Positions 1-64,000 of a DNA stretch of 64,000 bases are shown here, in pieces. Position 1 is the stretch's first letter; every line of letters starts with the position of its first letter. Under the pieces are notes generated by a model. That model saw only the letters and a list, made by a program, of their open reading frames with translations, was not told the origin of the DNA and searched no databases. The position numbers and the translations under genes were made by a program. The stretch spans positions 107,760-171,759 of the forward strand of contig JBDUUL010000001.1 of the NCBI GenBank assembly GCA_039938515.1, read 5' to 3'. This DNA is from Nitrososphaera sp. Its GTDB lineage: Archaea; Thermoproteota; Nitrososphaeria; Nitrososphaerales; Nitrososphaeraceae.

Positions 1-430
1 CCCGGTACGATTCATTCACGACCTTTTCTGGATCGATGTATTTGGCAAGGTACGAGGAGACTACGGCGTCAAACAAGTCTTCGCGAAACGGGAGCGACTC
101 GGCAGTGCCCTGAGCGGCCGGCACTCCTATTTTTCTCTCAAAAGCGAAGAGGAACTCCCTGGTCAAATCCAACCCTGCAAGCACTGAAATGTTCTCGTCG
201 CGAAGATGCTGTGAAAGTATTCCAGTACCGCACGCAAGATCCAACACCGCGGACGATGTCCTACTCAGCACCGAAACCTGCTTTTTCCATTTGATATCCT
301 GGTTCAGTGTCGCGCACTTTACCACAAAATCGTATGAGGTCGCAGTCTTGCTTGTAAAGAATCGCCTTGCAGTCCGGTAATCCGCATTCGCCGTCAACGA
401 CTTACTATCTCTATTCAGTCTATTATGCAT
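1..430 (-). CDS. class I SAM-dependent methyltransferase, N-terminal part (gene runs off the left window edge)
   Basis: Absent from the ORF track because the window edge truncates it. My translation of the minus strand from the ATG at 430-428 gives MHNRLNRDSKSLTANADYRTARRFF...SSAVLDLACGTGILSQHLRDE...AESLPFREDLFDAVVSSY. VLDLACGTG is SAM-binding motif I (UbiE/COQ5-like layout). Confidence 0.7.
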   Translation of the reverse strand, partial: MHNRLNRDSKSLTANADYRTARRFFTSKTATSYDFVVKCATLNQDIKWKKQVSVLSRTSSAVLDLACGTGILSQHLRDENISVLAGLDLTREFLFAFERKIGVPAAQGTAESLPFREDLFDAVVSSYLAKYIDPEKVVNESYR

Positions 431-451
431 TAGAATCTGCAGCCGCGTCCG

Positions 452-1198
452 GTGAGAGTTAAATGCCGAGGAGCCGCGTTATTGTTGTTGTACTTTATTA
501 ACTGGCAACGAACGGTGACGGTCGAGAGCAGGCAGGGGGAACAGGTGGTGATCAAGCGCACAAAGAACACCGCCAGATTTCATGAATTTCTGCTGGCCAG
601 TGCCTTCGCGCTCCTATCTGTGTTCTTGTGCCGTCCTTCGAGGCCGCCCGATCTTGCAAATGTTGTCGATAATGAAGGGGCTGAGATGAGAGAATTCCTC
701 GCAAGAATAGGGATACCGACGCCGAAGCTAGTTTTTGTTTCAAGGGAACTGCTGATAGAAGAGTACGTTGCAGGTGGAGACTTTATGAGATGGTTGATTT
801 GCGGAAAAGGTGACGCCGCCCCGCTCTCGTTTGAGGTGGGAAGGCTTACTGGATTAATGCACAAATCCGGACTCGTGTTCAACGACAACAAGGCTCAGAA
901 CTATCTCGTTGGTGAAGGCAACAAAATCGTGCGCACAGACTTGGCATTCATAAAAAAGACCAATTCGCTTTTTTCAAGGAGCATGGACGTGGGTTCATTT
1001 CTGTCTAGCGTAATCGGGCATCAGCAGTATCGAGAAATCGAGGAGCGCTTTTTTAGCGGGTACAAGCAGGAAACCGGACTCGGGTTTCCCTACCTGTCAA
1101 TAATTATTCGCAACATTCTCGCTCTGGGCATTTCGTCGGACATTATGGACGCTGCAAAGAATATGCTTAACAGCTCTGGGCATCTTCTCTCGGTCTAA
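452..1198 (+). CDS. protein-kinase-like fold protein (RIO/Bud32/lipid-kinase-like), GTG start
   Basis: 248-aa ORF. LVFNDNKAQNYLV resembles a kinase catalytic loop and IVRTDLAF resembles a DFG-like metal-binding segment. A TATA-like tattatgc lies about 26 nt upstream of the GTG. Subfamily not assignable. Confidence 0.5.
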   Translation: MRVKCRGAALLLLYFINWQRTVTVESRQGEQVVIKRTKNTARFHEFLLASAFALLSVFLCRPSRPPDLANVVDNEGAEMREFLARIGIPTPKLVFVSRELLIEEYVAGGDFMRWLICGKGDAAPLSFEVGRLTGLMHKSGLVFNDNKAQNYLVGEGNKIVRTDLAFIKKTNSLFSRSMDVGSFLSSVIGHQQYREIEERFFSGYKQETGLGFPYLSIIIRNILALGISSDIMDAAKNMLNSSGHLLSV

Positions 1199-1602
1199 AT
1201 GGGCGGAAGCTCTGCTTTCTTGTCAAACCCGCCGGAACCAAACTTACAGTAAAAACACTGGTCTGACTGCATGTAGGTCAATTTCAGAATAGTGATTGCT
1301 CCAACTTTGAGCGCCAATTTGGTCATGAAACGGTATTTGAACGGCATTGAAGGTATCACTTCGTTAAAGTACACGTCGTAGTGATCGGGGCAGAACTTTA
1401 GGGTAATCTGTGCCTTCTGGCGATACTCCTGCTCAACGTTGTCGTTATTCTCGCTAATGGTCTTGGCGACGTTGATTTGTTCTCTAATGTATTCATGCTT
1501 GGGGCAGGGACAATCCTTTCCGCCTGGGTGCTTGTATGCAGGCGTATTCTTCCAATCAAAGTCAGGATAATTTCGTTCGAAATCGTCCATGCTAGGCGGC
1601 AA
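1195..1602 (-). CDS. hypothetical protein, Cys/His-containing
   Basis: 135-aa ORF with a CPCPKH segment and a C-terminal CFYC segment. An internal ATG (MDDFERN) is the likelier start. No family recognised. Confidence 0.5.
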   Translation of the reverse strand: MPPSMDDFERNYPDFDWKNTPAYKHPGGKDCPCPKHEYIREQINVAKTISENNDNVEQEYRQKAQITLKFCPDHYDVYFNEVIPSMPFKYRFMTKLALKVGAITILKLTYMQSDQCFYCKFGSGGFDKKAELPPI

Positions 1603-1749
1603 TCTTATGCTTTCGTTAGCTTATAAACCTGTTTGATTAGGTAACGAAACCGGCCACTCTCAGGTCCTGAAATTTGGGAAGAAAACTTCTCGTACGGGGC
1701 TCGCATGAAAATAAATATATGGTTGAACCTGTAACAAGCCGTAAGCGAC

Positions 1750-2760
1750 GTGGTGCGAGACCAGCATAGCGATAGCGGCGCCGCGGCTTTGACAACTGCT
1801 GCCGCTCCTTCTGCTAATAATAATTCCGGTAATTCCCACGACTCCGACCCGAATCTTAAGACTCTTCTGGACTTCAAGAAGAGCGTCCAGGAAGAGCAAA
1901 AGCTAGCGGATAAGCGAATCCAAGAAATCAATGCTAGTCTCGAAGCTGTAAAGAAACAAATCGACGAAGAACGAGCACAGCTTGACGATCTGCGGGCCCG
2001 ACTGAAGCAGGTCAACGAAGAAAAAGACGTTGACTATCCAAAGTTTGTCGAATTGAGGATGAGTTTGGCCGATGCCAAAAGCCAGATGAAGACGCTGGAC
2101 GACAAGGTTGGCGGGGCAGTCGCAGCCAAATCACGCAGGGACAGGCTAGACATTCAGAACCTGACGAAATCCTTGGAGCAAATCGAGAGAGACATTCAAA
2201 CAAAAAAGCTTTCCAAGGACGAGGAGAGAAAACTCGTTACACGATCTAAGGAAATCGCAACCAAACTCCACACCTTGAAACTGATGCACAAAAAAGAGGA
2301 TCACTATCGTTCTATATCCGCACAATACGATGGCCTCAAGGACAAGGTCCGGGACATTTTCAGAAGAAAAGAGGAGTATGGAAACAAGATAGGCAAACTG
2401 AAGGAGAGCCTATCGACTCTTGTGAACCAGAGAGAAAACCTTTACGAGGAAAGAAGAGGAGCCATTCATACCGTACGTGAGTCAACGGCAAAACTCGAGA
2501 TGATAGACACACAGCTCAACGCTATCCACTACAAAAAGACCCGAATGCAGGCGGCCGAATACCGGCAGAGGCGGCAGAAAGAGACCGACGAGCGAAGGGT
2601 TGCAAGGCAGGAGGCAATGCAGGAACGCGCAAAGAGGGACAAAGAGTACATGGACAGGTGGAATACCCTCAAAGAGGCAGCGATGAAAAAGATGTCGAGT
2701 GGCGAAAAACTCACGTTCGATGAAATGAAGCTTATCTTTGGCGACAGCAGTTCGGAGTAA
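1750..2760 (+). CDS. conserved archaeal coiled-coil protein
   Basis: 336 aa and very rich in K/E/R/L/Q heptad-like sequence (LEAVKKQIDEERAQLDDLRARLKQVNEEK...). GTG start about 30 nt downstream of ataaatatat (1711-1720). Confidence 0.7.
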   Translation: MVRDQHSDSGAAALTTAAAPSANNNSGNSHDSDPNLKTLLDFKKSVQEEQKLADKRIQEINASLEAVKKQIDEERAQLDDLRARLKQVNEEKDVDYPKFVELRMSLADAKSQMKTLDDKVGGAVAAKSRRDRLDIQNLTKSLEQIERDIQTKKLSKDEERKLVTRSKEIATKLHTLKLMHKKEDHYRSISAQYDGLKDKVRDIFRRKEEYGNKIGKLKESLSTLVNQRENLYEERRGAIHTVRESTAKLEMIDTQLNAIHYKKTRMQAAEYRQRRQKETDERRVARQEAMQERAKRDKEYMDRWNTLKEAAMKKMSSGEKLTFDEMKLIFGDSSSE

Positions 2761-2816
2761 TACCCACCCTTCTGTTCAGATAGCTTTTTCTGACGCTTTG
2801 CAATTCGGTAAACCAT

Positions 2817-3080
2817 ATGGAATCCGACAGAATTGATTACACCGGAAAGGTGTACGTCTATAGCAGCGGGTTCCCGAGCGAAGCAGTGGCAGCCGCTAGG
2901 GAGAAATTGGTCGAATACGGTGTGAAAGACGATGACATGGAGATTATCGAGGTCCCTGAAGGTGTTCCCGAGGGCTGCGTGATGGTGACTATTTGGCCCC
3001 ACTACTTGTCGGTTTCACGGGTAAAAAGAGTCCGAGACGGGTCAATCTATGCCCCCCAGCTGTTTAACATCCAGTTGTGA
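2817..3080 (+). CDS. small hypothetical protein
   Basis: 87-aa ORF in a gap between credible genes. No motif recognised. Confidence 0.4.
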   Translation: MESDRIDYTGKVYVYSSGFPSEAVAAAREKLVEYGVKDDDMEIIEVPEGVPEGCVMVTIWPHYLSVSRVKRVRDGSIYAPQLFNIQL

Positions 3081-3325
3081 GCACAACCGTTAAATCATTC
3101 TGAACACCTCATCTTGCCGTAAGTGGAGACTTTTTTCTGTAAGCGTGAAAGGCACGATGACTGTCCTGGTGAGTGGGCGGTAAACGAGGCTTGTGCTCCC
3201 AACCATGACTGCTCCTTTGACGTTCAGCTTGTCAAGTGCCAATGTGCCTGCCACAGTAAGCAGGCTGGTACAGGAAAACTTAATTGAGCATCCGGCTACC
3301 CGGAGCATTGCCTGCCGACTGCTAA

Positions 3326-4471
3326 ATGGAATACATAGTTTCTCTCTTGCAACAACTAGGCCCTGGTCCGAACAGCCAATTTGACCCATCAAGCCCTTGG
3401 ATGTACGTATACATCGTGTCGCTTGCCGTGATTCCAGTTTTCATGCTATATGGGCAGAAAATGCAGTCCAAAGTAATACTAAATGACGTTTCAAAATCGT
3501 TATTCAAGTTAAAGAAAATGAAAGAAGACGCCCGAGTCGAGGCGCTCGACTATGTGAGGAATTCCATCCGTCCTGCCTCTGACCCTTCAAAAAGCATCGA
3601 CAAATTCCTGGAATACTTTACTATAATGCCCGTGGACATGGATCCAAATGGCCTCATGCGAAAGCTGGAGCACATCATGAGGACTAGGGACGATCGTATG
3701 CGTGCAGAAGTGCAAAAGTTATGCTCCGGCGCCAGCTCAGAACAGTTGAGCAGGGTGGAGAACATCCTCGAAGCGGCAACTGCTCTTAACATGATCTACA
3801 AAGTGGTCCGTCACTTTTACCTGATGGGCAAGAGGACCACAAGCATGTTTGTGCTCGTCCAGCTCCAGATGGCGATGCCTATCCTGCTGGAACAGGCCAC
3901 CGCGCTCCAGAAGGCTATCGGCACATTTGAAAAGGGTCAGCCGATAGGCGATGGCATCGGGCCCATGGTCGTTGGTCAGATGATGCTGGGACGAGAGAAG
4001 AAGTTTGCGGCAAAGGAGACAGTATACTCGACTGTCGATCTCTATGGCCGCAAGCTCTACCTTTTGAAGGCGGAGGGCCCGTCAGGCTCCGTCGGTCGAC
4101 CCGGAGAGGCGATAGTTCGGCTTGCCCGGGACCTGGGTATTCGTTTTAGCGCGGTTGTCATGATCGATGCAGCGCTCAAACTGGAGGGCGAGAAAACCGG
4201 TGAGGTGGCAGAAGGCATCGGTGCTGCAATTGGCGGCATTGGCGTGGAAAAATATCAGATCGAGGAGGTGACGACGCGGCTTGATATCCCTCTGTTTGCC
4301 ATAGTCGTCAAGCAGTCGGTTGAAGATGCGATAACGCTAATGCGCAAGGAAATATTTGATTCATTGGGGCAAGTGACGGAAACTCTGAACAGCGTGATTC
4401 AGGAAAAGACCCAAGACGGGGATGCGGTGCTTGTGGTGGGCGTCGGCAACACAATGGGTGTAGGCCAGTAG
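3326..4471 (+). CDS. conserved archaeal membrane-anchored protein (possibly DUF1512 family; name from memory, unverified)
   Basis: 381 aa. An N-terminal hydrophobic helix (YVYIVSLAVIPVFMLYG) is followed by a soluble domain with a Gly-rich GIGAAIGGIGVEK segment. Confidence 0.6.
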   Translation: MEYIVSLLQQLGPGPNSQFDPSSPWMYVYIVSLAVIPVFMLYGQKMQSKVILNDVSKSLFKLKKMKEDARVEALDYVRNSIRPASDPSKSIDKFLEYFTIMPVDMDPNGLMRKLEHIMRTRDDRMRAEVQKLCSGASSEQLSRVENILEAATALNMIYKVVRHFYLMGKRTTSMFVLVQLQMAMPILLEQATALQKAIGTFEKGQPIGDGIGPMVVGQMMLGREKKFAAKETVYSTVDLYGRKLYLLKAEGPSGSVGRPGEAIVRLARDLGIRFSAVVMIDAALKLEGEKTGEVAEGIGAAIGGIGVEKYQIEEVTTRLDIPLFAIVVKQSVEDAITLMRKEIFDSLGQVTETLNSVIQEKTQDGDAVLVVGVGNTMGVGQ

Positions 4472-4491
4472 GTCGGGGGACTGATTGGGAA

Positions 4492-4698
4492 ATGCTCTTT
4501 GGAAAAAAGAAAGAGGATCCTCCGCGGGTTTACACAGAGGAGACCTGTGGCAAATGCGGAGAAAAGATACGGCGATCATTTCAAGAAGGCGACTTTGTGT
4601 TCAGGAAACTCGACGCGGAATGCTCCAAATGCTCGTCAACTGAGCTTATGATAACCGGGATTTACGGGGAATATCCCGCCAGGCACGACGATTATTGA
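4492..4698 (+). CDS. small zinc-ribbon protein
   Basis: 68 aa with CGKCGEK ... CSKCSS, two CxxC pairs. Lies immediately downstream of the previous gene. Confidence 0.55.
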   Translation: MLFGKKKEDPPRVYTEETCGKCGEKIRRSFQEGDFVFRKLDAECSKCSSTELMITGIYGEYPARHDDY

Positions 4699-5609
4699 CT
4701 CTGTGAGCCCTGTCTGAGCTCCGTAATGACGTATGAACCAGACTCCGACGGGATGATGGTATGCTCTGCCTGGACGACGGGCTTGCCCTGCCCTTCAACC
4801 AGAATGGGGTAGGCATGGATGTTCCGCCGCTTCAGGAGCACGTCTATGAGCCTTCTCGTCCTGGATTCATCTTCGATATCAACAAGCCAGCGGAGCGCAA
4901 AGGGAAGCGTCTTGTACCTCTGCCAAATCTTGTTAAGCAGTTCGTCCGCGTCGGCTTCTTTGGACGGCTTGCGCGAGGTTATGCCAAAAATATTCTTGAC
5001 CCTTCCGTCATAGACTACTCCCTGTCCTTCCTTTGTAGTCGCAAACGGCTCGATTGCGTAAGCCTCGTTGGCAAGCAGTGCAAATGAGGCTCCGATCGTT
5101 CTGATGTTAGGGATCGATTTTCCTGCGTGGACAGTATATTGCTGAAGCGAGTGGCCGCTAAGGTTCTGGATTGGCTTGAAACCCGACTTTGTTATGACGG
5201 ATTCGATGACTCGTCCTAAGTCGCTTGACTTTGTATTTACGCGTGAAAGCCGCACCGCCTCTGCTAGAGCACTTTCTGCAGCCCTGACCATTGGCTCAAG
5301 CGCCGCATTATAGCAGACAGTGACTGCAGTGTCTGCGATGAATCCTTGGATGTGAACTCCGATATCGATTTTTAGTACGTCGCCCTCTTTAACTGTCGTC
5401 GTATCGTTTGGCTCGGCAGTATAGTGCGCGGCAATTTCATTCAGGCCCGCATTTACCGGAAAAGCGGGCTCACCGCCCATTTCCCTAATTTGCCTTTCAA
5501 TAGAGTCGCAGATTTGGAAAAGCGTGGACCCGACATGATATTTCTTGCGCGCATCTTCGCGCACAGCTGCGGCTATCCTACCGGCGCAAATATAGTGGTC
5601 AAGACTCAC
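4692..5609 (-). CDS. map: methionine aminopeptidase, type 2 (archaeal)
   Basis: 305 aa. Pita-bread fold signatures are present: AHYTAEPND, DVLKIDIGVHIQGFIADTA, LSGHSL, YAIEPFAT. An inserted helical subdomain typical of type-2 MetAP is also present. Confidence 0.92.
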   Translation of the reverse strand: MSLDHYICAGRIAAAVREDARKKYHVGSTLFQICDSIERQIREMGGEPAFPVNAGLNEIAAHYTAEPNDTTTVKEGDVLKIDIGVHIQGFIADTAVTVCYNAALEPMVRAAESALAEAVRLSRVNTKSSDLGRVIESVITKSGFKPIQNLSGHSLQQYTVHAGKSIPNIRTIGASFALLANEAYAIEPFATTKEGQGVVYDGRVKNIFGITSRKPSKEADADELLNKIWQRYKTLPFALRWLVDIEDESRTRRLIDVLLKRRNIHAYPILVEGQGKPVVQAEHTIIPSESGSYVITELRQGSQSQ

Positions 5610-5785
5610 TGGTGGACTATTGCCGGAGTTGGTATAAAGGTTCTACTCAGAGGCGCAGCATGCGTGGATCGATTGCATGCAGCAGCAAATCCGCGTGTCC
5701 AGAAGAATCCACCATGATTTTTGACTGGGACGAGCCACCCTAGTCGTTATAAGGCTGTGAACAGAAGGAAAGCTGCGATTCAGGT

Positions 5786-5986
5786 ATGGGCCAGCACATC
5801 GAAGGAATTTTACAAATGATCGAGGAGATAAGAAGAGAAAGCAGGATCGACCGAAAAGTCGAGCTCTTGTTAAGACTAAATGCTAGCCTTCCAGAATCAA
5901 TGCGGCTCGAAATTCCATCGCTTATCACAAACGACTATATCAATTTCGCCCTTTACAAAATCGAAGAGAGATTGCTCGTCGCTTAG
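5786..5986 (+). CDS. small hypothetical protein
   Basis: 66-aa ORF in an intergenic gap. No motif recognised. Confidence 0.3.
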   Translation: MGQHIEGILQMIEEIRRESRIDRKVELLLRLNASLPESMRLEIPSLITNDYINFALYKIEERLLVA

Positions 5987-6010
5987 ATTTGCCGTGAAGA
6001 CCGGCGGATT

Positions 6011-6715
6011 CTAGCTAAAGTTCTTCCCATAGACAGAGACGAGGGCGCCCAGCTCCAGGGTTGTGACCGGAAGTTCAGCATGCTCCTCCCAATAGTCAAA
6101 GACAGGCGACATCAAGAAACCCTTCTCGCTTGCGACGTGGCCAAGGCCGAGCACGTGTCCGAATTCGTGTCGGGCACTGTTCCGGAAGGCAAATGGCGGC
6201 AACTTTACGACAGTCTTGCCGTCGCCGTGAAGAACTACCGGAGAAAGATAGACGCTGATGTCCAGCAGTGTGTTATTCTGCCGTATTATCGTGTAAGCGC
6301 CTGTTTCTTGGGGGTAGCCGGGGAACTCTGTATAGCTTGCATAGATGTAGACTTTGACATCGCAGGACTTTTGTTCGCTGACTGTCTGGACGTGCCTTGC
6401 GTAGATTGACCAACTCTGGTTTTCACCTGTGTATTCCCTCAATGCTTGGCGCCAGGTCTGAACCTGGAGCTTTGTCCAGACATAGTATGAGTTCGGAACG
6501 GCAGCCTCCTTGAAGATGCATACGTCAATGTTGCCTTTGCCCCAGTGATGAGCTGTTACGGGGACGGATGACTCTGCAAAATCTGTCTGCTCAGAGTAAT
6601 ACTGGGCTGCAAACGCAGAACCGTTGGATACAAGAACAAGTGCAACCAGCAATGCGACCGGGGCTTTCGACCAGACCAGCCGGCCCAGGTGGGCGGGCAA
6701 AGTAGACTCTTTCAT
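6011..6715 (-). CDS. secreted metzincin (matrixin-like) zinc protease
   Basis: 234 aa. N-terminal signal/anchor (VALLVALVLVSNGSAFA). HEFGHVLGLGH matches HExxHxxGxxH, followed by a Met-turn candidate (FLMSP). Confidence 0.8.
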   Translation of the reverse strand: MKESTLPAHLGRLVWSKAPVALLVALVLVSNGSAFAAQYYSEQTDFAESSVPVTAHHWGKGNIDVCIFKEAAVPNSYYVWTKLQVQTWRQALREYTGENQSWSIYARHVQTVSEQKSCDVKVYIYASYTEFPGYPQETGAYTIIRQNNTLLDISVYLSPVVLHGDGKTVVKLPPFAFRNSARHEFGHVLGLGHVASEKGFLMSPVFDYWEEHAELPVTTLELGALVSVYGKNFS

Positions 6716-6763
6716 CAGAAAAGCATCAGTTCAGGTTGAATAGGCCGTAATGCAATAAATGCT

Positions 6764-6770
6764 TTTTAAA
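6764..6770 (+). promoter_or_regulatory. TATA-like box for the PIN-KH ATPase gene (leaderless geometry)
   Basis: ttttaaa lies 26 nt upstream of the TTG start at 6796. Confidence 0.35.
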
Positions 6771-6795
6771 GTCATGATGCAAACAAGTTCTTGGA

Positions 6796-8625
6796 TTGCA
6801 TTACAAGAAGTACGTCCTTGACACTAGCGTGATAATCGATGGTGAAATTACGAAAATGCTAGAGTCGGGCGGTATCGGAGAACATAGCGAAATTGTCATA
6901 CCGCTTGCCGTTCTGGACGAGCTCCAGTCACAAGCATCGACAAACAAGGAGCACGGGTTTGTGGGGCTTGACGAAATAAAAAAAATGAGAGAGCTTGCAT
7001 CGGCGCGGAAGGTCACCCTTCGGTTTGTTGGTGAGCGACCGAGTATCGACGATATCCGGCTGGCAAAACACGGCCGTATTGACGCCATAATCAAGGACGT
7101 GGCGATGCAGGAATCAGCGACCCTGATTACTGCAGACTACGTCCAGGCGCTTGTGGCCGAAGCACAGGGCATCAGTGCGATGCATATCCGCCTGCCCACC
7201 AAAACAACCGACCTTGCCTTTGAGAAATATTTTGACAATGACACGATGAGCGTCCATCTGAAGGAGGGAGTAGTTCCTACCGCCAAGCGCGGCAAACCCG
7301 GCAAATTCGAGCTCGTGCGGATAGGAGAGGTCGCCTCGACGTACGGGGAGCTGACAAGGATTATCAAAGAAATTTCCGAGGCAAGCCGGGTTTCAGGGAA
7401 AGGGTCCGTTGAAATAAGCCGAAGCGGCGCGACGGTGATTCAGTTCGGGAATTTCCGAATTGCCATTACCCGCACCCCCTTTTCAGACGCGCTCGAAGTT
7501 ACGATAGTTCGGCCGATTGTTCGGTTGCAGCTTGGGGACTATAATGTGAGCCAGAAGTTGATGGAACGTCTCTCGGGCAAGGCCGAAGGTGTCATTATAG
7601 CCGGTCCGCCGGGCTCCGGCAAAAGCACACTCGCAAGCTCTTTGGCAGAATTCTATTCGGGCAGGGGTAAAATCGTCAAGACATTCGAGTCTCCGCGCGA
7701 CCTGCAGGTCCCTCGTGAAGTTACCCAATACGGGCCTCTGGAGGGGAGTTTTGAAAAAGCTGTCGACATTCTGCTTCTTGTGAGGCCAGATTACACAATC
7801 TTTGACGAGGTCCGGCGCAAGCAGGACTTTGAGGTCTTTGCGGATATGAGGCTTGCAGGGGTGGGGATGGTCGGCGTGGTGCACGCAAGCAGTCCACTTG
7901 ACGCGGTTCAGCGGTTTATGGGAAGGGTTGAGCTTGGAATGATTCCCCACATACTTGACACGATTATTTTTGTAAAAGACGGAAGGATTGGCAAGGTGTT
8001 CGAGCTCACACTCACGGTCAAGGTGCCGTCTGGGATGACTGAAGCAGACCTGGCACGGCCGCTAGTCGAGGTCAAGGACTTTGAAACCGGGAAGGTCGAA
8101 TACGAGATCTACACCTTTGGCGAAGAAAATGTTGTGGTGCCCACCGAAAATGTTGCAACTGGCACAAAGGATTCAGGGGGTGTCAAAAGGCTTGCTGAAT
8201 CGCGGATTTTGGACTCTGTAAGACGATTCGATCCCCGCGCTGAAGTTAACATTCTTTCGGAAAACCGTGTTCAGGTCAAAGTGAGCAAGGAAGCTGCGCC
8301 TAGGATCATTGGCAGAGGCGGGGCGACCGTTTCCGAACTTGAGCAAGAACTCGGCGTCAAGATAGATGTCGAAACCAAGACCCCAGCTCTGGGGAAGGAG
8401 CTGGAGTTTGAGATCAGCGAGGCCGGCTCTTCAGTTACGGTACTGCTAAACGAAGAGTCAATTGGCCGGACCGTTGACATCTATATCGACGACGAATACG
8501 TCATGAGCAACCAGGTGGGCAAAAAGGCTCGAGTAAAGGTGGACAAGAGGTCGGAGGCGGGCAAAAAACTAGTAAACGCAGAGCTTTCCGGACAGGAAGT
8601 CAAGGTCTTTTTGAGCCGCCACTGA
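6796..8625 (+). CDS. PIN-domain / PilT-like ATPase / KH-domain protein
   Basis: 609 aa. PIN N-terminus (VLDTSVIIDGE). Walker A (GPPGSGKST). C-terminal KH GxxG (IIGRGGATVSELE). TTG start 26 nt downstream of ttttaaa (6764-6770). Confidence 0.88.
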   Translation: MHYKKYVLDTSVIIDGEITKMLESGGIGEHSEIVIPLAVLDELQSQASTNKEHGFVGLDEIKKMRELASARKVTLRFVGERPSIDDIRLAKHGRIDAIIKDVAMQESATLITADYVQALVAEAQGISAMHIRLPTKTTDLAFEKYFDNDTMSVHLKEGVVPTAKRGKPGKFELVRIGEVASTYGELTRIIKEISEASRVSGKGSVEISRSGATVIQFGNFRIAITRTPFSDALEVTIVRPIVRLQLGDYNVSQKLMERLSGKAEGVIIAGPPGSGKSTLASSLAEFYSGRGKIVKTFESPRDLQVPREVTQYGPLEGSFEKAVDILLLVRPDYTIFDEVRRKQDFEVFADMRLAGVGMVGVVHASSPLDAVQRFMGRVELGMIPHILDTIIFVKDGRIGKVFELTLTVKVPSGMTEADLARPLVEVKDFETGKVEYEIYTFGEENVVVPTENVATGTKDSGGVKRLAESRILDSVRRFDPRAEVNILSENRVQVKVSKEAAPRIIGRGGATVSELEQELGVKIDVETKTPALGKELEFEISEAGSSVTVLLNEESIGRTVDIYIDDEYVMSNQVGKKARVKVDKRSEAGKKLVNAELSGQEVKVFLSRH

Positions 8626-8632
8626 GCCGGAC

Positions 8633-9478
8633 ATGCGCGCCAAGATTCCCGCCGCCAAGGATCAATCAAGAATTGTCAGCCGTACATCGCTTTTTGAGGA
8701 GGCTTCCCACCTCTGCTCAATTCTGAGCGACCCTTCAATTCTAGTCGTGGATTGCCGCAGCTTTGCAGAATACTCGCAGTCGCACATACTCCATGCAGTA
8801 AATATAGACCTGATGCAGTTTCACTGGATCGATACCAGCGCCAGCGGCATAAGGGGATTTAACGCCCAGGCAATACGGCTTTTGTCAAATCTCGGAGTAT
8901 CCGACGGTAAGAAGGTGATCTTTTATGACAATATTTCTGGCTCGGCCGCAGCTCGAGGGGTGTGGCTTTTGCTTTATTTCTCACATCAAAACGTGAGCAT
9001 TCTTGACGGAGGATTCGATAGATGGAAGAAGCTGGGCTACCCTGTCGAGCGAACTACAAATCCATTCAAGCCTGCGCGGTTTAGGGGAAGGCCTGACAGG
9101 CGCCTTTTGACAACCAAAGCTGACCTGACAAGAATTATCAAGGACAAAACAGGCGTGGTGATTGATGCAAGATCAGCTCTTGAATACTCCGGCAAGGTAG
9201 TACGAGCTGCGAGGGCAGGTCACATACCCGGCGCGCTAAACATTGAATGGACCCGCAACCTTTCAGGCGGGAGTTTCAAGCATCTCGACAAGCTCGGGCG
9301 ACTTTACTCCGCTATTCCAAAGAACACTCGGGTGGTTACATATTGCCAGGGTGGTTACCGTGCTGCAAACAGTTTTGTCGCGCTTCGAGAAATGGGCTAC
9401 AGGGACGTAAGCATGTACCTTGGATCCTGGGGCGAATGGGGAAACGAGCTGAACTTGCCGACAAGTGGTGGGGCGTGA
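8633..9478 (+). CDS. tandem-rhodanese sulfurtransferase
   Basis: 281 aa with two rhodanese modules. The second carries the active-site loop YCQGGYRA. The first has CRSFAEYSQSHI. Confidence 0.85.
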   Translation: MRAKIPAAKDQSRIVSRTSLFEEASHLCSILSDPSILVVDCRSFAEYSQSHILHAVNIDLMQFHWIDTSASGIRGFNAQAIRLLSNLGVSDGKKVIFYDNISGSAAARGVWLLLYFSHQNVSILDGGFDRWKKLGYPVERTTNPFKPARFRGRPDRRLLTTKADLTRIIKDKTGVVIDARSALEYSGKVVRAARAGHIPGALNIEWTRNLSGGSFKHLDKLGRLYSAIPKNTRVVTYCQGGYRAANSFVALREMGYRDVSMYLGSWGEWGNELNLPTSGGA

Positions 9479-9613
9479 CCTTTCGGATGACGGCTGAAGT
9501 GTTGGAAGAATGGCAAGTCGCGGAAAATGCGGACAAGGCAGAGGCGAATTCTCGGACTGGTTTTCTTCTAACAAAATATACTGTTAAATAATAGGCGCTG
9601 GAAAGCAAAATTC

Positions 9614-9664
9614 ATGGCGGCTAAGAAGAAAGCAGCGACAAAGAAAAAACCAGCAAAAAAGTAA
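9614..9664 (+). CDS. candidate 16-codon Lys-rich micro-ORF (MAAKKKAATKKKPAKK)
   Basis: ATG 21 nt downstream of ttaaataata (9584-9593). A hairpin and T6 tract follow it. Far below any statistical ORF threshold. Confidence 0.2.
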   Translation: MAAKKKAATKKKPAKK

Positions 9665-9678
9665 GCAAGTAAACTAGA

Positions 9679-9712
9679 GTGGCATCGCTGTTTTTTAAAC
9701 TCGGTATGCCAC
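9679..9712 (+). terminator. hairpin with T6 in the loop, downstream of the micro-ORF
   Basis: GTGGCAT (9679-9685) pairs with ATGCCAC (9706-9712), with tttttt at 9691-9696. It lies between convergent transcription units. Confidence 0.25.
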
Positions 9713-9785
9713 CTTTCACATTTATTTCACCCAGAAAAGTTATGCACGTATTTTAACTCAAGTTCACGCAGATTCAGTTTCGTAA

Positions 9786-10727
9786 TCAGTAAATCAAATC
9801 TGAACTTAGTCGCAGCATTTCTTTGTCTGACAAAAAGAAACACTCATCGATGCCCCTCTGCGTTGCCAGTTCAAGCACAACAAGCTGTGCCGTAAAGACT
9901 GCAATTAGGGCCGATTCAAGCGCATTGACCCCTGAACAGTCTGAAAAGACGGCTGACATGCCAATTTTCCTTAAGCGCTTTGATAGCCGATCCCCTTCCT
10001 TTGTGGTGTCAATGCAAATTACCGCATCATTGCTCTTGACACTGAACAGTGGCGCGTGGGTAAACTCTCTTGTATCGTAGGCAAAGGCCTTTTCGCCGAG
10101 AATCTCGTTTACCTTCAGAGCCCCGTACAAGGCAACAGGATATGTTATGGAATCGCCCAAGAAGTAGAAGCAACTCCATTCCTGTGAGCCCAGCAAATTT
10201 ATGATCCGCCCTGCGCGCTTCTTCGCCTTGCCGAACAGCGCCTCTGGTATCGGAGGCAACGTTAGCGGCGCGCACAGGGCGGAACACTTTAGGAATGTGG
10301 TTAGAAAACTAAGCGTGCCGGCTGTGGGTACCTTCTGTCTGCCCTCAGTCTCCAACTCTATCGACCTGCCGCATGCTTTTGCAAGCGGGCTTGAGGGATC
10401 GGAAGTGACGGCTGTCACCTTGAATCCCTGCGACTTTAACATCTTGGCTGTCAGGATGTTGTCTTTGGTTTTTCCAGAAACCGATGCGATAAACACGGGG
10501 CTGCGCTTGTCAAGCGCCGCAGATTCGGCGAGCGTCATAGCCTGCGAGGGAACCAGAGCCTGGGAATGGCCCCCGCAAACGGCGACGGCCAGAAGACATG
10601 CTGCATATGAATCGCCAGAGCCAATGAAGACGGGATGCCTTGCGGGCTTTGGAAGCAGAATATTGCCAAGCCGCGCGGTTTGCGCAGCCATCTCGCTTTT
10701 GAGTGAGTTGATGGAGCCTGCGGCCAC
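9786..10727 (-). CDS. SIS-domain phosphosugar isomerase/binding protein
   Basis: 313 aa. FIGSGDSYAACLLA and FIASVSGKTKDNILTAKMLKSQGFKVTAVTSD are typical SIS motifs. A second SIS-like half follows. Confidence 0.8.
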   Translation of the reverse strand: MAAGSINSLKSEMAAQTARLGNILLPKPARHPVFIGSGDSYAACLLAVAVCGGHSQALVPSQAMTLAESAALDKRSPVFIASVSGKTKDNILTAKMLKSQGFKVTAVTSDPSSPLAKACGRSIELETEGRQKVPTAGTLSFLTTFLKCSALCAPLTLPPIPEALFGKAKKRAGRIINLLGSQEWSCFYFLGDSITYPVALYGALKVNEILGEKAFAYDTREFTHAPLFSVKSNDAVICIDTTKEGDRLSKRLRKIGMSAVFSDCSGVNALESALIAVFTAQLVVLELATQRGIDECFFLSDKEMLRLSSDLIY

Positions 10728-10763
10728 GCTTGAAGCCTAACTGACTGACAAACTAAGGCAAAG

Positions 10764-11027
10764 TCACTTGGACTTCGCGGCCTTTTCGCCCTGGCCTTCG
10801 ATAACTATCATGGTGAGAGTTGACCTCACTTTGTCTATGCGGCGCACATGCCAGGTTATTGTCTCCCTCAATTTATCCATCGAGTCGGACCTTATTTTCG
10901 CAATGATATCGTACACGCCATAGACGCCGGAAACTTCAACAGCTTCTGGCAGCTTTTTCAACTCCTTGATTATCTCTTCTTCAGAGCCTAGGTCGCAGTT
11001 GATAAGGACGTACGCCGTGGGCATCAA
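10764..11027 (-). CDS. stand-alone Lrp/AsnC ligand-binding (RAM) domain protein
   Basis: 87 aa. AYVLINCDLGSEEEIIKELKKLPEAVEVSGVYGVYDIIAKI has the ferredoxin-like AsnC C-terminal domain pattern. No HTH is present. Confidence 0.8.
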   Translation of the reverse strand: MMPTAYVLINCDLGSEEEIIKELKKLPEAVEVSGVYGVYDIIAKIRSDSMDKLRETITWHVRRIDKVRSTLTMIVIEGQGEKAAKSK

Positions 11028-11072
11028 ACCAACTGGGATCTGTTATATTATTAAACGCATCGCCCTTGGCGG

Positions 11073-12050
11073 TCAAAACTTTTCCTTCGAAATTTTTCTG
11101 GCCCTTATGTAGTCGACAAAGTAAAACAGGTACGAACGTTCATTGATCTTTAGCACCCACGGGATAAAAGACTCTGTCTTGGACGTCTTTTCATAGATTT
11201 CAAAACCGTTGCGTTCAAGATATTCTCTGAATGTGCTGCCATCAAAGCCCTCCTTTGCATGCGGTTCCCTTCCGAAGTCATAGGGGTCAGCAATACCCGC
11301 ATCGGAGTGTGGCTTTAGCATCCTGTGAATTGACGCAAGAAGCGACTTTACGTCTACGAGCTCGAGCAAGTTTATTGCCAGTACAAGGTCGAACTTTGAC
11401 GGGAAGAAGGGCGGCAAGAGCGCGTCTGCCACGCAGAACTCCACATTGCCTCTCTGTGCCTCAAACATCTTCCTTCTTGCTTCCAGGATGAAGGAATAGG
11501 AGCTATCGATGCCTATGGCAAAGGCATACTTTTGCGAGAGCAAAAGAGTGCTGTAGCCCATTGAACACGCAAGGTCAAGAGCGATGCCGTCCATCCTCGG
11601 CGTGATTGAATGGATTACTCTGTTGTAGACTTCGTTGGGCTTGAGGTGCCATCTCAGGCTTTTCAAAAGCCTGTCCTCCTCTGAATGCTCGTACTGCACC
11701 CACCTGTATGGTTGAAACCAGCTGCCGCCCTCCTCGTACCTGTCGTTTGATACTTCACTTGATGCGACCTTAGATCCGCTGTCTCGCAAGAACTGCTTCA
11801 TTTCAGGAGATTGGCATTCAAGGAGCCATCGGCCGTATGTGCGCGCTCTTCCCGACGCGTAATCCTGGAATTCCTTGACCATGATGGCAACGCCCGCGAT
11901 AATGGGATATGCGCGGCCGCAATCGCCGCATCTGAGGAACCCTTCAATGCATTCGTTCGAGCCGCTCATGACCAGCGACTCAAGTGAAAGCCGGGGCTGC
12001 TTCTCCTGGTGATTTATGCATACGAGGTGATTTGCGAATTGTATTTTCAT
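11073..12050 (-). CDS. Trm112-like zinc-ribbon fused to a class I SAM methyltransferase
   Basis: 325 aa. N-terminal [20 protein letters not shown] is a Trm112-type ribbon. [12 protein letters not shown] is motif I. Confidence 0.8.
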
Positions 12051-12089
12051 CTGTCTAGTTGTCTATGTCTTGCTGTACATATAAACAAA

Positions 12090-12590
12090 CTAGAGCAGGC
12101 CGTCTTCGTGCAGCTGGTCCAGCAGCGGCCTGAGGAACTCCGCAATTTCTTTCTCTCCAAGGGCGAAACTTCCGGAAATCCCGATGGCGGTGGAAAGCAT
12201 ATTCCTGTCCTCCCGGGCCGTATGGGCCCCCGCACCAACGATTGAAAACTTGGTGGAATTTTTCTGTAGCCACGACAGCCAAGTTTGAGCCCTTTCTTGG
12301 CATGACTTTAGCGAACCGACCACGTCCTGGATGCCAAGGGCAGTTTCGCTGTCCAAGAGGTTAAGTCGCAGCATTGGAACAAGCAAAGTGCCTCCCTCCG
12401 TGAGCACTGCGTGCGATTTGTTCAATTCCTCAATCGCTTCGTCCTGCTGCTCCTCCGGCTCTATCTGTCCGTAATGGGGGAAAAAATACCCTGCGAGCTG
12501 CTTGTTCCAGTCGTAAACCTTGTACAGTGAGTTGTCATACTCCGTCTTCCATGCGGATTTGTCTTTTCGTCGCAGCACAGCAGCCAGCAT
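12090..12590 (-). CDS. hypothetical protein
   Basis: 166-aa ORF upstream of and co-oriented with the methyltransferase. No motif recognised. Confidence 0.5.
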   Translation of the reverse strand: MLAAVLRRKDKSAWKTEYDNSLYKVYDWNKQLAGYFFPHYGQIEPEEQQDEAIEELNKSHAVLTEGGTLLVPMLRLNLLDSETALGIQDVVGSLKSCQERAQTWLSWLQKNSTKFSIVGAGAHTAREDRNMLSTAIGISGSFALGEKEIAEFLRPLLDQLHEDGLL

Positions 12591-12656
12591 GCATATGATT
12601 ATTCCATATTTTACTTATCGCAGCATATTTTGCCGTGCTCTGGCGTGACCGTTCAC

Positions 12657-12666
12657 TTAAAATTAT
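12657..12666 (+). promoter_or_regulatory. TATA-like box for albA
   Basis: ttaaaattat lies about 21 nt upstream of ATG 12687. Confidence 0.4.
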
Positions 12667-12686
12667 CCTGCAGCGCACTCTGTCTA

Positions 12687-13013
12687 ATGTCTGAAGCACA
12701 AACACCATCTCACACGCAGGAGACCCCACAGCGCCGGGAGGGTCCACACGACACAATCTACATCGGCAAAAAGCCACTAATGACCTATGTGACATCGACG
12801 CTCATACAGCTTGCAAACCAACCCACCGTCACAATTAAGGCAAGAGGGCTGAGCATAGGCAGAGCCGTAGACGTATCGCAGATTACTCTGAAGAGAATGG
12901 AAAGTGCCGGGTACAAGATTGGCGACGTAAGAATCGGCTCTGAAACCGTCCAGTCGGAAGACGGCCGGACAAGAAACGTTTCAACCATTGAAATCGAGAT
13001 AAAGAGGGGCTAA
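12687..13013 (+). CDS. albA: Alba DNA/RNA-binding chromatin protein
   Basis: IYIGKKPLMTYVTSTLIQLANQPTVTIKARGLSIGRAVDVSQI...VSTIEIEIKR is the canonical Alba pattern. I chose the internal ATG at 12687 because ttaaaattat (12657-12666) lies about 21 nt upstream. The track ORF starts at 12630. Confidence 0.9.
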   Translation: MSEAQTPSHTQETPQRREGPHDTIYIGKKPLMTYVTSTLIQLANQPTVTIKARGLSIGRAVDVSQITLKRMESAGYKIGDVRIGSETVQSEDGRTRNVSTIEIEIKRG

Positions 13014-13105
13014 GGCTTCTTCTTTACGCTTTTTCTTCCCCCAACAACACTCCGTTATTATTATTAGTACGTCGATTGCTCGCATAAACAGTCGCGAGCC
13101 TACCA

Positions 13106-13723
13106 ATGAGCGATTTTGCGGCGCTGTACCTTGCCCATCTCAACCCCATGACGCTCGCGCACGAGACCATAATCGAGAAACTTCGTAAGGATTTCGTGGT
13201 GTACGTTTTTCCTGTGCGCTTTGTGAAGGACGGAAAGGAAGTCAACACCCGTTCTTTCCCTTTCAGTTATGAGCTCCGAAAAAGAATGGTCGAGTCAGTG
13301 TTTGGAAATTCGGTCCAGGTATTGCCCGATTACACATTTGAATCCCCATACTCGCAGTACCTGCCACCCCTGCTTTCAAGCCATTCATGGAAGCTCCGCA
13401 ACAAGATTGCTTCAAAGGTAAAGGAGAAAAGGTTCGTATCCTACACCGGAGACAGGGTCGAACGGGCCATGTTGCGGGCCTATCGACTGCATCCTATGAA
13501 GGCAGACAGGCTAGATATTTCGGCCACCTCGGTTCGTGAACAGATGTACATGCAATGCCAGAATGGACAGGCTAACGGGGACTGGAGAAGCCTTGTTCCG
13601 CAAAGCGTTGCACAAGTGATAGATGAAAACTGGTCCGTGGTCGGCGCCTTTAGCAAAGAGCGGGACAGGACAAAGCGCGTTCTTGGTATGAAATTTCCAG
13701 TAGACGGGTACGACCGAAACTAA
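13106..13723 (+). CDS. cytidylyl/adenylyltransferase-superfamily nucleotidyltransferase
   Basis: 205 aa. The N-terminal AHLNPMTLAH resembles the (H/T)xGH motif. DISATSVREQ resembles the ISSTxxR motif. Substrate unknown. Confidence 0.6.
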   Translation: MSDFAALYLAHLNPMTLAHETIIEKLRKDFVVYVFPVRFVKDGKEVNTRSFPFSYELRKRMVESVFGNSVQVLPDYTFESPYSQYLPPLLSSHSWKLRNKIASKVKEKRFVSYTGDRVERAMLRAYRLHPMKADRLDISATSVREQMYMQCQNGQANGDWRSLVPQSVAQVIDENWSVVGAFSKERDRTKRVLGMKFPVDGYDRN

Positions 13724-13744
13724 TTTACCGTACTGATAGTAGAC

Positions 13745-13752
13745 TTTTATAA
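13745..13752 (+). promoter_or_regulatory. TATA-like box for ilvE
   Basis: ttttataa lies 26 nt upstream of ATG 13778. Confidence 0.4.
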
Positions 13753-13777
13753 GCCCCCGCCAAATTTGCCAAGAGGC

Positions 13778-14695
13778 ATGAAAGACAAGGGGGGCGAGTT
13801 TGTCTGGTTTGACGGAAAACTCGTCAAGTGGCACGAGGCCACTGTCCCTGTGATGACACATGCGCTGCACTACGGAACGGCGGTGTTTGAGGGCATACGG
13901 GGATATGCCACTGAAAGCAACGTTTACGTATTCAGGTTGCTCGAGCACATTAAGAGGCTTCATCGCTCGGCTGCGGTCTATTCTTTTTCGCTTCCATTCT
14001 CCCCAAAGGAACTATCAGAGGCCGTCATTCAAATCCTCCGCGCAAACCAGACCAAGCAGTCCTGCTACATCCGCCCATTGACCTTTGTAGGGACCCACGG
14101 GATTGACCTCAACGTTACGGCCCGGTCGCCAACTCACACCGTTATCATTACGTTTCCATTTGCAAAGTATTTTCCCGCACAAGGCATCAGCGCATGCGTT
14201 TCTTCATGGCGCAGGATAAACGATGCCACTACTCCTCCGCTGGCCAAAGCAGCCGGCAACTATCTAAACTCAATCCTGGCGACCCAAGAGTGCAAGCGCA
14301 ATGGTTATGACGAGTCGATCCTGCTCGATTTGGCTGGCAACGTGAGCGAGGCATCCGGAGAAAATGTCTTTCTTGTACGGGAAGGCAGAGTGTATACGCC
14401 ATGTCTCTCCGACTCTGCACTAGAAGGTATCACGCGAAACACGGCGCTAACAATCCTAAAGGAAGAGGGTATTGAAGTAATAGAACGCCCGATCCCCCGG
14501 ACGGAACTCTACATGGCCGATGAGATATTTCTCACGGGCACCGCAGCTGAAATCGTCCCTGTAAGAAGCATTGACGGACATACAATTGCAAATGGGGTGG
14601 AAGGCGTTGTAACAAAGACCGTCCGGCAGAAGTATGAAGACATTGTGCTCGGCAAGGAGAAGAAGAAAATGGATTGGCTGACAGCCGTTTGGTAG
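13778..14695 (+). CDS. ilvE: branched-chain amino acid aminotransferase (class IV)
   Basis: VWFDGKLVKWHEATVPVMTHALHYGTAVFEGIRGY and ...LFLTGTAAEIVPV are class IV signatures. The ATG at 13778 is 26 nt downstream of ttttataa (13745-13752). The track ORF begins at TTG 13766. Confidence 0.9.
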   Translation: MKDKGGEFVWFDGKLVKWHEATVPVMTHALHYGTAVFEGIRGYATESNVYVFRLLEHIKRLHRSAAVYSFSLPFSPKELSEAVIQILRANQTKQSCYIRPLTFVGTHGIDLNVTARSPTHTVIITFPFAKYFPAQGISACVSSWRRINDATTPPLAKAAGNYLNSILATQECKRNGYDESILLDLAGNVSEASGENVFLVREGRVYTPCLSDSALEGITRNTALTILKEEGIEVIERPIPRTELYMADEIFLTGTAAEIVPVRSIDGHTIANGVEGVVTKTVRQKYEDIVLGKEKKKMDWLTAVW

Positions 14696-15654
14696 AAAAA
14701 AATGCAGGTAATGGCGCTGTACGCATCGCGGTAATTGGAGTCGGAGGCTGGGGAAAGAATCATGTGCGCGTACTCAACGAGCTCGGGGTTCTTGCCGCTG
14801 TCTGCGACCTTGACGCCTCACGATCAGCCGAGATGGGCAGGCGCTACAGCACCGCCAGCTACTCATCGCCGGACGAAATGTTCTCAAAGGAAAAACTTGA
14901 CGGATGTCTGGTCTGTACACCAACCAAGACACATGCGTCGGTAGCAATGAAGGCAATGGAGCATGGGATAAACACCTTTGTCGAAAAGCCCTTATCGTTT
15001 TCTTCAAAAGAGTGCGAGCAAATGCTTGAGGCGTCGAAGAAGAACAACACTCTACTGACATCGGGTTACGTTGAACGCTTCAATCCTGCCATCACCGACA
15101 CAAAAAAGCTAATCGAGGGTAAAATCTATGGCGAGCCAATCATGATAGAATATCACCGCGAAAACAGGATGCCCCTTCACATTAAAGACGTGGGAATCGT
15201 GTATGACACCTCAGTTCACGACATCGACTCTGCAATGTTCTTGTTCGGCGAGAGGCCGACCGTTGTTTTTGCCAGAGCGGGCAAGCGGGTACATGTTTAC
15301 GAGGACTTTGCCACAATCATGCTGGGCTTTGAAAACCAAAAAGTAGCCGTCATTGCCTCAAACTGGCTTACGCCAAAGAAAGTCAGAACGTTTAGCGCGG
15401 TTTGCACGGACGGCATTATCACCGGCGATTTCATAACCCAGGAAGTCGTGATCGACCACAACGAAGCGACAATCACTCCTAGGCGGCAGTTTCAAGAACC
15501 GCTCACACTTGAACTCCGAAATTTTGTAGAGGCAATAGGGCATAAATCGAGGCTGCTTGTGACGGCCGAGGACGCGACCAATGTTACAAAAGTTGCAGAG
15601 GCCGCGCTACTTTCAAGCAACACCGGCTCGCCGGTGTATCTAGATTTGAAGTAA
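14674..15654 (+). CDS. Gfo/Idh/MocA-family NAD(P) oxidoreductase (sugar-nucleotide dehydrogenase-like)
   Basis: 326 aa. RIAVIGVGGWGKNH is the Rossmann motif and VEKPL is the family motif. The first codons overlap the ilvE end, so the exact start is uncertain. Confidence 0.85.
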   Translation: MADSRLVEKNAGNGAVRIAVIGVGGWGKNHVRVLNELGVLAAVCDLDASRSAEMGRRYSTASYSSPDEMFSKEKLDGCLVCTPTKTHASVAMKAMEHGINTFVEKPLSFSSKECEQMLEASKKNNTLLTSGYVERFNPAITDTKKLIEGKIYGEPIMIEYHRENRMPLHIKDVGIVYDTSVHDIDSAMFLFGERPTVVFARAGKRVHVYEDFATIMLGFENQKVAVIASNWLTPKKVRTFSAVCTDGIITGDFITQEVVIDHNEATITPRRQFQEPLTLELRNFVEAIGHKSRLLVTAEDATNVTKVAEAALLSSNTGSPVYLDLK

Positions 15655-15660
15655 TGTAAA

Positions 15661-15930
15661 ATGAAGCGTTCGATGCTGGATATACTTGCATGTCCTATGG
15701 ACAAGAAGTATCCTTTAGAGCTTCTCGAGATAGTCTCAGACGGGCAGGAAGTGCAGGACGGCGCTCTTTACTGCCCTCCTTGCGGAAGGTTCTATCCGAT
15801 AATTGATGGCATTCCTATGCTGTTTCCCGACCACCTCCGTGACAGAACCAAGGATCTTGATTTTCTGGCGCAGCGCAGGGGCAAGCTTCCTGACAAAATT
15901 ATAAAACAAGGATCACCGTGGCATCTCTGA
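15661..15930 (+). CDS. Trm112-family small zinc-ribbon protein
   Basis: 89 aa with LDILACPMDK ... LYCPPCGRFYPIIDGIPMLFPD. Confidence 0.8.
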   Translation: MKRSMLDILACPMDKKYPLELLEIVSDGQEVQDGALYCPPCGRFYPIIDGIPMLFPDHLRDRTKDLDFLAQRRGKLPDKIIKQGSPWHL

Positions 15931-16494
15931 ATGAGTTCGAGCGGGCCGCAGGGCAAACAAGACACGAGCAGCCACGGTACAAAAGACGGCAGGGCGAACA
16001 ACTATGTTCCGGCGCCGGGCGTGACGAACTTTGTTTCACCAAGCGCAAGGCTTGGCAAGAACGTCAAAATCTGGCACTTTGCATACGTTGGCAGTGATAC
16101 GGAAATTGGTGACAACGTCTCCATCGGGTCGCTGACCCACATCGACTATAAAGTGAAAATCGGTGACAACACCAGAATCGAGGGCAGCGTATACATCCCG
16201 CCCTTGACTGTAATCGGAAAAAATGTGTTCATCGGCCCGGCAGCCGCATTTACCAACGACCCGTATCCCATGAGCCCAAAAATGATCGGAGTCACCGTTG
16301 AAGACGGGGCCATAATCGGCGGAAGGGCTGTATTTAGGCCTGGTGTCCGAGTCGGCCGGAATAGCGTCGTCGCAATGGCGTCCGTCGTCACCCGAGACGT
16401 CCCTCCAGATACAGTAGTAATGGGCCACCCGGCACGCCCGAAATACAGCAGGTCAGAGTACGACAAGAAGAAGAGGCAGTGGGAAGAGTCCTAG
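15931..16494 (+). CDS. left-handed beta-helix (hexapeptide) acyl/acetyltransferase
   Basis: 187 aa with serial hexapeptide repeats (IGDNVSIG, IGDNTRIE, IGKNVFIG, IIGGRAVF, VGRNSVVA). It starts directly after the Trm112 stop codon. Confidence 0.85.
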   Translation: MSSSGPQGKQDTSSHGTKDGRANNYVPAPGVTNFVSPSARLGKNVKIWHFAYVGSDTEIGDNVSIGSLTHIDYKVKIGDNTRIEGSVYIPPLTVIGKNVFIGPAAAFTNDPYPMSPKMIGVTVEDGAIIGGRAVFRPGVRVGRNSVVAMASVVTRDVPPDTVVMGHPARPKYSRSEYDKKKRQWEES

Positions 16495-17618
16495 CCGCTG
16501 TCCCGATGCGCCTGCCTGCGCGTCAAAAGCTCGCGGTTAACTGTAAAAGCTGAATCTGGCAGTCCTCCGTCCAACACTTTCTCTATGCATGTGACCGCGA
16601 CTTCGGCCATCCTTTCGCGGGTCTCAAATGTAGCGCTACCGATGTGTGGCAGGAGCGTCACGTTGTCTAGTTTGCAAAGCGAGCTTGAGCGGGGAAGCGG
16701 TTCTTTTCGATAGACATCAAGTCCCGCCCCTGCAATCATTCCTGACTTGAGAGCTCTTGCAAGTGCGGGCTCATCAATTAGCTGTCCTCTCGCAGTGTTG
16801 ATAAGGTACGCCGATTTTTTCATCATTTTCAGTCTCGGCATATCAATCACAGGACTTGGCGGCCCTTTGCCATTAGCAACTCTGGCCTCGCCCTCTGAAG
16901 GTGGCGGAGCCGCCAAACTAGCGTGAATAGAGACAAAGTCGCTTTCTGAGAGCAACTCCTCGAGGGTAACATACCTCGCCCCTGTGGCCGCCTCTGCCTC
17001 CGGTTTTCTGTTCCTAGAAGTATAAAGCACCTTCATTGAAAACCCTCTAGCCCTACGTGCCACTGCACTACCGATCCTGCCAAGCCCGATTATTCCAAGC
17101 GTGCGACCAGAAACTGAACCGCCAAGAAGAAGGTCGGGCATCCAGCCAACGCGCCAGCGTCCTGACCTCGTTAGCCGGTCGCCTGAAACAATGTTTCTCG
17201 CTGCCGCAAGAATGAGGGCAAAAGTCAGATCGGCGGTAGCTTCCGCAAGCACGTCTGCAGTATAGGTGACAAGAATGCCGCGGCGAGTCGCTTCCTGTAC
17301 GTCAATGTGATCAAAACCTGTACTGTAAGTACTGATTATCCTCAGACTTTGTCCCGCAGCATCCATTGCTTCGCTGTCCATCTTGTCGGATAGCATGCAA
17401 AGAACGGCGCTCTTGTCCTTGAGCGCTTTTAACAGTTCATTTCTTGATGGGGAGCCCGCGCCATCATGGAGGCGCGTCGGATATTTGGACTGCAGGCGAG
17501 ACAGCCAGGGACCGGGAACTCTTCGTGTCACGTAGACTGATTCGCCATATTGCATGCACCATGTGGCGGGATAAGCAATCTTAATTTCTTTCTGGAAGTC
17601 GGCCAAGCGCGATTCCAT
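16491..17618 (-). CDS. D-isomer-specific 2-hydroxyacid dehydrogenase (glyoxylate/hydroxypyruvate reductase-like)
   Basis: 375 aa with GIIGLGRIGSAVARR (NAD motif), YLINTARG and LLPHIGSAT. It carries a Pro-rich insertion before the YLINTARG segment (see findings). Confidence 0.88.
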   Translation of the reverse strand: MESRLADFQKEIKIAYPATWCMQYGESVYVTRRVPGPWLSRLQSKYPTRLHDGAGSPSRNELLKALKDKSAVLCMLSDKMDSEAMDAAGQSLRIISTYSTGFDHIDVQEATRRGILVTYTADVLAEATADLTFALILAAARNIVSGDRLTRSGRWRVGWMPDLLLGGSVSGRTLGIIGLGRIGSAVARRARGFSMKVLYTSRNRKPEAEAATGARYVTLEELLSESDFVSIHASLAAPPPSEGEARVANGKGPPSPVIDMPRLKMMKKSAYLINTARGQLIDEPALARALKSGMIAGAGLDVYRKEPLPRSSSLCKLDNVTLLPHIGSATFETRERMAEVAVTCIEKVLDGGLPDSAFTVNRELLTRRQAHRDSG

Positions 17619-17670
17619 CGCCTTCTGCTTGATTCGAATTAAGATCTGAGAAGTGGCAATTTGCAGAGAT

Positions 17671-17767
17671 TGGTAGCCCGGCCCAGATTCGAACTGGGGT
17701 CAAGGGCTCCAAAGGCCCCTATGCTTGGCCACTACATTCGGCGGAAAATACGTTCCTCCACCGGGCT
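17671..17767 (-). tRNA. tRNA-Gln(UUG), CCA encoded, with a ~21-nt insertion (putative non-canonical intron) in the D-arm region
   Basis: The reverse complement reads AGCCCGGUGG-AGGAACGUAUUUUCCGCCGAA-UGUAGUGGCCAAGCAUAGGGGCCUUUGGAGCCCUUGACCCCAGUUCGAAUCUGGGCCGGGCUACCA. Acceptor AGCCCGG/CCGGGCU, anticodon arm GGGGC-CUUUGGA-GCCCU and T arm CCCAG-UUCGAAU-CUGGG all fold. Total length is 97 nt, against about 76 expected. Confidence 0.8.
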
Positions 17768-17825
17768 TCCGGGCGTGATCAGCACTTCACTGAGAATCCC
17801 TATTATAATTTATCTAACAGACAGG

Positions 17826-18986
17826 TCAAGCCAGTATCGCCTCGACAATCTTGTCAATGGGGTCGTCCATGGAATTTAGTATGCGCAAGGCCCTGCGCTT
17901 CTGCGCAGTGCGGAGTCTCTCGCTTGTGAGGAAACCCCTTACGATTGAAAGCAGCTGCGCCGGACTCGACGCACGCCGGGATAGCCCTATTCGCTCAAGG
18001 TAAGTCTCGACGTAGAACTTGTGAGGCGCGATAGAGATCGTTGGCTTGCCCAAGAGGGCGGCTTCTGTGGTCATGGTTCCCCCTGCGCCGATAAACACGT
18101 CCGAACTCTGAATAAGTCTGGTGCCGTCGATTACCTGGTCGGGGACTTCTGCCCTATCGCTGAACCGCTTTTTCATTTCTTCGATCTGGTCAGAATACCT
18201 GCAAAGAATAATGACCTTTGCAGAGCTGGAGAACTTGTCAACAAGTTTGTCGATCATGTTCACGTCAATAACCAACCTCCTGTCGTGGATGTACGCTGCT
18301 TTTGATTCTTCAAGCCTGACAAGGATTGTCTTTCTCGATGGTGCGGGCACATTGTCGCTGTCCGGGGTTTTTGGCTCTGGGTGCGCCTCCAGCCGCTCTG
18401 TCCTTTTAATCCACGCCGCTGGGTCCAGAGCGTGATAGCGCGTAATCTTCTTGCGATCTATGCCAAAAACCGTCCAGGAAGAATATGGTATGACCCACGG
18501 CGTGAGAAGCCTGCTCATAAAAGGTACGGTGAGCCTGCAAACGGCTTCCGCGTGTGGCGAGTCACTTATACCGATGTACTTGATACCAAGTCCAAATGCG
18601 ACGCGGGCGCCTTCTGGCGACGAAAAGTTCACTGCCCGCTCGGGAGAAAAATTATTCACCGACTCTGCAAGCTCGTATGTCCTGCTGGCACTTGCGCGAA
18701 GCTTGGAGTAGCGGTCAGCCCCGCCGTGGCTGCCGATAATGGTCAGGTCAAGTTTCTTTATCTTTGCAAGCTCGACAGCCTCCCAGTACTGTCGAGACGT
18801 TACGAATACTTGATGGCCTGAACTTCTCAGCAATTTTATTGCAGGCTGAAAAAATAGCACCTGCTTGGGGGTCAATATGTCAAACCAGATACGCAAACAG
18901 GGTGTGATATCATTCTGCCATTGGAAAAACCTTTTCTTTAACCTTAATTGTAGATTATCGGTGGGCATGCGCGGAGGATTATCCAA
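17826..18986 (-). CDS. DUF354-like protein (GT-B / UDP-GlcNAc 2-epimerase-like fold)
   Basis: 386 aa. LRIWFDILTPKQVLFFQPAIKLLRSSGHQVFVTSR matches my recollection of the DUF354 N-terminus. The C-terminal GAGGTMTTEAALLGKPTI is GT-B-like. Confidence 0.6.
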   Translation of the reverse strand: MDNPPRMPTDNLQLRLKKRFFQWQNDITPCLRIWFDILTPKQVLFFQPAIKLLRSSGHQVFVTSRQYWEAVELAKIKKLDLTIIGSHGGADRYSKLRASASRTYELAESVNNFSPERAVNFSSPEGARVAFGLGIKYIGISDSPHAEAVCRLTVPFMSRLLTPWVIPYSSWTVFGIDRKKITRYHALDPAAWIKRTERLEAHPEPKTPDSDNVPAPSRKTILVRLEESKAAYIHDRRLVIDVNMIDKLVDKFSSSAKVIILCRYSDQIEEMKKRFSDRAEVPDQVIDGTRLIQSSDVFIGAGGTMTTEAALLGKPTISIAPHKFYVETYLERIGLSRRASSPAQLLSIVRGFLTSERLRTAQKRRALRILNSMDDPIDKIVEAILA

Positions 18987-18992
18987 GCTAAC

Positions 18993-20210
18993 TTGAGCTC
19001 CGGTCAGGCGCCCGCATCGGTCTCGGTGGCAGTTTATGGCCTCAGCACGGAAGGCTACAAACTTGCTTCTGCTATGGCGATCAGGGGTAACAAAGTCTCT
19101 CTCATTGACGAGTCAGTCAGGATGGCGATCGCGCTCAAGCCCGACATCGCAAGGGCGTATCCGAACGTCAGCGCCCTTCGGGAGGACGAGCCGCTGCTCG
19201 ACCTCGAGCCAGTGGATACCGCTGTGAGCAATGCCGCATACGTTTTCTTTGCGCCGCGGATTCGAAAAACTGGACCTGACTCGAAGGCAGACGTTTCGTC
19301 AAAGCTCAAGGATGCTGTCAAGTCGCTCAAGAAGGGTTCATCGGTGCTCTATCTGGTTCCAACTGGCATCGGGGGGAACAATGAGAACATGCAGCTTATC
19401 GAGCACATTACGGGGCTATCGGTGTCCGATGGCAAGGATGTCTCCTATTACTACATGCCCGCAGGAGTATCGGGAGGGCTAGGCAGCTCGGAGACCTGGA
19501 TAGGTTCGGTAAAGTCCAAACAGGACAGCATGCTTGCAAGGATGCTCCATGACCCTGACATCAGGAGGCGAATTTCGTTCCTGGATCTCAGTTCAACTGA
19601 ACTCTCACACGCAATCCGGGTCCTGAGCCATTATACTGGGATGGCCAGCGTTTTTGAGGTATGCAAGAAGGTAGCTCCCGACTATGCAGCGGGAGGCACC
19701 ATCCAAGCCTCTTATGGCGACATTTACATCGACGACGTGGCCAGCGGGTTGTACGACCTGCGCGCCATAGGCTCCTCCCTCGACAGCGGCGAGCCGCTAA
19801 TGTATCTGGTAAACGGCAGCATTAGGGGAGTAGACCGGTACCAGAAGCATCTTATCGACCAGATACGGCTGACTCTTCGGCAGCGGGAGCTGAAGGCGAG
19901 CAAGACCCGGGTTTCCTTAGCATGGACGCTTGACAGAAATGAGATGAGGGGCGACAAGATGGACCTGCTCTCTAGCATAGAGAACAAGATCAAGGACCAT
20001 ATTGGCGACGTAGAAAGGCATCAGTACACGCCTGCCCCTTCATTTGGAGGCTCGCAGAGCTCTTCAAAGTTTGACATGTACCACAGCGACAAGACCACGC
20101 TTGTTCTGGCGTGCTCTAAATCCGACTATGAAAGAGTTTCTTCGGGACCCAAAAGCGAGGAAGTGATAATTATGAAGGCCAATCCCCTATGCCAGTCCGT
20201 AAACGCTTAA
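18993..20210 (+). CDS. UDP-sugar dehydrogenase-like protein with a degenerate dinucleotide-binding motif
   Basis: 405 aa with a TTG start. The N-terminal VAVYGLSTEGYKLASAMA sits where GxGxxG would be. The three-part layout (Rossmann / helical / C-terminal Rossmann-like VSLAWTLDRNEMRGDKMDLLSSIENKI) resembles the UDPG/GDP-Man dehydrogenase family. Confidence 0.45.
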   Translation: MSSGQAPASVSVAVYGLSTEGYKLASAMAIRGNKVSLIDESVRMAIALKPDIARAYPNVSALREDEPLLDLEPVDTAVSNAAYVFFAPRIRKTGPDSKADVSSKLKDAVKSLKKGSSVLYLVPTGIGGNNENMQLIEHITGLSVSDGKDVSYYYMPAGVSGGLGSSETWIGSVKSKQDSMLARMLHDPDIRRRISFLDLSSTELSHAIRVLSHYTGMASVFEVCKKVAPDYAAGGTIQASYGDIYIDDVASGLYDLRAIGSSLDSGEPLMYLVNGSIRGVDRYQKHLIDQIRLTLRQRELKASKTRVSLAWTLDRNEMRGDKMDLLSSIENKIKDHIGDVERHQYTPAPSFGGSQSSSKFDMYHSDKTTLVLACSKSDYERVSSGPKSEEVIIMKANPLCQSVNA

Positions 20211-20602
20211 GCACGCGCGGAAAACGATCGAAGGCAGCCGGCACGAGGAGGCAGGATGCCGGTGTCGCAGTGATACTCTCGACGTTTGCAAGCGAAGAGG
20301 CGGCCTGTGCCGCCGCGCACGCCGTAATTAATCTCCGCCTCTGTGCGTGCGTCAACCTGCTGAATGTTCGCTCAATCTACAGGTGGAAGGGTCAGATCTG
20401 CGACGAGAGGGAAGTAGCGGCCTTTTTCAAGACTTCTTCCGACCGCGCAGATGTCCTGAGGGCCGCACTTCTCGAAATGCACCCGTACGAAGTGCCGGAG
20501 GTGCTTGAGCTTAGAACAGAATCTTCCTCTAAAGCCTACCTTGAGTGGGTAATAGAGTCATCTGATGGCATAGCGCAGCAGGGCGACAATTCCGCCCAGT
20601 GA
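20189..20602 (+). CDS. cutA: CutA1 divalent-cation tolerance protein
   Basis: VAVILSTFASEEAA...AHAVINLRLCACVNLL..VRSIYRWKGQI...E...FFKTS......L......HPYEVPEV is the canonical CutA pattern. The basic N-terminal extension suggests the real start may be further in. Confidence 0.85.
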   Translation: MPVRKRLSTRGKRSKAAGTRRQDAGVAVILSTFASEEAACAAAHAVINLRLCACVNLLNVRSIYRWKGQICDEREVAAFFKTSSDRADVLRAALLEMHPYEVPEVLELRTESSSKAYLEWVIESSDGIAQQGDNSAQ

Positions 20603-21628
20603 CGACACGCGCAGCCCAATGTCGGTCGACGAATCAACCGCGTACGTCTTTGCGGCCTGACCCTCTATCTTGTTTAGAAGACTTACCACCTGCTCCTCGT
20701 CCGCTCCTCTGAACACCGAGTCCGAAAAGACGACGGCTTCGATTGCCTTTGCCTCTGCTGCATTGGAAACCTCTTGTATGCCCATCGCGAACCGCGGTTC
20801 ACCCTTTTGAACCAGTAGCATTACCTTGTCCAGAAGTGCAGAAACGCCTGCAAGCTTGCTATCGTTCATGGCCTCCGACATTGCGCTCGAGCGCAGGAAT
20901 ACGAAAATCCCGTCCTCTCCTGCCACGTCGACGCCCTCAACCACTTTGAGCGTTGCCTTTTTTTCTTTGAATTCTTCCCTGCCTGCCAGGAAATTGTAAA
21001 GCCTGCGCCGTGTTTCCCCGGGACCAAAAATTATGACCGTGTCGCCCTCGACCAGCAACGTGGAAATCGTCTTTGCCACCTCTGCGAAAAAAGAATCCAA
21101 GGATACGACCTTTGTCTGGTAGCGCTTGCCGCTCTGGCCGGAGTATATGTTGGGGACAACCTTTACGTGGGTCCCTGAAACTCGCCCCACGGCTGCTTCC
21201 TGCGTATCTATTGCGACGAGCACAAACCCGGCGCCGCTTCCAGACCCCTTGAGCATCTTGATTTCGACGTCGCTCCAGCGCTTTTCCTTCTCTATGGTTA
21301 CAGGCTCGCCTGCCAGAATTGTCAGGGCATGGTGCGAGCCTCTTGTCACAAGCTCGTTGTCCGTGTCGGTAATCGTGCCTGCAATCCTCAACCGGTCGAC
21401 GGTCGAGTCAAGCTCTACCCGCTCAACACGAACCCTAATACGAACATGCACCCTTTCTCCACGGTCGGGGCGGCCGTATTCCTTTTCCTGCTTTAGCAGT
21501 CTTGTTGTATCTGCAATGACATAGTCGCCGGCGCGGACAACCCTCCTGAGCGTAAATAAATCGTCAGAATCGCCGGGCACCACGAAGAGCGCATTGCTTG
21601 AAGTGCCCCCCGTGGGCTTTACGATCAT
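20558..21628 (-). CDS. pelA: Pelota/Dom34 mRNA surveillance (no-go decay) factor
   Basis: 356 aa with an N-terminal Sm-like domain (DSDDLFTLRRVVRAGDYV) followed by eRF1-like central and C-terminal domains. Confidence 0.9.
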   Translation of the reverse strand: MIVKPTGGTSSNALFVVPGDSDDLFTLRRVVRAGDYVIADTTRLLKQEKEYGRPDRGERVHVRIRVRVERVELDSTVDRLRIAGTITDTDNELVTRGSHHALTILAGEPVTIEKEKRWSDVEIKMLKGSGSGAGFVLVAIDTQEAAVGRVSGTHVKVVPNIYSGQSGKRYQTKVVSLDSFFAEVAKTISTLLVEGDTVIIFGPGETRRRLYNFLAGREEFKEKKATLKVVEGVDVAGEDGIFVFLRSSAMSEAMNDSKLAGVSALLDKVMLLVQKGEPRFAMGIQEVSNAAEAKAIEAVVFSDSVFRGADEEQVVSLLNKIEGQAAKTYAVDSSTDIGLRVSSLGGIVALLRYAIR

Positions 21629-22122
21629 GATATGGGCTTTTCTTGATTGTGCAGTGCAGAGGCATTTGCGTGCCCTGAATCATTCTCGGCTTCAGAACCC
21701 TGAGGCTGAACGGACTTGAGGTATTCGTCGACCCATTCCTGCGTCAGCACGCCGGATTCTACAAGGTTGACAAGCGCATTAGGCGACGCGGTCCCCTGCA
21801 CCTTTCCGGAGCGCTTGCGCGTCTGTCTCCACTTTAGCTGGGTGTTTCCGCTTTTTGACGAATAAATTATGCCAAGAATCTCCTTCGCGTTTACAAACGT
21901 CATTTCCCTTATACGCTTGAGTGTGACCTTGTCCGCAGCCTCGATATAGATTGCGCCTGGTCCTTCCTCGCGCTCTGGAAAGACTTCAAAGTCCCTTAGG
22001 TAGCTTTCAGGTATAAATGACCTGCAAGTGCTGATTATGATAAATTTTCTAAAGCTCTCAAGTGACGCAGTAGTTTCTATTTCCACCATGTCAATTATGT
22101 GATTCATGTAGCCATTTATCAA
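21625..22122 (-). CDS. hypothetical protein, translationally coupled upstream of pelota
   Basis: 165-aa ORF. Its stop overlaps the pelota start by 4 nt. No motif recognised. Confidence 0.55.
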   Translation of the reverse strand: MINGYMNHIIDMVEIETTASLESFRKFIIISTCRSFIPESYLRDFEVFPEREEGPGAIYIEAADKVTLKRIREMTFVNAKEILGIIYSSKSGNTQLKWRQTRKRSGKVQGTASPNALVNLVESGVLTQEWVDEYLKSVQPQGSEAENDSGHANASALHNQEKPIS

Positions 22123-22248
22123 GCTTGTCAGAAGATTTGAAAAAAGTGGACAAACTCCTTACTCAAGATCTTCCTCACAGATCAGAAGGGCTAGTCATGT
22201 CATTGGTTGTCCACACCGGAGCGTACCCGGGCGAGAATAAGACCTTTT

Positions 22249-22728
22249 TTATGGACAGCAGGCTCCCCTTGGGACATCATGACCGTGGGGACACGTCAGC
22301 GGATGACGGAGGAGCGTGCACAAAGCGTCTGTAAATATGTCTTTCATGTGATGCTCTATTCCGCACACCATCTCCTCGTCTATATCTATGTGCAGCGCGT
22401 CTTTCATGAGCACTTCAAGGAGTCGGGTGTTTCTCATCATCTGCCTCCCTATATTATCGCCCTGCTCAGTAAGGTCTACGCTTCCCCGCTTGTAAACGAC
22501 AAGGCCAATCGAGTTGAGCTTGCGCAGCATCTGTACTACGGAAGGTTGTGTAACGTTTAGTAGCTTTGCGATGGAACTTACCTTCACTGTCTCGCCTTTT
22601 TCGCGGATGCACCAAATTGCCTTCAGGTACATCTCGACGTGTTCAGACTCGGCCGTGCCGACAAAAAGCTCTTCGTCGTACTTTGCCTTCGGGTTCTTTC
22701 TGTCCTTGCTAACAGCCGAGCTCTCCAA
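22249..22728 (-). CDS. DtxR/MntR/IdeR-family metal-dependent transcriptional repressor
   Basis: 159 aa. It has a winged HTH (SSIAKLLNVTQPSVVQMLRKLNSIGLV) and a metal-binding/dimerisation region (RLLEVLMKDALHIDIDEE...IEHHM...CPHGH). Confidence 0.88.
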   Translation of the reverse strand: MESSAVSKDRKNPKAKYDEELFVGTAESEHVEMYLKAIWCIREKGETVKVSSIAKLLNVTQPSVVQMLRKLNSIGLVVYKRGSVDLTEQGDNIGRQMMRNTRLLEVLMKDALHIDIDEEMVCGIEHHMKDIFTDALCTLLRHPLTCPHGHDVPRGACCP

Positions 22729-22777
22729 GGATAAAACCGAATTGCCCCTCGAATGCTATTAACCTTGTGCGAATCTG

Positions 22778-23605
22778 CTAGACCTGCAAATTGCGCTTCT
22801 TGGGGCTGCCAGAGCCCGCGGGTTCCTGGTCCTGGTTGACCGTGTCGTTCCAGAGGTATTGAAAGTATCCCTTGGCAAACCCTGCAAGGCCCGAATGGTC
22901 TGCCCAGATAGCAATCGGGTCCACCTCGCTCGTGCTGTCTGGAGCGTTTTCGCCAAGCAGGATAACGACGTGCTTGCCGTCGCCGATTACCCCCCCTCCA
23001 AAAAGACCGTCACGCAATCGCACCTCTGAGAACCTAGAGAGTGCCTTTATTGTATCTGGATTCATTTTCGCAGATACCAGAATCCTTATGCGTATCCCGC
23101 GCTCGTGCATGGAGCGGAGGATCGGCTGGAGCGGCTTTGTGAAATTCTCGGCCACCTGGGGTAGGGCAACCAGCAGTTCCTGCTGGCTGTTCTGAATGAC
23201 TTCATTCACTTTTGCTGCGATGTTAAAGACACCCCTGGCGACCCAGATTTCAGGCCTCTCTTTGATGCCGCTCTTGGTGTAGATAGGCATGAGCTCATTT
23301 ACAATACTCACCTGGCTCTCGCGAAAGCTCGTCTCAATTTTGGACTTTGTAACTTCAAGCGCGCTAGAAGGCGACTTGGGAAAAAACTGTTGCGGACGCG
23401 AGCTATCTGATTCCAGCCAGCCTTTCTCTTCAAGCGTGTTGAGTACCTCGTAAATTTTCGAATAGGGCACTCCGGACTTTTTGCTGATGTCCGAAGCAGT
23501 CATAGCGCCCGCCTCAAGAAGCGAAACATAAACCCTGATTTCATAGCCCGTAAGGCCCAGATGTTCCATAGCCTTGCGCGATTTTTCGCTTATGCTCAAA
23601 ATCAC
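22778..23605 (-). CDS. TrmB-family transcriptional regulator
   Basis: 275 aa. LGLTGYEIRVYVSLLEAGAMTASDISKKSGVPYSKIYEVLNTLEEKGWL is the TrmB wHTH. A C-terminal effector-like domain follows. Confidence 0.85.
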   Translation of the reverse strand: MILSISEKSRKAMEHLGLTGYEIRVYVSLLEAGAMTASDISKKSGVPYSKIYEVLNTLEEKGWLESDSSRPQQFFPKSPSSALEVTKSKIETSFRESQVSIVNELMPIYTKSGIKERPEIWVARGVFNIAAKVNEVIQNSQQELLVALPQVAENFTKPLQPILRSMHERGIRIRILVSAKMNPDTIKALSRFSEVRLRDGLFGGGVIGDGKHVVILLGENAPDSTSEVDPIAIWADHSGLAGFAKGYFQYLWNDTVNQDQEPAGSGSPKKRNLQV

Positions 23606-23770
23606 TTACCCTCTGCTCATGCTCTATATATCTACACTGAAAGGACGAGTATAAGGCAATCGACGACTAAGAGGATATGTCTGCTATCCATCTATTTACC
23701 TTTCACCGTAGTATTGGGTTAGGGTATCTTTAAATACAAAATGGAAATTCTGTCCGGTTAAGGTAGAATA

Positions 23771-25474
23771 ATGGATCTAATTCAGATTTCGAACACATCC
23801 AACAAGAGCATTGCTGCGCGTCGAACTATAAGATTTACGCAAAGCATCTGCCCTGACTGTAACATGATTTTGGATGCTGAGGTTTTCGAGAGGGATGGAA
23901 AAGTGTTTATGACAAAGACCTGCCCGTCCCACGGCGAATGTGAGGAGCTTTACTTTGGTTCCTACGAAATGTACAAGAAATTTAGCACTTACTGGATGGA
24001 TGGCAAGGGCGCCCAGGCACCCAATGTCATGATTGACAAATGTTCGTGCCCGAACAACTGTGGTCTCTGCACGAACCATCTTTCTCACTCCGGCCTTTCA
24101 AACATGATCATCACAAATCGCTGCGATCTCACATGCTGGTACTGCTTCTTTTACGTAAAGAAGGGGCTTGAGGGCGCTTACCTTTACGAGCCTAATACTG
24201 AACAGGTCAGGGCCATGATGAAAACCCTGAAAGCAGAGAAGCCGATAGCAGGAAACTCAATTCAGATAACCGGAGGCGAGCCAATGCTGCGCGACGACAT
24301 AACCGACATGATCAAGATCATGAAGGAAGAAGGCGTCGACCACGTCCAGCTCAATACAAACGGAATAAAACTGGCCATGTCTCCCGAGACAATGCGTCAG
24401 GTGAGAATGGCAGGTGTCAACAATCTGTACCTGTCGTTTGACGGCGTGACTCCGAGGACGAATCCGAAGAACCATTGGGAAATTCCATACACGCTGGAGT
24501 CAGCCCGGAAATGCGGCATGACCGTGGTGTTTGTCCCCACAGTAATCAAGTCGATTAATGACCACGAACTTGGCGGTATCATTCGTTTTGCACAAAAGAA
24601 CTTGGATGTTGTGCACGCCGTGAACTTCCAGCCGGTATCGCTCACTGGCAGAATGGGCAAGAAAGAACGCGAGAAGTACCGCATCACAATCCCTGATTGC
24701 ATAGAGCGCATCGAGGAGCAATCCAACGGCGAGATTTCAAAGGACTCTTGGTTCCCGGTGCCTTCCTGCATGCCAATGACTAACATCATTGAAGCATTCA
24801 GCAAGAAGCCCAAGTACGAGCTTTCAATTCACTTTGCCTGTGGTGCAGGAACTTATGTCTTTGAAGACATGGACACAAAGAAACTCATCCCGCTGACATC
24901 GTTTGTGGACATCAAGGGAGTGCTCGAATACTTTGAAGAAAAGGCCGATGACATCAAATCGGGTGCCAACAGGTATTGGACTATGCTTGAGGTTGTCAGA
25001 AAGCTCAAGCAATTCGTCAACAAGGAAAAGCAGCCCCGAGGTCTTGACTTGGCCAAGATGTTCTCGAGCATCCTGCTCAAGCGGAACTTTGACTCTGTGG
25101 GCTCTTGGCACGTGCGCTCTCTGTTCTTGGGCATGATGCACTTCCAAGACAAGTACAATGAAGACCTGGAAAGGCTGCAGCGCTGCGACATCCACTACCT
25201 GACGCCGGACCTGAGAATCATCCCATTCTGCGCATTCAATGTCATTCCCGAGTGGTACCGAGACCGAATCCAAAAGAAGTTCAGTATACCGGTTGAAGAC
25301 TGGGAAAAGGCTCACAACCAGACACTTGAGGCTGGGCTGTACCGCGGATTGATGCGTCGGGGCAAGCCCGAAGCCCAGATGGGCTGCGCCATGTCAGAGA
25401 TGCACAAGGCGGCTGCAGAAGCGGCAGACGAGCACAAGGGCATCGAACTGCGCAACAACATGGCCGGCGCCTAA
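23771..25474 (+). CDS. radical SAM enzyme, tetraether lipid synthase (Tes / GDGT-MAS)-like
   Basis: 567 aa. N-terminal CPDC...CPSHG is a rubredoxin-like site. CSCPNNCGLCTNH is an auxiliary cluster motif. NRCDLTCWYC is the CX3CX2C radical SAM motif. The radical SAM assignment is secure. The Tes assignment rests on remembered architecture only. Confidence 0.8.
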   Translation: MDLIQISNTSNKSIAARRTIRFTQSICPDCNMILDAEVFERDGKVFMTKTCPSHGECEELYFGSYEMYKKFSTYWMDGKGAQAPNVMIDKCSCPNNCGLCTNHLSHSGLSNMIITNRCDLTCWYCFFYVKKGLEGAYLYEPNTEQVRAMMKTLKAEKPIAGNSIQITGGEPMLRDDITDMIKIMKEEGVDHVQLNTNGIKLAMSPETMRQVRMAGVNNLYLSFDGVTPRTNPKNHWEIPYTLESARKCGMTVVFVPTVIKSINDHELGGIIRFAQKNLDVVHAVNFQPVSLTGRMGKKEREKYRITIPDCIERIEEQSNGEISKDSWFPVPSCMPMTNIIEAFSKKPKYELSIHFACGAGTYVFEDMDTKKLIPLTSFVDIKGVLEYFEEKADDIKSGANRYWTMLEVVRKLKQFVNKEKQPRGLDLAKMFSSILLKRNFDSVGSWHVRSLFLGMMHFQDKYNEDLERLQRCDIHYLTPDLRIIPFCAFNVIPEWYRDRIQKKFSIPVEDWEKAHNQTLEAGLYRGLMRRGKPEAQMGCAMSEMHKAAAEAADEHKGIELRNNMAGA

Positions 25475-25569
25475 GCTGGTCAACGGCTTCCCTCTACTAT
25501 TTTGTTAATTTTTGCTCTTTTTGAAAAGCAATAATTGCACGACTAGGAATTGTATATCTTGCGATCAGC

Positions 25570-25576
25570 TTAAATT
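25570..25576 (+). promoter_or_regulatory. TATA-like box for the M3-like peptidase gene
   Basis: ttaaatt lies 26 nt upstream of ATG 25602. Confidence 0.4.
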
Positions 25577-25601
25577 CAAAATGCCAGCTTTTTTTCAATA
25601 G

Positions 25602-27047
25602 ATGAAGCTCGAGCAATGGTGCAGGCTTGATGAGAGCATTTACGTGGCAGAGTCCGAGGAGCGGTACCTGCAGTATTCCGGACTTGGCGGGTCGGAGTCT
25701 GTAATCAAAAAGCTAGCGGAAATCAAGTCTGCAAACGCTGAATTGTTCTTGGAATCCTTCCAGGAGCCAAGAGAACTCTACCTGTTAGCAATAGAGAATA
25801 TCGCCGATGCCCGGACCAAGAAACTGGAGCTGGAGCTGTACAACCTGCGGAACAAAAAGATTTCAATGAAGGGTATCTCGTTCAGGAATTCTCCTCTGAA
25901 CTGGAGCAGCTGGAGGCAGTTTAACAGCACCCAAAAGGACTCGAGGGTTCGTAAAAGGGTCTTTGACGAGTTTATCCGGAAAACCCGGTTCATCTCCCCC
26001 ACAGTGCAAAAGCGGTTTGAGCAGATCGCTGCAAGCTATGAGGCTTCCTCCAAGGGGCGCATTTCTCCGCTGGAAGGCTACCTTCAAAACGAAAAAATCG
26101 GCCTTGCCGAGCTCACAGCGCTTGTAAAATCAATGGCAAATCGTGCACGCAAGCCCTTTCAGGAGATGCTTGAAGATAGTGGAAGGAGCGTACTCGGACG
26201 ACAAGCAGAGTATTATGACGACTTTTACTTTTTCCGCAACAGGGTCTTCAAAGAGTTTGAAGGAGCATTTGCAGGAATAAACCCTGTCGCCCTCGTAAAG
26301 CGAGTTCTGTCAAAAATGGATCTCGATTTGTCGCGGGTGCAATTTGATTCCCAAGACCGCAAAGACAAGTATCCTTCTCCAGTATGCTTTTTCATTCATA
26401 TCCCAACCGATATCCGGGTCCTTTTCAAATCCGAGAGTCCATATTTTGACCTTCAGGGATGCTTTCATGAAACAGGCCATGCAATGCACGCAAGCGCAAT
26501 CTCCGGCTCGCTTGAATACTGGAACCGATACGGCTTTTCGATGGGCGTTGCAGAAGTGTTCTCAATATTTCTCGAACGGCTCACAAAGAACGGGCGCTTC
26601 CTGTCTTCGATCGGAATAACAGACCAAAAGACTCTTGACGGTCTTCACGAGCGAAACCGCTTCATGGATCTCTTTTTTGTGACGTTTTATGCCGCCAACT
26701 CTATGATGAAGACAGAGTACTGGAGGAAAAACCTGTCCATCGAAGAAGCAAACGACTGTTATGCCAAGTACTACCAAAGGTATGTCGGGTTTGAAATGCC
26801 GGGGCAGTACTGGTTGCTCCACCACATCCTGCCAGACGCGGTAATGTATGTTCCCAGCTACTTGCTGGCGGCCGTCCGCGCGGCAGAGCTGGAATCGCGG
26901 ATGCGAGACCGGTTCGGAGAATTATGGTGGGACGAAAGGAAGGCCGGGCAATACCTTCGTGAGATTATGAGTGCCGGTGCGCAGATCAACCTATCAGAAT
27001 TTTCCAGACTTGATGCTGATATTTTTATGAGGGAGGCCGGAGCCTAG
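25602..27047 (+). CDS. M3-like (oligoendopeptidase F-like) zinc metallopeptidase
   Basis: 481 aa, mostly helical, with HETGHAMH (HExxH). The ATG is 26 nt downstream of ttaaatt (25570-25576). Confidence 0.6.
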   Translation: MKLEQWCRLDESIYVAESEERYLQYSGLGGSESVIKKLAEIKSANAELFLESFQEPRELYLLAIENIADARTKKLELELYNLRNKKISMKGISFRNSPLNWSSWRQFNSTQKDSRVRKRVFDEFIRKTRFISPTVQKRFEQIAASYEASSKGRISPLEGYLQNEKIGLAELTALVKSMANRARKPFQEMLEDSGRSVLGRQAEYYDDFYFFRNRVFKEFEGAFAGINPVALVKRVLSKMDLDLSRVQFDSQDRKDKYPSPVCFFIHIPTDIRVLFKSESPYFDLQGCFHETGHAMHASAISGSLEYWNRYGFSMGVAEVFSIFLERLTKNGRFLSSIGITDQKTLDGLHERNRFMDLFFVTFYAANSMMKTEYWRKNLSIEEANDCYAKYYQRYVGFEMPGQYWLLHHILPDAVMYVPSYLLAAVRAAELESRMRDRFGELWWDERKAGQYLREIMSAGAQINLSEFSRLDADIFMREAGA

Positions 27048-27703
27048 AAAACTACGCCCACGGCGGCCTTTTGTTCCTTGGACAACTCTCGATAGCCATT
27101 CTTGTCGATAATTACCACGTTGATGTTGTCTCCGGTGCCCGCATTTCGCCTTATTGCAGCTGCTATCGCCTGCATAGCGGTCTTGTAGCCCTCGTTTACG
27201 CCCATGCCTTCGCGGTATTCTGATTCCAGGTAACCGTAGGCGACAGGCGAGCCGCTGCCGGTGGAGATGAACTTTTCAGTGGTCATCGACCCAAAGAGGT
27301 CAATGTTGTAAATGTTCGGGCCCTCTTTTTCGGTATAGCCTGCCATGATAATCTGAACGTAGTATGGAAAGTATCTGTTGTTGAACAGTATGTTTGAACA
27401 GAGCCTTGCGGCTGACTTGACTGGCATCAATTCGTTGTTCTGCATCCGGTAAATGTTAGAGTTGTATCGCATCGTATCAACTAGGTTTTGCGCGTCAGCA
27501 ACTCCGCCGGCAATAGTCATGGCCAAGTGCCTGTCCACCTTTTGGATTTTCATAACATGCCTATCTGCGATGAAAAGTCCTGCACTCGCTCGTGTATCCG
27601 CTGCCAGCACGACGCCGTCCTTGCATATCAGGGCGCAAGTCGTGGTGCCCTTCTTTATCTGATCTGCAATCATTGCTGGATAACGATCATCATGGGGTTG
27701 CAT
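27044..27703 (-). CDS. psmB: proteasome subunit beta
   Basis: 219 aa. A propeptide precedes GTTTCALICKDGVVLAADTRASAG (Thr1 nucleophile context). Confidence 0.93.
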   Translation of the reverse strand: MQPHDDRYPAMIADQIKKGTTTCALICKDGVVLAADTRASAGLFIADRHVMKIQKVDRHLAMTIAGGVADAQNLVDTMRYNSNIYRMQNNELMPVKSAARLCSNILFNNRYFPYYVQIIMAGYTEKEGPNIYNIDLFGSMTTEKFISTGSGSPVAYGYLESEYREGMGVNEGYKTAMQAIAAAIRRNAGTGDNINVVIIDKNGYRELSKEQKAAVGVVF

Positions 27704-27782
27704 TTGGTACAGGCAAACGTGAGAGCTGACCTGATTTAAAACTATCTACCTGTTTCTTTTATATTGCTCTCTGCCCAACTGA

Positions 27783-29222
27783 GTGCAGCAGACAGGTTTA
27801 TTGACGCAAAAGACGCTTTTTGAGAAAATTTGGGAATCGCATGAGGTATATTCAGACCATCCGCCCAGCGGGCCGTCCCTAATTTACATAGACCGGCATC
27901 TCGTCCACGAGGTCACCTCACCTCAGGCGTTTGACGGACTCCGGGCTGCAGGAAGAAAAGTGCGGCGAGCTGATCTTACGTTTGCGACGATGGACCACAA
28001 CGTGCCAACCGCCGACAGGTCTCTTCCTATCGTAGACCAAACTTCTGCGATTCAAGTTCAGACGCTTGCAAATAACTGTAGGGAATTTGGAATAAGGCTT
28101 TACGACATGCACAGTCCCGACCAGGGAATAGTACATGTCATAGGACCTGAACTCGGTCTAACGCTCCCGGGGACAACCATCGTATGCGGCGACAGCCATA
28201 CATCAACACACGGCGCATTCGGCGCATTTGCGCTGGGCATTGGAACAAGCGAGGTCGAGCACGTGCTTGCAACGCAGTGTCTATGGCTGGACAAGCCAAA
28301 GACGCTCGCCATTAATGTCGAGGGACACAGGGTAAACAGCCACGCCGTTACCGCAAAGGACATGATTTTGCACATCATTCGGCAGATCGGAACGTCAGGG
28401 GGCTCTGGCTACGTGATAGAGTACCGGGGAGAGGCAATTTCAGCGCTTTCGATGGAGGCGCGGATGACAATCTGTAACATGTCAATCGAAGCAGGGGCCA
28501 GAGCAGGCATGGTGTCTCCGGATGCCACCACTGTTGACTATATTCGTGGAAGAAGATATGCTCCAAAGGGCGAGCAGTTCGAGCAGATGGCACAACATTG
28601 GATGGACCTTCGAACCGACGCAGGCGCGGGCTTTGACAAAACGATTTCCTTCGACGCCTCCAGACTCGCTCCGCAGGTGAGCTGGGGCACGAATCCGGCA
28701 ATGGTTGCAGACGTTACCGAGGTTGTGCCGGAGCCCGACGATTTTGCAAGGGGTAACGAGAACGAGAGCAAGGCTGCAAAGCGCGCTCTTCAATACATGG
28801 ATCTCAAACCTGGAACTCCGATTGTCGACATCAAGCTTGACCGGGTTTTCATCGGGTCGTGTACCAACTCCCGCCTTGAGGACCTTACCGAAGCCGCGGC
28901 CATCCTTAAGGGAAGAAAAGTTTCAAAGAACGTGCGTGCTATGGTGGTTCCTGGCTCTCAGGGTGTCAAATTGGCTGCAGAGCGACTCGGGCTTGACAGC
29001 GTCTTTAAGGACGCCGGTTTTGAATGGAGGGAATCTGGGTGCAGCATGTGCCTCGGGATGAACCCGGACATTCTTGCGCCGGGAGAGCGGTGCGCCAGCA
29101 CTTCGAACCGCAATTTCGAGGGAAGGCAGGGTGCCGGGGGCCGCACCCACCTAGTCAGTCCGGTCATGGCAGCAGCTGCTGCAGTTGCCGGCCACTTTGT
29201 GGATGTAAGGGAGTGGTTCTAG
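27783..29222 (+). CDS. leuC: 3-isopropylmalate (or homoaconitate) dehydratase large subunit
   Basis: 479 aa with aconitase-family motifs: [45 protein letters not shown]. The start is ambiguous between GTG 27783 and TTG 27801 ([11 protein letters not shown]). Confidence 0.92.
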
Positions 29223-29223
29223 T

Positions 29224-29823
29224 TTGGAGCCGTTCAATATTCTGACAAACAGGGCGGTGCCTCTTGACCGGGCAAACGTCGACACAGACCAGATAGTGCC
29301 GAAACAGTTTCTGAAGCAGGTTGGCAAGACTGGATTTGGAAATTATCTGTTCTATGACTGGCGCTTTGATTCCCAGGGCAAAGCGCGCGAGGACTTTGTA
29401 CTGAACTTTCCATCTTACAGGGGTAGAAAGATACTGCTCACTCGGGAAAATTTTGGAATAGGCAGCTCACGCGAACACGCGGTGTGGGCGCTTTACGACT
29501 TTGGCTTCAGGGCTGTTATCGCTCCTTCTTTTGCTGACATATTCTATGCCAACTGCTTCAAGTCAGGGTTGCTGCCTGTCAGGTTGGCAGCACGCGAAGT
29601 GGACTTGCTCTTTGACGGCGACTGCGAGATCGTAATCGATCTGCCAAATCAGGAGGTATCGGCCTGTGGGAAAAAGTTTGTCTTTGAAGTCGATTCCTTT
29701 AGAAAGAACCTGTTGCTAGAAGGCACCGATACTATCGGGCTTACTCTAAAACAAGAGAGTAAAATATCGGCTTACGAGTCCTCAGACACCCTCTTTAAGC
29801 CCGGTCCCGCTCCGGTCGCCTGA
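29224..29823 (+). CDS. leuD: 3-isopropylmalate dehydratase small subunit
   Basis: 199 aa with NFGIGSSREHA and VDTDQIVPKQFL. It starts 2 nt after the leuC stop. Confidence 0.9.
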   Translation: MEPFNILTNRAVPLDRANVDTDQIVPKQFLKQVGKTGFGNYLFYDWRFDSQGKAREDFVLNFPSYRGRKILLTRENFGIGSSREHAVWALYDFGFRAVIAPSFADIFYANCFKSGLLPVRLAAREVDLLFDGDCEIVIDLPNQEVSACGKKFVFEVDSFRKNLLLEGTDTIGLTLKQESKISAYESSDTLFKPGPAPVA

Positions 29824-29875
29824 CAGAAGAACATTTATCCTGATCTTAAGGTAACCGCGGCGGCAGCTGTATAGT

Positions 29876-31252
29876 TTGGCCGGCATTGTTGCTGTTAGCC
29901 TGAAGAGCGAGGGCAAGCCTTCAGCCCGTAATGCGGTTTACTACCTCGTTCACGCAATGAGGATGCTCCAGCACCGGGGAAAGGCATACTGGAAGATAAT
30001 GGCTGGCGGTCACTCTGCTTCCGCCGAGGGTTCGCTCCCACACGATGATGTCGTGCTGCGCATAACTCACCGTGAAAAGCTCGGCGGCACGGCTGGGCTG
30101 GGCTACTTGTCAAAAAAATCCCCTCCGTTTCCAAGCATGCAGAGCAATCAGGTAGCCTTCGATGGATTCCTGGTAGACACTGAAAAACTCCACCTCCACC
30201 CCTATGTAGGCATCTCTCGGGACTCTGATTCATTGGCAAAGGTGTGTCATATTTTCAGTCAGCTTGTAGACAGAAATGCCGAACGTGCAGCCGAGTTTCT
30301 CGACAGGCATCTTAGGGGAAATCTTGCGCTAAAAACCGATGACACAATCTATGCATACCGGGACAGCACCGGCTTTAAGCCGCTCGTCGTCGCTTCGAAC
30401 AAGGAGAAAACGCTTAGCATAGTGGCCTCGGAGAATTCGTTGAGCACGTCGCTTCTGGATCTGGACTTTTCAGACGTGCGTCCGGGTCAGCTGGTCAGGC
30501 TCGCAAGGGGAATGGAAACCGAGGTTCTTGCCAGCGCCTCGAGCCCGAGGCTGATGATGGATCCTTTTGAGTTCATTCGAGAGTCCAGCGTCGTAGCTAC
30601 TGTCAACGGAAAGAGCATCTACCAGATTCGCAAGAACATCGGAAGGCAGCAGGCGCAGAGCCTGGATCTCCAGCTGGGCGAGCTTGACTGTGCTTACGCC
30701 GAGCCGGATTACACCCGGCCAATGGCACTGGGATTTGGGCTGCAGTACAGGCAGAGCCATCCCGCATTCGAGATTACGGAAGGCGTTATCAAAGATCGGT
30801 ATGACGACTCGGACCACATGATCGACTTTTCCGAGGAAGTAAGCAAGAACAAGCTCCTCAGCACCAAGATGTCGCTGAAGTTTGTAATGCAGTCCTCGAC
30901 TCGGGGCAAGAGGGTGGCGACAATCCAGGGTACAATCCAGACCGGGTCGACTACCCGGGAGACCATCCAGTATTTGAGGAGGGCCGGCGCGAGCAGGGTC
31001 GACGTGATAGTAAGTTACGTCCCGACAGTCGACGGCCGGCAGGTGGGCCTTTACACTCAAAATCGCGAACTTGTAGCAAACAAGTACGTCGGAGAAGTGA
31101 GCAGCATCAACGAACTAAACGAGAACGTGTCAAAGGAAATCGGCTGCGACTCTGTTTGCTACAACTCGCCTGCCATTCTCGCCAAGGGGATAGGCGTGCC
31201 AGAGAACAACCTCTGGTTTCCAGAATGGGTCAGGTTCTTGGACTACAAATGA
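29876..31252 (+). CDS. amidophosphoribosyltransferase (PurF)-like protein with degenerate catalytic motifs
   Basis: 458 aa with a TTG start. The layout is collinear with PurF (LQHRG, RDSTGFKPL, ASENSL, PRTase-like loop), but the N-terminus is MAGIVAV rather than MCGI and the PRPP loop is VATIQGTIQTGST rather than V(D/E)DSIVRGTT. Confidence 0.7.
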   Translation: MAGIVAVSLKSEGKPSARNAVYYLVHAMRMLQHRGKAYWKIMAGGHSASAEGSLPHDDVVLRITHREKLGGTAGLGYLSKKSPPFPSMQSNQVAFDGFLVDTEKLHLHPYVGISRDSDSLAKVCHIFSQLVDRNAERAAEFLDRHLRGNLALKTDDTIYAYRDSTGFKPLVVASNKEKTLSIVASENSLSTSLLDLDFSDVRPGQLVRLARGMETEVLASASSPRLMMDPFEFIRESSVVATVNGKSIYQIRKNIGRQQAQSLDLQLGELDCAYAEPDYTRPMALGFGLQYRQSHPAFEITEGVIKDRYDDSDHMIDFSEEVSKNKLLSTKMSLKFVMQSSTRGKRVATIQGTIQTGSTTRETIQYLRRAGASRVDVIVSYVPTVDGRQVGLYTQNRELVANKYVGEVSSINELNENVSKEIGCDSVCYNSPAILAKGIGVPENNLWFPEWVRFLDYK

Positions 31253-31629
31253 AGATTAGCGACATAGATCCGGCAAGACTGCAAAAGCCTGCCGTCGACA
31301 GTCAAATAATCTTCGAGGGTTCTCTCGCAAGCCAGGGTTTTGTTGTCCGCCGCATTGAACTCAGACGATACTCTGAAACGAATCACACTGCCGGCAGTTC
31401 TGATTTGGACAGGAGCAAGGAACAATCACTGCTTATCGCGCTTGTGGAGATGGACAAGGGTTCAGTCGAAATGAAATATCTCGAAGCGCCGGGAGGCCGC
31501 GAAGTCCTCGAATCTGCTGCCGAATTCCTGCTCAAGTACGCAGGAATAAGCTCCCTTGTAAACCGCGCAATCCTGGAATACCTGGCACATGATAGTGACG
31601 ATGCCCCAGTCAGTTCACAGCAATTCTAG
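31249..31629 (+). CDS. hypothetical protein, translationally coupled to the PurF-like gene
   Basis: The ATG at 31249 overlaps the PurF-like TGA (ATGA). 126 aa, starting MKISDIDPARLQK. The track ORF starts further upstream at 31156, inside the preceding gene. Confidence 0.5.
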   Translation: MKISDIDPARLQKPAVDSQIIFEGSLASQGFVVRRIELRRYSETNHTAGSSDLDRSKEQSLLIALVEMDKGSVEMKYLEAPGGREVLESAAEFLLKYAGISSLVNRAILEYLAHDSDDAPVSSQQF

Positions 31630-32196
31630 CGCTTCAGAAAGACTCTTGACCCTGGGTGACCATTCAAAGTCTTCATTCCAAGGTTGGTCAAAAAGGATTC
31701 CAGATTTTGGTCCCGCGATGTCGACGAGGTTCGCCGGCGCGTCGTCGATTAGCACGTCGAAGGGATAGTCTGCCTTTGGAACGCCGTCGTAGATGAAGAT
31801 TAGTTCGTCCGCGTACACGTCGTGGTAGTCCAGCCACTCCGCCACGAAGGGCACTGTGGGCCTTTCCCGCTTGGTAATAATGGACACTCTTAGTCCCCGA
31901 ACGTTCAAATTTTTCGTGAGCATGCCGATGTCTGGCTCGGTTGGAGGAATTTCCTTCCATCTATGCCTCCACACGTACGAAAAGTGTTCATGAACTTCTT
32001 CCGGTGCTATAGGCAGCACCGTGGGTATATCCCAGCGGATAATGTCGGATTTTGAAATGTTCGTTCCCCTTCGCTTGTTGTATTCCTGCACCCAGACCTG
32101 CATTACGTCAGCAAGCACCGAATCGACGTCGATGGCGACTGTCCGGACCGGCCTTGTCGAAAGGTACGGACGTGAAGTAGCAGAAGATTGCGCCAT
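31615..32196 (-). CDS. HAD-superfamily 5'(3')-deoxyribonucleotidase-like phosphatase
   Basis: 193 aa with VAIDVDSVLADV (DxDxV/T motif I) and a C-terminal VLIDDAP (motif IV-like). Confidence 0.7.
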   Translation of the reverse strand: MAQSSATSRPYLSTRPVRTVAIDVDSVLADVMQVWVQEYNKRRGTNISKSDIIRWDIPTVLPIAPEEVHEHFSYVWRHRWKEIPPTEPDIGMLTKNLNVRGLRVSIITKRERPTVPFVAEWLDYHDVYADELIFIYDGVPKADYPFDVLIDDAPANLVDIAGPKSGILFDQPWNEDFEWSPRVKSLSEALELL

Positions 32197-32408
32197 GAAG
32201 TTCGGTACGAAACCTTGAGTTCCTGTCTCTATTTATAGGGTGCAGAAACCGTGCCAGGCGCACCACACGACCAGGAAACCGTCCTTCGGTTGATCGCGCC
32301 CGAATCTATTTGCGTCATATCTTAAGGGAAAGGCTTTCGAAAAGGGCCAAGGGGTCGCAGTACTTATCAATACGTTTTGTATCGCGATTGTCAAAAACGG
32401 GCTTAACT

Positions 32409-32564
32409 ATGCGCTATGGTACCGCATCTACCATGTCAACCCAAAATGCAATCGATATACGTTTTCAGTGCAAACTGTGCCGGGCAGTTTATGATTCTTT
32501 TGGCGATTTTGCCAAACACGCAGCGTTGACCGGTCACGACGTGTTTGTATCTAAGGAAGACTAG
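32409..32564 (+). CDS. small C2H2 zinc-finger protein
   Basis: FQCKLCRAVYDSFGDFAKHAALTGH fits C-x2-C-x12-H-x5-H. The start is uncertain: ATG 32409, ATG 32433, or the track start 32310. Confidence 0.55.
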   Translation: MRYGTASTMSTQNAIDIRFQCKLCRAVYDSFGDFAKHAALTGHDVFVSKED

Positions 32565-32981
32565 TGGTCGTTCGGCAGACCCTTGGGTGCACTGACACAC
32601 GGCGTCATTGAAGTTAAACTGCATGGCATATTGGTGCAATTTTGAATAACTGTATCGGCCGAGTTGATTCATATTTTCACCTCAGAACGAGGCTGAGAAG
32701 TGCCCCTGCGATAAATGCAGACATGAACTTAGGATTGACTGTATTAATGCGGGCTGCTAATGCCGCGACCCAGACTGAGACTTTTCGATTCTGACGCGGC
32801 CAAGTGCCGAACGTTATTGGCGTATTTAGCAATAGAAAGAGAACTGCCATCGCTCTAGACGCAGTGGCTTATGAAAACCAACGCATGATTCGCAGGCGAG
32901 GTGCTGGTCAAAGAGGCAGGGAAAAAGTTGCCTAACCTGCAACACCTTGAAGACAGAATGAAAAATTTATAGAAAAGCAGA

Positions 32982-33055
32982 TGGGGCCGGCCGGATTCGA
33001 ACCAGCGACCTCCAGCGCCCGAGGCTGGCATCCTACCATGCTAGACAACGGCCCC
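32982..33055 (-). tRNA. tRNA-Pro(CGG), CCA not encoded
   Basis: The reverse complement reads GGGGCCGTTGTCTAGCATGGTAGGATGCCAGCCTCGGGCGCTGGAGGTCGCTGGTTCGAATCCGGCCGGCCCCA (74 nt). It forms a full cloverleaf with anticodon loop CUCGGGC. Confidence 0.88.
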
Positions 33056-33146
33056 TGAAACAGTTAACAGCTTTATTCGAGGTATTATATCCTATCCTAA
33101 TCACTGCCGGTAGACTGCAATCATACAGGTATGGGTCAAATGCTGC

Positions 33147-33464
33147 CTAAAGCCTCAGATCTCTTAAACCCAATATTCTGCGATTTCTGTTATAATTCGA
33201 CTCAAACTCGTCGACTTGGCTGCTTCTTGTGGCATTCAGAGTCATTTTCATTTCGACCCTGTACTCTGAGCCAAGCGCGTCATCAGAGTCTGCTAGCGTC
33301 GCGTCTCGGACAAGCACCTTTCTGGCCAGATCCTCGATTCTTTCTCCGCACTGCCTCGCGTACTCTTTTATAACAGCCATCTCTTTGTCGGAGACAGCGA
33401 TTCGAATTTCCGGCAATTGGCAGGCCTGCTCATGATTGTACCTTCGGCGGTTAAGCACTCGCAT
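33147..33464 (-). CDS. ribbon-helix-helix (CopG-like) protein
   Basis: 105 aa. IRIAVSDKEMAVIKEYARQCGERIEDLARKVLV fits a beta-strand / helix / helix RHH pattern. Confidence 0.5.
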   Translation of the reverse strand: MRVLNRRRYNHEQACQLPEIRIAVSDKEMAVIKEYARQCGERIEDLARKVLVRDATLADSDDALGSEYRVEMKMTLNATRSSQVDEFESNYNRNRRILGLRDLRL

Positions 33465-33496
33465 GTAGTTGTTCCCAACATTGCCTTGATGCTGGT

Positions 33497-34312
33497 CTAG
33501 TTCTTTATTACCAGTCTTCTTGCGGAGATGAAGAATCTGAGATACCAGACCAGTCCAGCGGCGAACGCCAAGTATGCAGCGTTGTAGGTCATTGTCACAA
33601 ACGTTGTGTCGCCTTGGAATCCAGTCAGCTGGACAAAGCCAAGCATACTGTCAGCGATTCCGAGAATTATCCATGCGATAAATATCCAAGGTATTGAAGT
33701 CAGCTTGCCGCGGCCCGAATTGAGCACTATTACTATCGCCGGAATGAAAAGTATGGCATCAAGCACGGGATATGCAATGCTAATTGCAATTACCGTCGGA
33801 GTGGCTGTCGGGTCGCTTGCCGAAGATGAAATGATGTTGCTGACATAATAGTAGCACATGATGGCCATGCCTATACTCACTATTGCTATCTTGTACCTCT
33901 TTACTCCCTTGCCGAAAAATTTCGACAGCGCGAACAGATGATATCCAAAGCCCCCGTAAGCGGCAAGCCAGAAGGCGTCGGCTATCGAGGGGAAAGGTGC
34001 CTTCTCTCCAATTACTATCTCAGTATATGCCCAAATTGACTCAGCGCAGACCCAGAGAAGCAGCCCCGCTGCAAGGCCCACATAGGCTCTTCCAAAAAGC
34101 CCTCTTACGCCTTGCGACGATACCACCTTGACTGAAAGAACCCCTGCGGTCGTAATAGTTGCGACCCGTGTGATGTCGCCTAGATTTGAACTGTATGATG
34201 CCCCAATAGCTGAGAGCATTACGATGCTGACTGCGCCAATTGCGCCCAAAAGTACGATTAAGAGCAATTTTCGCTCCCGTTTCAGGTCGACTACTACAGG
34301 GTTGTTTGTCAT
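33497..34312 (-). CDS. polytopic membrane protein (about 8 TM), no soluble domain
   Basis: 271 aa with roughly eight hydrophobic segments counted by eye. No catalytic motif recognised. Confidence 0.7.
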   Translation of the reverse strand: MTNNPVVVDLKRERKLLLIVLLGAIGAVSIVMLSAIGASYSSNLGDITRVATITTAGVLSVKVVSSQGVRGLFGRAYVGLAAGLLLWVCAESIWAYTEIVIGEKAPFPSIADAFWLAAYGGFGYHLFALSKFFGKGVKRYKIAIVSIGMAIMCYYYVSNIISSSASDPTATPTVIAISIAYPVLDAILFIPAIVIVLNSGRGKLTSIPWIFIAWIILGIADSMLGFVQLTGFQGDTTFVTMTYNAAYLAFAAGLVWYLRFFISARRLVIKN

Positions 34313-34641
34313 GCGACGGTGTCGCCTCCCAGAATCCTCATTATTCGCTTAATCCTTTCCAGCGCCGATATCCCGTTTTGCTTTGGGAGTCTTAACCCGC
34401 TCAGCTTTTCGAACCTATCAGCCGCATCTTCTAGAATCATTTCCGAACCCGGGCCGACCAGGCCCGCCAGTTCTGTTGAAAAATTATCAATATCCCAGTC
34501 GCTCATTGACGTAAAGACGCCCTTGTTACTCATGTGCCAGTTTATCGTTCTCTCAATGCTCTGTCCTAGGCCTCCTAGGGAGCTGTCTATAGCCTGCTTG
34601 AGAAGCGTCAACGTTTTTTTTCGATCTTTGTCATCTAGCAT
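34309..34641 (-). CDS. small all-alpha protein, copy A of a local three-member family
   Basis: 110 aa. Its stop overlaps the start of the 8-TM gene by 4 nt. It shares the pattern h-x3-L-x2-(S/T)-h-x2-LG ... (I/L/V)(F/V/L)G-x-(G/E) with the ORFs at 36605 and 40143. Confidence 0.55.
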   Translation of the reverse strand: MLDDKDRKKTLTLLKQAIDSSLGGLGQSIERTINWHMSNKGVFTSMSDWDIDNFSTELAGLVGPGSEMILEDAADRFEKLSGLRLPKQNGISALERIKRIMRILGGDTVA

Positions 34642-34893
34642 GATTTTCTTGGCACATTCCTAGTTTGGAGCGTGAACAGTCTGTTCCCAAAATCGGATTT
34701 ATTTCTGCGGATGTAAGCAGGTCTACACCGGATCACCAAATTACGCACAACGGCTTCATATCGTCCACCGTGTGTTCAAAGTACCATTAGTGATGATTCA
34801 TGGCTATATTCAGCCCGGCGATTGTGACCTTGGGAAACACGCATATCCTTATGGATTCAGTGACGAGCGTCTCATAACGGAGATCCCGGAAAT

Positions 34894-35982
34894 TTGGTAA
34901 TTGAGCCCTTGTCAAGAAGTGGCGGCCGCATCTCGTCATTGGAAATCCCCGTCGCCTGGTGCAGATTGGATGCTCGGGGTTCGATTGTTGACCTTAACTC
35001 AATGTTCATGTCGCTTTTTGAACGCGGTGGGACGGAACTAAGAGGACAGAGCTTTGAGACTTTATGTGCAGACGATGAGACCTCCTTCAAAAGTTTCATC
35101 AGGAACTTCCCAAATTGTGGCGCTCTGTCTTTCAGGGCATGGCTAAAGCGCTCCGAGGAAATCAAATTTCCGGCGATAATTCATGCCGTTGGGGAAAACC
35201 ACGGCGACGAAAAGCCGGAAATAAGTCTGGTCGTGTTGGATGACTCATTTAACTACGCTGCCCGGGAGAGAGCGAAATATGAAAACGAGAATTCCCGGCA
35301 GAAAGAACAATTGAAAAATGAGTTTATCGCAATCGCGTCTCATGAACTGCGGACTCCGATTCAACCCATACTTGGCTTTGCCCTTCTGGCAAAAAGGGGC
35401 AAAATACCTCAGGAGCAGGCCTGGGATGGTGTCCTCAAGGAAGCCCGCAGGCTTCAGCAGCTTGCCAATGACATTCTCGATGTCAGCCGCATCGAGGCCA
35501 ATCAGATTTCGTACAAGATGGAACCGCTTCGAATTAACGACCTAGTTCAAAACATTGTTGATTCGGCAAGAACCGACTTGAAAAAGGACCTGTCGTTCGA
35601 GCTTTCCTTTGAGAAAGCAGACCAGGAAATAGTCGCAGACAGGTCGCGCATAACACAGGTAATCTCAAACCTTGTAAATAATTCAATCAAATTCACCTCA
35701 AGCGGTGCGCTCAGGGTTTCATCTAGGCTCTTGGCGTCCGACGGACCGCTCGAAATCAGGGTCAGAGATTCAGGACCCGGAATACCTGTCGAGATGCTCC
35801 CAAGGTTATTTACAAAGTTTGCCACAAAGGATCACGGGGAGGCCGTTTCTAATTCGGGCACCGGCCTCGGGCTTTTCATTTGCGAGTCAATAGTTACGGC
35901 GCACAAGGGATCTATTGAGGCAAGAAACGTGCCGGAAGGCGGGGCTGAGTTCATTATAACGCTTCCACTAAAGCAAAAGTAG
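34894..35982 (+). CDS. cytoplasmic PAS-domain sensor histidine kinase (no TM segment)
   Basis: 362 aa. H-box FIAIASHELRTPIQPILGF. N-box VISNLVNNSIKF. G-boxes DSGPGIP and GTGLGLFIC. The N-terminal ~130 aa is PAS-like. Confidence 0.88.
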   Translation: MVIEPLSRSGGRISSLEIPVAWCRLDARGSIVDLNSMFMSLFERGGTELRGQSFETLCADDETSFKSFIRNFPNCGALSFRAWLKRSEEIKFPAIIHAVGENHGDEKPEISLVVLDDSFNYAARERAKYENENSRQKEQLKNEFIAIASHELRTPIQPILGFALLAKRGKIPQEQAWDGVLKEARRLQQLANDILDVSRIEANQISYKMEPLRINDLVQNIVDSARTDLKKDLSFELSFEKADQEIVADRSRITQVISNLVNNSIKFTSSGALRVSSRLLASDGPLEIRVRDSGPGIPVEMLPRLFTKFATKDHGEAVSNSGTGLGLFICESIVTAHKGSIEARNVPEGGAEFIITLPLKQK

Positions 35983-36003
35983 GTCCGCTCGGAACGGACT
36001 CTT

Positions 36004-36531
36004 TTATCGCGGAAGCGCTCTGCCCTTTTGGATTTTGCGCAGCCCTTCTAACAGATCCCTGATTTCTCTGTGACTTGGATTCAGATCTTTGATGGCCTTT
36101 ACATTGGCGTTTATTGCTTCTAGGCCCTGCCAGATGGATTTATCTTCGACCAAGTCTGCAAGAGTATCAAGCTCGAACGGCTTCTGGATAAGCTCAACTA
36201 CCTGCTGAAGAGTCCGGACGGAATCAGCCAGAGTTTCAAGCACATACGCGGAAGCAAACAGAATCCTCTGCTTGGGCTGAACTGCCAAAATTTCTTCGGC
36301 CACTTTCATGCCGTCCCTCTTTGGCATCCTGTAATCAAGTATGATTGCATCAAAGGGCGCCCTAAGAGGCGAATAACTCTCCGTGGCCTGAACCTTGTCA
36401 AGTTCTGAATAGAATGCCTTTAGGCACTGGTTACCGTCATGGGTAACTATAACCTCGTGATTTCGCTCGGTCAAGACAGATTCATACTGGGAAGCTATCT
36501 CAACCTCGTCCTCAGCCACTAGGATTCTCAT
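36004..36531 (-). CDS. response regulator: receiver domain plus a short helical tail, no DNA-binding output
   Basis: 175 aa with MRILVAEDE, the phospho-acceptor context AIILDYRMPKRDG, and a ~55-aa C-terminal helical extension. Confidence 0.9.
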   Translation of the reverse strand: MRILVAEDEVEIASQYESVLTERNHEVIVTHDGNQCLKAFYSELDKVQATESYSPLRAPFDAIILDYRMPKRDGMKVAEEILAVQPKQRILFASAYVLETLADSVRTLQQVVELIQKPFELDTLADLVEDKSIWQGLEAINANVKAIKDLNPSHREIRDLLEGLRKIQKGRALPR

Positions 36532-36604
36532 TATAAACCACCGGTACAGACACCGGGTATACCATAACCTGTGGTACGTAATTGAAATAACACACGAGCA
36601 TTAA

Positions 36605-36943
36605 TTGACTGTGCGTACTCAGAATCTACTAGGAAATTTTATGCCATCACGGCACCAAGACTCTCCGGAAATAATGCAGAGGGCGCTGCAGAAAACCCTG
36701 TCGTTACTTGGCGAACCCTCGAGGGATGCTGTACTATCATACCTTCAGAAATACCACAATATATCCTTCGACAATACGTCTACATTTACCCAGGAAAAGC
36801 TCGGCTCTGCTTTGGACACGATATTTGGAAGTGGTCAGCAGGTGCTGATGCGAAGATTCGAAGATGAAGTGAGAAAGGCCCGTCTTTCAACTATTAGAAA
36901 GGAGCCTGACCGGGAAATCACTAAAGGAAATTCTACCGTTTAG
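36605..36943 (+). CDS. small all-alpha protein, copy B of the local family
   Basis: 112 aa. IMQRALQKTLSLLGEPSRDAVLSYL ... LDTIFGSGQQVLMRRFEDEV parallels copies A and C. The start may be the internal ATG at 36641. Confidence 0.5.
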   Translation: MTVRTQNLLGNFMPSRHQDSPEIMQRALQKTLSLLGEPSRDAVLSYLQKYHNISFDNTSTFTQEKLGSALDTIFGSGQQVLMRRFEDEVRKARLSTIRKEPDREITKGNSTV

Positions 36944-36953
36944 GGGTTGCGAG

Positions 36954-37958
36954 CTAGACCTCGTGGGTTAACACAATCGCCTTTGCCTGCATCGCTTGGC
37001 TGATTTTCTGGAAATAATATGCCGAGAGAACCTTTAGGAACCGATACTCCCTAGGTACTGCTATTGCGTCAATGTTCCTCTTGTAGCCTTCTGCAACCTG
37101 CATCACAATGTCGGAAGCATTGGAGTCGAGTATTCTTTCTTCTGCTTGGTCCGTGTCTAACTTGCGCAACTCTGCGAATGGCAAAAAGCTGCTGGCCGCC
37201 ATTATGAACACGTTAGGCATCCTGTCTGAAAGGTCTTCGGCGATATCGTCCAGGTCGTCATAAATGTCCTGAAGCGCCTGGTTGTAATGAAGGATGGTTG
37301 TAACGTTATTGTCATAATTGGGCAACTTGCCCTCAAGGACTGCGGCGTAAATGTGACGAGCGTCAGAGGATTTGAACAGGTTGTGATGAGCTATTTCCGC
37401 CTTCGAGAAAACCGTCCCACGCAGCATTCTTTTGCGGATGATCTGCTCGAACTGCCAAAAAGGAGTGAATTGTCGAATAGCACAAGGGAGAGAGTAACCG
37501 AGGTAGTTGCCCGCTTCCTTTTTGGCATTTGCCAGCATCTGCCGCGAGTACACGGCATAGTCGGAATTGCCTGTTTCGTAGTATCTGTCGGCGAACAGTA
37601 TGTACCTGACTAGATACTTGACGATACGGTAAACTGAAACGGAATCTTCCATGCTCAGGCCGGAAGAAAAAGCTGCGAAGTAATAGGTCGAGAGGTCGCC
37701 TGCCTTCAGATCCAGTGACCTAAGACGGTTTGACGGCGGCGGGTCAATCAGTGCCAAAAGAGCCGTAATGGCCTCAAGCTCGTCCCCAAGCTTTCTGTCA
37801 TCAGCCAGCAGCAGGTTTGACTTTGAGAGCAACGCGTCCCGGAGTGTCCGATCGGTGGGCTGCTTGATACCCGAATTAAGGAACGATTGCATGAATTTGA
37901 CATCGGGTATTATGGGTGGTACTACTTTAACCTTTATCTCGGCATACAAGATATGCAT
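36954..37958 (-). CDS. hypothetical all-alpha protein with an Asp-rich DIYDDLDDIAEDL motif
   Basis: 334-aa uninterrupted ORF. No secure family assignment (see findings). Confidence 0.65.
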   Translation of the reverse strand: MHILYAEIKVKVVPPIIPDVKFMQSFLNSGIKQPTDRTLRDALLSKSNLLLADDRKLGDELEAITALLALIDPPPSNRLRSLDLKAGDLSTYYFAAFSSGLSMEDSVSVYRIVKYLVRYILFADRYYETGNSDYAVYSRQMLANAKKEAGNYLGYSLPCAIRQFTPFWQFEQIIRKRMLRGTVFSKAEIAHHNLFKSSDARHIYAAVLEGKLPNYDNNVTTILHYNQALQDIYDDLDDIAEDLSDRMPNVFIMAASSFLPFAELRKLDTDQAEERILDSNASDIVMQVAEGYKRNIDAIAVPREYRFLKVLSAYYFQKISQAMQAKAIVLTHEV

Positions 37959-38145
37959 TAGCTCAGTGCAGCACTATGAGAAAACTGACTTGGAAATTGG
38001 TAACGATTTTCGTGAAATCAAGAGAAATTTCACTGCTTAAATATCAATCTCACGAAATTGGAAAAAACATCATGCTGCCGTCATTATGCGTGGAACAATA
38101 AAAGAAGAAAAGGAACGTTCTGGCTAGTTGGTTCCGCGCTTCCTT

Positions 38146-39027
38146 CTAGGCAATCTTTTGGTAAAGGTACTCGAGGGTCGATACCATTACTTCGTTGTTG
38201 GTGTATATTCCCGAGATTTCCCTGCCCGAAGAGTTGCTCCTGTCGATGATAAAGACAAGCTTGTTGCCGTCGACTATCATAAAGCTTGCAGGAGACGGAT
38301 TTCTGATCGTCTCGACGTCTAGGCTCGATACGCCTGATTCGACGTCCTCATCGTCGGAGGGAGCGGTTCCAGACGTCTTCAGTTTCACCGTGCAGCCGGC
38401 CTTTGCGCTGGACGCAATCTTTTCAATCAAACCCTCATGGTAGAACTTGGCGAGCATGCGGTCGGTGAGGAAGACGTTGAGCGATTTGAGCGGCTGATCA
38501 AGTGTCTTTGAGACCTTTGTGAATACAATGTTCTCGCCGCTTAAGACCTGGTAACTGTCCTCACTTCCGCTTGTGACGTTCTTGGCAATCTGTTCAAGTT
38601 TGCTCTGACAGTCGTGTTTCTTCTCGGACACTTCCTTGAGTGCATTTGCTTTCGCCTGGACCAGATAATCTACGGTCTCCTCATAAGAAAGCGAGTAGTA
38701 CTTTTGGGGCTTGCTAAAGGTCGAAAAAACGATACCTTTTGAGAGCAGGAGCGAAATGTAATGGTAAGTGTCTGTTCTCTGGATTTTGGTGTGCTTGGAA
38801 ATCTCACTTGCTGTGCTGCTCCCTGACGACATAAGGAAGAGCAAGATCTTGGACTCGTTGGAGCTGAGGTCGAGTTTTTTCAGTTCAGCGGCAAGCTCGC
38901 CCTCAAGGCGTAGCCGCATACTCTCGATGGATGTGAGTTCAGCGCCGTCCGTGTAGTTCGCTACTGTTACCTGATTCTGTGTCATGTTTCCGATTTTGGG
39001 CATCATTCTTCGCCTGTAAGGCTCCAT
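38146..39027 (-). CDS. TrmB-like transcriptional regulator
   Basis: 293 aa. SSNESKILLFLMSSGSSTASEISKHTKIQRTDTYHYISLLLSKGIV is a TrmB-type wHTH. A coiled linker and a C-terminal domain follow. Confidence 0.75.
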   Translation of the reverse strand: MEPYRRRMMPKIGNMTQNQVTVANYTDGAELTSIESMRLRLEGELAAELKKLDLSSNESKILLFLMSSGSSTASEISKHTKIQRTDTYHYISLLLSKGIVFSTFSKPQKYYSLSYEETVDYLVQAKANALKEVSEKKHDCQSKLEQIAKNVTSGSEDSYQVLSGENIVFTKVSKTLDQPLKSLNVFLTDRMLAKFYHEGLIEKIASSAKAGCTVKLKTSGTAPSDDEDVESGVSSLDVETIRNPSPASFMIVDGNKLVFIIDRSNSSGREISGIYTNNEVMVSTLEYLYQKIA

Positions 39028-39608
39028 AGTTTTCTGTCTAGTTCAACAGTTTTTTGTAAGGTTTCCAGACATACAACTTAGCAAAATCGGCAAGAGTCGT
39101 CTCTCATGACACCCCTAGCGCTTGAGAGCCTTCGAGCCGGTTGTCACAGGATATCGCAGGACCCGATGCATGAAAGTAGCGCTAAACCTTGCCAGGTGAG
39201 TAATTCTCAATTGAGCCGCGCGTTATACGAGCGTTGTCAAAACATGCCCTTGCAAGTTCTCGCCGCTCGGCGTTATCTTGCCCGTATCAAAAGTGGATAG
39301 ATTAGTAAAATCAAAGTCCTATACTACGTCAGTCATTGACGTGACGCGGTCTCCCAGGGCAGTCACGAGTTGCTGGCAACGCTAGCATTCGGAGGCCCCT
39401 CTCCGATGTTTCACGCTTTGGCGTTTTCCGTATCCGCGACGAATGCGGGGGCTCCTAGAATCATTGGCAAATAGTTTCTGCGAGAGCACGCGGGTTCCCC
39501 TCAAACTATCCTGCAGCATTTAGCACGAATTCCTGATGTTCAACAGCTGTTGCGAAAGCAAGTCGGGATGTCCTTCAATGCGATATATACGCATTCACGG
39601 CATGAAGA

Positions 39609-40031
39609 CTATTTGCTGTCGTTGATAAGTTGAAAAATCTCTTTCGTCAGGTCCGCGTATTCATAGTCACTGGCTACCTTGCCTTCAACTGCCAGCGCCA
39701 GTGTAACTTCGGGACTCAGTGGAACGACCATCACGCTTAGCATACGGTGCTGGACGAACAGAACCTCGACCTCGCCAAAGATGTCTGAATTCCTTTTTGA
39801 AATGTTGACGATCAATTCGGCCTGAAGTATGAGTTCGGTCAGCTTGCTTTTCTCCGGCATCGGCATTCCGGGGCGAGCTGCAGCTGCAAGAAGGCTGCCT
39901 TTTCGGACAATTATGGCCCCTGCTATCTTCTTGTGTGCCATGGATACGGCTTTTGCAAGATCATAGTAGTTTATCCCAATGTCTCTCTTGCTTTCGCCCT
40001 CCATATTTGCTCTTGGGGGTTGACTTTCCAT
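39609..40031 (-). CDS. Roadblock/LC7 (MglB-like) domain protein
   Basis: 140 aa. KIAGAIIVRKGSLLAAAA ... VLFVQHRMLSVMVVPLSPEVTLALAV fits the alpha-beta-alpha Roadblock pattern. No adjacent small GTPase gene. Confidence 0.5.
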   Translation of the reverse strand: MESQPPRANMEGESKRDIGINYYDLAKAVSMAHKKIAGAIIVRKGSLLAAAARPGMPMPEKSKLTELILQAELIVNISKRNSDIFGEVEVLFVQHRMLSVMVVPLSPEVTLALAVEGKVASDYEYADLTKEIFQLINDSK

Positions 40032-40142
40032 GAACTGCTATTTCAGCCAAAAAATCTGACAAGGGCTGCGATATGAAGCGCTGTATGAAGCTGGGCATAC
40101 CTACATCACCTTATATTACAAAACCGGACACTCGATTCGACC

Positions 40143-40415
40143 GTGAAATCCTCAGTCTCAATGGCAAATGTAAACGATCCCAGTGTACTTTGCCATACAC
40201 TGCACTCAACGATCAAAGTTTTGAATCCCATAGGGGAAGAACTCATCATGACCATGATGGAGCGGTTATGCGGCGTTAGATGCGCGCAGGATTCAAGCTC
40301 GACTTTTGAGGAGATCAAATCCGCACTTGCTGTAGTGCTCGGCGCGGAGGCCGCCGACGTTGTAATAAGGGAGTGGACGGCGCGAATTGAGGAACTTGCG
40401 CCCGTGATATCGTAA
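40143..40415 (+). CDS. small all-alpha protein, copy C of the local family
   Basis: 90 aa. GTG start 25 nt downstream of ttatatta (40111-40118). VLCHTLHSTIKVLNPIGEELIMTMM ... LAVVLGAEAADVVIREW parallels copies A and B. Confidence 0.45.
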   Translation: MKSSVSMANVNDPSVLCHTLHSTIKVLNPIGEELIMTMMERLCGVRCAQDSSSTFEEIKSALAVVLGAEAADVVIREWTARIEELAPVIS

Positions 40416-41247
40416 GCAGATCCAAAAGTGAATACGCAAAAACAGCATTCTAGAATTATGAAGTAGGATCAGCGCATTTAATGCGAACTCGTCCGACTAA
40501 CCTCTGGAGCGCCCCCGTTAGGGGAACCTTTTATGCGGGTCAGTTTAGTCGCTGGCTTGACTCTGTAGGGCTTGCGGATGCAAATAATCCTGCACCGGCA
40601 CGGACACTGTTTTACGACCATACCGGCAAGAGAACGCGGGCCCAGAGGGATACGGGAAAATTTTGGGATATAATCGCGGTCCTAAATTGCAAAGCATAGA
40701 AAAAACGGATCATTAAAAGGCCGCAGATCTTTCTGGCTTTGCAGAAGCCTCGTCATTAGCTACATGAGAGCTGTCAACCAATTAAATTTTATCAAAAAAT
40801 AAGGAATTGACGACGCCGGACAATCTTCTCCGCCATTTGAAGAAGATGAATATACAATTCCCTAATGCCAGCACGCAAATACCGGACATTCGTGTCTTCG
40901 GTACAGCATTCTTTCCCGGAGGAGCAGGACTATGGGCAATCAACAAGAACGGAAATCCTTGGAAGATGGTCATTTCTACTGGCAAAGTCATGATTCTTGG
41001 GAATAACTTTGGTTCGGAAAGCTTTGTTAAGTAATGCAATTTAGCGGGCGATTTGTTTAACAAAAAGGCTTTTTTTAACAAAATGGAAAATCGAAAGATT
41101 CTACCAAAATCGTCGGATTAAAGTGCGGCGGGAGAAAATTCGCTGCTGCTTGTTGGCGTACATTGGTCCATAATTTAGAGAACTTCAAGAAACGACCAAA
41201 TCGCTAAAAGCCGACTTGTTAGCGAACAATGTACTAAAACTAATTAC

Positions 41248-41255
41248 TTATATAT
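41248..41255 (+). promoter_or_regulatory. TATA-like box for the BNR-metzincin giant gene
   Basis: ttatatat lies 23 nt upstream of TTG 41278. Confidence 0.4.
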
Positions 41256-41277
41256 TTCCTGCCTTTTTTGGTGCACG

Positions 41278-44200
41278 TTGACAAAAGGGTCCCCAATCAA
41301 TACGACTGGTAACAGAATTAGCCGAAGCAAGATATCGGCTGTTATATTTATCGTATTGATGCTTTCTTCTGCGATAATCCTATTAAATGGCTCTCGCAAT
41401 CCTAATGCGCTAGCAACAAATGCTGCAGACCATGCGTTAATAGTCCCAGAACCATTGGCGCCAACAAGTACTAGTATCAGCAAGAACCTTACGTTCCCTT
41501 CCACTATCTTGTTTGGTTCGCCACGGCTTAACGTAACATCGACAAACACGTTCTATCCTGATGGGCAGGCGTCAATCGGAGACGCAAATGGCAACCTACT
41601 TACTCTGGTGCCAAAAATTCTCACTGGCAACAATGTTTCAAATGGAAATTGGCAACTTCTCGCTAATTCGACAGTGATAGATCAGCGTTTTGTTTCACCG
41701 ACAATATCTCTTGATATGATATGGAAGACCCGGACCGATTCTGGTTATGCTAATGGTTACAAGCTCACTATCCAAGGCCGTGCCATAAACCCGTCAGAAA
41801 TTGATTTTAGTGTGGTTGATAATAGCACTCTGTCGCTCCTTAAAAGCAACAATCATGCGGTCCAGCTTTCCTCCGATGCTAGCCGCATCATAATCGGACA
41901 ACGCGCGGGCGACAACTCTACAAACACGGTGGGTGGAGTAGGCTTTGACTGGTCTGATGCAATTTCATACAAACCTATCTTTCAGTCAAATACTTTGAGG
42001 TTCAATGTGGCTTCTGACTTCAGCATCGATCCGTATACCGTCGTCACGACAACAGACAAGGCGTATGATGAATTTGGTCAACAACATCGGATTATTGTAG
42101 CAAACGATGGGGGCTGGTGGCTCTTTTATGGTGAAAGTACCTCACTAAAGTACGCAGTAAGCATTAATCATGGAAAGAATTGGACAACCTTTGCACCAGC
42201 TCTTGATACGCAAATCAATCAAAACAACTTGGACGTTGACTATATCAAAACAGGCACTTACGCTAACCGATTGCAGATAGTATTTGGAAGTAACGGCAAT
42301 GGCCACATCATACACTATTACGGAATACCTGTTGGAAATACAATAACCTGGAGCTCAAGACACGATCTGGGTGAATGTGGGGCCGTAAATACAAACACCT
42401 ACTACCCATCGGTTTTGGTTACAGGAAATAGTAGCGTCAGTGTAGTTTATGGATATATTTACAACTCTAATGCATTCTGTGAAGTTACCTCAAATGACGG
42501 TGGAAGCACTTTCGGCTCAACTGTAACTCTTAGCGCCAGACCCGGAGGGGCAGACAAATTCATGAATTTACACGCTCTAAATTCATCAAATGCAGATGAA
42601 ATGATTGTCGAGACCAACGCCAACGAATATGGCAGTCTCTTTTCTCTAAAACGCATAAGCGGCGTCTGGGATTCCTCTCGGACTACCATTACAACAGACA
42701 AGCTCTCAAGTCCAATAGACAACTTTGATTCAGACTATGATTCTTCGCACAGGGTCCATTTGGCTTACATCAAGAATGACAACACCCTCCAATACCGTAA
42801 GTACTCTGGCGGTGCATGGTCAAATGCGACTCAGCTTGATTCTGCTCAGGTCAGCGGTCCGATCTCCACTATGGTGGATCCCAGCCAAAACGTCTTCGTA
42901 TTTTACAACAAATCAAATGCAGTAAACTATGTTGAATCATCGAACGGCGGCAATACCTGGACCTCACCTCAGGCATTCACTACACACGGGGCCTCACCCT
43001 ATGGCATTGAAACGCCGCATAGGGCCTTTAACTCTGGGCTTTCATCGTTTATCCCTGTAATTTACGTCAATGGCACCTCCAGCCCGTACAAGATTTGGTC
43101 ATCAACTTTTGTTATCCCTACAACTGCTTCGTCAGACTCTCGTCTCGATTCAAGCGGTGAACAGCGCACGAGCTACTTTGATGGCACATACAACTGGATT
43201 TTCTACTATAATGGAACCAACATCTACTACAAGTATACTTCAGATGGAGGCATTACCTGGGGTACGCCGGTATCTAGCGGAACAGGCGCGTTAGCATCAA
43301 ATTCTTACTTTACGGTATATGGCGAAGGTAGCAAAATAATGATTGCGTATTCAAGCTCAACAAACGTCCTTACGAGGAACGGTACAATTAGCGGTACCTC
43401 TATTTCATGGTCCACTGCCAGAAGTGCGTTAGCAGTAACCGGAACAAACGCAGGTCAGCAGTTCTACCCTTCCATTGAAAAAGTGAACTCCACTTACTAT
43501 CTTGGTTTCAACGTAATGACGAGCAGTAATAATTCTGCCTTAGTTAGATCGTCTACCTCACTCGGAGGAGCCTGGTCACCCAGCGTAACCTTGTATAGCG
43601 GGCTAACAAACCCGGCAACAATTGGCCTATCAAAATATGGTACATCTCCTGGGACCAAGCTGTTTGTGCTGTATGCTCGATACAACGAATCTGATTTTGC
43701 ATACAGGACATTGACAAGCGCTTGGTCATCCACTTTGCACACCAGCGGCGCAGGCTTGTTTGTCAATCAATCAAAGACGAGTATATTTAGTGTAACAAGC
43801 AACGGCACATGCGTAATCGGTGGATATATCGGGAAAAATGCCGGTGGCAGTCTAGCATCGTTTACATTTTGCGGCAGTTCATTCACTTATCCAGCTACTC
43901 ACGTTCCGGGAAAAGTTCTGTATCCAACAATATCGGCGATTGGAAAGTATGCCTACCTGAGCTTTGTAACTAATAATACGATTTATCAAACCACATTTGT
44001 TCTGAACAATTGGAGCAGTTACAATCAACCATTCGGGAATTTTCTAACTAGTTCAACTTATTTACATGAACCAGAATATGGTAGCATTACTCATTGGGTT
44101 TACTCTGAACCGATTGTTTGGAGGGAAACCACCACTAGTCCATCGTCAATCTACCTCATTGCAAGTAACGTGGGATTCAAACCTTCGGGGATCCCGATAC

Positions 44201-45630
44201 TCAGCTGTTCTAGCCGCGGAGGAAATACTTCTGGGGACTCGATATGTGATTACTGGAAGAGCGGAAGCGGCTTAAACATCAACTACAATGGAAGCACTTA
44301 CTCCTATCCCTGTGATACTGTTTGTCCAGTATACAATCATAAGGACATTTACGTTGAGGCTGATTATACAACCGGTTTCAAGCCTTACTTCAATACAACG
44401 TCTGGCAAGTACACCGGGATGGAAGATGTCAGGACCGCTTTTGCCAATTCTCCAGTGACTAACCCTGATGGCCTGACAGGCGTAAATCTGCACTATAATG
44501 TTGGTGAAGACAGCGGTGCCCACTACTATCTTAACCTTAGCCCTACAACCTTCTACGACATCAAGACAAACTTCTTCGGGACATCGGCGGAGAGGCAATA
44601 CAGCCAGAACGCGATAATGGAGAGTAGCTACCTGACCGCCAAGTGGCAAATATTTCATTATGCTGTATTTGGCGAGAGACAAAGTGGAATGAATATCAAT
44701 GCCACCGGTATAGCAGATATTAATGGAAACGATATTCTGATAACTTTGGCCGCATTTACTAACCCGCCTGCTTCCGTGTCAGATGAAGAAGGTACGTTCA
44801 TGCATGAGTTGGGCCACAATCTGGGGTTGAATCATGGTGGTCCTACTGATGGCACAAACTGCAAGCCGAACTATCTCAGCGTCATGAATTATTTCTTCTC
44901 GACTATAAGGATCGTTTCCGACAGGCCGTTGGATTATTCGCGCTCGATACTAACGTCTCTGAATGAATCAAACCTGAGTGAACCCGCGGGTGTAAGCACA
45001 TCTACGCCGCCGGGGCTCCAAACTGCTTTTGGAAATAATATAACAAACGCCTCAATTGACTTAGGAAGTACGGGTGGTGTTCCAGTTGATTGGAATAGGC
45101 ACGGCGGACCGGTGGACACACACGTAGTTGAAAACATCAATAATGCGGGCGGCGATTCCTTCTGCAATAACACTCTGTTTACCGTACTCACAGGAGCGAA
45201 CGATTGGTCCAACTTGAAATATGACTTCAGGGACAGCGTATCTGGATACTTTAGCAACGGTGAAGCAGATCCTGGAACACTACCACATGAACTGGACGCA
45301 TCCGCATTAAAGCGGGTAGAGGCCGGAATGGTACTTTCAATTGATAACGCAGTCCAATCATCTGGAGACTCAAACTTCACCAATATGATGTCAGCCAAAG
45401 CATCCAAGCTATATTTCCACAGCTCGTTTGCGACGGCCAAATCACTTATGGAAAAGGGGGACGTATACGGTGCGCTACAGATACTATTGGAGGTGAGGAC
45501 AAAGATTGTCGGCGATTCAGGTGGGGACAACCATGGCGTTCTGTTGGTTAACAACCAGACACAACATAGGATATTATTCCTATTGGACAATAGGATCGCA
45601 GCATTAAAGAGCGAATTGAACCTCGCATGA
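41278..45630 (+). CDS. giant secreted/anchored protein: BNR/Asp-box propeller region(s) plus C-terminal metzincin protease domain
   Basis: 1450 aa. N-terminal signal anchor (ISAVIFIVLMLSSAIILL). Asp-box-like motifs: SINHGKNWT, SNDGGSTFG, SSNGGNTWT, TSDGGITWG. HELGHNLGLNHGG is followed by a Met-turn candidate (LSVMNY). TTG start 23 nt after ttatatat (41248-41255). Confidence 0.85.
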   Translation: MTKGSPINTTGNRISRSKISAVIFIVLMLSSAIILLNGSRNPNALATNAADHALIVPEPLAPTSTSISKNLTFPSTILFGSPRLNVTSTNTFYPDGQASIGDANGNLLTLVPKILTGNNVSNGNWQLLANSTVIDQRFVSPTISLDMIWKTRTDSGYANGYKLTIQGRAINPSEIDFSVVDNSTLSLLKSNNHAVQLSSDASRIIIGQRAGDNSTNTVGGVGFDWSDAISYKPIFQSNTLRFNVASDFSIDPYTVVTTTDKAYDEFGQQHRIIVANDGGWWLFYGESTSLKYAVSINHGKNWTTFAPALDTQINQNNLDVDYIKTGTYANRLQIVFGSNGNGHIIHYYGIPVGNTITWSSRHDLGECGAVNTNTYYPSVLVTGNSSVSVVYGYIYNSNAFCEVTSNDGGSTFGSTVTLSARPGGADKFMNLHALNSSNADEMIVETNANEYGSLFSLKRISGVWDSSRTTITTDKLSSPIDNFDSDYDSSHRVHLAYIKNDNTLQYRKYSGGAWSNATQLDSAQVSGPISTMVDPSQNVFVFYNKSNAVNYVESSNGGNTWTSPQAFTTHGASPYGIETPHRAFNSGLSSFIPVIYVNGTSSPYKIWSSTFVIPTTASSDSRLDSSGEQRTSYFDGTYNWIFYYNGTNIYYKYTSDGGITWGTPVSSGTGALASNSYFTVYGEGSKIMIAYSSSTNVLTRNGTISGTSISWSTARSALAVTGTNAGQQFYPSIEKVNSTYYLGFNVMTSSNNSALVRSSTSLGGAWSPSVTLYSGLTNPATIGLSKYGTSPGTKLFVLYARYNESDFAYRTLTSAWSSTLHTSGAGLFVNQSKTSIFSVTSNGTCVIGGYIGKNAGGSLASFTFCGSSFTYPATHVPGKVLYPTISAIGKYAYLSFVTNNTIYQTTFVLNNWSSYNQPFGNFLTSSTYLHEPEYGSITHWVYSEPIVWRETTTSPSSIYLIASNVGFKPSGIPILSCSSRGGNTSGDSICDYWKSGSGLNINYNGSTYSYPCDTVCPVYNHKDIYVEADYTTGFKPYFNTTSGKYTGMEDVRTAFANSPVTNPDGLTGVNLHYNVGEDSGAHYYLNLSPTTFYDIKTNFFGTSAERQYSQNAIMESSYLTAKWQIFHYAVFGERQSGMNINATGIADINGNDILITLAAFTNPPASVSDEEGTFMHELGHNLGLNHGGPTDGTNCKPNYLSVMNYFFSTIRIVSDRPLDYSRSILTSLNESNLSEPAGVSTSTPPGLQTAFGNNITNASIDLGSTGGVPVDWNRHGGPVDTHVVENINNAGGDSFCNNTLFTVLTGANDWSNLKYDFRDSVSGYFSNGEADPGTLPHELDASALKRVEAGMVLSIDNAVQSSGDSNFTNMMSAKASKLYFHSSFATAKSLMEKGDVYGALQILLEVRTKIVGDSGGDNHGVLLVNNQTQHRILFLLDNRIAALKSELNLA
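44803..44835 (+). other. metzincin zinc-binding motif HELGHNLGLNH
   Basis: In-frame codons cat gag ttg ggc cac aat ctg ggg ttg aat cat, matching HExxHxxGxxH. Confidence 0.8.
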
Positions 45631-46775
45631 GCATCTCAAAGAAGCGGTTATGTGCAATATTTATGATGGGCTCCGCCGCCCTTTTTCTTCAGCTGGGTAT
45701 TCTTCAACATGTCAGTGCGGAGGCGGTAACCTCTAATCCGTTCCGTGTTGGAGTACATCCATTCGATGTAGCCATTAATAACAACACTCACAAGGTCTTT
45801 GTTTCGGATTTGCAAGGGTATTCCGTATTTGTCTTTGATGATTCGGCCCAAAGAGTCATTGGTAATATCTCTTTACTTGATGTCAGTCCCGAATTGAAGT
45901 TTGATTACGAACCAACGTATTTGGCTGTGGACCCTACCACAAATAGGCTCTATGTAACTTATGAATGCGATTGCCATCCGAGTTATATCTCAGTAATAGA
46001 TGGGGCAACTTACAAAGTCGTTGACAAGATCACAATTCCTAATCTGCCAACGGGCATCGCGCTTAACCACTTGACGAACAAGATCTATATCACTTATGGC
46101 AACAACGAGACTACTGTCTTAGATGGTGCCACGCAAAAGATCATCTCAAACATTACAACTCAAGTTCCGATTTCCAAAGTAGCAGTGGATATGAAGACTA
46201 ACCGAATCTATCTCGGAACAAGCTCATCCGGCGAGGTGCTGATTGCTGATGGCAATTCCGACAGCGTGATCGGAACAATCCCGCTGCATGTTGGAGCAAG
46301 AATAGCCGATTTGGCAGTCAATGAAAAATCCAATCTGGTCTATGCTCTAAGCACCTCCACGAGTGCTGGATCTGGCGACCTGCCTGTTCCCTCAGCAACT
46401 TTGAGTATTGTAGACGGTCAAAGCAACACAGTCATTGGCAAGAGCATTCCGATAGGCTCATCGGGCGGAATTGCGATTGACGAAGCGCATAATCGGACAT
46501 TTATTAGCCAAAATTACGGAAATTCTATCTTTACAGTGAATCAATCAGACAACATGACAACTTTCTCAAACCTAATGGTTGGTGAGAAGTATTATCCAAA
46601 TCGGTTGGCTTTTAGTGGCGATTCAGGCCACCTTTATGCAGTAACTACAGGCACATACGTTATGCTATCAATTGGGTCACAAGAGCTTCCGACCCCAGAG
46701 TTCTCATCATCAACCTCTTTCATTGTAGCTGGAGTTGCAGTTACCCTGATTGTCCTTTTGCGAAAGCGACTTTAA
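45627..46775 (+). CDS. YVTN-type beta-propeller repeat protein with signal peptide and PEF-CTERM-like anchor
   Basis: 382 aa with recurring ~40-aa units (NKVFVSD, NRLYVTY, NKIYITY, NRIYLGT, NLVYALS). Its ATG overlaps the upstream stop (ATGA). The C-terminus is PTPEFSSSTSFIVAGVAVTLIVLLRKRL. Confidence 0.8.
   Translation: MSISKKRLCAIFMMGSAALFLQLGILQHVSAEAVTSNPFRVGVHPFDVAINNNTHKVFVSDLQGYSVFVFDDSAQRVIGNISLLDVSPELKFDYEPTYLAVDPTTNRLYVTYECDCHPSYISVIDGATYKVVDKITIPNLPTGIALNHLTNKIYITYGNNETTVLDGATQKIISNITTQVPISKVAVDMKTNRIYLGTSSSGEVLIADGNSDSVIGTIPLHVGARIADLAVNEKSNLVYALSTSTSAGSGDLPVPSATLSIVDGQSNTVIGKSIPIGSSGGIAIDEAHNRTFISQNYGNSIFTVNQSDNMTTFSNLMVGEKYYPNRLAFSGDSGHLYAVTTGTYVMLSIGSQELPTPEFSSSTSFIVAGVAVTLIVLLRKRL
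46689..46772 (+). other. PEF-CTERM-like sorting signal (P-E-F, TM helix, basic tail)
   Basis: The last 28 codons encode PTPEFSSSTSFIVAGVAVTLIVLLRKRL. This tripartite shape is characteristic of archaeosortase/exosortase-type C-terminal signals. Confidence 0.55.
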
Positions 46776-46838
46776 ACACTATTGTATAATTTTGCACGTA
46801 CGCTCAGGTGCTATCTTCCGGCGCAGTTAAAGTTAGCA

Positions 46839-47165
46839 TCAATGCCAAGTTCGTGAATTTCTTGTATTACAACACAAAGATTGTGGCATAGAATCTTCGA
46901 GCACCTCGTTTAGCTGAGCAACTCTGTCCTTGCTCCTAACGTTGTCCTTGAACTTGGACTTTATCATGTGAAATACCGTTTCGCAATTGGAACGCTGATG
47001 ATAGTGTTTCATGAACTCTTCTTGGTTTAACATAAAATAATGGTACATCTTGCGCCAGGCTTGAGAACCATTGGCGTTCTGTACCGCGTTCTTTTTGAAT
47101 GGAATGAAAGGTGTGGCACCTAAGGAGTCTACAAAGCGATAGTTGGCTCTGCTCGAATATGCCAT
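46839..47165 (-). pseudogene. C-terminal remnant of an IS4/IS5-type DDE transposase
   Basis: 108 aa. DMAYSSRANYRFVDSLGATPFIPFKKN is the second-Asp region. YHQRSNCETVFHMIKSKFKDNVRSK is the Y-x2-R-x3-E region. An in-frame stop lies 5 codons upstream of the ATG and no N-terminal DDE part is present. The extreme C-terminus looks scrambled. Confidence 0.7.
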
Positions 47166-47278
47166 ATCTTCCAGTACTTCTAAAACGTCAAAGCTCGGCC
47201 GTTTTCTCTAAGTGTCAAACAACTATTTAATCAACTGGCGCCAGATTTCAAATTACCGGCTATTCCTGACGTATATTG

Positions 47279-47286
47279 TTTTATAA
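47279..47286 (+). promoter_or_regulatory. TATA-like box for the 1234-aa repeat protein gene
   Basis: ttttataa lies 25 nt upstream of TTG 47311. Confidence 0.4.
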
Positions 47287-47310
47287 CACCTTGCAGGCTG
47301 CTGGACTAAT

Positions 47311-50300
47311 TTGTCAGCGTTAGGTAGGATACCCTCCAGCCGAGGTTCTAAGCTTCGCCTTGTTTCAATTACCTGTATGGCGGTTCTGCTTCTTGCTGTG
47401 TTATTGCCTACCTTGAGCCACTCCAACTTACCTCGCGCCTCTGCTCTCGTTCTGACTCCAAGTGTTAATCGGCCAAGCAGCAGTTCTTTGAGCTCTGTAC
47501 AATTCAATTCAATTGATTCGATGACGCACGGTACTGCAAGTCCGACTCACATCATAATTTTACAGGATTCGCAATCGTGCAGTATTATTAGTGGCAATTG
47601 GAGTGAAACGGGCAATCTGTGCAATCTTACCGAGCCATCTGCGATTAATTCAACGACAGAGATTGATGTGATAAATGGTGTAACGCTGCAGACTAGTATT
47701 TCTGACACTATTGGTCAGCTAAATAACACTGGCAAAATTGTAGTTTTAAAAGGAGGCATTTTGAACAACTTTGGGCTTGACCATCTTTACAATTATGGAA
47801 ATATTACTATTGAACATGGGGGTGCTTTGTATAATTATGGTTCCACGATAATCAACACAAACGGAGCCTTTGTACAAAATGGAGGCGAAATTGAGAATCA
47901 AGGCGGAACAATACTCAATGATGCGGCTTCATCTTTTACGATAACTGCTGGAGGTGATTTGTACTTCAACAGAGGAAGCAGCTTCAGTAATTTTGGAATA
48001 CTGGTCGATAATGGAAGCTGGGAGGTTACGGGTGGGATTTATAATAATGCTACGGGCGAGATAATCAACAATGCCGTCTTGTCGTTGGATGGCGAATTTG
48101 GAGCGCCAGACATACATTTTACAAATTATGGACAGGTTCTGAATAGCGCCGGCGCAAATCTCACATTGTACAATGGAGCAGGCTTGGCAAACTATGGGCT
48201 AGTTTCAAACGCTGGAAATCTTGCGTATTTCGGCGGGACCGTTGCAAATCAGCCGTCCGGTGTGATAAACAACCTCATCACCGGGCTTGTTGACCCAAGT
48301 TTCTTAAATAATTCCGGAATAATTAACAACTATGGTAGTTTTGAATCTTCAACAAGTGCATCAGTCACAAACGCTGGCACTATTACCGATTTCTGCAATG
48401 CAGTATTTAACACCAATCCGCCGAATACGTATTCTGGCACTCCAATAGTAACTATACCGTGTTCCGCCTTCCCAATCACTTGGATGTCAGACACTACTGC
48501 ATCAGGTGGCACGTCAGTCTACGCCAAAAAGCAAATGAGCACAGAATTTGTCAGTATTACGTCAGCATTGAAAGGCCGGCAGATAGACTCTATGTCTCTT
48601 CAACTTGATAGGGTCGGTCACCCAACGGGTGCTGTCCAAGTCGGCGTTTTTGCACCTGACTTGTCTCTTAAGCAGCTCTTCGGTTCAATTGATGCTTCAA
48701 GCCTGAGCACTACGTATACAAATTATGCCTTCCAGCTCCCGAATAACCAGCTATACACAATCCAGTCCGGCGATTATATCGGCGTAAAGTTTGCAGGCGG
48801 CGATTCTTCAAACTATGTGATGGTCATGCGTGACTGGTCGAATAAATTTGACGGCACGAACTCGTTCAGGGCATGGTACAATACTACATGGTGGAATTAT
48901 CTGGGCGACGACCTTGACATGGTGCTCAAACAAACACATCCTGTCCTCAAAGCGCCTGAAGCAATATCAATAACTTCAACGAGCAACCTCTCTCCAAGAT
49001 GGGGCGTTGACACCGTGTCAATATCTGGCACAACCACCAACAGCGTCAGCAGCGACTCGGTGTCTGTTAATTGGGGCGATGGCTCAACTACATCGGGCAT
49101 TGCAATATCTTCAGGTACTTGGACTTCGCCCACACATACCTATTCTGCTTCAGCAGTTGGTAGCAGGACAATTGCAGCAACGTTGGGCAATAGTAGTATG
49201 TCCGTCAAGGCGACTAGCAATTCCGTTTCAGTCACTGTTCAAAGACACGCCACATCCGCCTCCCTTGTTCTTTCCTCGACAACTATTCCAGCAGGCAGTA
49301 CCATAACAGCGTCAGGAATCTTGGTTGACAGCGATGCGGCAAATGCCAAGATTTCTGGAAGCTCGATCACATTTACAGGCACTGGTGCAGTAAACCTCGC
49401 TAGCACGATAACAAATGGTACTGGTGGCTACTCGTCTGCTGGACCTTCTCCTAATACGGTTGCGAACGGCTGGACGGTACAAGCACACTATGCAGGCAAT
49501 GCAAGTTATGCTCCAACAGACAGCCCGGCTGTAAGTTATACCACAAGCGCCATTGGCTTGTCGTACCCAATTACACAAATGTCTGACACCACTGCTTCAG
49601 GTGGCACTTCGGTTTATTCTGCAAAGCAGGCAGATATGGAGCTCGTTACCAACACGTCTGCTCTCGTAGGCAAGCCGATTGACTTGATAACGATGCGCAT
49701 GGCAAAATCTGGAAGTCCAACTGGAATACTACAGGTAGGTGTATTTTCAAAGAATTTGGCGGTCAAGACGTTGTTCGGGACTCTGAATGCTTCTGCGATT
49801 ACAGGCACTTACAGCAATTACACCTTCCAGCTCTCAAATAACCAATTATACACAATTCAATCAGGTGACTACATCGGAGTAAAGTACACCGGCGGTAACT
49901 CTTTGAACTATATTCTCGTGATGCGCGACTGGCTAAACAAATTTGATGGTACAAACTCATTCAGATCTTGGTATAACACCACGTGGTGGAATTATACTGG
50001 AGATGATCTGTATATGACTCTGAAACAGACGCATCCAGCATCGCTTTATCCCTTAACTGTCATGGACGATCAGGCTGCATCTGGAACAACGCCTGTATAC
50101 TTTGGACACCATTTGGATGCAGAATCCTTTACAGGTGCTTCAGTTGCGGTTAACAAAAAGATAGACACCATTACGCTGCAGCTTGCTAAAACAGGTAATG
50201 TGCAGGGGCCTGTGGCCATAGGAATATTCCATCGGAATTTATCCACTTACAAGGCGTATTACAACGGCACATGGAATTACAACTCACAACCAAATGCCCT

Positions 50301-51015
50301 AATTGACCTGAGCATGGTCTTGGAAAATTCGCAGTTGCGGTCATCGCACGAGTCAGTTGTGATGTATGAACCAACGTCATATCAACCCGTATCCGTGTAC
50401 TCTGCAAAGTCAGTAGAGGCGGAATATATCACAAATACGTCCTCTATTGTCAACAAGCAAATTGACACCATTACGCTGCAGCTTTCAAAGGTGAACAATC
50501 CTACCGGAACATTTCAAATCGGGGTATTCAATCCAGACACCTCTGTAAAGCAGCTATTCGGCACCATGAATGCGTCGGCGCTGACGTCGACATCAACAAG
50601 TTATCCTTTTCAGCTTCCCAGCAAACTGTTGTACACGATACAATCCGGGGACTATATTGGAATTAGATTTACGGGCGGTGATGCCAGCAACTACATCTTG
50701 GTAATGACGGATTTTGAGCATAGAGACGGAAAAGACCTGCAGCTCTTCGGATCCATAGACACCTCAGAGCTGACCTCCACTCCAACCAAGTATTCATTTC
50801 AACTACCCAACAATGCACTATATACAATTCAGGCAGGGGATTGGATAGGCGTCAAGTACAATGGCGGCGACGCTAGCAATTACATATCTGTCATGAGAGA
50901 TGCGACAAACAAATTCGATGGAACTAATGCTGAGAGGGTGATATACGGTCTCCAGTATATAGTCTACATGCAAGGTGATGACTTGACAATGACCCTGCAG
51001 CAAACCCACGGCTAA
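47311..51015 (+). CDS. giant secreted protein: Asn/Gly-rich solenoid-like head, PKD domain, Ig-like module and four copies of an unrecognised ~157-aa domain
   Basis: 1234 aa. TTG start 25 nt after ttttataa (47279-47286). Signal anchor ITCMAVLLLAVLLPTL. PKD signature VNWGDGSTTSG...THTYSA. Repeats are described separately. Confidence 0.85.
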   Translation: MSALGRIPSSRGSKLRLVSITCMAVLLLAVLLPTLSHSNLPRASALVLTPSVNRPSSSSLSSVQFNSIDSMTHGTASPTHIIILQDSQSCSIISGNWSETGNLCNLTEPSAINSTTEIDVINGVTLQTSISDTIGQLNNTGKIVVLKGGILNNFGLDHLYNYGNITIEHGGALYNYGSTIINTNGAFVQNGGEIENQGGTILNDAASSFTITAGGDLYFNRGSSFSNFGILVDNGSWEVTGGIYNNATGEIINNAVLSLDGEFGAPDIHFTNYGQVLNSAGANLTLYNGAGLANYGLVSNAGNLAYFGGTVANQPSGVINNLITGLVDPSFLNNSGIINNYGSFESSTSASVTNAGTITDFCNAVFNTNPPNTYSGTPIVTIPCSAFPITWMSDTTASGGTSVYAKKQMSTEFVSITSALKGRQIDSMSLQLDRVGHPTGAVQVGVFAPDLSLKQLFGSIDASSLSTTYTNYAFQLPNNQLYTIQSGDYIGVKFAGGDSSNYVMVMRDWSNKFDGTNSFRAWYNTTWWNYLGDDLDMVLKQTHPVLKAPEAISITSTSNLSPRWGVDTVSISGTTTNSVSSDSVSVNWGDGSTTSGIAISSGTWTSPTHTYSASAVGSRTIAATLGNSSMSVKATSNSVSVTVQRHATSASLVLSSTTIPAGSTITASGILVDSDAANAKISGSSITFTGTGAVNLASTITNGTGGYSSAGPSPNTVANGWTVQAHYAGNASYAPTDSPAVSYTTSAIGLSYPITQMSDTTASGGTSVYSAKQADMELVTNTSALVGKPIDLITMRMAKSGSPTGILQVGVFSKNLAVKTLFGTLNASAITGTYSNYTFQLSNNQLYTIQSGDYIGVKYTGGNSLNYILVMRDWLNKFDGTNSFRSWYNTTWWNYTGDDLYMTLKQTHPASLYPLTVMDDQAASGTTPVYFGHHLDAESFTGASVAVNKKIDTITLQLAKTGNVQGPVAIGIFHRNLSTYKAYYNGTWNYNSQPNALIDLSMVLENSQLRSSHESVVMYEPTSYQPVSVYSAKSVEAEYITNTSSIVNKQIDTITLQLSKVNNPTGTFQIGVFNPDTSVKQLFGTMNASALTSTSTSYPFQLPSKLLYTIQSGDYIGIRFTGGDASNYILVMTDFEHRDGKDLQLFGSIDTSELTSTPTKYSFQLPNNALYTIQAGDWIGVKYNGGDASNYISVMRDATNKFDGTNAERVIYGLQYIVYMQGDDLTMTLQQTHG
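48472..48942 (+). repeat. protein-level repeat R1 (157 aa) of the novel domain
   Basis: PITWMSDTTASGGTSVYAKKQ...LYTIQSGDYIGVKFAGGDSSNYVMVMRDWSNKFDGTNSFRAWYNTTWWNYLGDDLDMVLKQTHP. Confidence 0.85.
49567..50037 (+). repeat. protein-level repeat R2 (157 aa) of the novel domain
   Basis: PITQMSDTTASGGTSVYSAKQ...LYTIQSGDYIGVKYTGGNSLNYILVMRDWLNKFDGTNSFRSWYNTTWWNYTGDDLYMTLKQTHP. It is collinear with R1 but diverged at many synonymous sites. Confidence 0.85.
50050..50331 (+). repeat. repeat R3 (94 aa), lacking the middle segment
   Basis: PLTVMDDQAASGTTPVYFGHH...IDTITLQLAKTGNVQGPVAIGIFHRNLS is joined directly to the tail-like YKAYYNGTWNYNSQPNALIDLSMVLENS. Confidence 0.7.
50353..51012 (+). repeat. repeat R4 (about 220 aa), with the middle segment duplicated
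   Basis: The block LFG..(N/D)(A/T)S.L(T/S)ST.T.Y.FQLP...LYTIQ.GD.IG(I/V)(R/K)..GGDASNYI.VM.D occurs twice in succession before the tail DDLTMTLQQTHG. Confidence 0.75.
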
Positions 51016-51124
51016 GACTTCCTTTCTTTTTATTATTGGAGCATGCAGGTCGACCATTCATCAAATTTCTCGAAATTATAGGTGACTTAGGGCGTCAAAA
51101 ATTGTGCAAAGCGGGCACTATGCA

Positions 51125-52633
51125 TTAACCAGAAATGAGGATGGTATACGATACTGCAGGCACTAGGTCTTGATTGCTCTCGCTATTTGAGAGATAGACC
51201 ATCAGAGTATATGCCCCACGCCCTTTTTCCGCCTCTGCAGCACCCATGTTAAACTTGACGCTAAATGTCGAGCCGTCATCGCTCCAGTTAGATGCCTCAA
51301 TGATGGGATGGCTCAAGTCTTGTTGGTATTCGTAGCCCGGCGGTGCCGGCTTGACCACTGAGCGCAACTGCTCCCCGCCGTCGTACGATGTTCTCTTGGC
51401 ATTAGCAAGGTAAACATCGTGAGTAGGAAACGGGTCATAGTTTACGGTTATAGCCTTGATTGAATAGCCTGATGCTACTGGCAGATACTTGCCAGTTAAT
51501 GAAATTGAATTGCCATTTGTTGTAATTGGCATGCTCAGCGAGACATAGTCGTTTTCAAAATTCTGCACCATAACTACTCCAAGATTGTTGTGAGCAATGC
51601 CAATGCTCACGCTTGTATGGTGTGCATCAAGAATGTTGTTCCTGTGTCCATTGTTACAGCACTGAAGATCGCCATTTACCATTCCATCCTCCTCGTTGCT
51701 AACTGCAGTCTGGACGTCAGTGGCACTCAATGGAATTGACTGAGCGGCTGAAAAGCAACAAGTCAGTGCGACATTCTGTTCGACATAATCTTTGCCGCCA
51801 TACCTAGTAAATGACATGTACGGTTTTTCTCCGCTGGTCATCCAATGTGAAATTTGCATTGTGCTGGCAATGTCTTCCGCCTGAGCTTGTGCAGCACCAT
51901 TAGTGCTCAAGGTCACGGGCGCAAGACCTGCACTTGCCCTGTCTTTATTGATTAGGTCCAGCGCAGTTTGCTTCAATACGTCAAGGGAAGGCGGCTGGGA
52001 TGCGGGAGGAGTGGGAGTCACAGGTGCAGCATATGAAAATATCTGAACCTGCTCAATGTCCGTTTCATTTCCTGCTTTGACTTCAAGCTGGTAGGTGTTG
52101 CCGGCGTCAATTGACTTGATTTTTCCTATGTTCAATACGTAAACTAGTCTCGTGCTGCTGGGCTCAATTGAAATCGAGCCCTGCTGCAGGTGGACATCGC
52201 CTGAGCCAAGTTGCAAGCCGTATGAGGGAGCAAAGTCAGGCTGCAGGACGGTATTTGATGCGGCTACGCAACCGCTGCATGAATACCAGTCGGTAGACGG
52301 TGAGTCAATACCGCGCAGCGATATTGACTTTATCTCTGCTGCCATGTTCCCAGTGTTAGTAATCACGATTGCTCCAGTCGCAGATCCATTAGATGCAGCC
52401 CAAGCGCTAGCCTCCGTGACTCTTATGAAAATGTATTTTTGGACAGGCGGAGCCACTTCGGGCTGCGGCGTTATTTCGGCTGGCTGAGAATTGAGAGGCG
52501 GGCTTGGCGCAGTGCCTTGGTCACTTGAAACAGATGTCGAAGCGACGTTTCCAATTCGGGCTGGAATCGATGCAAGCCTGTCTAGCGAGGGCAAAGTGTG
52601 ACCAGTTACAAAGTACATCGAGGTACCAACCAC
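51125..52633 (-). CDS. secreted CAP/SCP (YkwD-like) domain protein, paralog 1
   Basis: 502 aa. LDLINKDRASAGLAPVTLSTNGAAQAQAEDIA...HW...VEQNVA...CCNNGHRNNILDAHHTSVSIGIA is the bacterial-type CAP pattern. The N-terminal start is problematic (see findings). Confidence 0.8.
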   Translation of the reverse strand: MVGTSMYFVTGHTLPSLDRLASIPARIGNVASTSVSSDQGTAPSPPLNSQPAEITPQPEVAPPVQKYIFIRVTEASAWAASNGSATGAIVITNTGNMAAEIKSISLRGIDSPSTDWYSCSGCVAASNTVLQPDFAPSYGLQLGSGDVHLQQGSISIEPSSTRLVYVLNIGKIKSIDAGNTYQLEVKAGNETDIEQVQIFSYAAPVTPTPPASQPPSLDVLKQTALDLINKDRASAGLAPVTLSTNGAAQAQAEDIASTMQISHWMTSGEKPYMSFTRYGGKDYVEQNVALTCCFSAAQSIPLSATDVQTAVSNEEDGMVNGDLQCCNNGHRNNILDAHHTSVSIGIAHNNLGVVMVQNFENDYVSLSMPITTNGNSISLTGKYLPVASGYSIKAITVNYDPFPTHDVYLANAKRTSYDGGEQLRSVVKPAPPGYEYQQDLSHPIIEASNWSDDGSTFSVKFNMGAAEAEKGRGAYTLMVYLSNSESNQDLVPAVSYTILISG

Positions 52634-52888
52634 TGCGACAAAAGCTACTATGACAGTACCTACGGTACCAACACCACGGCGATTATAGAACAGAAACGCT
52701 CAGATAGGTAATTTTTCGCAGTCATGTTAGCTTGTGTACGACTTTTCGGCGCACACAAAGGAATCGCCTGTAATCCTGCTAACTTGGTCTTATACATCGG
52801 CAATTAACTATCTTGCAACGAGATCCGACGTGCGTGGTAACTGAGACAACACCTGACAATATTATAGAATCGAAATTAGACGGTAATT

Positions 52889-53485
52889 GTGTCTTATGAG
52901 GAAGGCAAGATCGGAGACGAATCTGGAGAGTGGTTCGAGCGATACGTTCAATCGATCTTCAGATATGCGGGATTCAGGACAGAGCGGCGTAAACGGTTTT
53001 TTCACACTGTAAAGCACGAGATTGATGTTTGGGCAGAATCTGAATTTGCCATAGTCGCAGTAGAATGTAAGGACTGGAGCAATTTGCGCCCTGAAAATAT
53101 CAAAAGCCAGATGGATGGGTTTATTCACAAAGTCAGAGTCCTTAATGCATCTGCTGGCGTTTTTGCCATTAACTTGCCCGGCAGGGAGGTGTATGGCAGA
53201 CATAGAGAGTACTTAAAAGAAAATGGTCTGACTTTGTGGGACGGAACTGACGTCCAGAAATGGCACGAGGACATGGAGCGGTACAGTCAGGATCGCTATC
53301 AAAGAGAACTTTGCGATGCTCTGGGCATTGAAATCTATGCACAAACAAATGCAGAAAAGTCGTTCAAGGTTCTAAAGGCGTTTGGCAAAGCAGCCCTCAA
53401 AGGCGCGGTACAGGTTGGCAAGAGCATGCTCGAGGAGGAAAAGCCGCGGAAGCGGAGGCGAACTGCCCGAAGTAGACGGTATTGA
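52889..53485 (+). CDS. Mrr-like PD-(D/E)xK restriction-endonuclease-fold protein with a basic C-terminal tail
   Basis: 198 aa. FERYVQSIFRYAGFRTERRK...HEIDVWAESEFAIVAVECKDW fits the D...E-x-K core. The tail is EEEKPRKRRRTARSRRY. Confidence 0.65.
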   Translation: MSYEEGKIGDESGEWFERYVQSIFRYAGFRTERRKRFFHTVKHEIDVWAESEFAIVAVECKDWSNLRPENIKSQMDGFIHKVRVLNASAGVFAINLPGREVYGRHREYLKENGLTLWDGTDVQKWHEDMERYSQDRYQRELCDALGIEIYAQTNAEKSFKVLKAFGKAALKGAVQVGKSMLEEEKPRKRRRTARSRRY

Positions 53486-53500
53486 GCCCATGGCTGTTCG

Positions 53501-54316
53501 TTATTGCTGTTCTTGCTGGAGCAATGCCCCCAGACAAATCCCAAATATCTCCACAGCTCCAGACTGCATGATAAAGAAATACCCTTTCTCTCTGCCTTCC
53601 TTGTACACCTCTAGGGCATTTTCTGAGCAGCGGTAGAACTGAATTTTGTCAAGCGGAATTGACAGAGGTTTGTTGCCGCTGGTTGGAACAAGGAAAAGCC
53701 TCTGATTTGTAATTATCAACACACCTGCGGATGTTTGTACTAGCTGGTTTTCTTTGACAATGTGACCCCGATGAGTGCCTACTCTATATGAAACGCCCTT
53801 CATTATGCGAATGCTGACTCCTTGCGATCCGCCTTGGTAGCCTAAACTTACCACTCTATCTTCTCTCAGTACAGCAGCCGAACCATAGTGAACAAGTTCG
53901 CCCTTTTTGAAAATAAGAGGTACGTCAAGTTGAAGCTTTGGCACAGGTAGTTGATTGGTTTTCTTTATGTGACTGACATAATAGTATGGCAATACATTTT
54001 CCTCATATCCAACGTCATTGCGTGATAGACCAAAACCCTTCTGAATACGGTCTAGCATTAGCATTTGATCTTCGCTGAGCTCCCCACCTTCATTGATTAG
54101 GTCTTGGTACAGCTGCAGGTACAATTTTGATAATGGGACTGTGCCGTAAACTCGCAACTTTGCAAGCTCGGTGTCAGCAAGACTCGAGAGAGTGCTTACT
54201 GCCTTCATCTTTTGTCGCCATTCAGCATAGTAGGGCTTGCAATCATTGCAAAGCTCGCCCCTATTGAACATGGAAAGATTGGCATTGCACATTTGGCAAT
54301 TATTGCCCAAAGACAA
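53501..54316 (-). CDS. zinc-ribbon protein with a beta-rich C-terminal (bacterial PH/GRAM-like?) domain
   Basis: 271 aa. N-terminal CQMCNANLSMFNRGELCNDC. The C-terminal half (GYQGGSQGVSIRIMKGVSYRVGTHRG...GVLIITNQRLFLVP) resembles membrane-less PH-like modules. The family name is not secure. Confidence 0.6.
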   Translation of the reverse strand: MSLGNNCQMCNANLSMFNRGELCNDCKPYYAEWRQKMKAVSTLSSLADTELAKLRVYGTVPLSKLYLQLYQDLINEGGELSEDQMLMLDRIQKGFGLSRNDVGYEENVLPYYYVSHIKKTNQLPVPKLQLDVPLIFKKGELVHYGSAAVLREDRVVSLGYQGGSQGVSIRIMKGVSYRVGTHRGHIVKENQLVQTSAGVLIITNQRLFLVPTSGNKPLSIPLDKIQFYRCSENALEVYKEGREKGYFFIMQSGAVEIFGICLGALLQQEQQ

Positions 54317-54449
54317 AGCAACTGCAATTTGGCTTTTAGATAAGTTTTTTCGATGATCTTAACTGAGGCTAAATTCTGAGTTATGCGGTTTTAGTCAGCA
54401 ACGCCGATATGCATAATACATTGCCTACCGGTAGCTGGCAAGGCGTTTA

Positions 54450-55829
54450 ATGTTCGGCAAAAAGCTGGCATTTGCGATATTTTTGTCAGCCTCGCTTATT
54501 GCGCTGCCGCTTGGCACGCTTTCAGCTGCAGCAAATAACAACGCTGCTCACTTTATGGTACTGCGAGGCACTCCCGTTGTGCTGTATGCATCAGTCCAGA
54601 ATGACAATAATTCTCCGCGGCCGTTTGTAGCAATAATTGAGGTGCTGGATTCTAACGGAGTCGTCGACTCAATTCAGTTAAAAGACGACATTCTATCAGC
54701 TAATGACCATAAGACTGTCCAGAGCACATGGCTGGCAGACACAACTGGTAACTATTCAGTGATATCATTTGTAGTTGACAGCCTCAACAAGCCTCGCATA
54801 CTATCCCAGCCTCAGACCACTTTCGTAAGCGTAGTGGAGATTCCAACGGTTTCCTTGACAATTGACAAGAGTATAGGGAACCAAACCGCCCAGCCGTCAC
54901 AAGATACTGAGTATCATCCACAGGCTGCTGCCAACAATACGCAGAACAGCCTGAGTGCTGCACACAAACCGTCACTAGACGAGCTTCTGCAATATGCGCT
55001 CAAGGCAATCAATCATGATAGGGAAAAGTACGGCTTGTCTGATGTGAGGTTAAGTTCAAACCAAGCGGCTCAGGCTCATGCTCAGGACATGTATAACAAT
55101 TGGTACCCAACTCACTGGACTTCAGACGGAATGAAGCCATACATGCGATATACGGCCTATGGCGGCAATGGCTATGTGGTCCAAAATGTTGCTGCCGGCC
55201 CATCATACGACAATGCCACAATAGCTCAATGCAAGAGTGATCCTTCAGAATGCTATACGGTCGACCCGTACAAGGAGATTGACCATGCAGAATATGCAAT
55301 GATGTACAATGACTCTGCCTGCTGCGAGGACGGCCACAGAGACAACATACTTGACAAGTACCATACAGATGTTAGCATAGGCATCATCTACGACGACTAC
55401 TACTTTGCAATAGTGCAGAATTTTGAGAACAACTACATTCAGTATGACAAGCCCATAACTAAGGATAATAGAACGCTCGAGTTTTCGGGGAAGATCTTGT
55501 CTAGTACTCCAACCAGTGGAGGCGTACTAGCCGACGTCGAAATTAACTATGATGACGTACCCACTCACGCAGTTTACCTTGCAGACAGGGATCGCACCTC
55601 TTATGACGAAGGCACCTTTATCGGCGGAGTAAGCCCCGACAGTTCGTACTACGTTGACGCAAAGACTATTCTGGCGTCAAGGTGGGATGCTACAACTGGC
55701 TCAATTGACCTGTCATTTGACCTCTCTCCAATCCTTGACAAGAAGGGCGTCTATACCGTCTATGTTTACCTTGAAGACAGAAATGGTAATCAGTTTCCTG
55801 TTACCTCACATTCCATTTTCAACAGCTAG
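54450..55829 (+). CDS. secreted CAP/SCP (YkwD-like) domain protein, paralog 2
   Basis: 459 aa. Signal peptide (LAFAIFLSASLIALPLGTLSAAA). ALKAINHDREKYGLSDVRLSSNQAAQAHAQDM...HW...VVQNVA...CCEDGHRDNILDKYHTDVSIGII. The C-terminal domain is collinear with paralog 1. Confidence 0.8.
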   Translation: MFGKKLAFAIFLSASLIALPLGTLSAAANNNAAHFMVLRGTPVVLYASVQNDNNSPRPFVAIIEVLDSNGVVDSIQLKDDILSANDHKTVQSTWLADTTGNYSVISFVVDSLNKPRILSQPQTTFVSVVEIPTVSLTIDKSIGNQTAQPSQDTEYHPQAAANNTQNSLSAAHKPSLDELLQYALKAINHDREKYGLSDVRLSSNQAAQAHAQDMYNNWYPTHWTSDGMKPYMRYTAYGGNGYVVQNVAAGPSYDNATIAQCKSDPSECYTVDPYKEIDHAEYAMMYNDSACCEDGHRDNILDKYHTDVSIGIIYDDYYFAIVQNFENNYIQYDKPITKDNRTLEFSGKILSSTPTSGGVLADVEINYDDVPTHAVYLADRDRTSYDEGTFIGGVSPDSSYYVDAKTILASRWDATTGSIDLSFDLSPILDKKGVYTVYVYLEDRNGNQFPVTSHSIFNS

Positions 55830-55993
55830 GAAACAGCCATTTCTCAGCGACATCGCCCCGTTGTAGAGCTTTATGGTGTCAGTGGTCTCTGCCTCGTTTG
55901 AAAAAATGTGCTTTGATTCTATCGAAGTGATTATCTGATAAGAGAAATTGAAAGTGATGAAAGTTTTTATTGTAACCGAATGTATCGGCAGAG

Positions 55994-56674
55994 ATGCCGT
56001 TACCGCTTGAGCTGCGCTCTCTCTTGCTCCCAATTCTAAACGGTATTGAAAGCGGCAAGTGCTTATGCGATAGCTACTCCGACCCAAACAACGGTTGGAT
56101 TCCTAGGATTATGACTGGCGCTAGGAAGGGCATGGATAATGTCAAACTGATTGTAGTTGGCAAGAATCCCGGTCATCCAGTTAGCGAAGAAGCTATGCTA
56201 TATCGTCAAGCCTTGTCTACTGCTCAGTCCAAAGAACAACAAAGGGAGCTTCTGTTTGATGCTATGGTTAGCTGGGGGGAGAGATGTCATCTCACATACA
56301 TTCAGGGCAGAAAGGGCACCTATCACAAACAGTTAATGAGGTTCTTGCGAGACGTGCTAGATACTAACGACAATGAGGAAGTTTTGGATACCGTCTACTT
56401 TACTGAGGCAATGAAGTGTTCAACTCCCAATGATTTACAGGCAAGGCTTGAATCAAAGACTGTCCGGCTCTGCATGACTAACTGGTTGGCAAAAGAATTT
56501 GCAATCCTCCCCAAAGTCCCTATACTTGCCTTGGGTAGAGAGGCCGACTGTTTCCTGCGCAAGATGTTTCCAGAAATGAATAGCAGAGTCGTCTACTTGT
56601 CTCATCCGAGTTGGCCGTTTAAGAATTATGAACTCGCAAAGCAGAATGTCCAATCTCAGCTGAAGCCCATCTAA
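55994..56674 (+). CDS. uracil-DNA glycosylase superfamily protein, atypical motif A
   Basis: 226 aa. VKLIVVGKNPGHPVSEE sits in the position of GEAPG..E. VYFTEAMKCSTPN corresponds to the NxVKCRP-type motif. PILALGREA and YLSHPSW (HPS motif B) are present. Confidence 0.65.
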   Translation: MPLPLELRSLLLPILNGIESGKCLCDSYSDPNNGWIPRIMTGARKGMDNVKLIVVGKNPGHPVSEEAMLYRQALSTAQSKEQQRELLFDAMVSWGERCHLTYIQGRKGTYHKQLMRFLRDVLDTNDNEEVLDTVYFTEAMKCSTPNDLQARLESKTVRLCMTNWLAKEFAILPKVPILALGREADCFLRKMFPEMNSRVVYLSHPSWPFKNYELAKQNVQSQLKPI

Positions 56675-57264
56675 ATCCAAAATATCCAAGCAACTCGAGA
56701 TTGAGCTTGAGAGGTTTCGTTTCTCCCGCCTGTATCCACTGCCAACCCCCGACCGTTAACAGATTTTCCAACCTCCGTCAAGTTATCAGAACCCTCGATA
56801 GTGGTTGTTAAAGTAAATGCGGGGACGATTTGGCTCGAGGTCTTTTTGAACACTCTGTACATTTGCAGGCCATGGCTCTAGTTCTTGCTCGCTGTTCCGA
56901 GAAGGATAGAGGAGTCGCTTGCCTAGAATCTTCACGGTGGGGAATATTCAGCCTGTCCGACGGCTGCCTTTGATGTGGAGTATTTTGGGAGTACAAGGCC
57001 ACTACCCAAGCCTTCGGCCAAAGAAATTGTACATTTTGTTCGTAGGTCTTTATTAGCAAGTCTTAGGCTATCCCGGCCATGACTCGCCAGAAATGCAAGT
57101 GTCCTGATTGGGTCTTGCCAAAGGTCGAGGACTTTCTCTTGCTAGGCATAGTCGCAACCTTGGCGGGTTCTGCGATCTATGACCTTTTTGTCCGCAAGCT
57201 ACTCCCTCTCCAGACAACATGAACCATCCGTGAAAGTACAGGCTGTGACTTTCTGCAACAGCTG

Positions 57265-59256
57265 TTAGGTGACATGGAGGCTTCTAGCAGGAGAGCTGCT
57301 GGGTGCATACAATGCGTCTCCAGCATATCTTGCTGTAATGCTGTAAGTACCGACTGATGTTGGTGCCAAGATATTGCTAACTGAATAGGCTCCCGTAGAA
57401 GACGTTACAGCGTTTGGAAGAGCAATCGGCAATGTCGCTGTAAATGATATGGTCTTGCTTGACAACACGGTATTGGTAACGGTATCTCTTAGCACTCCCC
57501 TGACATTGTAGTGACCGGTTGCATGGGCTACAGAATTGGGCTGGACTGTCAAAGTCAGAGCTGTAGCGTGTGCAACTGTCCTGTATGTCCTTGTCTGCGA
57601 GTTGGCAGAGTTGTACAGAGAATCGCCCACAAATTGTGCCTGAACCGTCCAGCCGTTACTTACGCTGGAAGCTGCAATGCCCACACCTCTCGCAATCCCG
57701 GTGGTTGAAGTGGCAGTGTCAGACACCGAAATTACTCCCGTGCCCGTAAAGTGTATCAGTCTTCCGGAGATTACGGAATTAGTATCAAGATCAGTTAGCC
57801 TTGCTGGAAATGATGTGGCTCTGCCCCACGGTATGGCATTTCCTATGGAGCCAAGAGCCAGCGCAGTGTTGTGCTTTCTTGTATCAAATGATAGAGCGCT
57901 GCTATCAGACGCTGGAGCGCCCGAGTCCCCCTTAAAATGGGCTTGAATAATCCAACCAGAAGCAATCTTGCTTGGAGCAGAGATTACGGCGTTGAAGCCG
58001 CCAGTTGAATTGGTAGTTGTTGTTGCAGCATATATGACGTTTACTGCTCCAAAAATAAACGGGTGCATTCCGTCATAGTATGGATAGTAACCAGCCTGAT
58101 TAAACGTAAAGTTGAAAGATTGACCCGGGTTTAGGATGTCTGACTCAAACCTTCCATTTGAGCTTCTGGTCGTATGGTTCCCTGAAACAACCCAATGCTC
58201 TGCAGTGTCGTCATTCGTCCATATTACGCGCTCGCCTGCAGGTATCAGTACATTTGTGGGATTGAAACTTGCACTCCCTATAGACACGGTAAGTGATGGC
58301 TGATTAGGAAATGAGCCGTCAAAGCCAATGGTCTTGCCTGCAAGTCCAGTTCCGTTACTGTCGAGAAGTCTTCCGGATACAACCATGTTCACGCCCCATG
58401 GCACCGGCGAAGATGGCGACAGCGATTTTATTGACAAAGTAGTCGGATGGCACGTGTTAATGACTGGATTGCCAGTCACGGTTCCAATATTGTCAAAGAC
58501 TCCGCTACAGTTGTCCTGAATTATTCCCAGATTATTGATGGTTCTGCCGTTGCTAAGTTTGCCCGTATTGCTTATGAGGCTGCCGTTCTGATTGTAAAAA
58601 GTACCAGTGTTATTGAAAAGCCCTTGTGCATTATTGTTTATCGTTCCGTAGTTGTAAAATCCCGGAAAGTAATTGATTGCCGTAAATGTACCGTTGTTGT
58701 TTATGGTCGCTCCGTTCTCATTGGCGAAATAATAGTCAGTCTCGAAAGAACTGCCATTGAGGTTATCAATAGTGTCATAATTGTAAAGATGGGTTAAACA
58801 GCAGGCAAGAATAGTTGACCCCTTCTCATTCAAAATTGTGCCATGATTGTAAATTTCACCGCCATCACACAAAATGCCGTCGCAACCTAAGTAAATGCCA
58901 CCGAAATTGTCAACTGTTCCGGAATTATTGAGGTACGAATCATCTAATTGCTCGCTGGTTTCATTATCGAAGGCTAAAAAAACGGCAGACCCGGATGGCT
59001 TGACTAAGAGGGTAACTCCTGAATCGACCTGCAAAATGCCTCCCAAGTAAAACACAGAGAGAGTGCAGGTACTCGTGCTAGAATTCCATACGGCTCCGAT
59101 TGCTTCGCAGCCGCCATTTGAGTCTCCGACCTTTAACTCTGCCGAAATGGCTGCTGCCCAAGCGGGACGAGTCGGCACAAAAAGGATGGGCGGTGCAACG
59201 AGTGTAAACATACTGACAAAAATCAGAATATGCCTGCGATTTATTCGGGGAGTCAA
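57265..59256 (-). CDS. secreted protein: Asn/Gly-rich solenoid-like head plus Ig-like modules with a nested, ligand-deficient cupredoxin-like domain
   Basis: 663 aa with a signal peptide (ILIFVSMFTLVAPPILFVPTRPAWA). The head is similar to that of the ORF at 47311. The C-terminal ~330 aa is collinear with the ORF at 59433. Confidence 0.85.
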   Translation of the reverse strand: MTPRINRRHILIFVSMFTLVAPPILFVPTRPAWAAAISAELKVGDSNGGCEAIGAVWNSSTSTCTLSVFYLGGILQVDSGVTLLVKPSGSAVFLAFDNETSEQLDDSYLNNSGTVDNFGGIYLGCDGILCDGGEIYNHGTILNEKGSTILACCLTHLYNYDTIDNLNGSSFETDYYFANENGATINNNGTFTAINYFPGFYNYGTINNNAQGLFNNTGTFYNQNGSLISNTGKLSNGRTINNLGIIQDNCSGVFDNIGTVTGNPVINTCHPTTLSIKSLSPSSPVPWGVNMVVSGRLLDSNGTGLAGKTIGFDGSFPNQPSLTVSIGSASFNPTNVLIPAGERVIWTNDDTAEHWVVSGNHTTRSSNGRFESDILNPGQSFNFTFNQAGYYPYYDGMHPFIFGAVNVIYAATTTTNSTGGFNAVISAPSKIASGWIIQAHFKGDSGAPASDSSALSFDTRKHNTALALGSIGNAIPWGRATSFPARLTDLDTNSVISGRLIHFTGTGVISVSDTATSTTGIARGVGIAASSVSNGWTVQAQFVGDSLYNSANSQTRTYRTVAHATALTLTVQPNSVAHATGHYNVRGVLRDTVTNTVLSSKTISFTATLPIALPNAVTSSTGAYSVSNILAPTSVGTYSITARYAGDALYAPSSSPARSLHVT
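58036..58293 (-). other. cupredoxin-like domain lacking the Cys and Met copper ligands
   Basis: LTVSIGSASFNPTNVLIPAGERVIWTNDDTAEHWVV...FNQAGYYPYYDGMHPFIFGAVNV. The codon at 58072-58074 is GAC (Asp) where the paralog has Cys. Confidence 0.6.
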
Positions 59257-59432
59257 TCTAGCAAACTGACTTTAAGGGTTGCTTATTAGTATACAATATC
59301 CGCTCTTGTTGACCTGTTACAGCGTTACTCGGGCATACTCGGTAGCACTGGAATACATTCGCTAACAGTTTGCCAATCTCTGCGGGTAGCCTAACTGACT
59401 GGATGCGAATGCAGAGTAATCTGCGACGGTTG

Positions 59433-62400
59433 CTACGTAACGGTCAGTAATCTCGCAGGGGAGTTACTCGGTGCATATAGTGTTTCTCCGGAATACCTTG
59501 CAGTGATGCTGTACGTTCCTGCAGCCGGTGGTGCAACCAGATTTGAAATGGCATATGTTCCAGTCGTGCTTGTTGTAGTGCTTGAAATTACTATTGGCGT
59601 TGTTGCTGTAAAGGTAATTGTCCTGCTTGTAAGAATAGTGTTGGTGACACTATCACGTAGTACCCCTCGTACGCTGTAAAGCCCCGTGCCATGTACGACA
59701 GATGTCGGCTGGATTGTCAAGGATAGAGAGGTGGCGTGAGTTGTGGTTCTGTACGTCCTTGTGAGCGAGCTGGCAGTATTGTACAGCGAGTCTCCTGTAA
59801 ATTGAGCTTGCACGGACCATCCAGTACCAATGCTGGATGGAGCAGTACCTGCACCGGTAGCTAATCCGCTGGTTGATGTTGTGGCGTCAGCAGTCGATAC
59901 AACCCCGCTTCCAAAATAGTGAACCAATCTTCCAGATACAGCGGAACTAGACTTGTCGAGGTCAGTCAGTGTTGCCGGGAATGACGTCGGTCTCCCCCAA
60001 GGAACGGAGGTTCGTATAGTACCAAGTGTAAGGGCAGTGTTGTGCTTTCTTGTATCAAACGTCTGAACTTGCCCTGCCGTTCCAGCGTTGGACGAGTCGC
60101 CGTCAAAGTGTGCCTGAAGAGTCCAGCTAGTGTTCACAGTATTGGGCGCAGCCAGTGAAATGCTGAAACTGCCTGTTGAAGTAGTGGTAGTTGTTGCGGC
60201 ATGAGAGACGTGAACCAATCCTTGCATGGTGGGATGCAACTGGCAGTAGTAGGCATAGTCGCCTATTTGGCGGAACGTAAAGCTAAATGAGTTTCCCGGA
60301 ATCAAAACCTTGGAGTCGAATATGCCGTCAGGTGTACCGGTCGACCCGTTGCCAGAAGTGACTGTATGAATTGCCGCATCTGCGTTAGTCCATACAACGC
60401 TGTCTCCTACCCTCGCATTCACAGGGTTTGGCGAGAATGCACTGCTTCCGAGGTTTTGTGCATTTTGGACGATAGAGACGTTTATCGTGTTGGAAGTAAA
60501 CATACTTCCATCAAACCAGATTGTTCGTGAGGCAAGCCCTATTCCGTTGCTATCGAAAAGGCTGCCCGATGAAACAAGCGTGCTGCCCCAAGGAACAGGC
60601 GACGTTGGTGTTATCGGATTCGTTGTAATTCTTGCACCCCGAACTGTAATGATGGCAGTGCTAGTACTTACCGGTGACTCCGAATGGTCATGATAAGTAA
60701 ATTGCAATTGATCGCCCGCTCTTAGACCATGCAGTGCAATTGGCACGTAGGCTTGGTTAAATGTAGACATGTTTAGGTTAGGACCGTTAAAGATACCCGT
60801 GTTGGGCCCGGTCTCTACAAAAACCATGCTGAGAGGCTGCGATGCAAAGCTGACCGGAGTTCCTGCGACAAGCAATGTTAGTGATGCCAAGCTGCCAAAA
60901 CTCTGGGAGGGCATGAACTGCCCAATGTTCTCGGCTCCGGAGTTTGCAGTTGAAAATGCAACTACAAAGCTGTCCGCAACATCAGGATTTGTGTTTAGGT
61001 CGTTATCTGAAATTGTGAGATGGAATTGACCATTAATTCCCACTGTCGCGGCAGACGAAGTTAAGGTTCCGGCAGTGTGTGAGACAGTTGTTATCAGTCT
61101 AAAGATCTTGCCGTGAATGTCCGGGCTACCTTGAGGGTCGGTGTATGTTATTACTACATTGTTGTTAGCAGCCAGCGTAGTTGCATTGATGAAGATGCCT
61201 GTCGGACCAAGCGAAGGGTTATTGTTGACAAAAGAATCGCCTAAGGTTAGTTGAATCGGAATTTTATTATCTGTTAGGTTTGGAACAAAAATTCCAGAGT
61301 TTGCTCCTGTTTCTACCATTGGCACTGACGCAAAGTAGCCGGTGGATATTGGGCCCTTTCCAAGTGTATTAATGGTAATATTGACAAGGCTATTGAAAGA
61401 GTCTATTGATTTCGTGCTGATGTTTCTGTCAGGGTCTGTAATTTGTAGCGCAATTCCGTTTGGAATGCTCACGGGATTGTTAAGTGCCAATACGCCATCA
61501 GAGTTTTGCAATGTGATTGTCTGACTTGAAGTAACTGACGGGTTTGGTATTATTGCATTGTACGGTGCAGTGGCACTCGCTGGAACGTTAGAATAGACGT
61601 CAAAGTCATGCAATGTCAATACAGAAGTACTTGGGAATAATGCGCCCCTCAGGGTTCCGCCATTTGTCGGATTGACCACGCCCAAGTTGGCGCTGGTCAC
61701 ATTCAAAGCAAGGTCAAACGACCCGGAATTCTGCCCCTCTTCCACAAACAGAGCTCCTGTTAGGTTAAGCGTCCCACCAGTTGCGGTAACTATTGAGGGT
61801 GTGGCAGCAAAGCTATCAACAGAGGTCGGATCTATGTTGGCATCTTGGTCGTTAAGTGTTAGAATAACTCTGTTGCCGTCACCTGCTGATGATCTGTCTA
61901 CTGATGCAATCACATTGGATTTCGAAAATTGCACCACACTTGTTTGTCCGCCGTAAGTAATTGTGATCGTGTCGCCGTCTCTGAGCGGTGCAGAGCTTGC
62001 GCTCAGCGGGAAGGAATATTCAGCTGGAATGCTTCCAAAACCAGCGGCCGCTTCAGTGGTGCTGCTGATGACTGGGTTTTGGCTAATTCTCACCATAATT
62101 GGTGAGCCTGCTGTGAATGACGGACTTGCTGGTTTGAATGGGCTGTTTGAAGTGGTCAGATAGAACTCGAATGTGCCTGATGTTCCAATGATTGGAACTG
62201 TAATGTCTTGCTCAAAGAGAGATGTTGAACCGCGCTTTACTGCTACGTGTGGTACGACTGAATCCGTAGCTGTATTTTTTGAAGTGTCCGTAATCAGGAC
62301 TCTCTCCAAAGCAGGGCCATAGAACTGGCTGCTGCTAGTGGTGATTGTTACCGGACTGTGCGGAATGCATGGATTGCTAAGTATGGTGCCGGTGTTGTAC

Positions 62401-63869
62401 TGGTTCTCATTTCCAAAGTCATTGACCGTGCCAGTTCCAGAAATTGTGCCTGCAGGATATGAGTTTCCGAAAAGCATGACGCATGGATGGGAAATGTCAG
62501 ACGGATATCCCGCTTGACTATAGAAAGGATAGAAATAGTCGGAGCCGCCGCAGCTTGAAGAGAAGCATGATTCCTCCGTCTTCAATTTCATTTGACTAAA
62601 TCCTTGATTATAGACACCAATGCCCGAAACGTAACTTTCCGGCCCAATCCCGTTTAGGGTAGGAGAATTTATTATCAGACTAGAGGGAAAGTTAGGGCTG
62701 CCATTTGGCCAGTCTGCCTTGTATGATAGTCCGTCATGGTCTGCATCTCCGCCGTTTTCACACGTGAGATAAAGCTGGAAGCAGGATGAATCATCATTAT
62801 CTTGGTCGCCTGCTGAACCTAATTCTGTATGCCCTATTTCGAATGCTAAATTTACGTTGACCGATTCTGCAGTCCATGGTACGTAGTTTCCGGCAGCGGC
62901 CGTATTAAACTCAGGATGAAAATCGTAACTGCTTGCTACACAAGTTGACGGATTCGTGTGCATAAATCCACTTAACCCGCTAGTGGTAACAGTCGCCGCT
63001 ACTGCGGTATTTTTGTCTAGAATTGTAATTTGCAGACCTGATGTAGTATCCTTCATTGTGATGAGTAATTGATCTCCGGGCTGCATTAGCATTGGATTAA
63101 CCGAGTTAGCAGGCGTGAAATATTGGCCGGTAAATGGTTCGTAACAATTCGAATTCTCAGTAAAGCTATCAATAGTAGCTGCTGCCTCCCAACCGGCTGC
63201 CGGATTAAAGCTAGAGCGATTCGATGGGACAAAGGCACCACCGGGTGGATAGAACTGCAGTTCAAGGAAGGCAGATCCAGCCGTCAAACCATTACTATCG
63301 CTATCTGGTGTGCACGACCCAAATGGGTATGAGAATGGGTCGCACATTGCTAGACCAAGCCATATCGCAGTATGGAGCTGATAATTTGCGACTACACTGC
63401 CTGACACGGTCGGTTGCGGGTCGGTGGACGGCAAGATTAATGACCACTGCAGGTTATTTGCGGAGTTGGGCGCATTCGAGTAGAACTGAACCGACGGCTC
63501 ATCATGACCAACATAATGACCGCTATCATTTCCCGCAACTGGATCAGCGCAGACGAGCGGATCATCGGGAAGATCGCCCTGTTGATTGTATCCATTACAA
63601 TCTGGATAATATTCTGCTCTCTGGTTTGGACTGTTAGCACGAGGTTGAATTTGATGATAATCGTGTGGTTTAAGATCATGTAGCAGGGTGTTTTCAGGAG
63701 CGATTGATGTTAATGTGGCGCTTGGGAGCACGCCATCAGGCATCACAAGAGAGTTCTTGCTGAATGCATAGATTGGGACACAAACAGTTGAAGGCGCCAA
63801 GAGAAGACTGGCGGCTAATAGCCCTATGGCAATAGAGAGGAATGACCTAGAGGAGAATTCTATAAACAC
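59433..63869 (-). CDS. giant secreted protein: Cys-rich N-terminal globular domain, serial beta-sandwich-like modules, nested type-1 copper (amicyanin-like) domain, Ig-like modules
   Basis: 1478 aa with a signal peptide (FLSIAIGLLAASLLLAPSTVCVPIYA) and an uninterrupted ORF. See findings for the domain evidence. Confidence 0.85.
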   Translation of the reverse strand: MFIEFSSRSFLSIAIGLLAASLLLAPSTVCVPIYAFSKNSLVMPDGVLPSATLTSIAPENTLLHDLKPHDYHQIQPRANSPNQRAEYYPDCNGYNQQGDLPDDPLVCADPVAGNDSGHYVGHDEPSVQFYSNAPNSANNLQWSLILPSTDPQPTVSGSVVANYQLHTAIWLGLAMCDPFSYPFGSCTPDSDSNGLTAGSAFLELQFYPPGGAFVPSNRSSFNPAAGWEAAATIDSFTENSNCYEPFTGQYFTPANSVNPMLMQPGDQLLITMKDTTSGLQITILDKNTAVAATVTTSGLSGFMHTNPSTCVASSYDFHPEFNTAAAGNYVPWTAESVNVNLAFEIGHTELGSAGDQDNDDSSCFQLYLTCENGGDADHDGLSYKADWPNGSPNFPSSLIINSPTLNGIGPESYVSGIGVYNQGFSQMKLKTEESCFSSSCGGSDYFYPFYSQAGYPSDISHPCVMLFGNSYPAGTISGTGTVNDFGNENQYNTGTILSNPCIPHSPVTITTSSSQFYGPALERVLITDTSKNTATDSVVPHVAVKRGSTSLFEQDITVPIIGTSGTFEFYLTTSNSPFKPASPSFTAGSPIMVRISQNPVISSTTEAAAGFGSIPAEYSFPLSASSAPLRDGDTITITYGGQTSVVQFSKSNVIASVDRSSAGDGNRVILTLNDQDANIDPTSVDSFAATPSIVTATGGTLNLTGALFVEEGQNSGSFDLALNVTSANLGVVNPTNGGTLRGALFPSTSVLTLHDFDVYSNVPASATAPYNAIIPNPSVTSSQTITLQNSDGVLALNNPVSIPNGIALQITDPDRNISTKSIDSFNSLVNITINTLGKGPISTGYFASVPMVETGANSGIFVPNLTDNKIPIQLTLGDSFVNNNPSLGPTGIFINATTLAANNNVVITYTDPQGSPDIHGKIFRLITTVSHTAGTLTSSAATVGINGQFHLTISDNDLNTNPDVADSFVVAFSTANSGAENIGQFMPSQSFGSLASLTLLVAGTPVSFASQPLSMVFVETGPNTGIFNGPNLNMSTFNQAYVPIALHGLRAGDQLQFTYHDHSESPVSTSTAIITVRGARITTNPITPTSPVPWGSTLVSSGSLFDSNGIGLASRTIWFDGSMFTSNTINVSIVQNAQNLGSSAFSPNPVNARVGDSVVWTNADAAIHTVTSGNGSTGTPDGIFDSKVLIPGNSFSFTFRQIGDYAYYCQLHPTMQGLVHVSHAATTTTTSTGSFSISLAAPNTVNTSWTLQAHFDGDSSNAGTAGQVQTFDTRKHNTALTLGTIRTSVPWGRPTSFPATLTDLDKSSSAVSGRLVHYFGSGVVSTADATTSTSGLATGAGTAPSSIGTGWSVQAQFTGDSLYNTASSLTRTYRTTTHATSLSLTIQPTSVVHGTGLYSVRGVLRDSVTNTILTSRTITFTATTPIVISSTTTSTTGTYAISNLVAPPAAGTYSITARYSGETLYAPSNSPARLLTVT
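60207..60485 (-). other. cupredoxin domain with a complete type-1 copper ligand set (His, Cys, His, Met)
   Basis: INVSIVQNAQNLGSSAFSPNPVNARVGDSVVWTNADAAIHTVTS...GDYAYYCQLHPTMQGLVHV. Cys codon TGC is at 60243-60245 and Met codon ATG at 60225-60227. The C-x2-H-x2-M spacing matches amicyanin. Confidence 0.7.
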
Positions 63870-64000
63870 TTTACATATTACTTTGATAGTGGTATTTCTA
63901 TCTTACCATCTCAATGAGCTCTTCGTGCAAAAATAATTGATATGCTTCACTTGTCTGCCGGTGGTAGGCACTTTACGAATAGCCTAGGCATACGGCAACC

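Follow-up and report, generated by a model that had tools for sequence, protein, structure and literature searches.

The window, that is, the whole 64,000-nt stretch of DNA that was analysed, contains an open reading frame (ORF) that most likely codes for a secreted protein of several domains from a Nitrososphaera-like ammonia-oxidising archaeon; we assign it to the archaea because of where the relatives of the protein occur. The N-terminus resembles a signal peptide, with a hydrophobic stretch behind a basic one. It is succeeded by a Gly/Asn-rich module without a Pfam match, the two intact copies (R1 and R2) of a repeated domain, and two further stretches (R3 and R4) made of pieces of the same domain; the C-terminus immediately follows the last copy (Table 1). 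N-glycosylation sequons were not enriched in the ORF (23 observed vs 22.3 expected). We divided the domain, with R1 as the reference, into segments A (positions 1-62), B (63-128) and C (129-157), and the pieces of R3 and R4 are named accordingly.

Table 1. Features of the ORF (coordinates in the window; domain positions in R1 numbering)
Feature	Residues	Domain positions	Coordinates	Strand	Evidence or remark
ORF	1234 aa		47311..51015	+	TTG start as listed; ATG at 47377
G/N-rich repeat region, N-terminal	~46-387		47446..48471	+	Cys...Cys motif at its end, just before R1
R1, intact copy	388-544		48472..48942	+	alignment, family HMM; AlphaFold2 pLDDT 97.8
R1-R2 spacer	208 aa		48943..49566	+	WGDGS motif; weak, sub-cutoff Big_3_5 Ig-like match
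R2, intact copy	753-909		49567..50037	+	translation, alignment, family HMM
A3, head of R3	914-978	1-65	50050..50244	+	HMM 1-70 (aa 914-983), E 1.3e-14
C3, C-segment-like tail of R3	979-1007	~131-157	50245..50331	+	15.2 bits
A4-B4a, head and first middle segment of R4	1015-1140	1-128	50353..50730	+	HMM 3-123, E 2.6e-48
B4b-C4, second middle segment and tail of R4	1142-1234	63-64, 68-157	50734..51012	+	HMM 67-155 (aa 1143-1232), E 4.6e-32
21-nt string in A3 (codons DTITLQL)			50164..50184	+	identical to 50464..50484
21-nt string in A4			50464..50484	+	identical to 50164..50184

R1 to R4 were all in frame, with translations as described in the earlier note. R1 and R2 are indeed two full-length copies, with 67.5% identity across their 157 aa (E 4.5e-75). 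Their nucleotide identity was 63.9%, and the proportion of synonymous differences (pS) was 0.886, i.e. saturated, vs 0.207 for non-synonymous differences. These values mean that the copies arose long ago and that the protein has been under purifying selection, as the earlier note had proposed. The tails of R1 and R2 were more alike (86% protein identity) than their A segments (58%), and gene conversion of the tails was considered; we rejected it, as the synonymous sites were saturated and the nucleotide identity was 71%.

The segmental relationship of R3 and R4 to the intact copies was apparent both from alignment and from the family HMM. In R4, residues 1018-1138 aligned with 392-512 of R1 (51%, E 1.4e-42), and residues 1144-1233 with 455-543 of R1 (64%, E 1.4e-35), which gives R4 two middle segments. 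R3 has the head and lacks the middle; residues 979-1006 of its tail scored 15.2 bits against the C-segment HMM, with a maximum of 9.9 bits among ~1,900 scored shuffles. The piece missing from R3 (positions ~ 66-130) and the extra piece in R4 (63-128 minus 65-67) match nearly, not exactly. All the R3/R4 breakpoints fall at the same two loops, and both loops have a similar F-x4-S motif. Four related stretches thus do exist, as had been noted, and they are better described as two intact copies and two copy-equivalents whose segments run A-C-A-B-B-C.

The 21-nt strings of A3 and A4 were identical, as reported before; no exact repeat in 48472..51015 is longer, and the next one measures 12 nt. The earlier note took them, with the complementary loss and gain of the middle segment, for a trace of unequal exchange between adjacent repeats. 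As a recent event, such an exchange is excluded by the divergence of the coding sequence. Synonymous sites were saturated or nearly so in all paralogous segment pairs (pS 0.64-1.09), with non-synonymous differences below the synonymous ones in every pair. The segments that such an exchange would have involved were not markedly closer to each other than to other copies. B4a and B4b were 60-61% identical (pS 0.895), no closer than to copies in other proteins, and B4b was 73% identical to the B segment of R1. Measured by these substitutions, the doubling of the middle segment of R4 is ancient, and so is the divergence of the R3/R4 pieces generally. Moreover, a single unequal exchange sends its reciprocal products, a deletion and a duplication, to different molecules, so at least two events would be needed. 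A3 (31-50% identical to other copies) and C3 (21-46%) were the most diverged pieces, and A3 lacks Leu33, which is invariant elsewhere. The reading frame of the R3-R4 region is intact over 325 codons.

The earlier note could not place the domain in any described family, and our searches led to the same result. For R1, R2, R4 and the whole ORF, no Pfam or NCBIfam score reached its cutoff, and no Pfam or NCBIfam family recurred across the 54 family members scanned. The sequence search of the PDB with the ORF gave no match at E ≤ 1 (the best profile match had E 0.21). The only Pfam models scoring on the ORF protein were T9SS_plug_1st (PF17116; 22.4 vs a gathering cutoff of 23.9) and KMPT-N (PF20294; 23.0 vs 28.9). 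Both matches were sub-cutoff, local (26-29 residues) and found in only one of the 54 members each, and we treated them as chance resemblance between β-strands. The AlphaFold2 model of R1 (pLDDT 97.8, pTM 0.92) was all-β, with 12 strands. The repeated unit is an undescribed domain of ~155 residues, probably with a jelly-roll sandwich fold. We also applied mean-field direct coupling analysis to 200 copies (effective number 184) to see whether the two breakpoint loops, or the ends of the chain, lie next to each other; the highest-scoring pairs gave no consistent strand ladders, and the approach was dropped.

The structural neighbours of the domain, namely the carbohydrate-binding modules CBM6/CBM36, capsid jelly rolls and phage tail-fibre domains, were weak. 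The best were the jelly rolls of phage tail fibres and minor tail proteins (BFVD A0A5Q2W5L8, A0A2Z5XVF2, A7KUS7; PDB 8zdp, 8ke9), with seven BFVD matches at E ≤ 1e-3 (best E 9.3e-6, TM-score 0.51-0.69) and PDB counterparts at E ≥ 8e-3. These are terminal surface-recognition modules, to which the domain may be likened. Nevertheless, the identity was 10-18% overall and 11-18% for the seven BFVD matches, the trimerisation and fibre context is absent from the ORF, and the neighbours are viral whereas the domain family was recovered only from Nitrososphaeria genomes. CBM6/CBM36 (PDB 1uxx, 1gmm, 1ux7) are all-β sandwiches of comparable size and occur, singly or in several copies, as appendages of secreted carbohydrate-active enzymes, which is reminiscent of the CE4-type deacetylases and chitobiase-C domains that accompany our domain. 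However, the Foldseek E-values were 1.3e-2 to 2.3e-2, and the TM-score of 0.37 lies below the value of about 0.5 that we took for membership. There was no sequence relationship and no CBM_6 Pfam match; CBM_4_9 matched one of the 54 family members (E 0.0078).

An exhaustive search recovered 583 cluster representatives of the family at E ≤ 1e-3, 117 of them at E ≤ 1e-30. The exhaustive mode was needed, since a word-indexed protein search gave two matches, and 16 with a profile, all of them short proteins. Family proteins have 1-5 domain matches, and the domain ends at most 12 aa from the C-terminus in 83 of the 152 proteins examined. All 26 genomic loci that were recovered belong to Nitrososphaeria, and so far the family has been seen only in ammonia-oxidising archaea.

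In at least six relatives the domain is split, mostly at loop 62-66, and a whole extra copy lies inside, with nesting up to three levels deep. P0037 is composed of A (47-110), a full copy (113-269) and BC (274-368), every part matching at E ≤ 4e-24. P0032 is doubly nested, and P0145, P0069 and P0030 are split as well. P0034 was considered as an A[ABC ABC]BC intermediate, and inspection showed instead one host split at two loops. Loop 62-66, between strands 5 and 6, is exposed and in this family accepts the insertion of a whole further copy. The two halves of the host are 155-171 aa apart in these relatives, vs 159 aa between the head of R3 and the second half of R4, which together cover the HMM from 1 to 155. 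Owing to this likeness, parsing R3 and R4 into a truncated copy and an internally duplicated one, as in the earlier note, is probably wrong. We instead propose that A3 and B4b-C4 would form one host copy broken at loop 62-66, and that C3, the linker and A4-B4a would form its 159-aa insert, possibly a circularly permuted copy. We consider the chances for and against this arrangement to be about equal.

The order of the segments is compatible with a permuted insert, with C3 lying 7-10 aa upstream of A4-B4a. If C3 supplied the three C-terminal strands, the insert would be a copy in the order C-A-B. Circular permutation can arise by duplication followed by deletion of tandem copies. A tandem pair that lost its first A-B and its last C would leave C-linker-A-B, as in residues 979-1140, and the C3-A4 linker has a length similar to that of natural tandem pairs (5-16 aa). 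The present case differs from that model in that the putative permutant would lie inside another copy, and among the 152 family proteins examined, no other has the C-A-B order. In AlphaFold2 modelling of residues 910-1234, with an alignment of contiguity-based rows and nested relatives that was biased toward the host-copy pairing, A3 had all five canonical strands (pLDDT 87-97), A4-B4a reached 89-98 except for the unformed first strand of A4, and B4b-C4 had 75-97, with B4b reaching 89-98. C3 (residues 977-1012) was strandless, with pLDDT < 50, and no alignment row covered these residues. C3 was not placed by AlphaFold2, and it is by its segment order that C3-A4-B4a may be a permuted copy.

In terms of origin, the best matches of all R3/R4 segments were in one close clade of canonical copies (P0001, P0007, P0031, P0036) and not in the nested proteins. 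In the MAFFT alignment, A3 fell in line with the outer A segment of the nested relatives. Natural tandem pairs provided the counterparts of A4-B4a, in their first A-B, and of B4b-C4, in their second B-C; B4b-C4 also aligned with the outer B-C of nested relatives. MAFFT always places homologous B segments in the same block of columns, and no neutral alignment covers both B4a and B4b. The placement of A4-B4a and B4b-C4 suggests that the deleted piece was C-linker-A. The arrangement may thus have arisen by intragenic rearrangement of canonical tandem copies from the local clade. A possible route would start from three tandem copies, with the loss of B from the first and of C-linker-A across the second and third.

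The alternative closest to the earlier note keeps R3 as a copy without its middle and R4 as a separate copy with a doubled middle, produced by misaligned exchange or slippage between the similar loop motifs. In that case R3 would be a non-canonical mini-domain, or else the surplus middle of R4 would complete it in trans (a segment swap). The segment arithmetic is complementary, the pieces adding up to two complete sets of A, B and C. A3 and C3 lie side by side and have diverged to a similar degree, and full-length canonical rows align as A4-B4a-gap-C4. Both junction loops have the F-x4-S motif, 66 codons apart, and the R3 junction (FHRNLS followed by TYKAYY) can be read from either. Yet one reciprocal exchange cannot leave both products in one gene, and no trace of a recent event was seen. 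Completion of R3 would also need positions 63-65 and 128-131 to be close in space, and C3 was not packed by AlphaFold2. Moreover, this parsing pulls apart one of two contiguous pairs, A4-B4a or B4b-C4, and it disregards the family-wide precedent of a split at exactly loop 62-66 with a one-copy gap. We judge it unlikely, though a real contender.

Less probable still is relaxed constraint on R3-R4 as an appendage specific to this lineage, in which A3 and/or C3 would be vestigial and linker-like and only part of R4 would work. The closest relative does end after its second copy, C3 was modelled as disordered, and the non-synonymous divergence of A3 and C3 was the highest (0.37-0.56). Against this stand the frame preserved despite saturated synonymous divergence, the retention of Glu25, Ser31, Gly53 and Gly58 in A3 and of Trp140, Asp147 and Leu152 in C3, the confident model of A3, and the fact that exactly two full sets of A, B and C are left. 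An assembly artefact caused by the repeats would be conceivable for a repetitive region in a draft-type contig, but the copies are only 43-72% identical in nucleotides, and the longest exact repeat is far shorter than what would mislead an assembler. The intact frame and analogous split copies in independent metagenomic proteins make this explanation extremely improbable.

The earlier note had also suggested comparing the locus in related genomes. We searched for R3-R4 orthologues with R2 in a genome scan and with R3-R4 in a metagenome scan, and found none with the same arrangement. The closest relative (P0007, locus L003; 72% nucleotide identity over 48114..49913) was the only close one, and it stops after the second copy, without R3/R4.

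Nested insertions in cyanobacterial RNA polymerase involve homologous sandwich-barrel hybrid motif domains. There, a complete domain sits within the chain of another in recursive fashion (A1-B1-C-B2-A2), and nesting occurs at multiple levels (PMC13114784). The present family is of another fold and another lineage, and its proteins are extracellular. Here, host and guest belong to one family, up to three levels deep, and nesting recurs in separate proteins, mostly at one loop, with the R3/R4 case probably formed locally from canonical copies. A broader and more tentative proposal is that the family represents natural recursive self-insertion, three or more loops (around 46-52, 62-66 and 92-94) accepting a full copy, with nesting up to three levels. 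The ORF could then be an extreme case, a circularly permuted copy nested in another and made locally from tandem repeats by two loop-to-loop deletions that together took out a single A, a single B and a single C. We hold this full scheme to be possible but somewhat doubtful.

With at least several hundred sequence clusters and no Pfam/NCBIfam entry or solved structure, the domain can be defined and named, which would annotate large parts of many big, now featureless proteins. The family offers many independent natural cases in which a domain has been inserted into a homologous one, useful for studying how β-sandwiches tolerate chain interruption and possibly permutation. Domain parsers and structure predictors, which are prone to mis-parse such proteins as truncated and duplicated copies, could also be tested on it. 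Soil Nitrososphaerales have been reported to need surface modification and extracellular polymer in order to grow in aggregates and biofilms (PMC11561398). From its fold class and partner domains, our domain might bind glycans or mediate surface adhesion. The partners observed in relatives were Polysacc_deac_1, CHB_HEX_C_1, fn3, Ig-like and Beta_helix domains, and the Gly/Asn-rich N-terminal module of the ORF was also present upstream of the domain in P0004, P0007 and P0009.

The open reading frame (ORF) encodes 1234 aa, and the four domain stretches previously placed in it (R1-R4, listed in the table) were all in frame with the translations claimed. For the comparison, the domain was split into segments A (positions 1-62), B (63-128) and C (129-157). 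In the protein self-comparison, R1 (aa 388-544) and R2 (aa 753-909) shared 67.5% identity over 157 aa (E 4.5e-75). R1 392-512 matched R4 aa 1018-1138 (51%, E 1.4e-42), and R1 455-543 matched R4 aa 1144-1233 (64%, E 1.4e-35). The R3 head was similar to both R1 and R2 (31-37%, E 1e-11 to 8e-18), and its tail gave only a weak match (E 0.016). Scored with a C-segment HMM, the tail reached 15.2 bits, whereas none of about 1,900 scored shuffles exceeded 9.9, which indicates that it is a real C segment. The segments thus mapped, in both self-comparison and HMM coordinates, as the earlier note had described: R3 without the middle and R4 with the middle twice. The 21-nt identity between R3 and R4 also held; it was the longest exact repeat of the repeat region, the runner-up being 12 nt. 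It fell within the most diverged pair of heads, those of R3 and R4 (41% protein identity), and could reflect a micro-conversion tract, constraint at the nucleotide level or chance.

Features of the ORF and its surroundings in the window
Feature	Position	Strand	Observation
1450-aa protein	41278..45630		HELGHNLGLNHGG zinc-metalloprotease motif; Reprolysin-like, below cutoff
NHL-type beta-propeller gene	45627..46775		start overlapped by stop of the 1450-aa protein gene
Truncated DDE transposase, 108-aa ORF	46839..47165	-	Pfam DDE_Tnp_1, E 7.4e-7, profile positions 85-190 of 200
ORF with R1-R4	47311..51015	+	
N-terminal module, aa ~46-387	47446..48471	+	G/N-rich short repeats; Cys...Cys 'IPC(S/A)(A/E)FP' motif directly before R1
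R1	48472..48942	+	A-B-C
C segment of R1	48856..48942	+	
R2	49567..50037	+	A-B-C
C segment of R2	49951..50037	+	
R3	50050..50331	+	A(1-65)-C(131-157)
21-nt string, in R3	50164..50184	+	codons DTITLQL
R4	50353..51012	+	A-B(1-128)-K-B-C(63-64, 68-157)
21-nt string, in R4	50464..50484	+	codons DTITLQL
CAP-domain paralogue	51125..52633	-	
Mrr-type restriction endonuclease domain protein	52889..53485		between the CAP-domain paralogues
CAP-domain paralogue	54450..55829	+	opposite strand to the other paralogue

No score of the ORF or the domain against Pfam and NCBIfam reached a cutoff, the sole scores being to T9SS_plug_1st and KMPT-N, in short matches below threshold. No recurrent Pfam family was found across 54 family members, and the ORF had no match among PDB sequences (best profile match E 0.21). 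We searched 1.84 billion cluster representatives exhaustively with R2 (phmmer) and obtained 583 proteins at E<=1e-3, of which 292 were at E<=1e-10 and 117 at E<=1e-30. Among the best 151 plus the window protein (n=152), each protein had 1-5 domain matches, and the domain ended <=12 aa from the C-terminus in 83. The partner domains, seen in eight relatives, were polysaccharide deacetylase (CE4), CHB_HEX_C_1/Fn3_assoc, fn3, Ig-like, HYR, right-handed beta-helix and cadherin-like Ig. A pattern scan covering a single genome for each prokaryotic species gave 26 loci, all from Nitrososphaeria (Nitrososphaera, Nitrosotalea, Nitrosarchaeum and Nitrosopumilales). The claim of an unrecognised domain is supported, and it extends to a large family for which ammonia-oxidising archaea were the only source recovered.

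The AlphaFold2 model of R1, based on a family alignment of 54 rows, had a pLDDT of 97.8 and a pTM of 0.92 and contained twelve beta strands but no helix. Foldseek found nothing in the PDB at E<=1e-3; the best neighbours were jelly-roll sandwiches with TM-score <=0.52, namely phage cement and capsid proteins, picornavirus capsid proteins, CBM36 (1ux7), CBM6 (1uxx/1gmm) and the lectin-like domain of Cwp84. Predicted viral structures gave seven matches at E<=1e-3 (best E 9.3e-6, TM-score up to 0.69, identity 11-18%), of which the named ones were phage minor-tail or tail-fibre-type proteins. Based on the model and its structural neighbours, we would class the domain as a jelly-roll-type sandwich that represents a new sequence family. 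Together with the partner domains, the fold class suggests a putative role in glycan binding or adhesion. In attached growth of soil Nitrososphaerales, exported polysaccharide deacetylases and other surface or extracellular-polymer genes were reported to be up-regulated (PMC11561398), a report that fits the partner domains but says nothing directly about this ORF. We also observed three metagenomic giants (P0050, P0072 and P0106; 1892-2713 aa) with 4-5 diverged copies each, which share 29-32% identity with R2 and are spaced by glycine-rich or proline-rich linkers. This layout recalls the glycine-rich phage minor tail proteins, the best structural neighbours of the domain.

With an HMM built from the matches, many partial domain matches lay away from protein ends, and the breaks clustered at HMM 62-67. 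In P0037, A (47-110) and B-C (274-368) flanked a complete copy (113-269), with E-values of 4e-24, 2e-25 and 2e-61, respectively. P0145 had the same one-level form, as apparently did P0130, and P0032 was nested at two levels (A, A, complete copy, B-C, B-C). The split was near position 92-94 in P0030 and in the inner pair of P0069, whose outer halves were 604 aa apart with a further nested pair between them. In the metagenomic relative P0034 (aa 210-690), a single host was split at two loops (HMM ~46/52 and ~62/66) with a copy in each. Its first insert begins at HMM 15, followed by a 'TITVMDDEE' stretch resembling the absent first strand; P0034 may be another permutation-like case besides the one proposed below. 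One-copy gaps between host halves measured 155-171 aa in the relatives. Domain insertion, including recursive nesting, is already known (PMC13114784); the notable feature here is that a domain was repeatedly inserted into a homologue of itself, with one loop as the most frequent site.

In R3/R4, aa 914-983 corresponded to HMM 1-70 and aa 1143-1232 to HMM 67-155, with a gap of 159 aa, a geometry that matches the split pattern of the family exactly. The gap comprised the R3 tail (C3, ~28 aa), a linker of ~7-10 aa and the first A and B of R4 (A4 and B4a), together amounting to one copy in the order C-A-B. In the nested relatives, the inner C comes after the inner B, whereas here only ~1-5 residues separate B4a from the second B of R4 (B4b), and a C-like segment precedes A4 instead. 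We used MAFFT to align aa 910-1234 with natural tandem pairs (n=12) and nested relatives (n=4). The R3 head (A3) aligned to the outer A of these nested relatives, A4-B4a to the first A-B of the tandem pairs, and B4b with the terminal C segment (B4b-C4) to their second B-C; the C-linker-A of the pairs was an insertion relative to the window. Judging from these placements, R4 resembles a fusion of two tandem copies from which C-linker-A was lost, and R3 resembles a copy that lost its B.

How these segments would pair into folds can be read in more than one way. It is conceivable that A3 and C3 associate with B4b, leaving A4+B4a+C4, or with B4a, leaving A4+B4b+C4. Either arrangement separates a contiguous pair and would additionally require positions 63-65 to lie next to 128-131 in the fold. 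A4-B4a and B4b-C4 both stay intact only if A3+B4b+C4 were a host around a permuted insert C3+A4+B4a, which requires only what the nested relatives have, namely chain termini that lie close together and a 62-66 loop that tolerates insertion. A split host copy with an inserted copy-equivalent, one instance of family-wide self-nesting, is the better-supported reading of R3/R4, and we hypothesize that the insert is a circular permutation.

The AlphaFold2 model of R3-R4, computed from a contiguity-based alignment, had a mean pLDDT of 83.1 and a pTM of 0.57. A3 formed five of five canonical strands (pLDDT 87-97). The first strand of A4 was unformed (62-74), the remainder of A4, B4a and B4b reached 89-98, and C4 75-88. 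The junction HRDGK was below 50, as were aa 977-1012 (C3 and linker), which had no strands and no alignment row over C3. A host A3+B4b+C4 with an insert lacking C strands would look like this, although the alignment favoured that pairing. The model lends support to A3 belonging to a fold and is neutral on the role of C3, which had no alignment cover.

R1 and R2 were 63.9% identical in nucleotides; the proportion of synonymous differences was 0.886 (saturated) and that of non-synonymous differences 0.207, in line with the earlier view of an old duplication under selection. All segment pairs behaved likewise. B4a and B4b, both within R4, shared ~60% protein identity (pS 0.895), and B4b shared more with the B of R1 (73%) than with B4a. 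None of these pairs stems from a recent exchange. Between R1 and the closest relative of the ORF (L003), dN was 0.08 and dS 1.43. The C segments of R1 and R2 were 86% identical in protein with saturated synonymous sites, and the heads 58%. The saturation rules out gene conversion of the tails and points to constraint instead; in these two copies, the last three strands are much more strongly constrained than the remainder.

The closest relative, P0007 on the metagenome contig L003, had 72% nucleotide identity over 48114..49913. It consists of the N-terminal module, R1, the spacer and a second copy as in the window, and then ends; R3/R4 were absent from the L003 DNA downstream. The best match of every R3/R4 segment was to canonical copies of the close clade (P0001, P0007, P0031 and P0036) and never to the nested proteins, which argues for a local and independent origin of the arrangement. 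Both breakpoint loops, 66 codons apart, share an F-x4-S motif (FAPDLS / FSKNLA at the A-B boundary, FDGTNS at the B-C boundary), and the R3 junction FHRNLS/TYKAYY could be read from either. Starting from three tandem copies, one deletion would have removed the B of the first copy and another the C-linker-A across the second and third. Two such loop-to-loop deletions would remove exactly one each of A, B and C, the shortest path that we infer. The footprint of unequal exchange that the earlier note had seen was only partly supported: R3 and R4 are indeed segmentally related to R1/R2, but there is no sign of a recent exchange, and a single reciprocal event cannot leave both products in one gene. 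The end of the closest relative (L003 98..2011; JGI 3300045256, Ga0484956_0081837), ...MTLEQTHG-stop, was more like that of the window protein (...MTLQQTHG-stop) than that of R2 (...KQTHP and linker), so C4 may be the ancestral C-terminus.

The ORF has a signal-peptide-like N-terminus and a composition rich in S, T, G and N. Its N-terminal G/N-rich module had no match in Pfam and is also found ahead of the domain in P0004, P0007 and P0009. The domain content of the neighbouring 1450-aa protein, beta-propeller and two CAP-domain paralogues was as expected for secreted proteins. Directly upstream of the ORF start lies the DDE transposase remnant, so that an insertion-sequence remnant adjoins the rearranged gene.

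Follow-up and report, generated by a model that had tools for sequence, protein, structure and literature searches.

Two neighbouring genes, here called A and B, lie on the minus strand of the window, a stretch of 64,000 nucleotides (GCA_039938515.1 JBDUUL010000001.1:107760-171759) from a metagenome-assembled genome of Nitrososphaera sp., a soil ammonia-oxidising archaeon (AOA). Both ORFs are confirmed where an earlier note on this DNA had placed them, and a JGI metagenome contig that was deposited separately (L011) matches this DNA over 6384 bp at 100% identity. The NCBI product for A (MEO9319224.1, 648 aa) starts at Met16 and the JGI version has 596 aa, whilst the NCBI product for B (MEO9319225.1, 1050 aa) starts internally at Leu429, upstream of which lie 428 further open codons with a hydrophobic, signal-like segment at their beginning. 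This is the sole transmembrane-like segment of B in a hydropathy scan, and both proteins are likely to be secreted. NCBI labels each of them ‘plastocyanin/azurin family’. The features, with positions counted from the first nucleotide of the window, are as follows.

57265..59256, minus: gene A, a 663-aa ORF with a TTG start
58453..59151, minus: A residues 36-268, Asn/Gly-rich N-terminal region with short repeats
58312..58446, minus: A residues 271-315, N-terminal half of Ig-like module 1, ending ...TIGFDGS
58030..58311, minus: A residues 316-409, inserted cupredoxin (Pfam, PDB match)
58195-58197, 58072-58074 (GAC), 58063-58065 and 58054-58056, minus: A ligand positions His354, Asp395, His398 and Ile401
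57877..58029, minus: A residues 410-460, C-terminal half of Ig-like module 1
57268..57876, minus: A residues 461-663, Ig-like modules 2 and 3 (alignment to B and HMM)
59433..63869, minus: gene B, a 1478-aa ORF
63762..63869, minus: B residues 1-36, N-terminal hydrophobic segment, presumed signal peptide
60645..61907, minus: B residues ~655-1075, three ~145-aa repeats with a DxDxN ... ETGxNSGxF motif
60504..60635, minus: B residues 1079-1122, N-terminal half of Ig-like module 1, ending ...TIWFDGS
60201..60503, minus: B residues 1123-1223, inserted cupredoxin (Pfam, PDB matches, AlphaFold2, Foldseek)
60366-60368, 60243-60245 (TGC), 60234-60236 and 60225-60227, minus: B ligands His1168, Cys1209, His1212 and Met1215
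60048..60200, minus: B residues 1224-1274, C-terminal half of Ig-like module 1, AATTTTT...WTLQAHFDGD...
59436..60047, minus: B residues 1275-1478, Ig-like modules 2 and 3, unsplit
49231..49566, plus: unsplit copy of the same Ig-like module, inside a third giant secreted protein (47311..51015)

The two proteins end in a common C-terminal cassette (56% identity, E 2e-129). This cassette had been recognised before, with a length of about 330 aa; since the alignment between A and B spans 398 aa, a length of about 400 aa is more accurate. The C-terminus of B is the end of its last Ig-like module, with no C-terminal anchor. Residues 36-268 of A are without a family match, residues 1 to ~650 of B have no match in Pfam, NCBIfam or PDB, and the three repeats that follow in B are without a Pfam match, their motif recurring in the L001 proteins and in P0201 and P0151. 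Pfam, NCBIfam and PDB searches gave no recognisable redox enzyme domain in either protein.

A cupredoxin nested in an Ig-like module

In each cassette an insert, 94 aa long in A and 101 aa in B, breaks up the first Ig-like module. That the module is split had been proposed in the earlier note, and the proposal is borne out by unsplit homologues, by HMM half-matches and by the structure predictions that it had called for. The unsplit copy at 49231..49566 (E 3.7e-42, hmm 2-107) shows within the same genome what the uninterrupted module looks like, and both flanks can be aligned to nine unsplit homologues over a single gap of ~94 columns. An independent HMM, built from four unsplit modules only, matches A in two pieces lying 86 residues apart: residues 278-316 correspond to hmm 8-47 (E 1e-5) and residues 403-465 to hmm 47-106 (E 3e-15). 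A comparable split is seen in B, with hmm 8 to ~49 followed by hmm 52-106 (E 1e-12). Judged from these alignments, the split is far beyond chance.

Neither of two AlphaFold2 models is confident over the entire split module at once. With a cupredoxin-only alignment (the first model) the flanks have a pLDDT of 41-59; with an Ig-only alignment the flanks of A reach 83-95 for the N-terminal half and 82-92 for the C-terminal half. In Foldseek, ~198 query columns align to single beta-sandwich domains of ~110 residues, an example covering both flanks being the MG4 domain of C5 (TM-score 0.62). Module 3 of B, taken alone, passes Pfam Big_3_5 (PF16640; 36.3 bits, threshold 35.5), the full-length proteins score below this threshold at 28.6-32.1 bits, and the spliced module 1 gives only a sub-threshold match to CarboxypepD_reg (18.5 bits) that crosses the splice point.

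The low confidence of the flanks in the first model might be taken to mean that two separate small domains flank the cupredoxin in an ordinary tandem row, or that the arrangement is an assembly artefact. This is very improbable, since the half-module matches in A abut at the same HMM position, 47, the gap is bridged by the nine homologues, and both flanks become confident with the Ig alignment and align to single sandwich domains. Moreover, the same split occurs in two diverged paralogues and the JGI contig was deposited separately. The sequence matches and models confirm a cupredoxin placed inside the predicted Ig-like fold and not in tandem with it, the contacts between the two flanks and the convergence of the ligands being derived from homology and from the Foldseek alignment lengths.

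Ligand states of the two cupredoxins

The inserted segments had been read as cupredoxins, and the HMM search suggested for checking this agrees: both exceed the gathering threshold of Pfam Copper-bind (PF00127, 21.2 bits), B with 29.6 and A with 25.2 bits, and A also passes Cupredoxin_1 (29.4 versus 27 bits). The best PDB sequence match of B is to 9cck (1.8e-14), with 5fc9 at 4e-11. The AlphaFold2 model of the B insert has a pLDDT of 92-98 and matches 5fc9 with a TM-score of 0.91 and an rmsd of 1.7 Å (Foldseek), giving it a predicted Greek-key beta-sandwich cupredoxin fold. His1168, Cys1209, His1212 and Met1215, with C-x2-H-x2-M spacing, occupy the same alignment positions as the 9cck, 5fc9 and amicyanin ligands, so that at the level of sequence B carries the full type-1 (blue) copper ligand set, including the TGC-encoded Cys that had been pointed out earlier. 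The label ‘amicyanin-like’ holds for the spacing of the ligand loop and fails for the family: an amicyanin orthologue is rejected, as B and A score 35.1 and 30 bits on TIGR02657 against an equivalog cut-off of 110.2. No mau genes were found among the neighbouring genes scanned.

B most likely binds copper, because its type-1 site is canonical and it is close to the free Nitrososphaera blue-copper proteins, and it would most likely act as a one-electron carrier. In AOA, electrons are presumed to be carried by plastocyanins (PMC7785015). No redox partner was identified, and this counts against the explanation preferred below.

In A the corresponding residues are Asp395, encoded by GAC, in place of Cys and Ile401 in place of Met, as the earlier note had reported, and the site is therefore not of type 1. 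Both His residues, the His-Pro pair and the length of the loop are kept (D-x2-H-x2-I). In PDB alignments its Asp, His and Ile fall where solved cupredoxins have Cys, His and Met, the match to 5fc9 (1.5e-11) extending over the whole domain. The AlphaFold2 model of this insert is of low confidence because the alignment is shallow.

The cupredoxin of A has also diverged further. Over HMM match columns, identity to the outgroups is 59-65% for B and only 38-40% for A, and A and B are 48% identical to each other, so that the branch of A is about three times the length of that of B. The Ig modules of A and B differ by only 4-7 points in identity, and the acceleration, as judged from these identities, is specific to the cupredoxin of A and does not extend to its Ig modules. 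Faster evolution of this kind is also compatible with relaxed constraint.

The survey of relatives for the Cys and Asp states, which had been proposed as a check, covered 692 related cupredoxin domains in ~200 proteins ranked by similarity to B. The Cys is missing from 83 of these domains, and in 72 of the 83 its place is taken by Asp. The D-x2-H-P loop is retained. For at least eight of the Asp-type domains in which neither His has been lost, the nearest relative is a Cys-type domain, and the Asp-type domain of P0192 is 77% identical to a Cys-type domain within the same protein. The change from TGY to GAY requires two base changes, and Asp for Cys appears from these alignments to be a recurrent, non-random and convergent replacement. 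The combination of Asp and Ile in a nested domain is represented by one sequence only, that of A.

Loss of metal binding is the obvious reading of such a change, and plant early-nodulin-like phytocyanins have indeed lost their copper ligands. A might likewise hold a degenerate module without metal, kept as a structural or binding surface. Consistent with this, A has lost its Cys thiolate as well as its axial Met, the branch is long, the HTVTSG motif after the first His has become HWVVSG, and no homologue of the insert sharing enough 5-residue words was found. Set against it are the retained His residues, His-Pro and exact loop spacing, scores that still lie above the Pfam thresholds and reach 84 bits on the family HMM, and the finding that the replacing residue is so often Asp, a metal-binding residue, with several origins from Cys-type ancestors. 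Engineered Cys-to-Asp azurins and the natural protein FtrB, moreover, bind Cu(II). Degeneration is thus a serious possibility, though one that we would put at clearly below even. The description of A as a ‘ligand-dead twin’ is not established: because the exchange of Cys for Asp recurs in related proteins, the metal site may be altered and not destroyed, and a changed site seems no less likely than a dead one. Probably, A has a retuned His2Asp metal site.

Proposed origin and function of the pair

The explanation that we favour, with somewhat better than even confidence in the whole, is that A and B are tandem paralogues with a nested cupredoxin, serving in B as a type-1 electron carrier and in A as a retuned His2Asp site. 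Both would be secreted multidomain proteins whose last three Ig-like beta-sandwich modules form a stalk. In their common ancestor a complete plastocyanin-family cupredoxin would have been inserted into one loop of the first Ig-like module, between the strand that ends in FDGS and the one that begins with ATTTT, and the gene, or at least the cassette, would then have been duplicated. B would have kept the canonical His/Cys/His/Met site and stayed close to the free blue-copper proteins; it may act as a tethered one-electron carrier, held rigidly outside the cell or in the pseudo-periplasm with its copper end pointing away from the scaffold. The cupredoxin of A would have evolved about three times faster, exchanging Cys for Asp and Met for Ile. 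Its site is most likely retuned and not dead, because the same switch is repeated in related domains, and it might hold Cu(II) in a non-blue form, with type-2 or ‘type-zero’ character, or a different metal.

A different role, partly overlapping with this one, would be the capture, buffering or sensing of copper at the cell surface. AOA are strongly copper-dependent, with many copper proteins regulated under limitation (PMC7785015), the proteins are apparently secreted and lack a recognisable redox enzyme domain, and a His2Asp site would favour Cu(II). However, the site and loop of B are identical to those of free plastocyanin-like carriers, a buried type-1 site is a poor store of exchangeable copper, and no Cop/CopC/CopD-type genes were seen among the neighbouring genes scanned. 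Copper handling in place of electron transfer is therefore unlikely.

Comparison with known systems

The nearest relatives are Nitrosopumilus cupredoxins and the free Nitrososphaera ‘plastocyanins’ (P0001-P0005); the latter share the YYCQLHPTM ligand loop of B exactly, and their identity to B is 54-59% in BLASTP and up to 65% when counted over HMM match columns. Nmar_1307 of Nitrosopumilus maritimus (PDB 5fc9) belongs to the same family and fold. These small blue-copper proteins of AOA are free, membrane-tethered or terminally fused, whereas the domain of A and B is inserted inside another domain, and A differs further in having Asp and Ile at two ligand positions. Amicyanin shares with B the C-x2-H-x2-M spacing, at sequence matches of ~1e-8. 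A type-1 cupredoxin tethered as a built-in electron relay, as may be the case in B, is found in the N. maritimus multicopper oxidase/NirK-like protein (9cck, at the C-terminus) and in Thermus NirK (6hbe). There it is fused terminally to a known redox enzyme, whilst in B it is nested and there is no recognisable catalytic domain.

Loops of Ig-like or beta-sandwich domains also host complete inserted domains in unrelated proteins: in integrins the hybrid domain contains the beta-I domain, and in complement C3 the CUB domain contains the TED. The guests are different there, and neither is a cupredoxin. Searched exhaustively, 1.84 billion cluster representatives gave no other nested copy of this architecture, and no description of a cupredoxin nested in an Ig-like module was found in the literature searched. 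The earlier suggestion of an undescribed architecture stands for the nesting and not for the general theme of cupredoxins on large Ig-repeat proteins, which is not unique because tandem forms occur elsewhere. The metagenome proteins P0129 (on an archaeal contig), P0201 and P0151 are large secreted proteins in which Ig-like/MG2 domains alternate with cupredoxins, Cys-type and Asp-type mixed, and they have a DxDxN...ETGxxSGxF repeat in common with B. Their domains are arranged in series, in contrast to A and B; no literature on such tandem proteins was found.

For the site of A, two kinds of Cys-less cupredoxin offer a comparison. FtrB, a natural Cup-II cupredoxin, binds Cu2+ via D118 and H121, with D118A abolishing binding; by its authors' classification this group also includes the N-terminal domains of EfeO. 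A shares with FtrB only the D-x2-H spacing, the PDB matches to A up to E = 10 include no chain of FtrB or EfeO, and FtrB belongs to a periplasmic iron-uptake system, unlike A. The other kind is the azurin C112D mutant and its ‘type zero’ C112D/M121X variants, among them M121L, which are reported to bind Cu(II) (Lancaster et al. 2009, as cited in PMC11966278 and PMC8915257). A has the ligand set of these variants, His2Asp with a hydrophobic axial residue, as far as sequence can tell. The original azurin M121X set reportedly included Ile, the residue present in A. The azurin variants are laboratory mutants, whereas A is natural and of the plastocyanin-like subfamily.

The tandem genes A and B

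Genes A and B lie side by side on the minus strand, both ORFs being present as the earlier note described them:

57265..59256 (-): gene A, an ORF of 663 aa
59433..63869 (-): gene B, an ORF of 1478 aa
60645-61907 (-): B residues ~655-1075, three repeats of ~145 aa with the motif DxDxN...ETGxNSGxF
51125-52633 (-) and 54450-55829 (+): genes of two secreted proteins with a CAP domain (cysteine-rich secretory protein family), flanking the locus
52889-53485: Mrr-like restriction endonuclease, between the CAP-protein genes and gene A
55994-56674: UDG-superfamily protein, likewise between the CAP-protein genes and gene A

The C-terminal parts of the two proteins are 56% identical over 398 residues (E 2e-129, pairwise alignment), which confirms a shared cassette but extends it to about 400 aa from the ~330 first estimated. 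At NCBI, on a 437-kb MAG contig, A is MEO9319224.1 and B is MEO9319225.1, both named ‘plastocyanin/azurin family copper-binding protein [Nitrososphaera sp.]’. The longest ORFs had no exact counterpart in the database, as these entries use other start codons. NCBI starts B at an internal Leu429 (1050 aa); the frame is open for 428 codons further upstream, with a signal-like segment at its beginning. For A, the NCBI start is Met16, and a TTG start instead would give an n-region, RINRRHILIF, that resembles a twin-arginine signal. Each protein has a single hydrophobic segment, at the N-terminus, and hydropathy of the two proteins revealed no C-terminal anchor.

Residues 36-268 of A (58453-59151, minus strand) are Asn/Gly-rich with short repeats (…NNNGTFTAINYFPGFYNYGTINNNAQGLFNNTGTFYNQNGSLISNTGKLSNGRTINNLG…); they have no family match, and their pattern suggests a beta-helix-like repeat domain. 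In B, the N-terminal 1080 aa gave no PDB match, and nothing outside the cassette matched Pfam or NCBIfam. No partner enzyme for B was identified, the first ~650 residues being without a match in Pfam, NCBIfam or the PDB. The three ~145-aa repeats likewise lack a Pfam match and may represent an undescribed archaeal surface-repeat domain. Their motif is also found in giant proteins of a Nitrososphaera MAG from GTDB (L001) and in two metagenomic cupredoxin proteins (P0201 and P0151).

A 1450-aa protein (41278-45630, plus strand) has a weak, below-threshold match to a reprolysin-like zinc-metallopeptidase motif, and its gene is followed by one for an NHL/beta-propeller-like protein (45627-46775). 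GC content is 0.49-0.54 in 1-36000 versus 0.43-0.48 in 40001-64000, the part that holds the genes of the giant secreted proteins, and a tRNA-Pro(cgg) gene (32982-33055, minus strand) lies upstream of the low-GC part. The drop in GC raised the possibility of a mobile element integrated beside the tRNA gene. This was rejected, no integrase being found among the ORFs scanned there, and an island origin of the low-GC part is unproven.

A cupredoxin nested in an Ig-like module

The segment that interrupts the first Ig-like module of the cassette is a cupredoxin, as had been proposed from the sequence alone. It scores 25.2 bits (A) and 29.6 bits (B) against Pfam Copper-bind (PF00127; gathering threshold 21.2), and A also passes the Cupredoxin_1 threshold. 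Among sequences of solved structures, the B insert is closest to 9cck, a cupredoxin at the C-terminus of a multicopper oxidase/NirK-like protein from Nitrosopumilus maritimus (1.8e-14), then to the N. maritimus cupredoxin 5fc9 (4e-11), followed by plastocyanins and amicyanins; the A insert matches these structures too (5fc9 at 1.5e-11). With an alignment of 31 cupredoxin homologues, AlphaFold2 modelled B residues 1075-1280 at a pLDDT of 92-98 over the insert, and the model superposes on 5fc9 with a TM-score of 0.91 and an rmsd of 1.7 Å.

Every ligand codon was checked on the DNA, including the two given in the earlier note. B has His1168, Cys1209 (TGC, 60243-60245), His1212 and Met1215, with C-x2-H-x2-M spacing and in register with the ligands of its solved-structure matches. 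At the same positions A has His354, Asp395 (GAC, 58072-58074), His398 and Ile401 (D-x2-H-x2-I), the last three aligning with the Cys, His and Met of amicyanin. The type-1 ligand set of B and the substituted site of A are thus upheld. ‘Amicyanin-like’, however, was too strong a description, and orthology with amicyanin can be rejected, since A and B reach 30-35 bits with the NCBIfam equivalog, whose cut-off is 110. The nearest relatives are Nitrososphaera ‘plastocyanins’, to which the B insert is 54-59% identical by BLASTP (up to 65% over HMM match columns) and with which it shares an identical YYCQLHPTM loop.

The cupredoxin is nested within the Ig-like module, not placed in tandem with it. 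Unsplit copies of the same module occur as module 2 of both A and B, in two metagenomic proteins (P0055 and P0056) and in L001. A further copy, at 49231-49566 (HMM E 3.7e-42), is found in a third giant secreted protein of the window (47311-51015, plus strand, 1234 aa), the rest of which has no confident family match. In an alignment of A and B with Ig-type sequences only, each of the nine unsplit modules matched both flanks, and the single gap of ~94 columns falls exactly where the cupredoxin lies. An HMM made from four unsplit modules, with no sequence of A or B in it, matches A in two pieces (positions 8-47 and 47-106, with 86 residues between) and B likewise (8 to ~49 and 52-106). With an Ig-only alignment, AlphaFold2 gave the N- and C-terminal flanks of A pLDDT values of 83-95 and 82-92. 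Foldseek placed ~198 query columns on single beta-sandwich domains of ~110 residues (for example the MG4 domain of complement C5, TM-score 0.62), as expected if the two flanks form one sandwich. These lines of evidence agree on insertion inside the Ig-like fold.

MAFFT alignments of cupredoxins and Ig modules together (A2, A3, A4, A7) misplaced the Ig sequences onto the cupredoxin; the two alignments were kept separate, and as a result none of the AlphaFold2 models covers the entire module with confidence. We infer from homology that the ligands converge and that the flanks contact each other. An assembly artefact was rejected as the source of the split, which is common to two diverged paralogues; a JGI metagenome contig is also 100% identical to the locus over 6.4 kb.

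The nested arrangement is rare. Run exhaustively against 1.84 billion cluster representatives, phmmer returned 22,883 cupredoxin matches, none covering the Ig flanks except the window's own two proteins. No nested copy was found in GTDB genomes, JGI metagenomes or fetched loci, the GTDB-genome and JGI-metagenome scans yielding a single unsplit Ig module together with nine cupredoxins of the ordinary kind. Word-seeded homology searches, which did not return the window's own proteins, matched only the cupredoxin part or, separately, only two Ig-module homologues; the A insert had no match. We found no paper that describes a cupredoxin inside an Ig-like domain. The nested module is known from one population so far, its component domains being of known kinds, and is a rare instance of an Ig-like domain with a metal domain inserted in it.

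The aspartate site of A

Whether the site of A is dead or retuned can be judged from its own divergence and from its relatives. The B cupredoxin is 59-65% identical to outgroup Nitrososphaera cupredoxins, A only 38-40%, and A and B share 48%; the A branch is therefore ~3 times longer, whereas the Ig modules of the two proteins show only a small asymmetry. The A insert nevertheless retains its reading frame, above-threshold Pfam scores, both His residues, His-Pro and the exact loop length, which speaks against decay.

In a survey of 692 cupredoxin domains extracted from ~200 fetched proteins, ranked by similarity to B, 609 have Cys at the Cys position, 72 have Asp and 11 have some other residue or a gap. 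The codon change from Cys (TGY) to Asp (GAY) involves two bases, so the excess of Asp is not accounted for by mutation bias and points to selection. For at least eight Asp-type domains with both His kept, the nearest relative is Cys-type: P0192 is 77% identical to another domain of the same protein, and P0195 and P0129 are 62% and 63% identical to Cys-type kin. This pattern indicates repeated, independent switches from Cys to Asp. An Asp-type first domain followed by Cys-type domains occurs in 51 of 123 multi-domain proteins (three or more domains).

Copper binding at such a site has chemical precedents. The natural cupredoxin FtrB binds Cu2+ via D118-x2-H121, and its D118A mutant does not bind. 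Azurin variants in Lancaster's work on type-zero copper reportedly include M121I. Azurin Cys112Asp variants bind Cu(II), according to passages of two papers that cite this work (PMC11966278, PMC8915257). The term ‘ligand-dead’ in the earlier note was therefore an overstatement. As judged by sequence, we moderately favour a retuned His2Asp site in A over a dead one, with the nested Asp/Ile state coming from a single sequence: Asp recurs at the Cys position of related domains, but its nested combination with Ile was seen only in A.

Tandem arrays of up to 10-12 cupredoxin domains in one protein are common (167 matches at E<=1e-30; P0058-P0206, outside the window), and an Asp-for-Cys first domain in them often reads H-R-x-R ... 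Y-x-D-x-R-N. We found no literature on tandem multi-cupredoxin proteins with an Asp-type first domain.

Possible roles and related proteins

The two ends of the chain in a plastocyanin-type fold are on the side away from the copper site, so insertion via both would fix the copper end outward. The rigid mounting of a blue-copper carrier on an extracellular scaffold suggests that electrons or copper are handled beyond the membrane. B would most likely act at the cell surface as a redox relay or a tethered carrier of electrons; copper capture or sensing is a weaker alternative. The energy metabolism of ammonia-oxidising archaea (AOA) is based on copper proteins. Plastocyanins are thought to be the electron carriers of AOA (PMC7785015).

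A bolder proposal, which we consider rather doubtful as a whole, is that A and the independent Asp-for-Cys domains carry non-blue His2Asp copper sites that make up a natural class within the cupredoxin fold, a counterpart of the engineered ‘type zero’/type-2 azurins, standing beside type-1 domains on archaeal surface proteins, with the Ig-cupredoxin module as a rigid display device. Such sites next to type-1 domains might, for example, provide a second step of redox chemistry or deal with Cu(II)/Fe(II). The main wider interest of the Asp-type partner is that it points to a wider, apparently undescribed natural class of Cys-less cupredoxin sites. The A/B pair is also a natural experiment, with two different copper sites on the same scaffold that can be compared directly.

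Cys-less sites of this fold have so far been studied mainly in engineered azurins, whereas that of A is a natural, putative one. The metagenomic proteins that bear the B repeat motif have Ig/MG2 domains alternating with Cys-type and Asp-type cupredoxins. In P0129, encoded at 6596-10141 of an archaeal contig (L012, from Logan SRR29547198), two cupredoxins of Cys type and one of Asp type alternate with Ig/MG2-like domains; the contig also carries two integrases, a second MG2 protein and a gene resembling that of the archaeal PolD small subunit. The recurrence of the motif and of the Ig/cupredoxin mix makes Ig-repeat surface cupredoxins a wider theme, of which nesting is the unusual part. In those proteins the domains follow one another in series, and in the Nitrososphaera ‘plastocyanins’ the cupredoxin is free or terminally fused, whereas in A and B it is nested.
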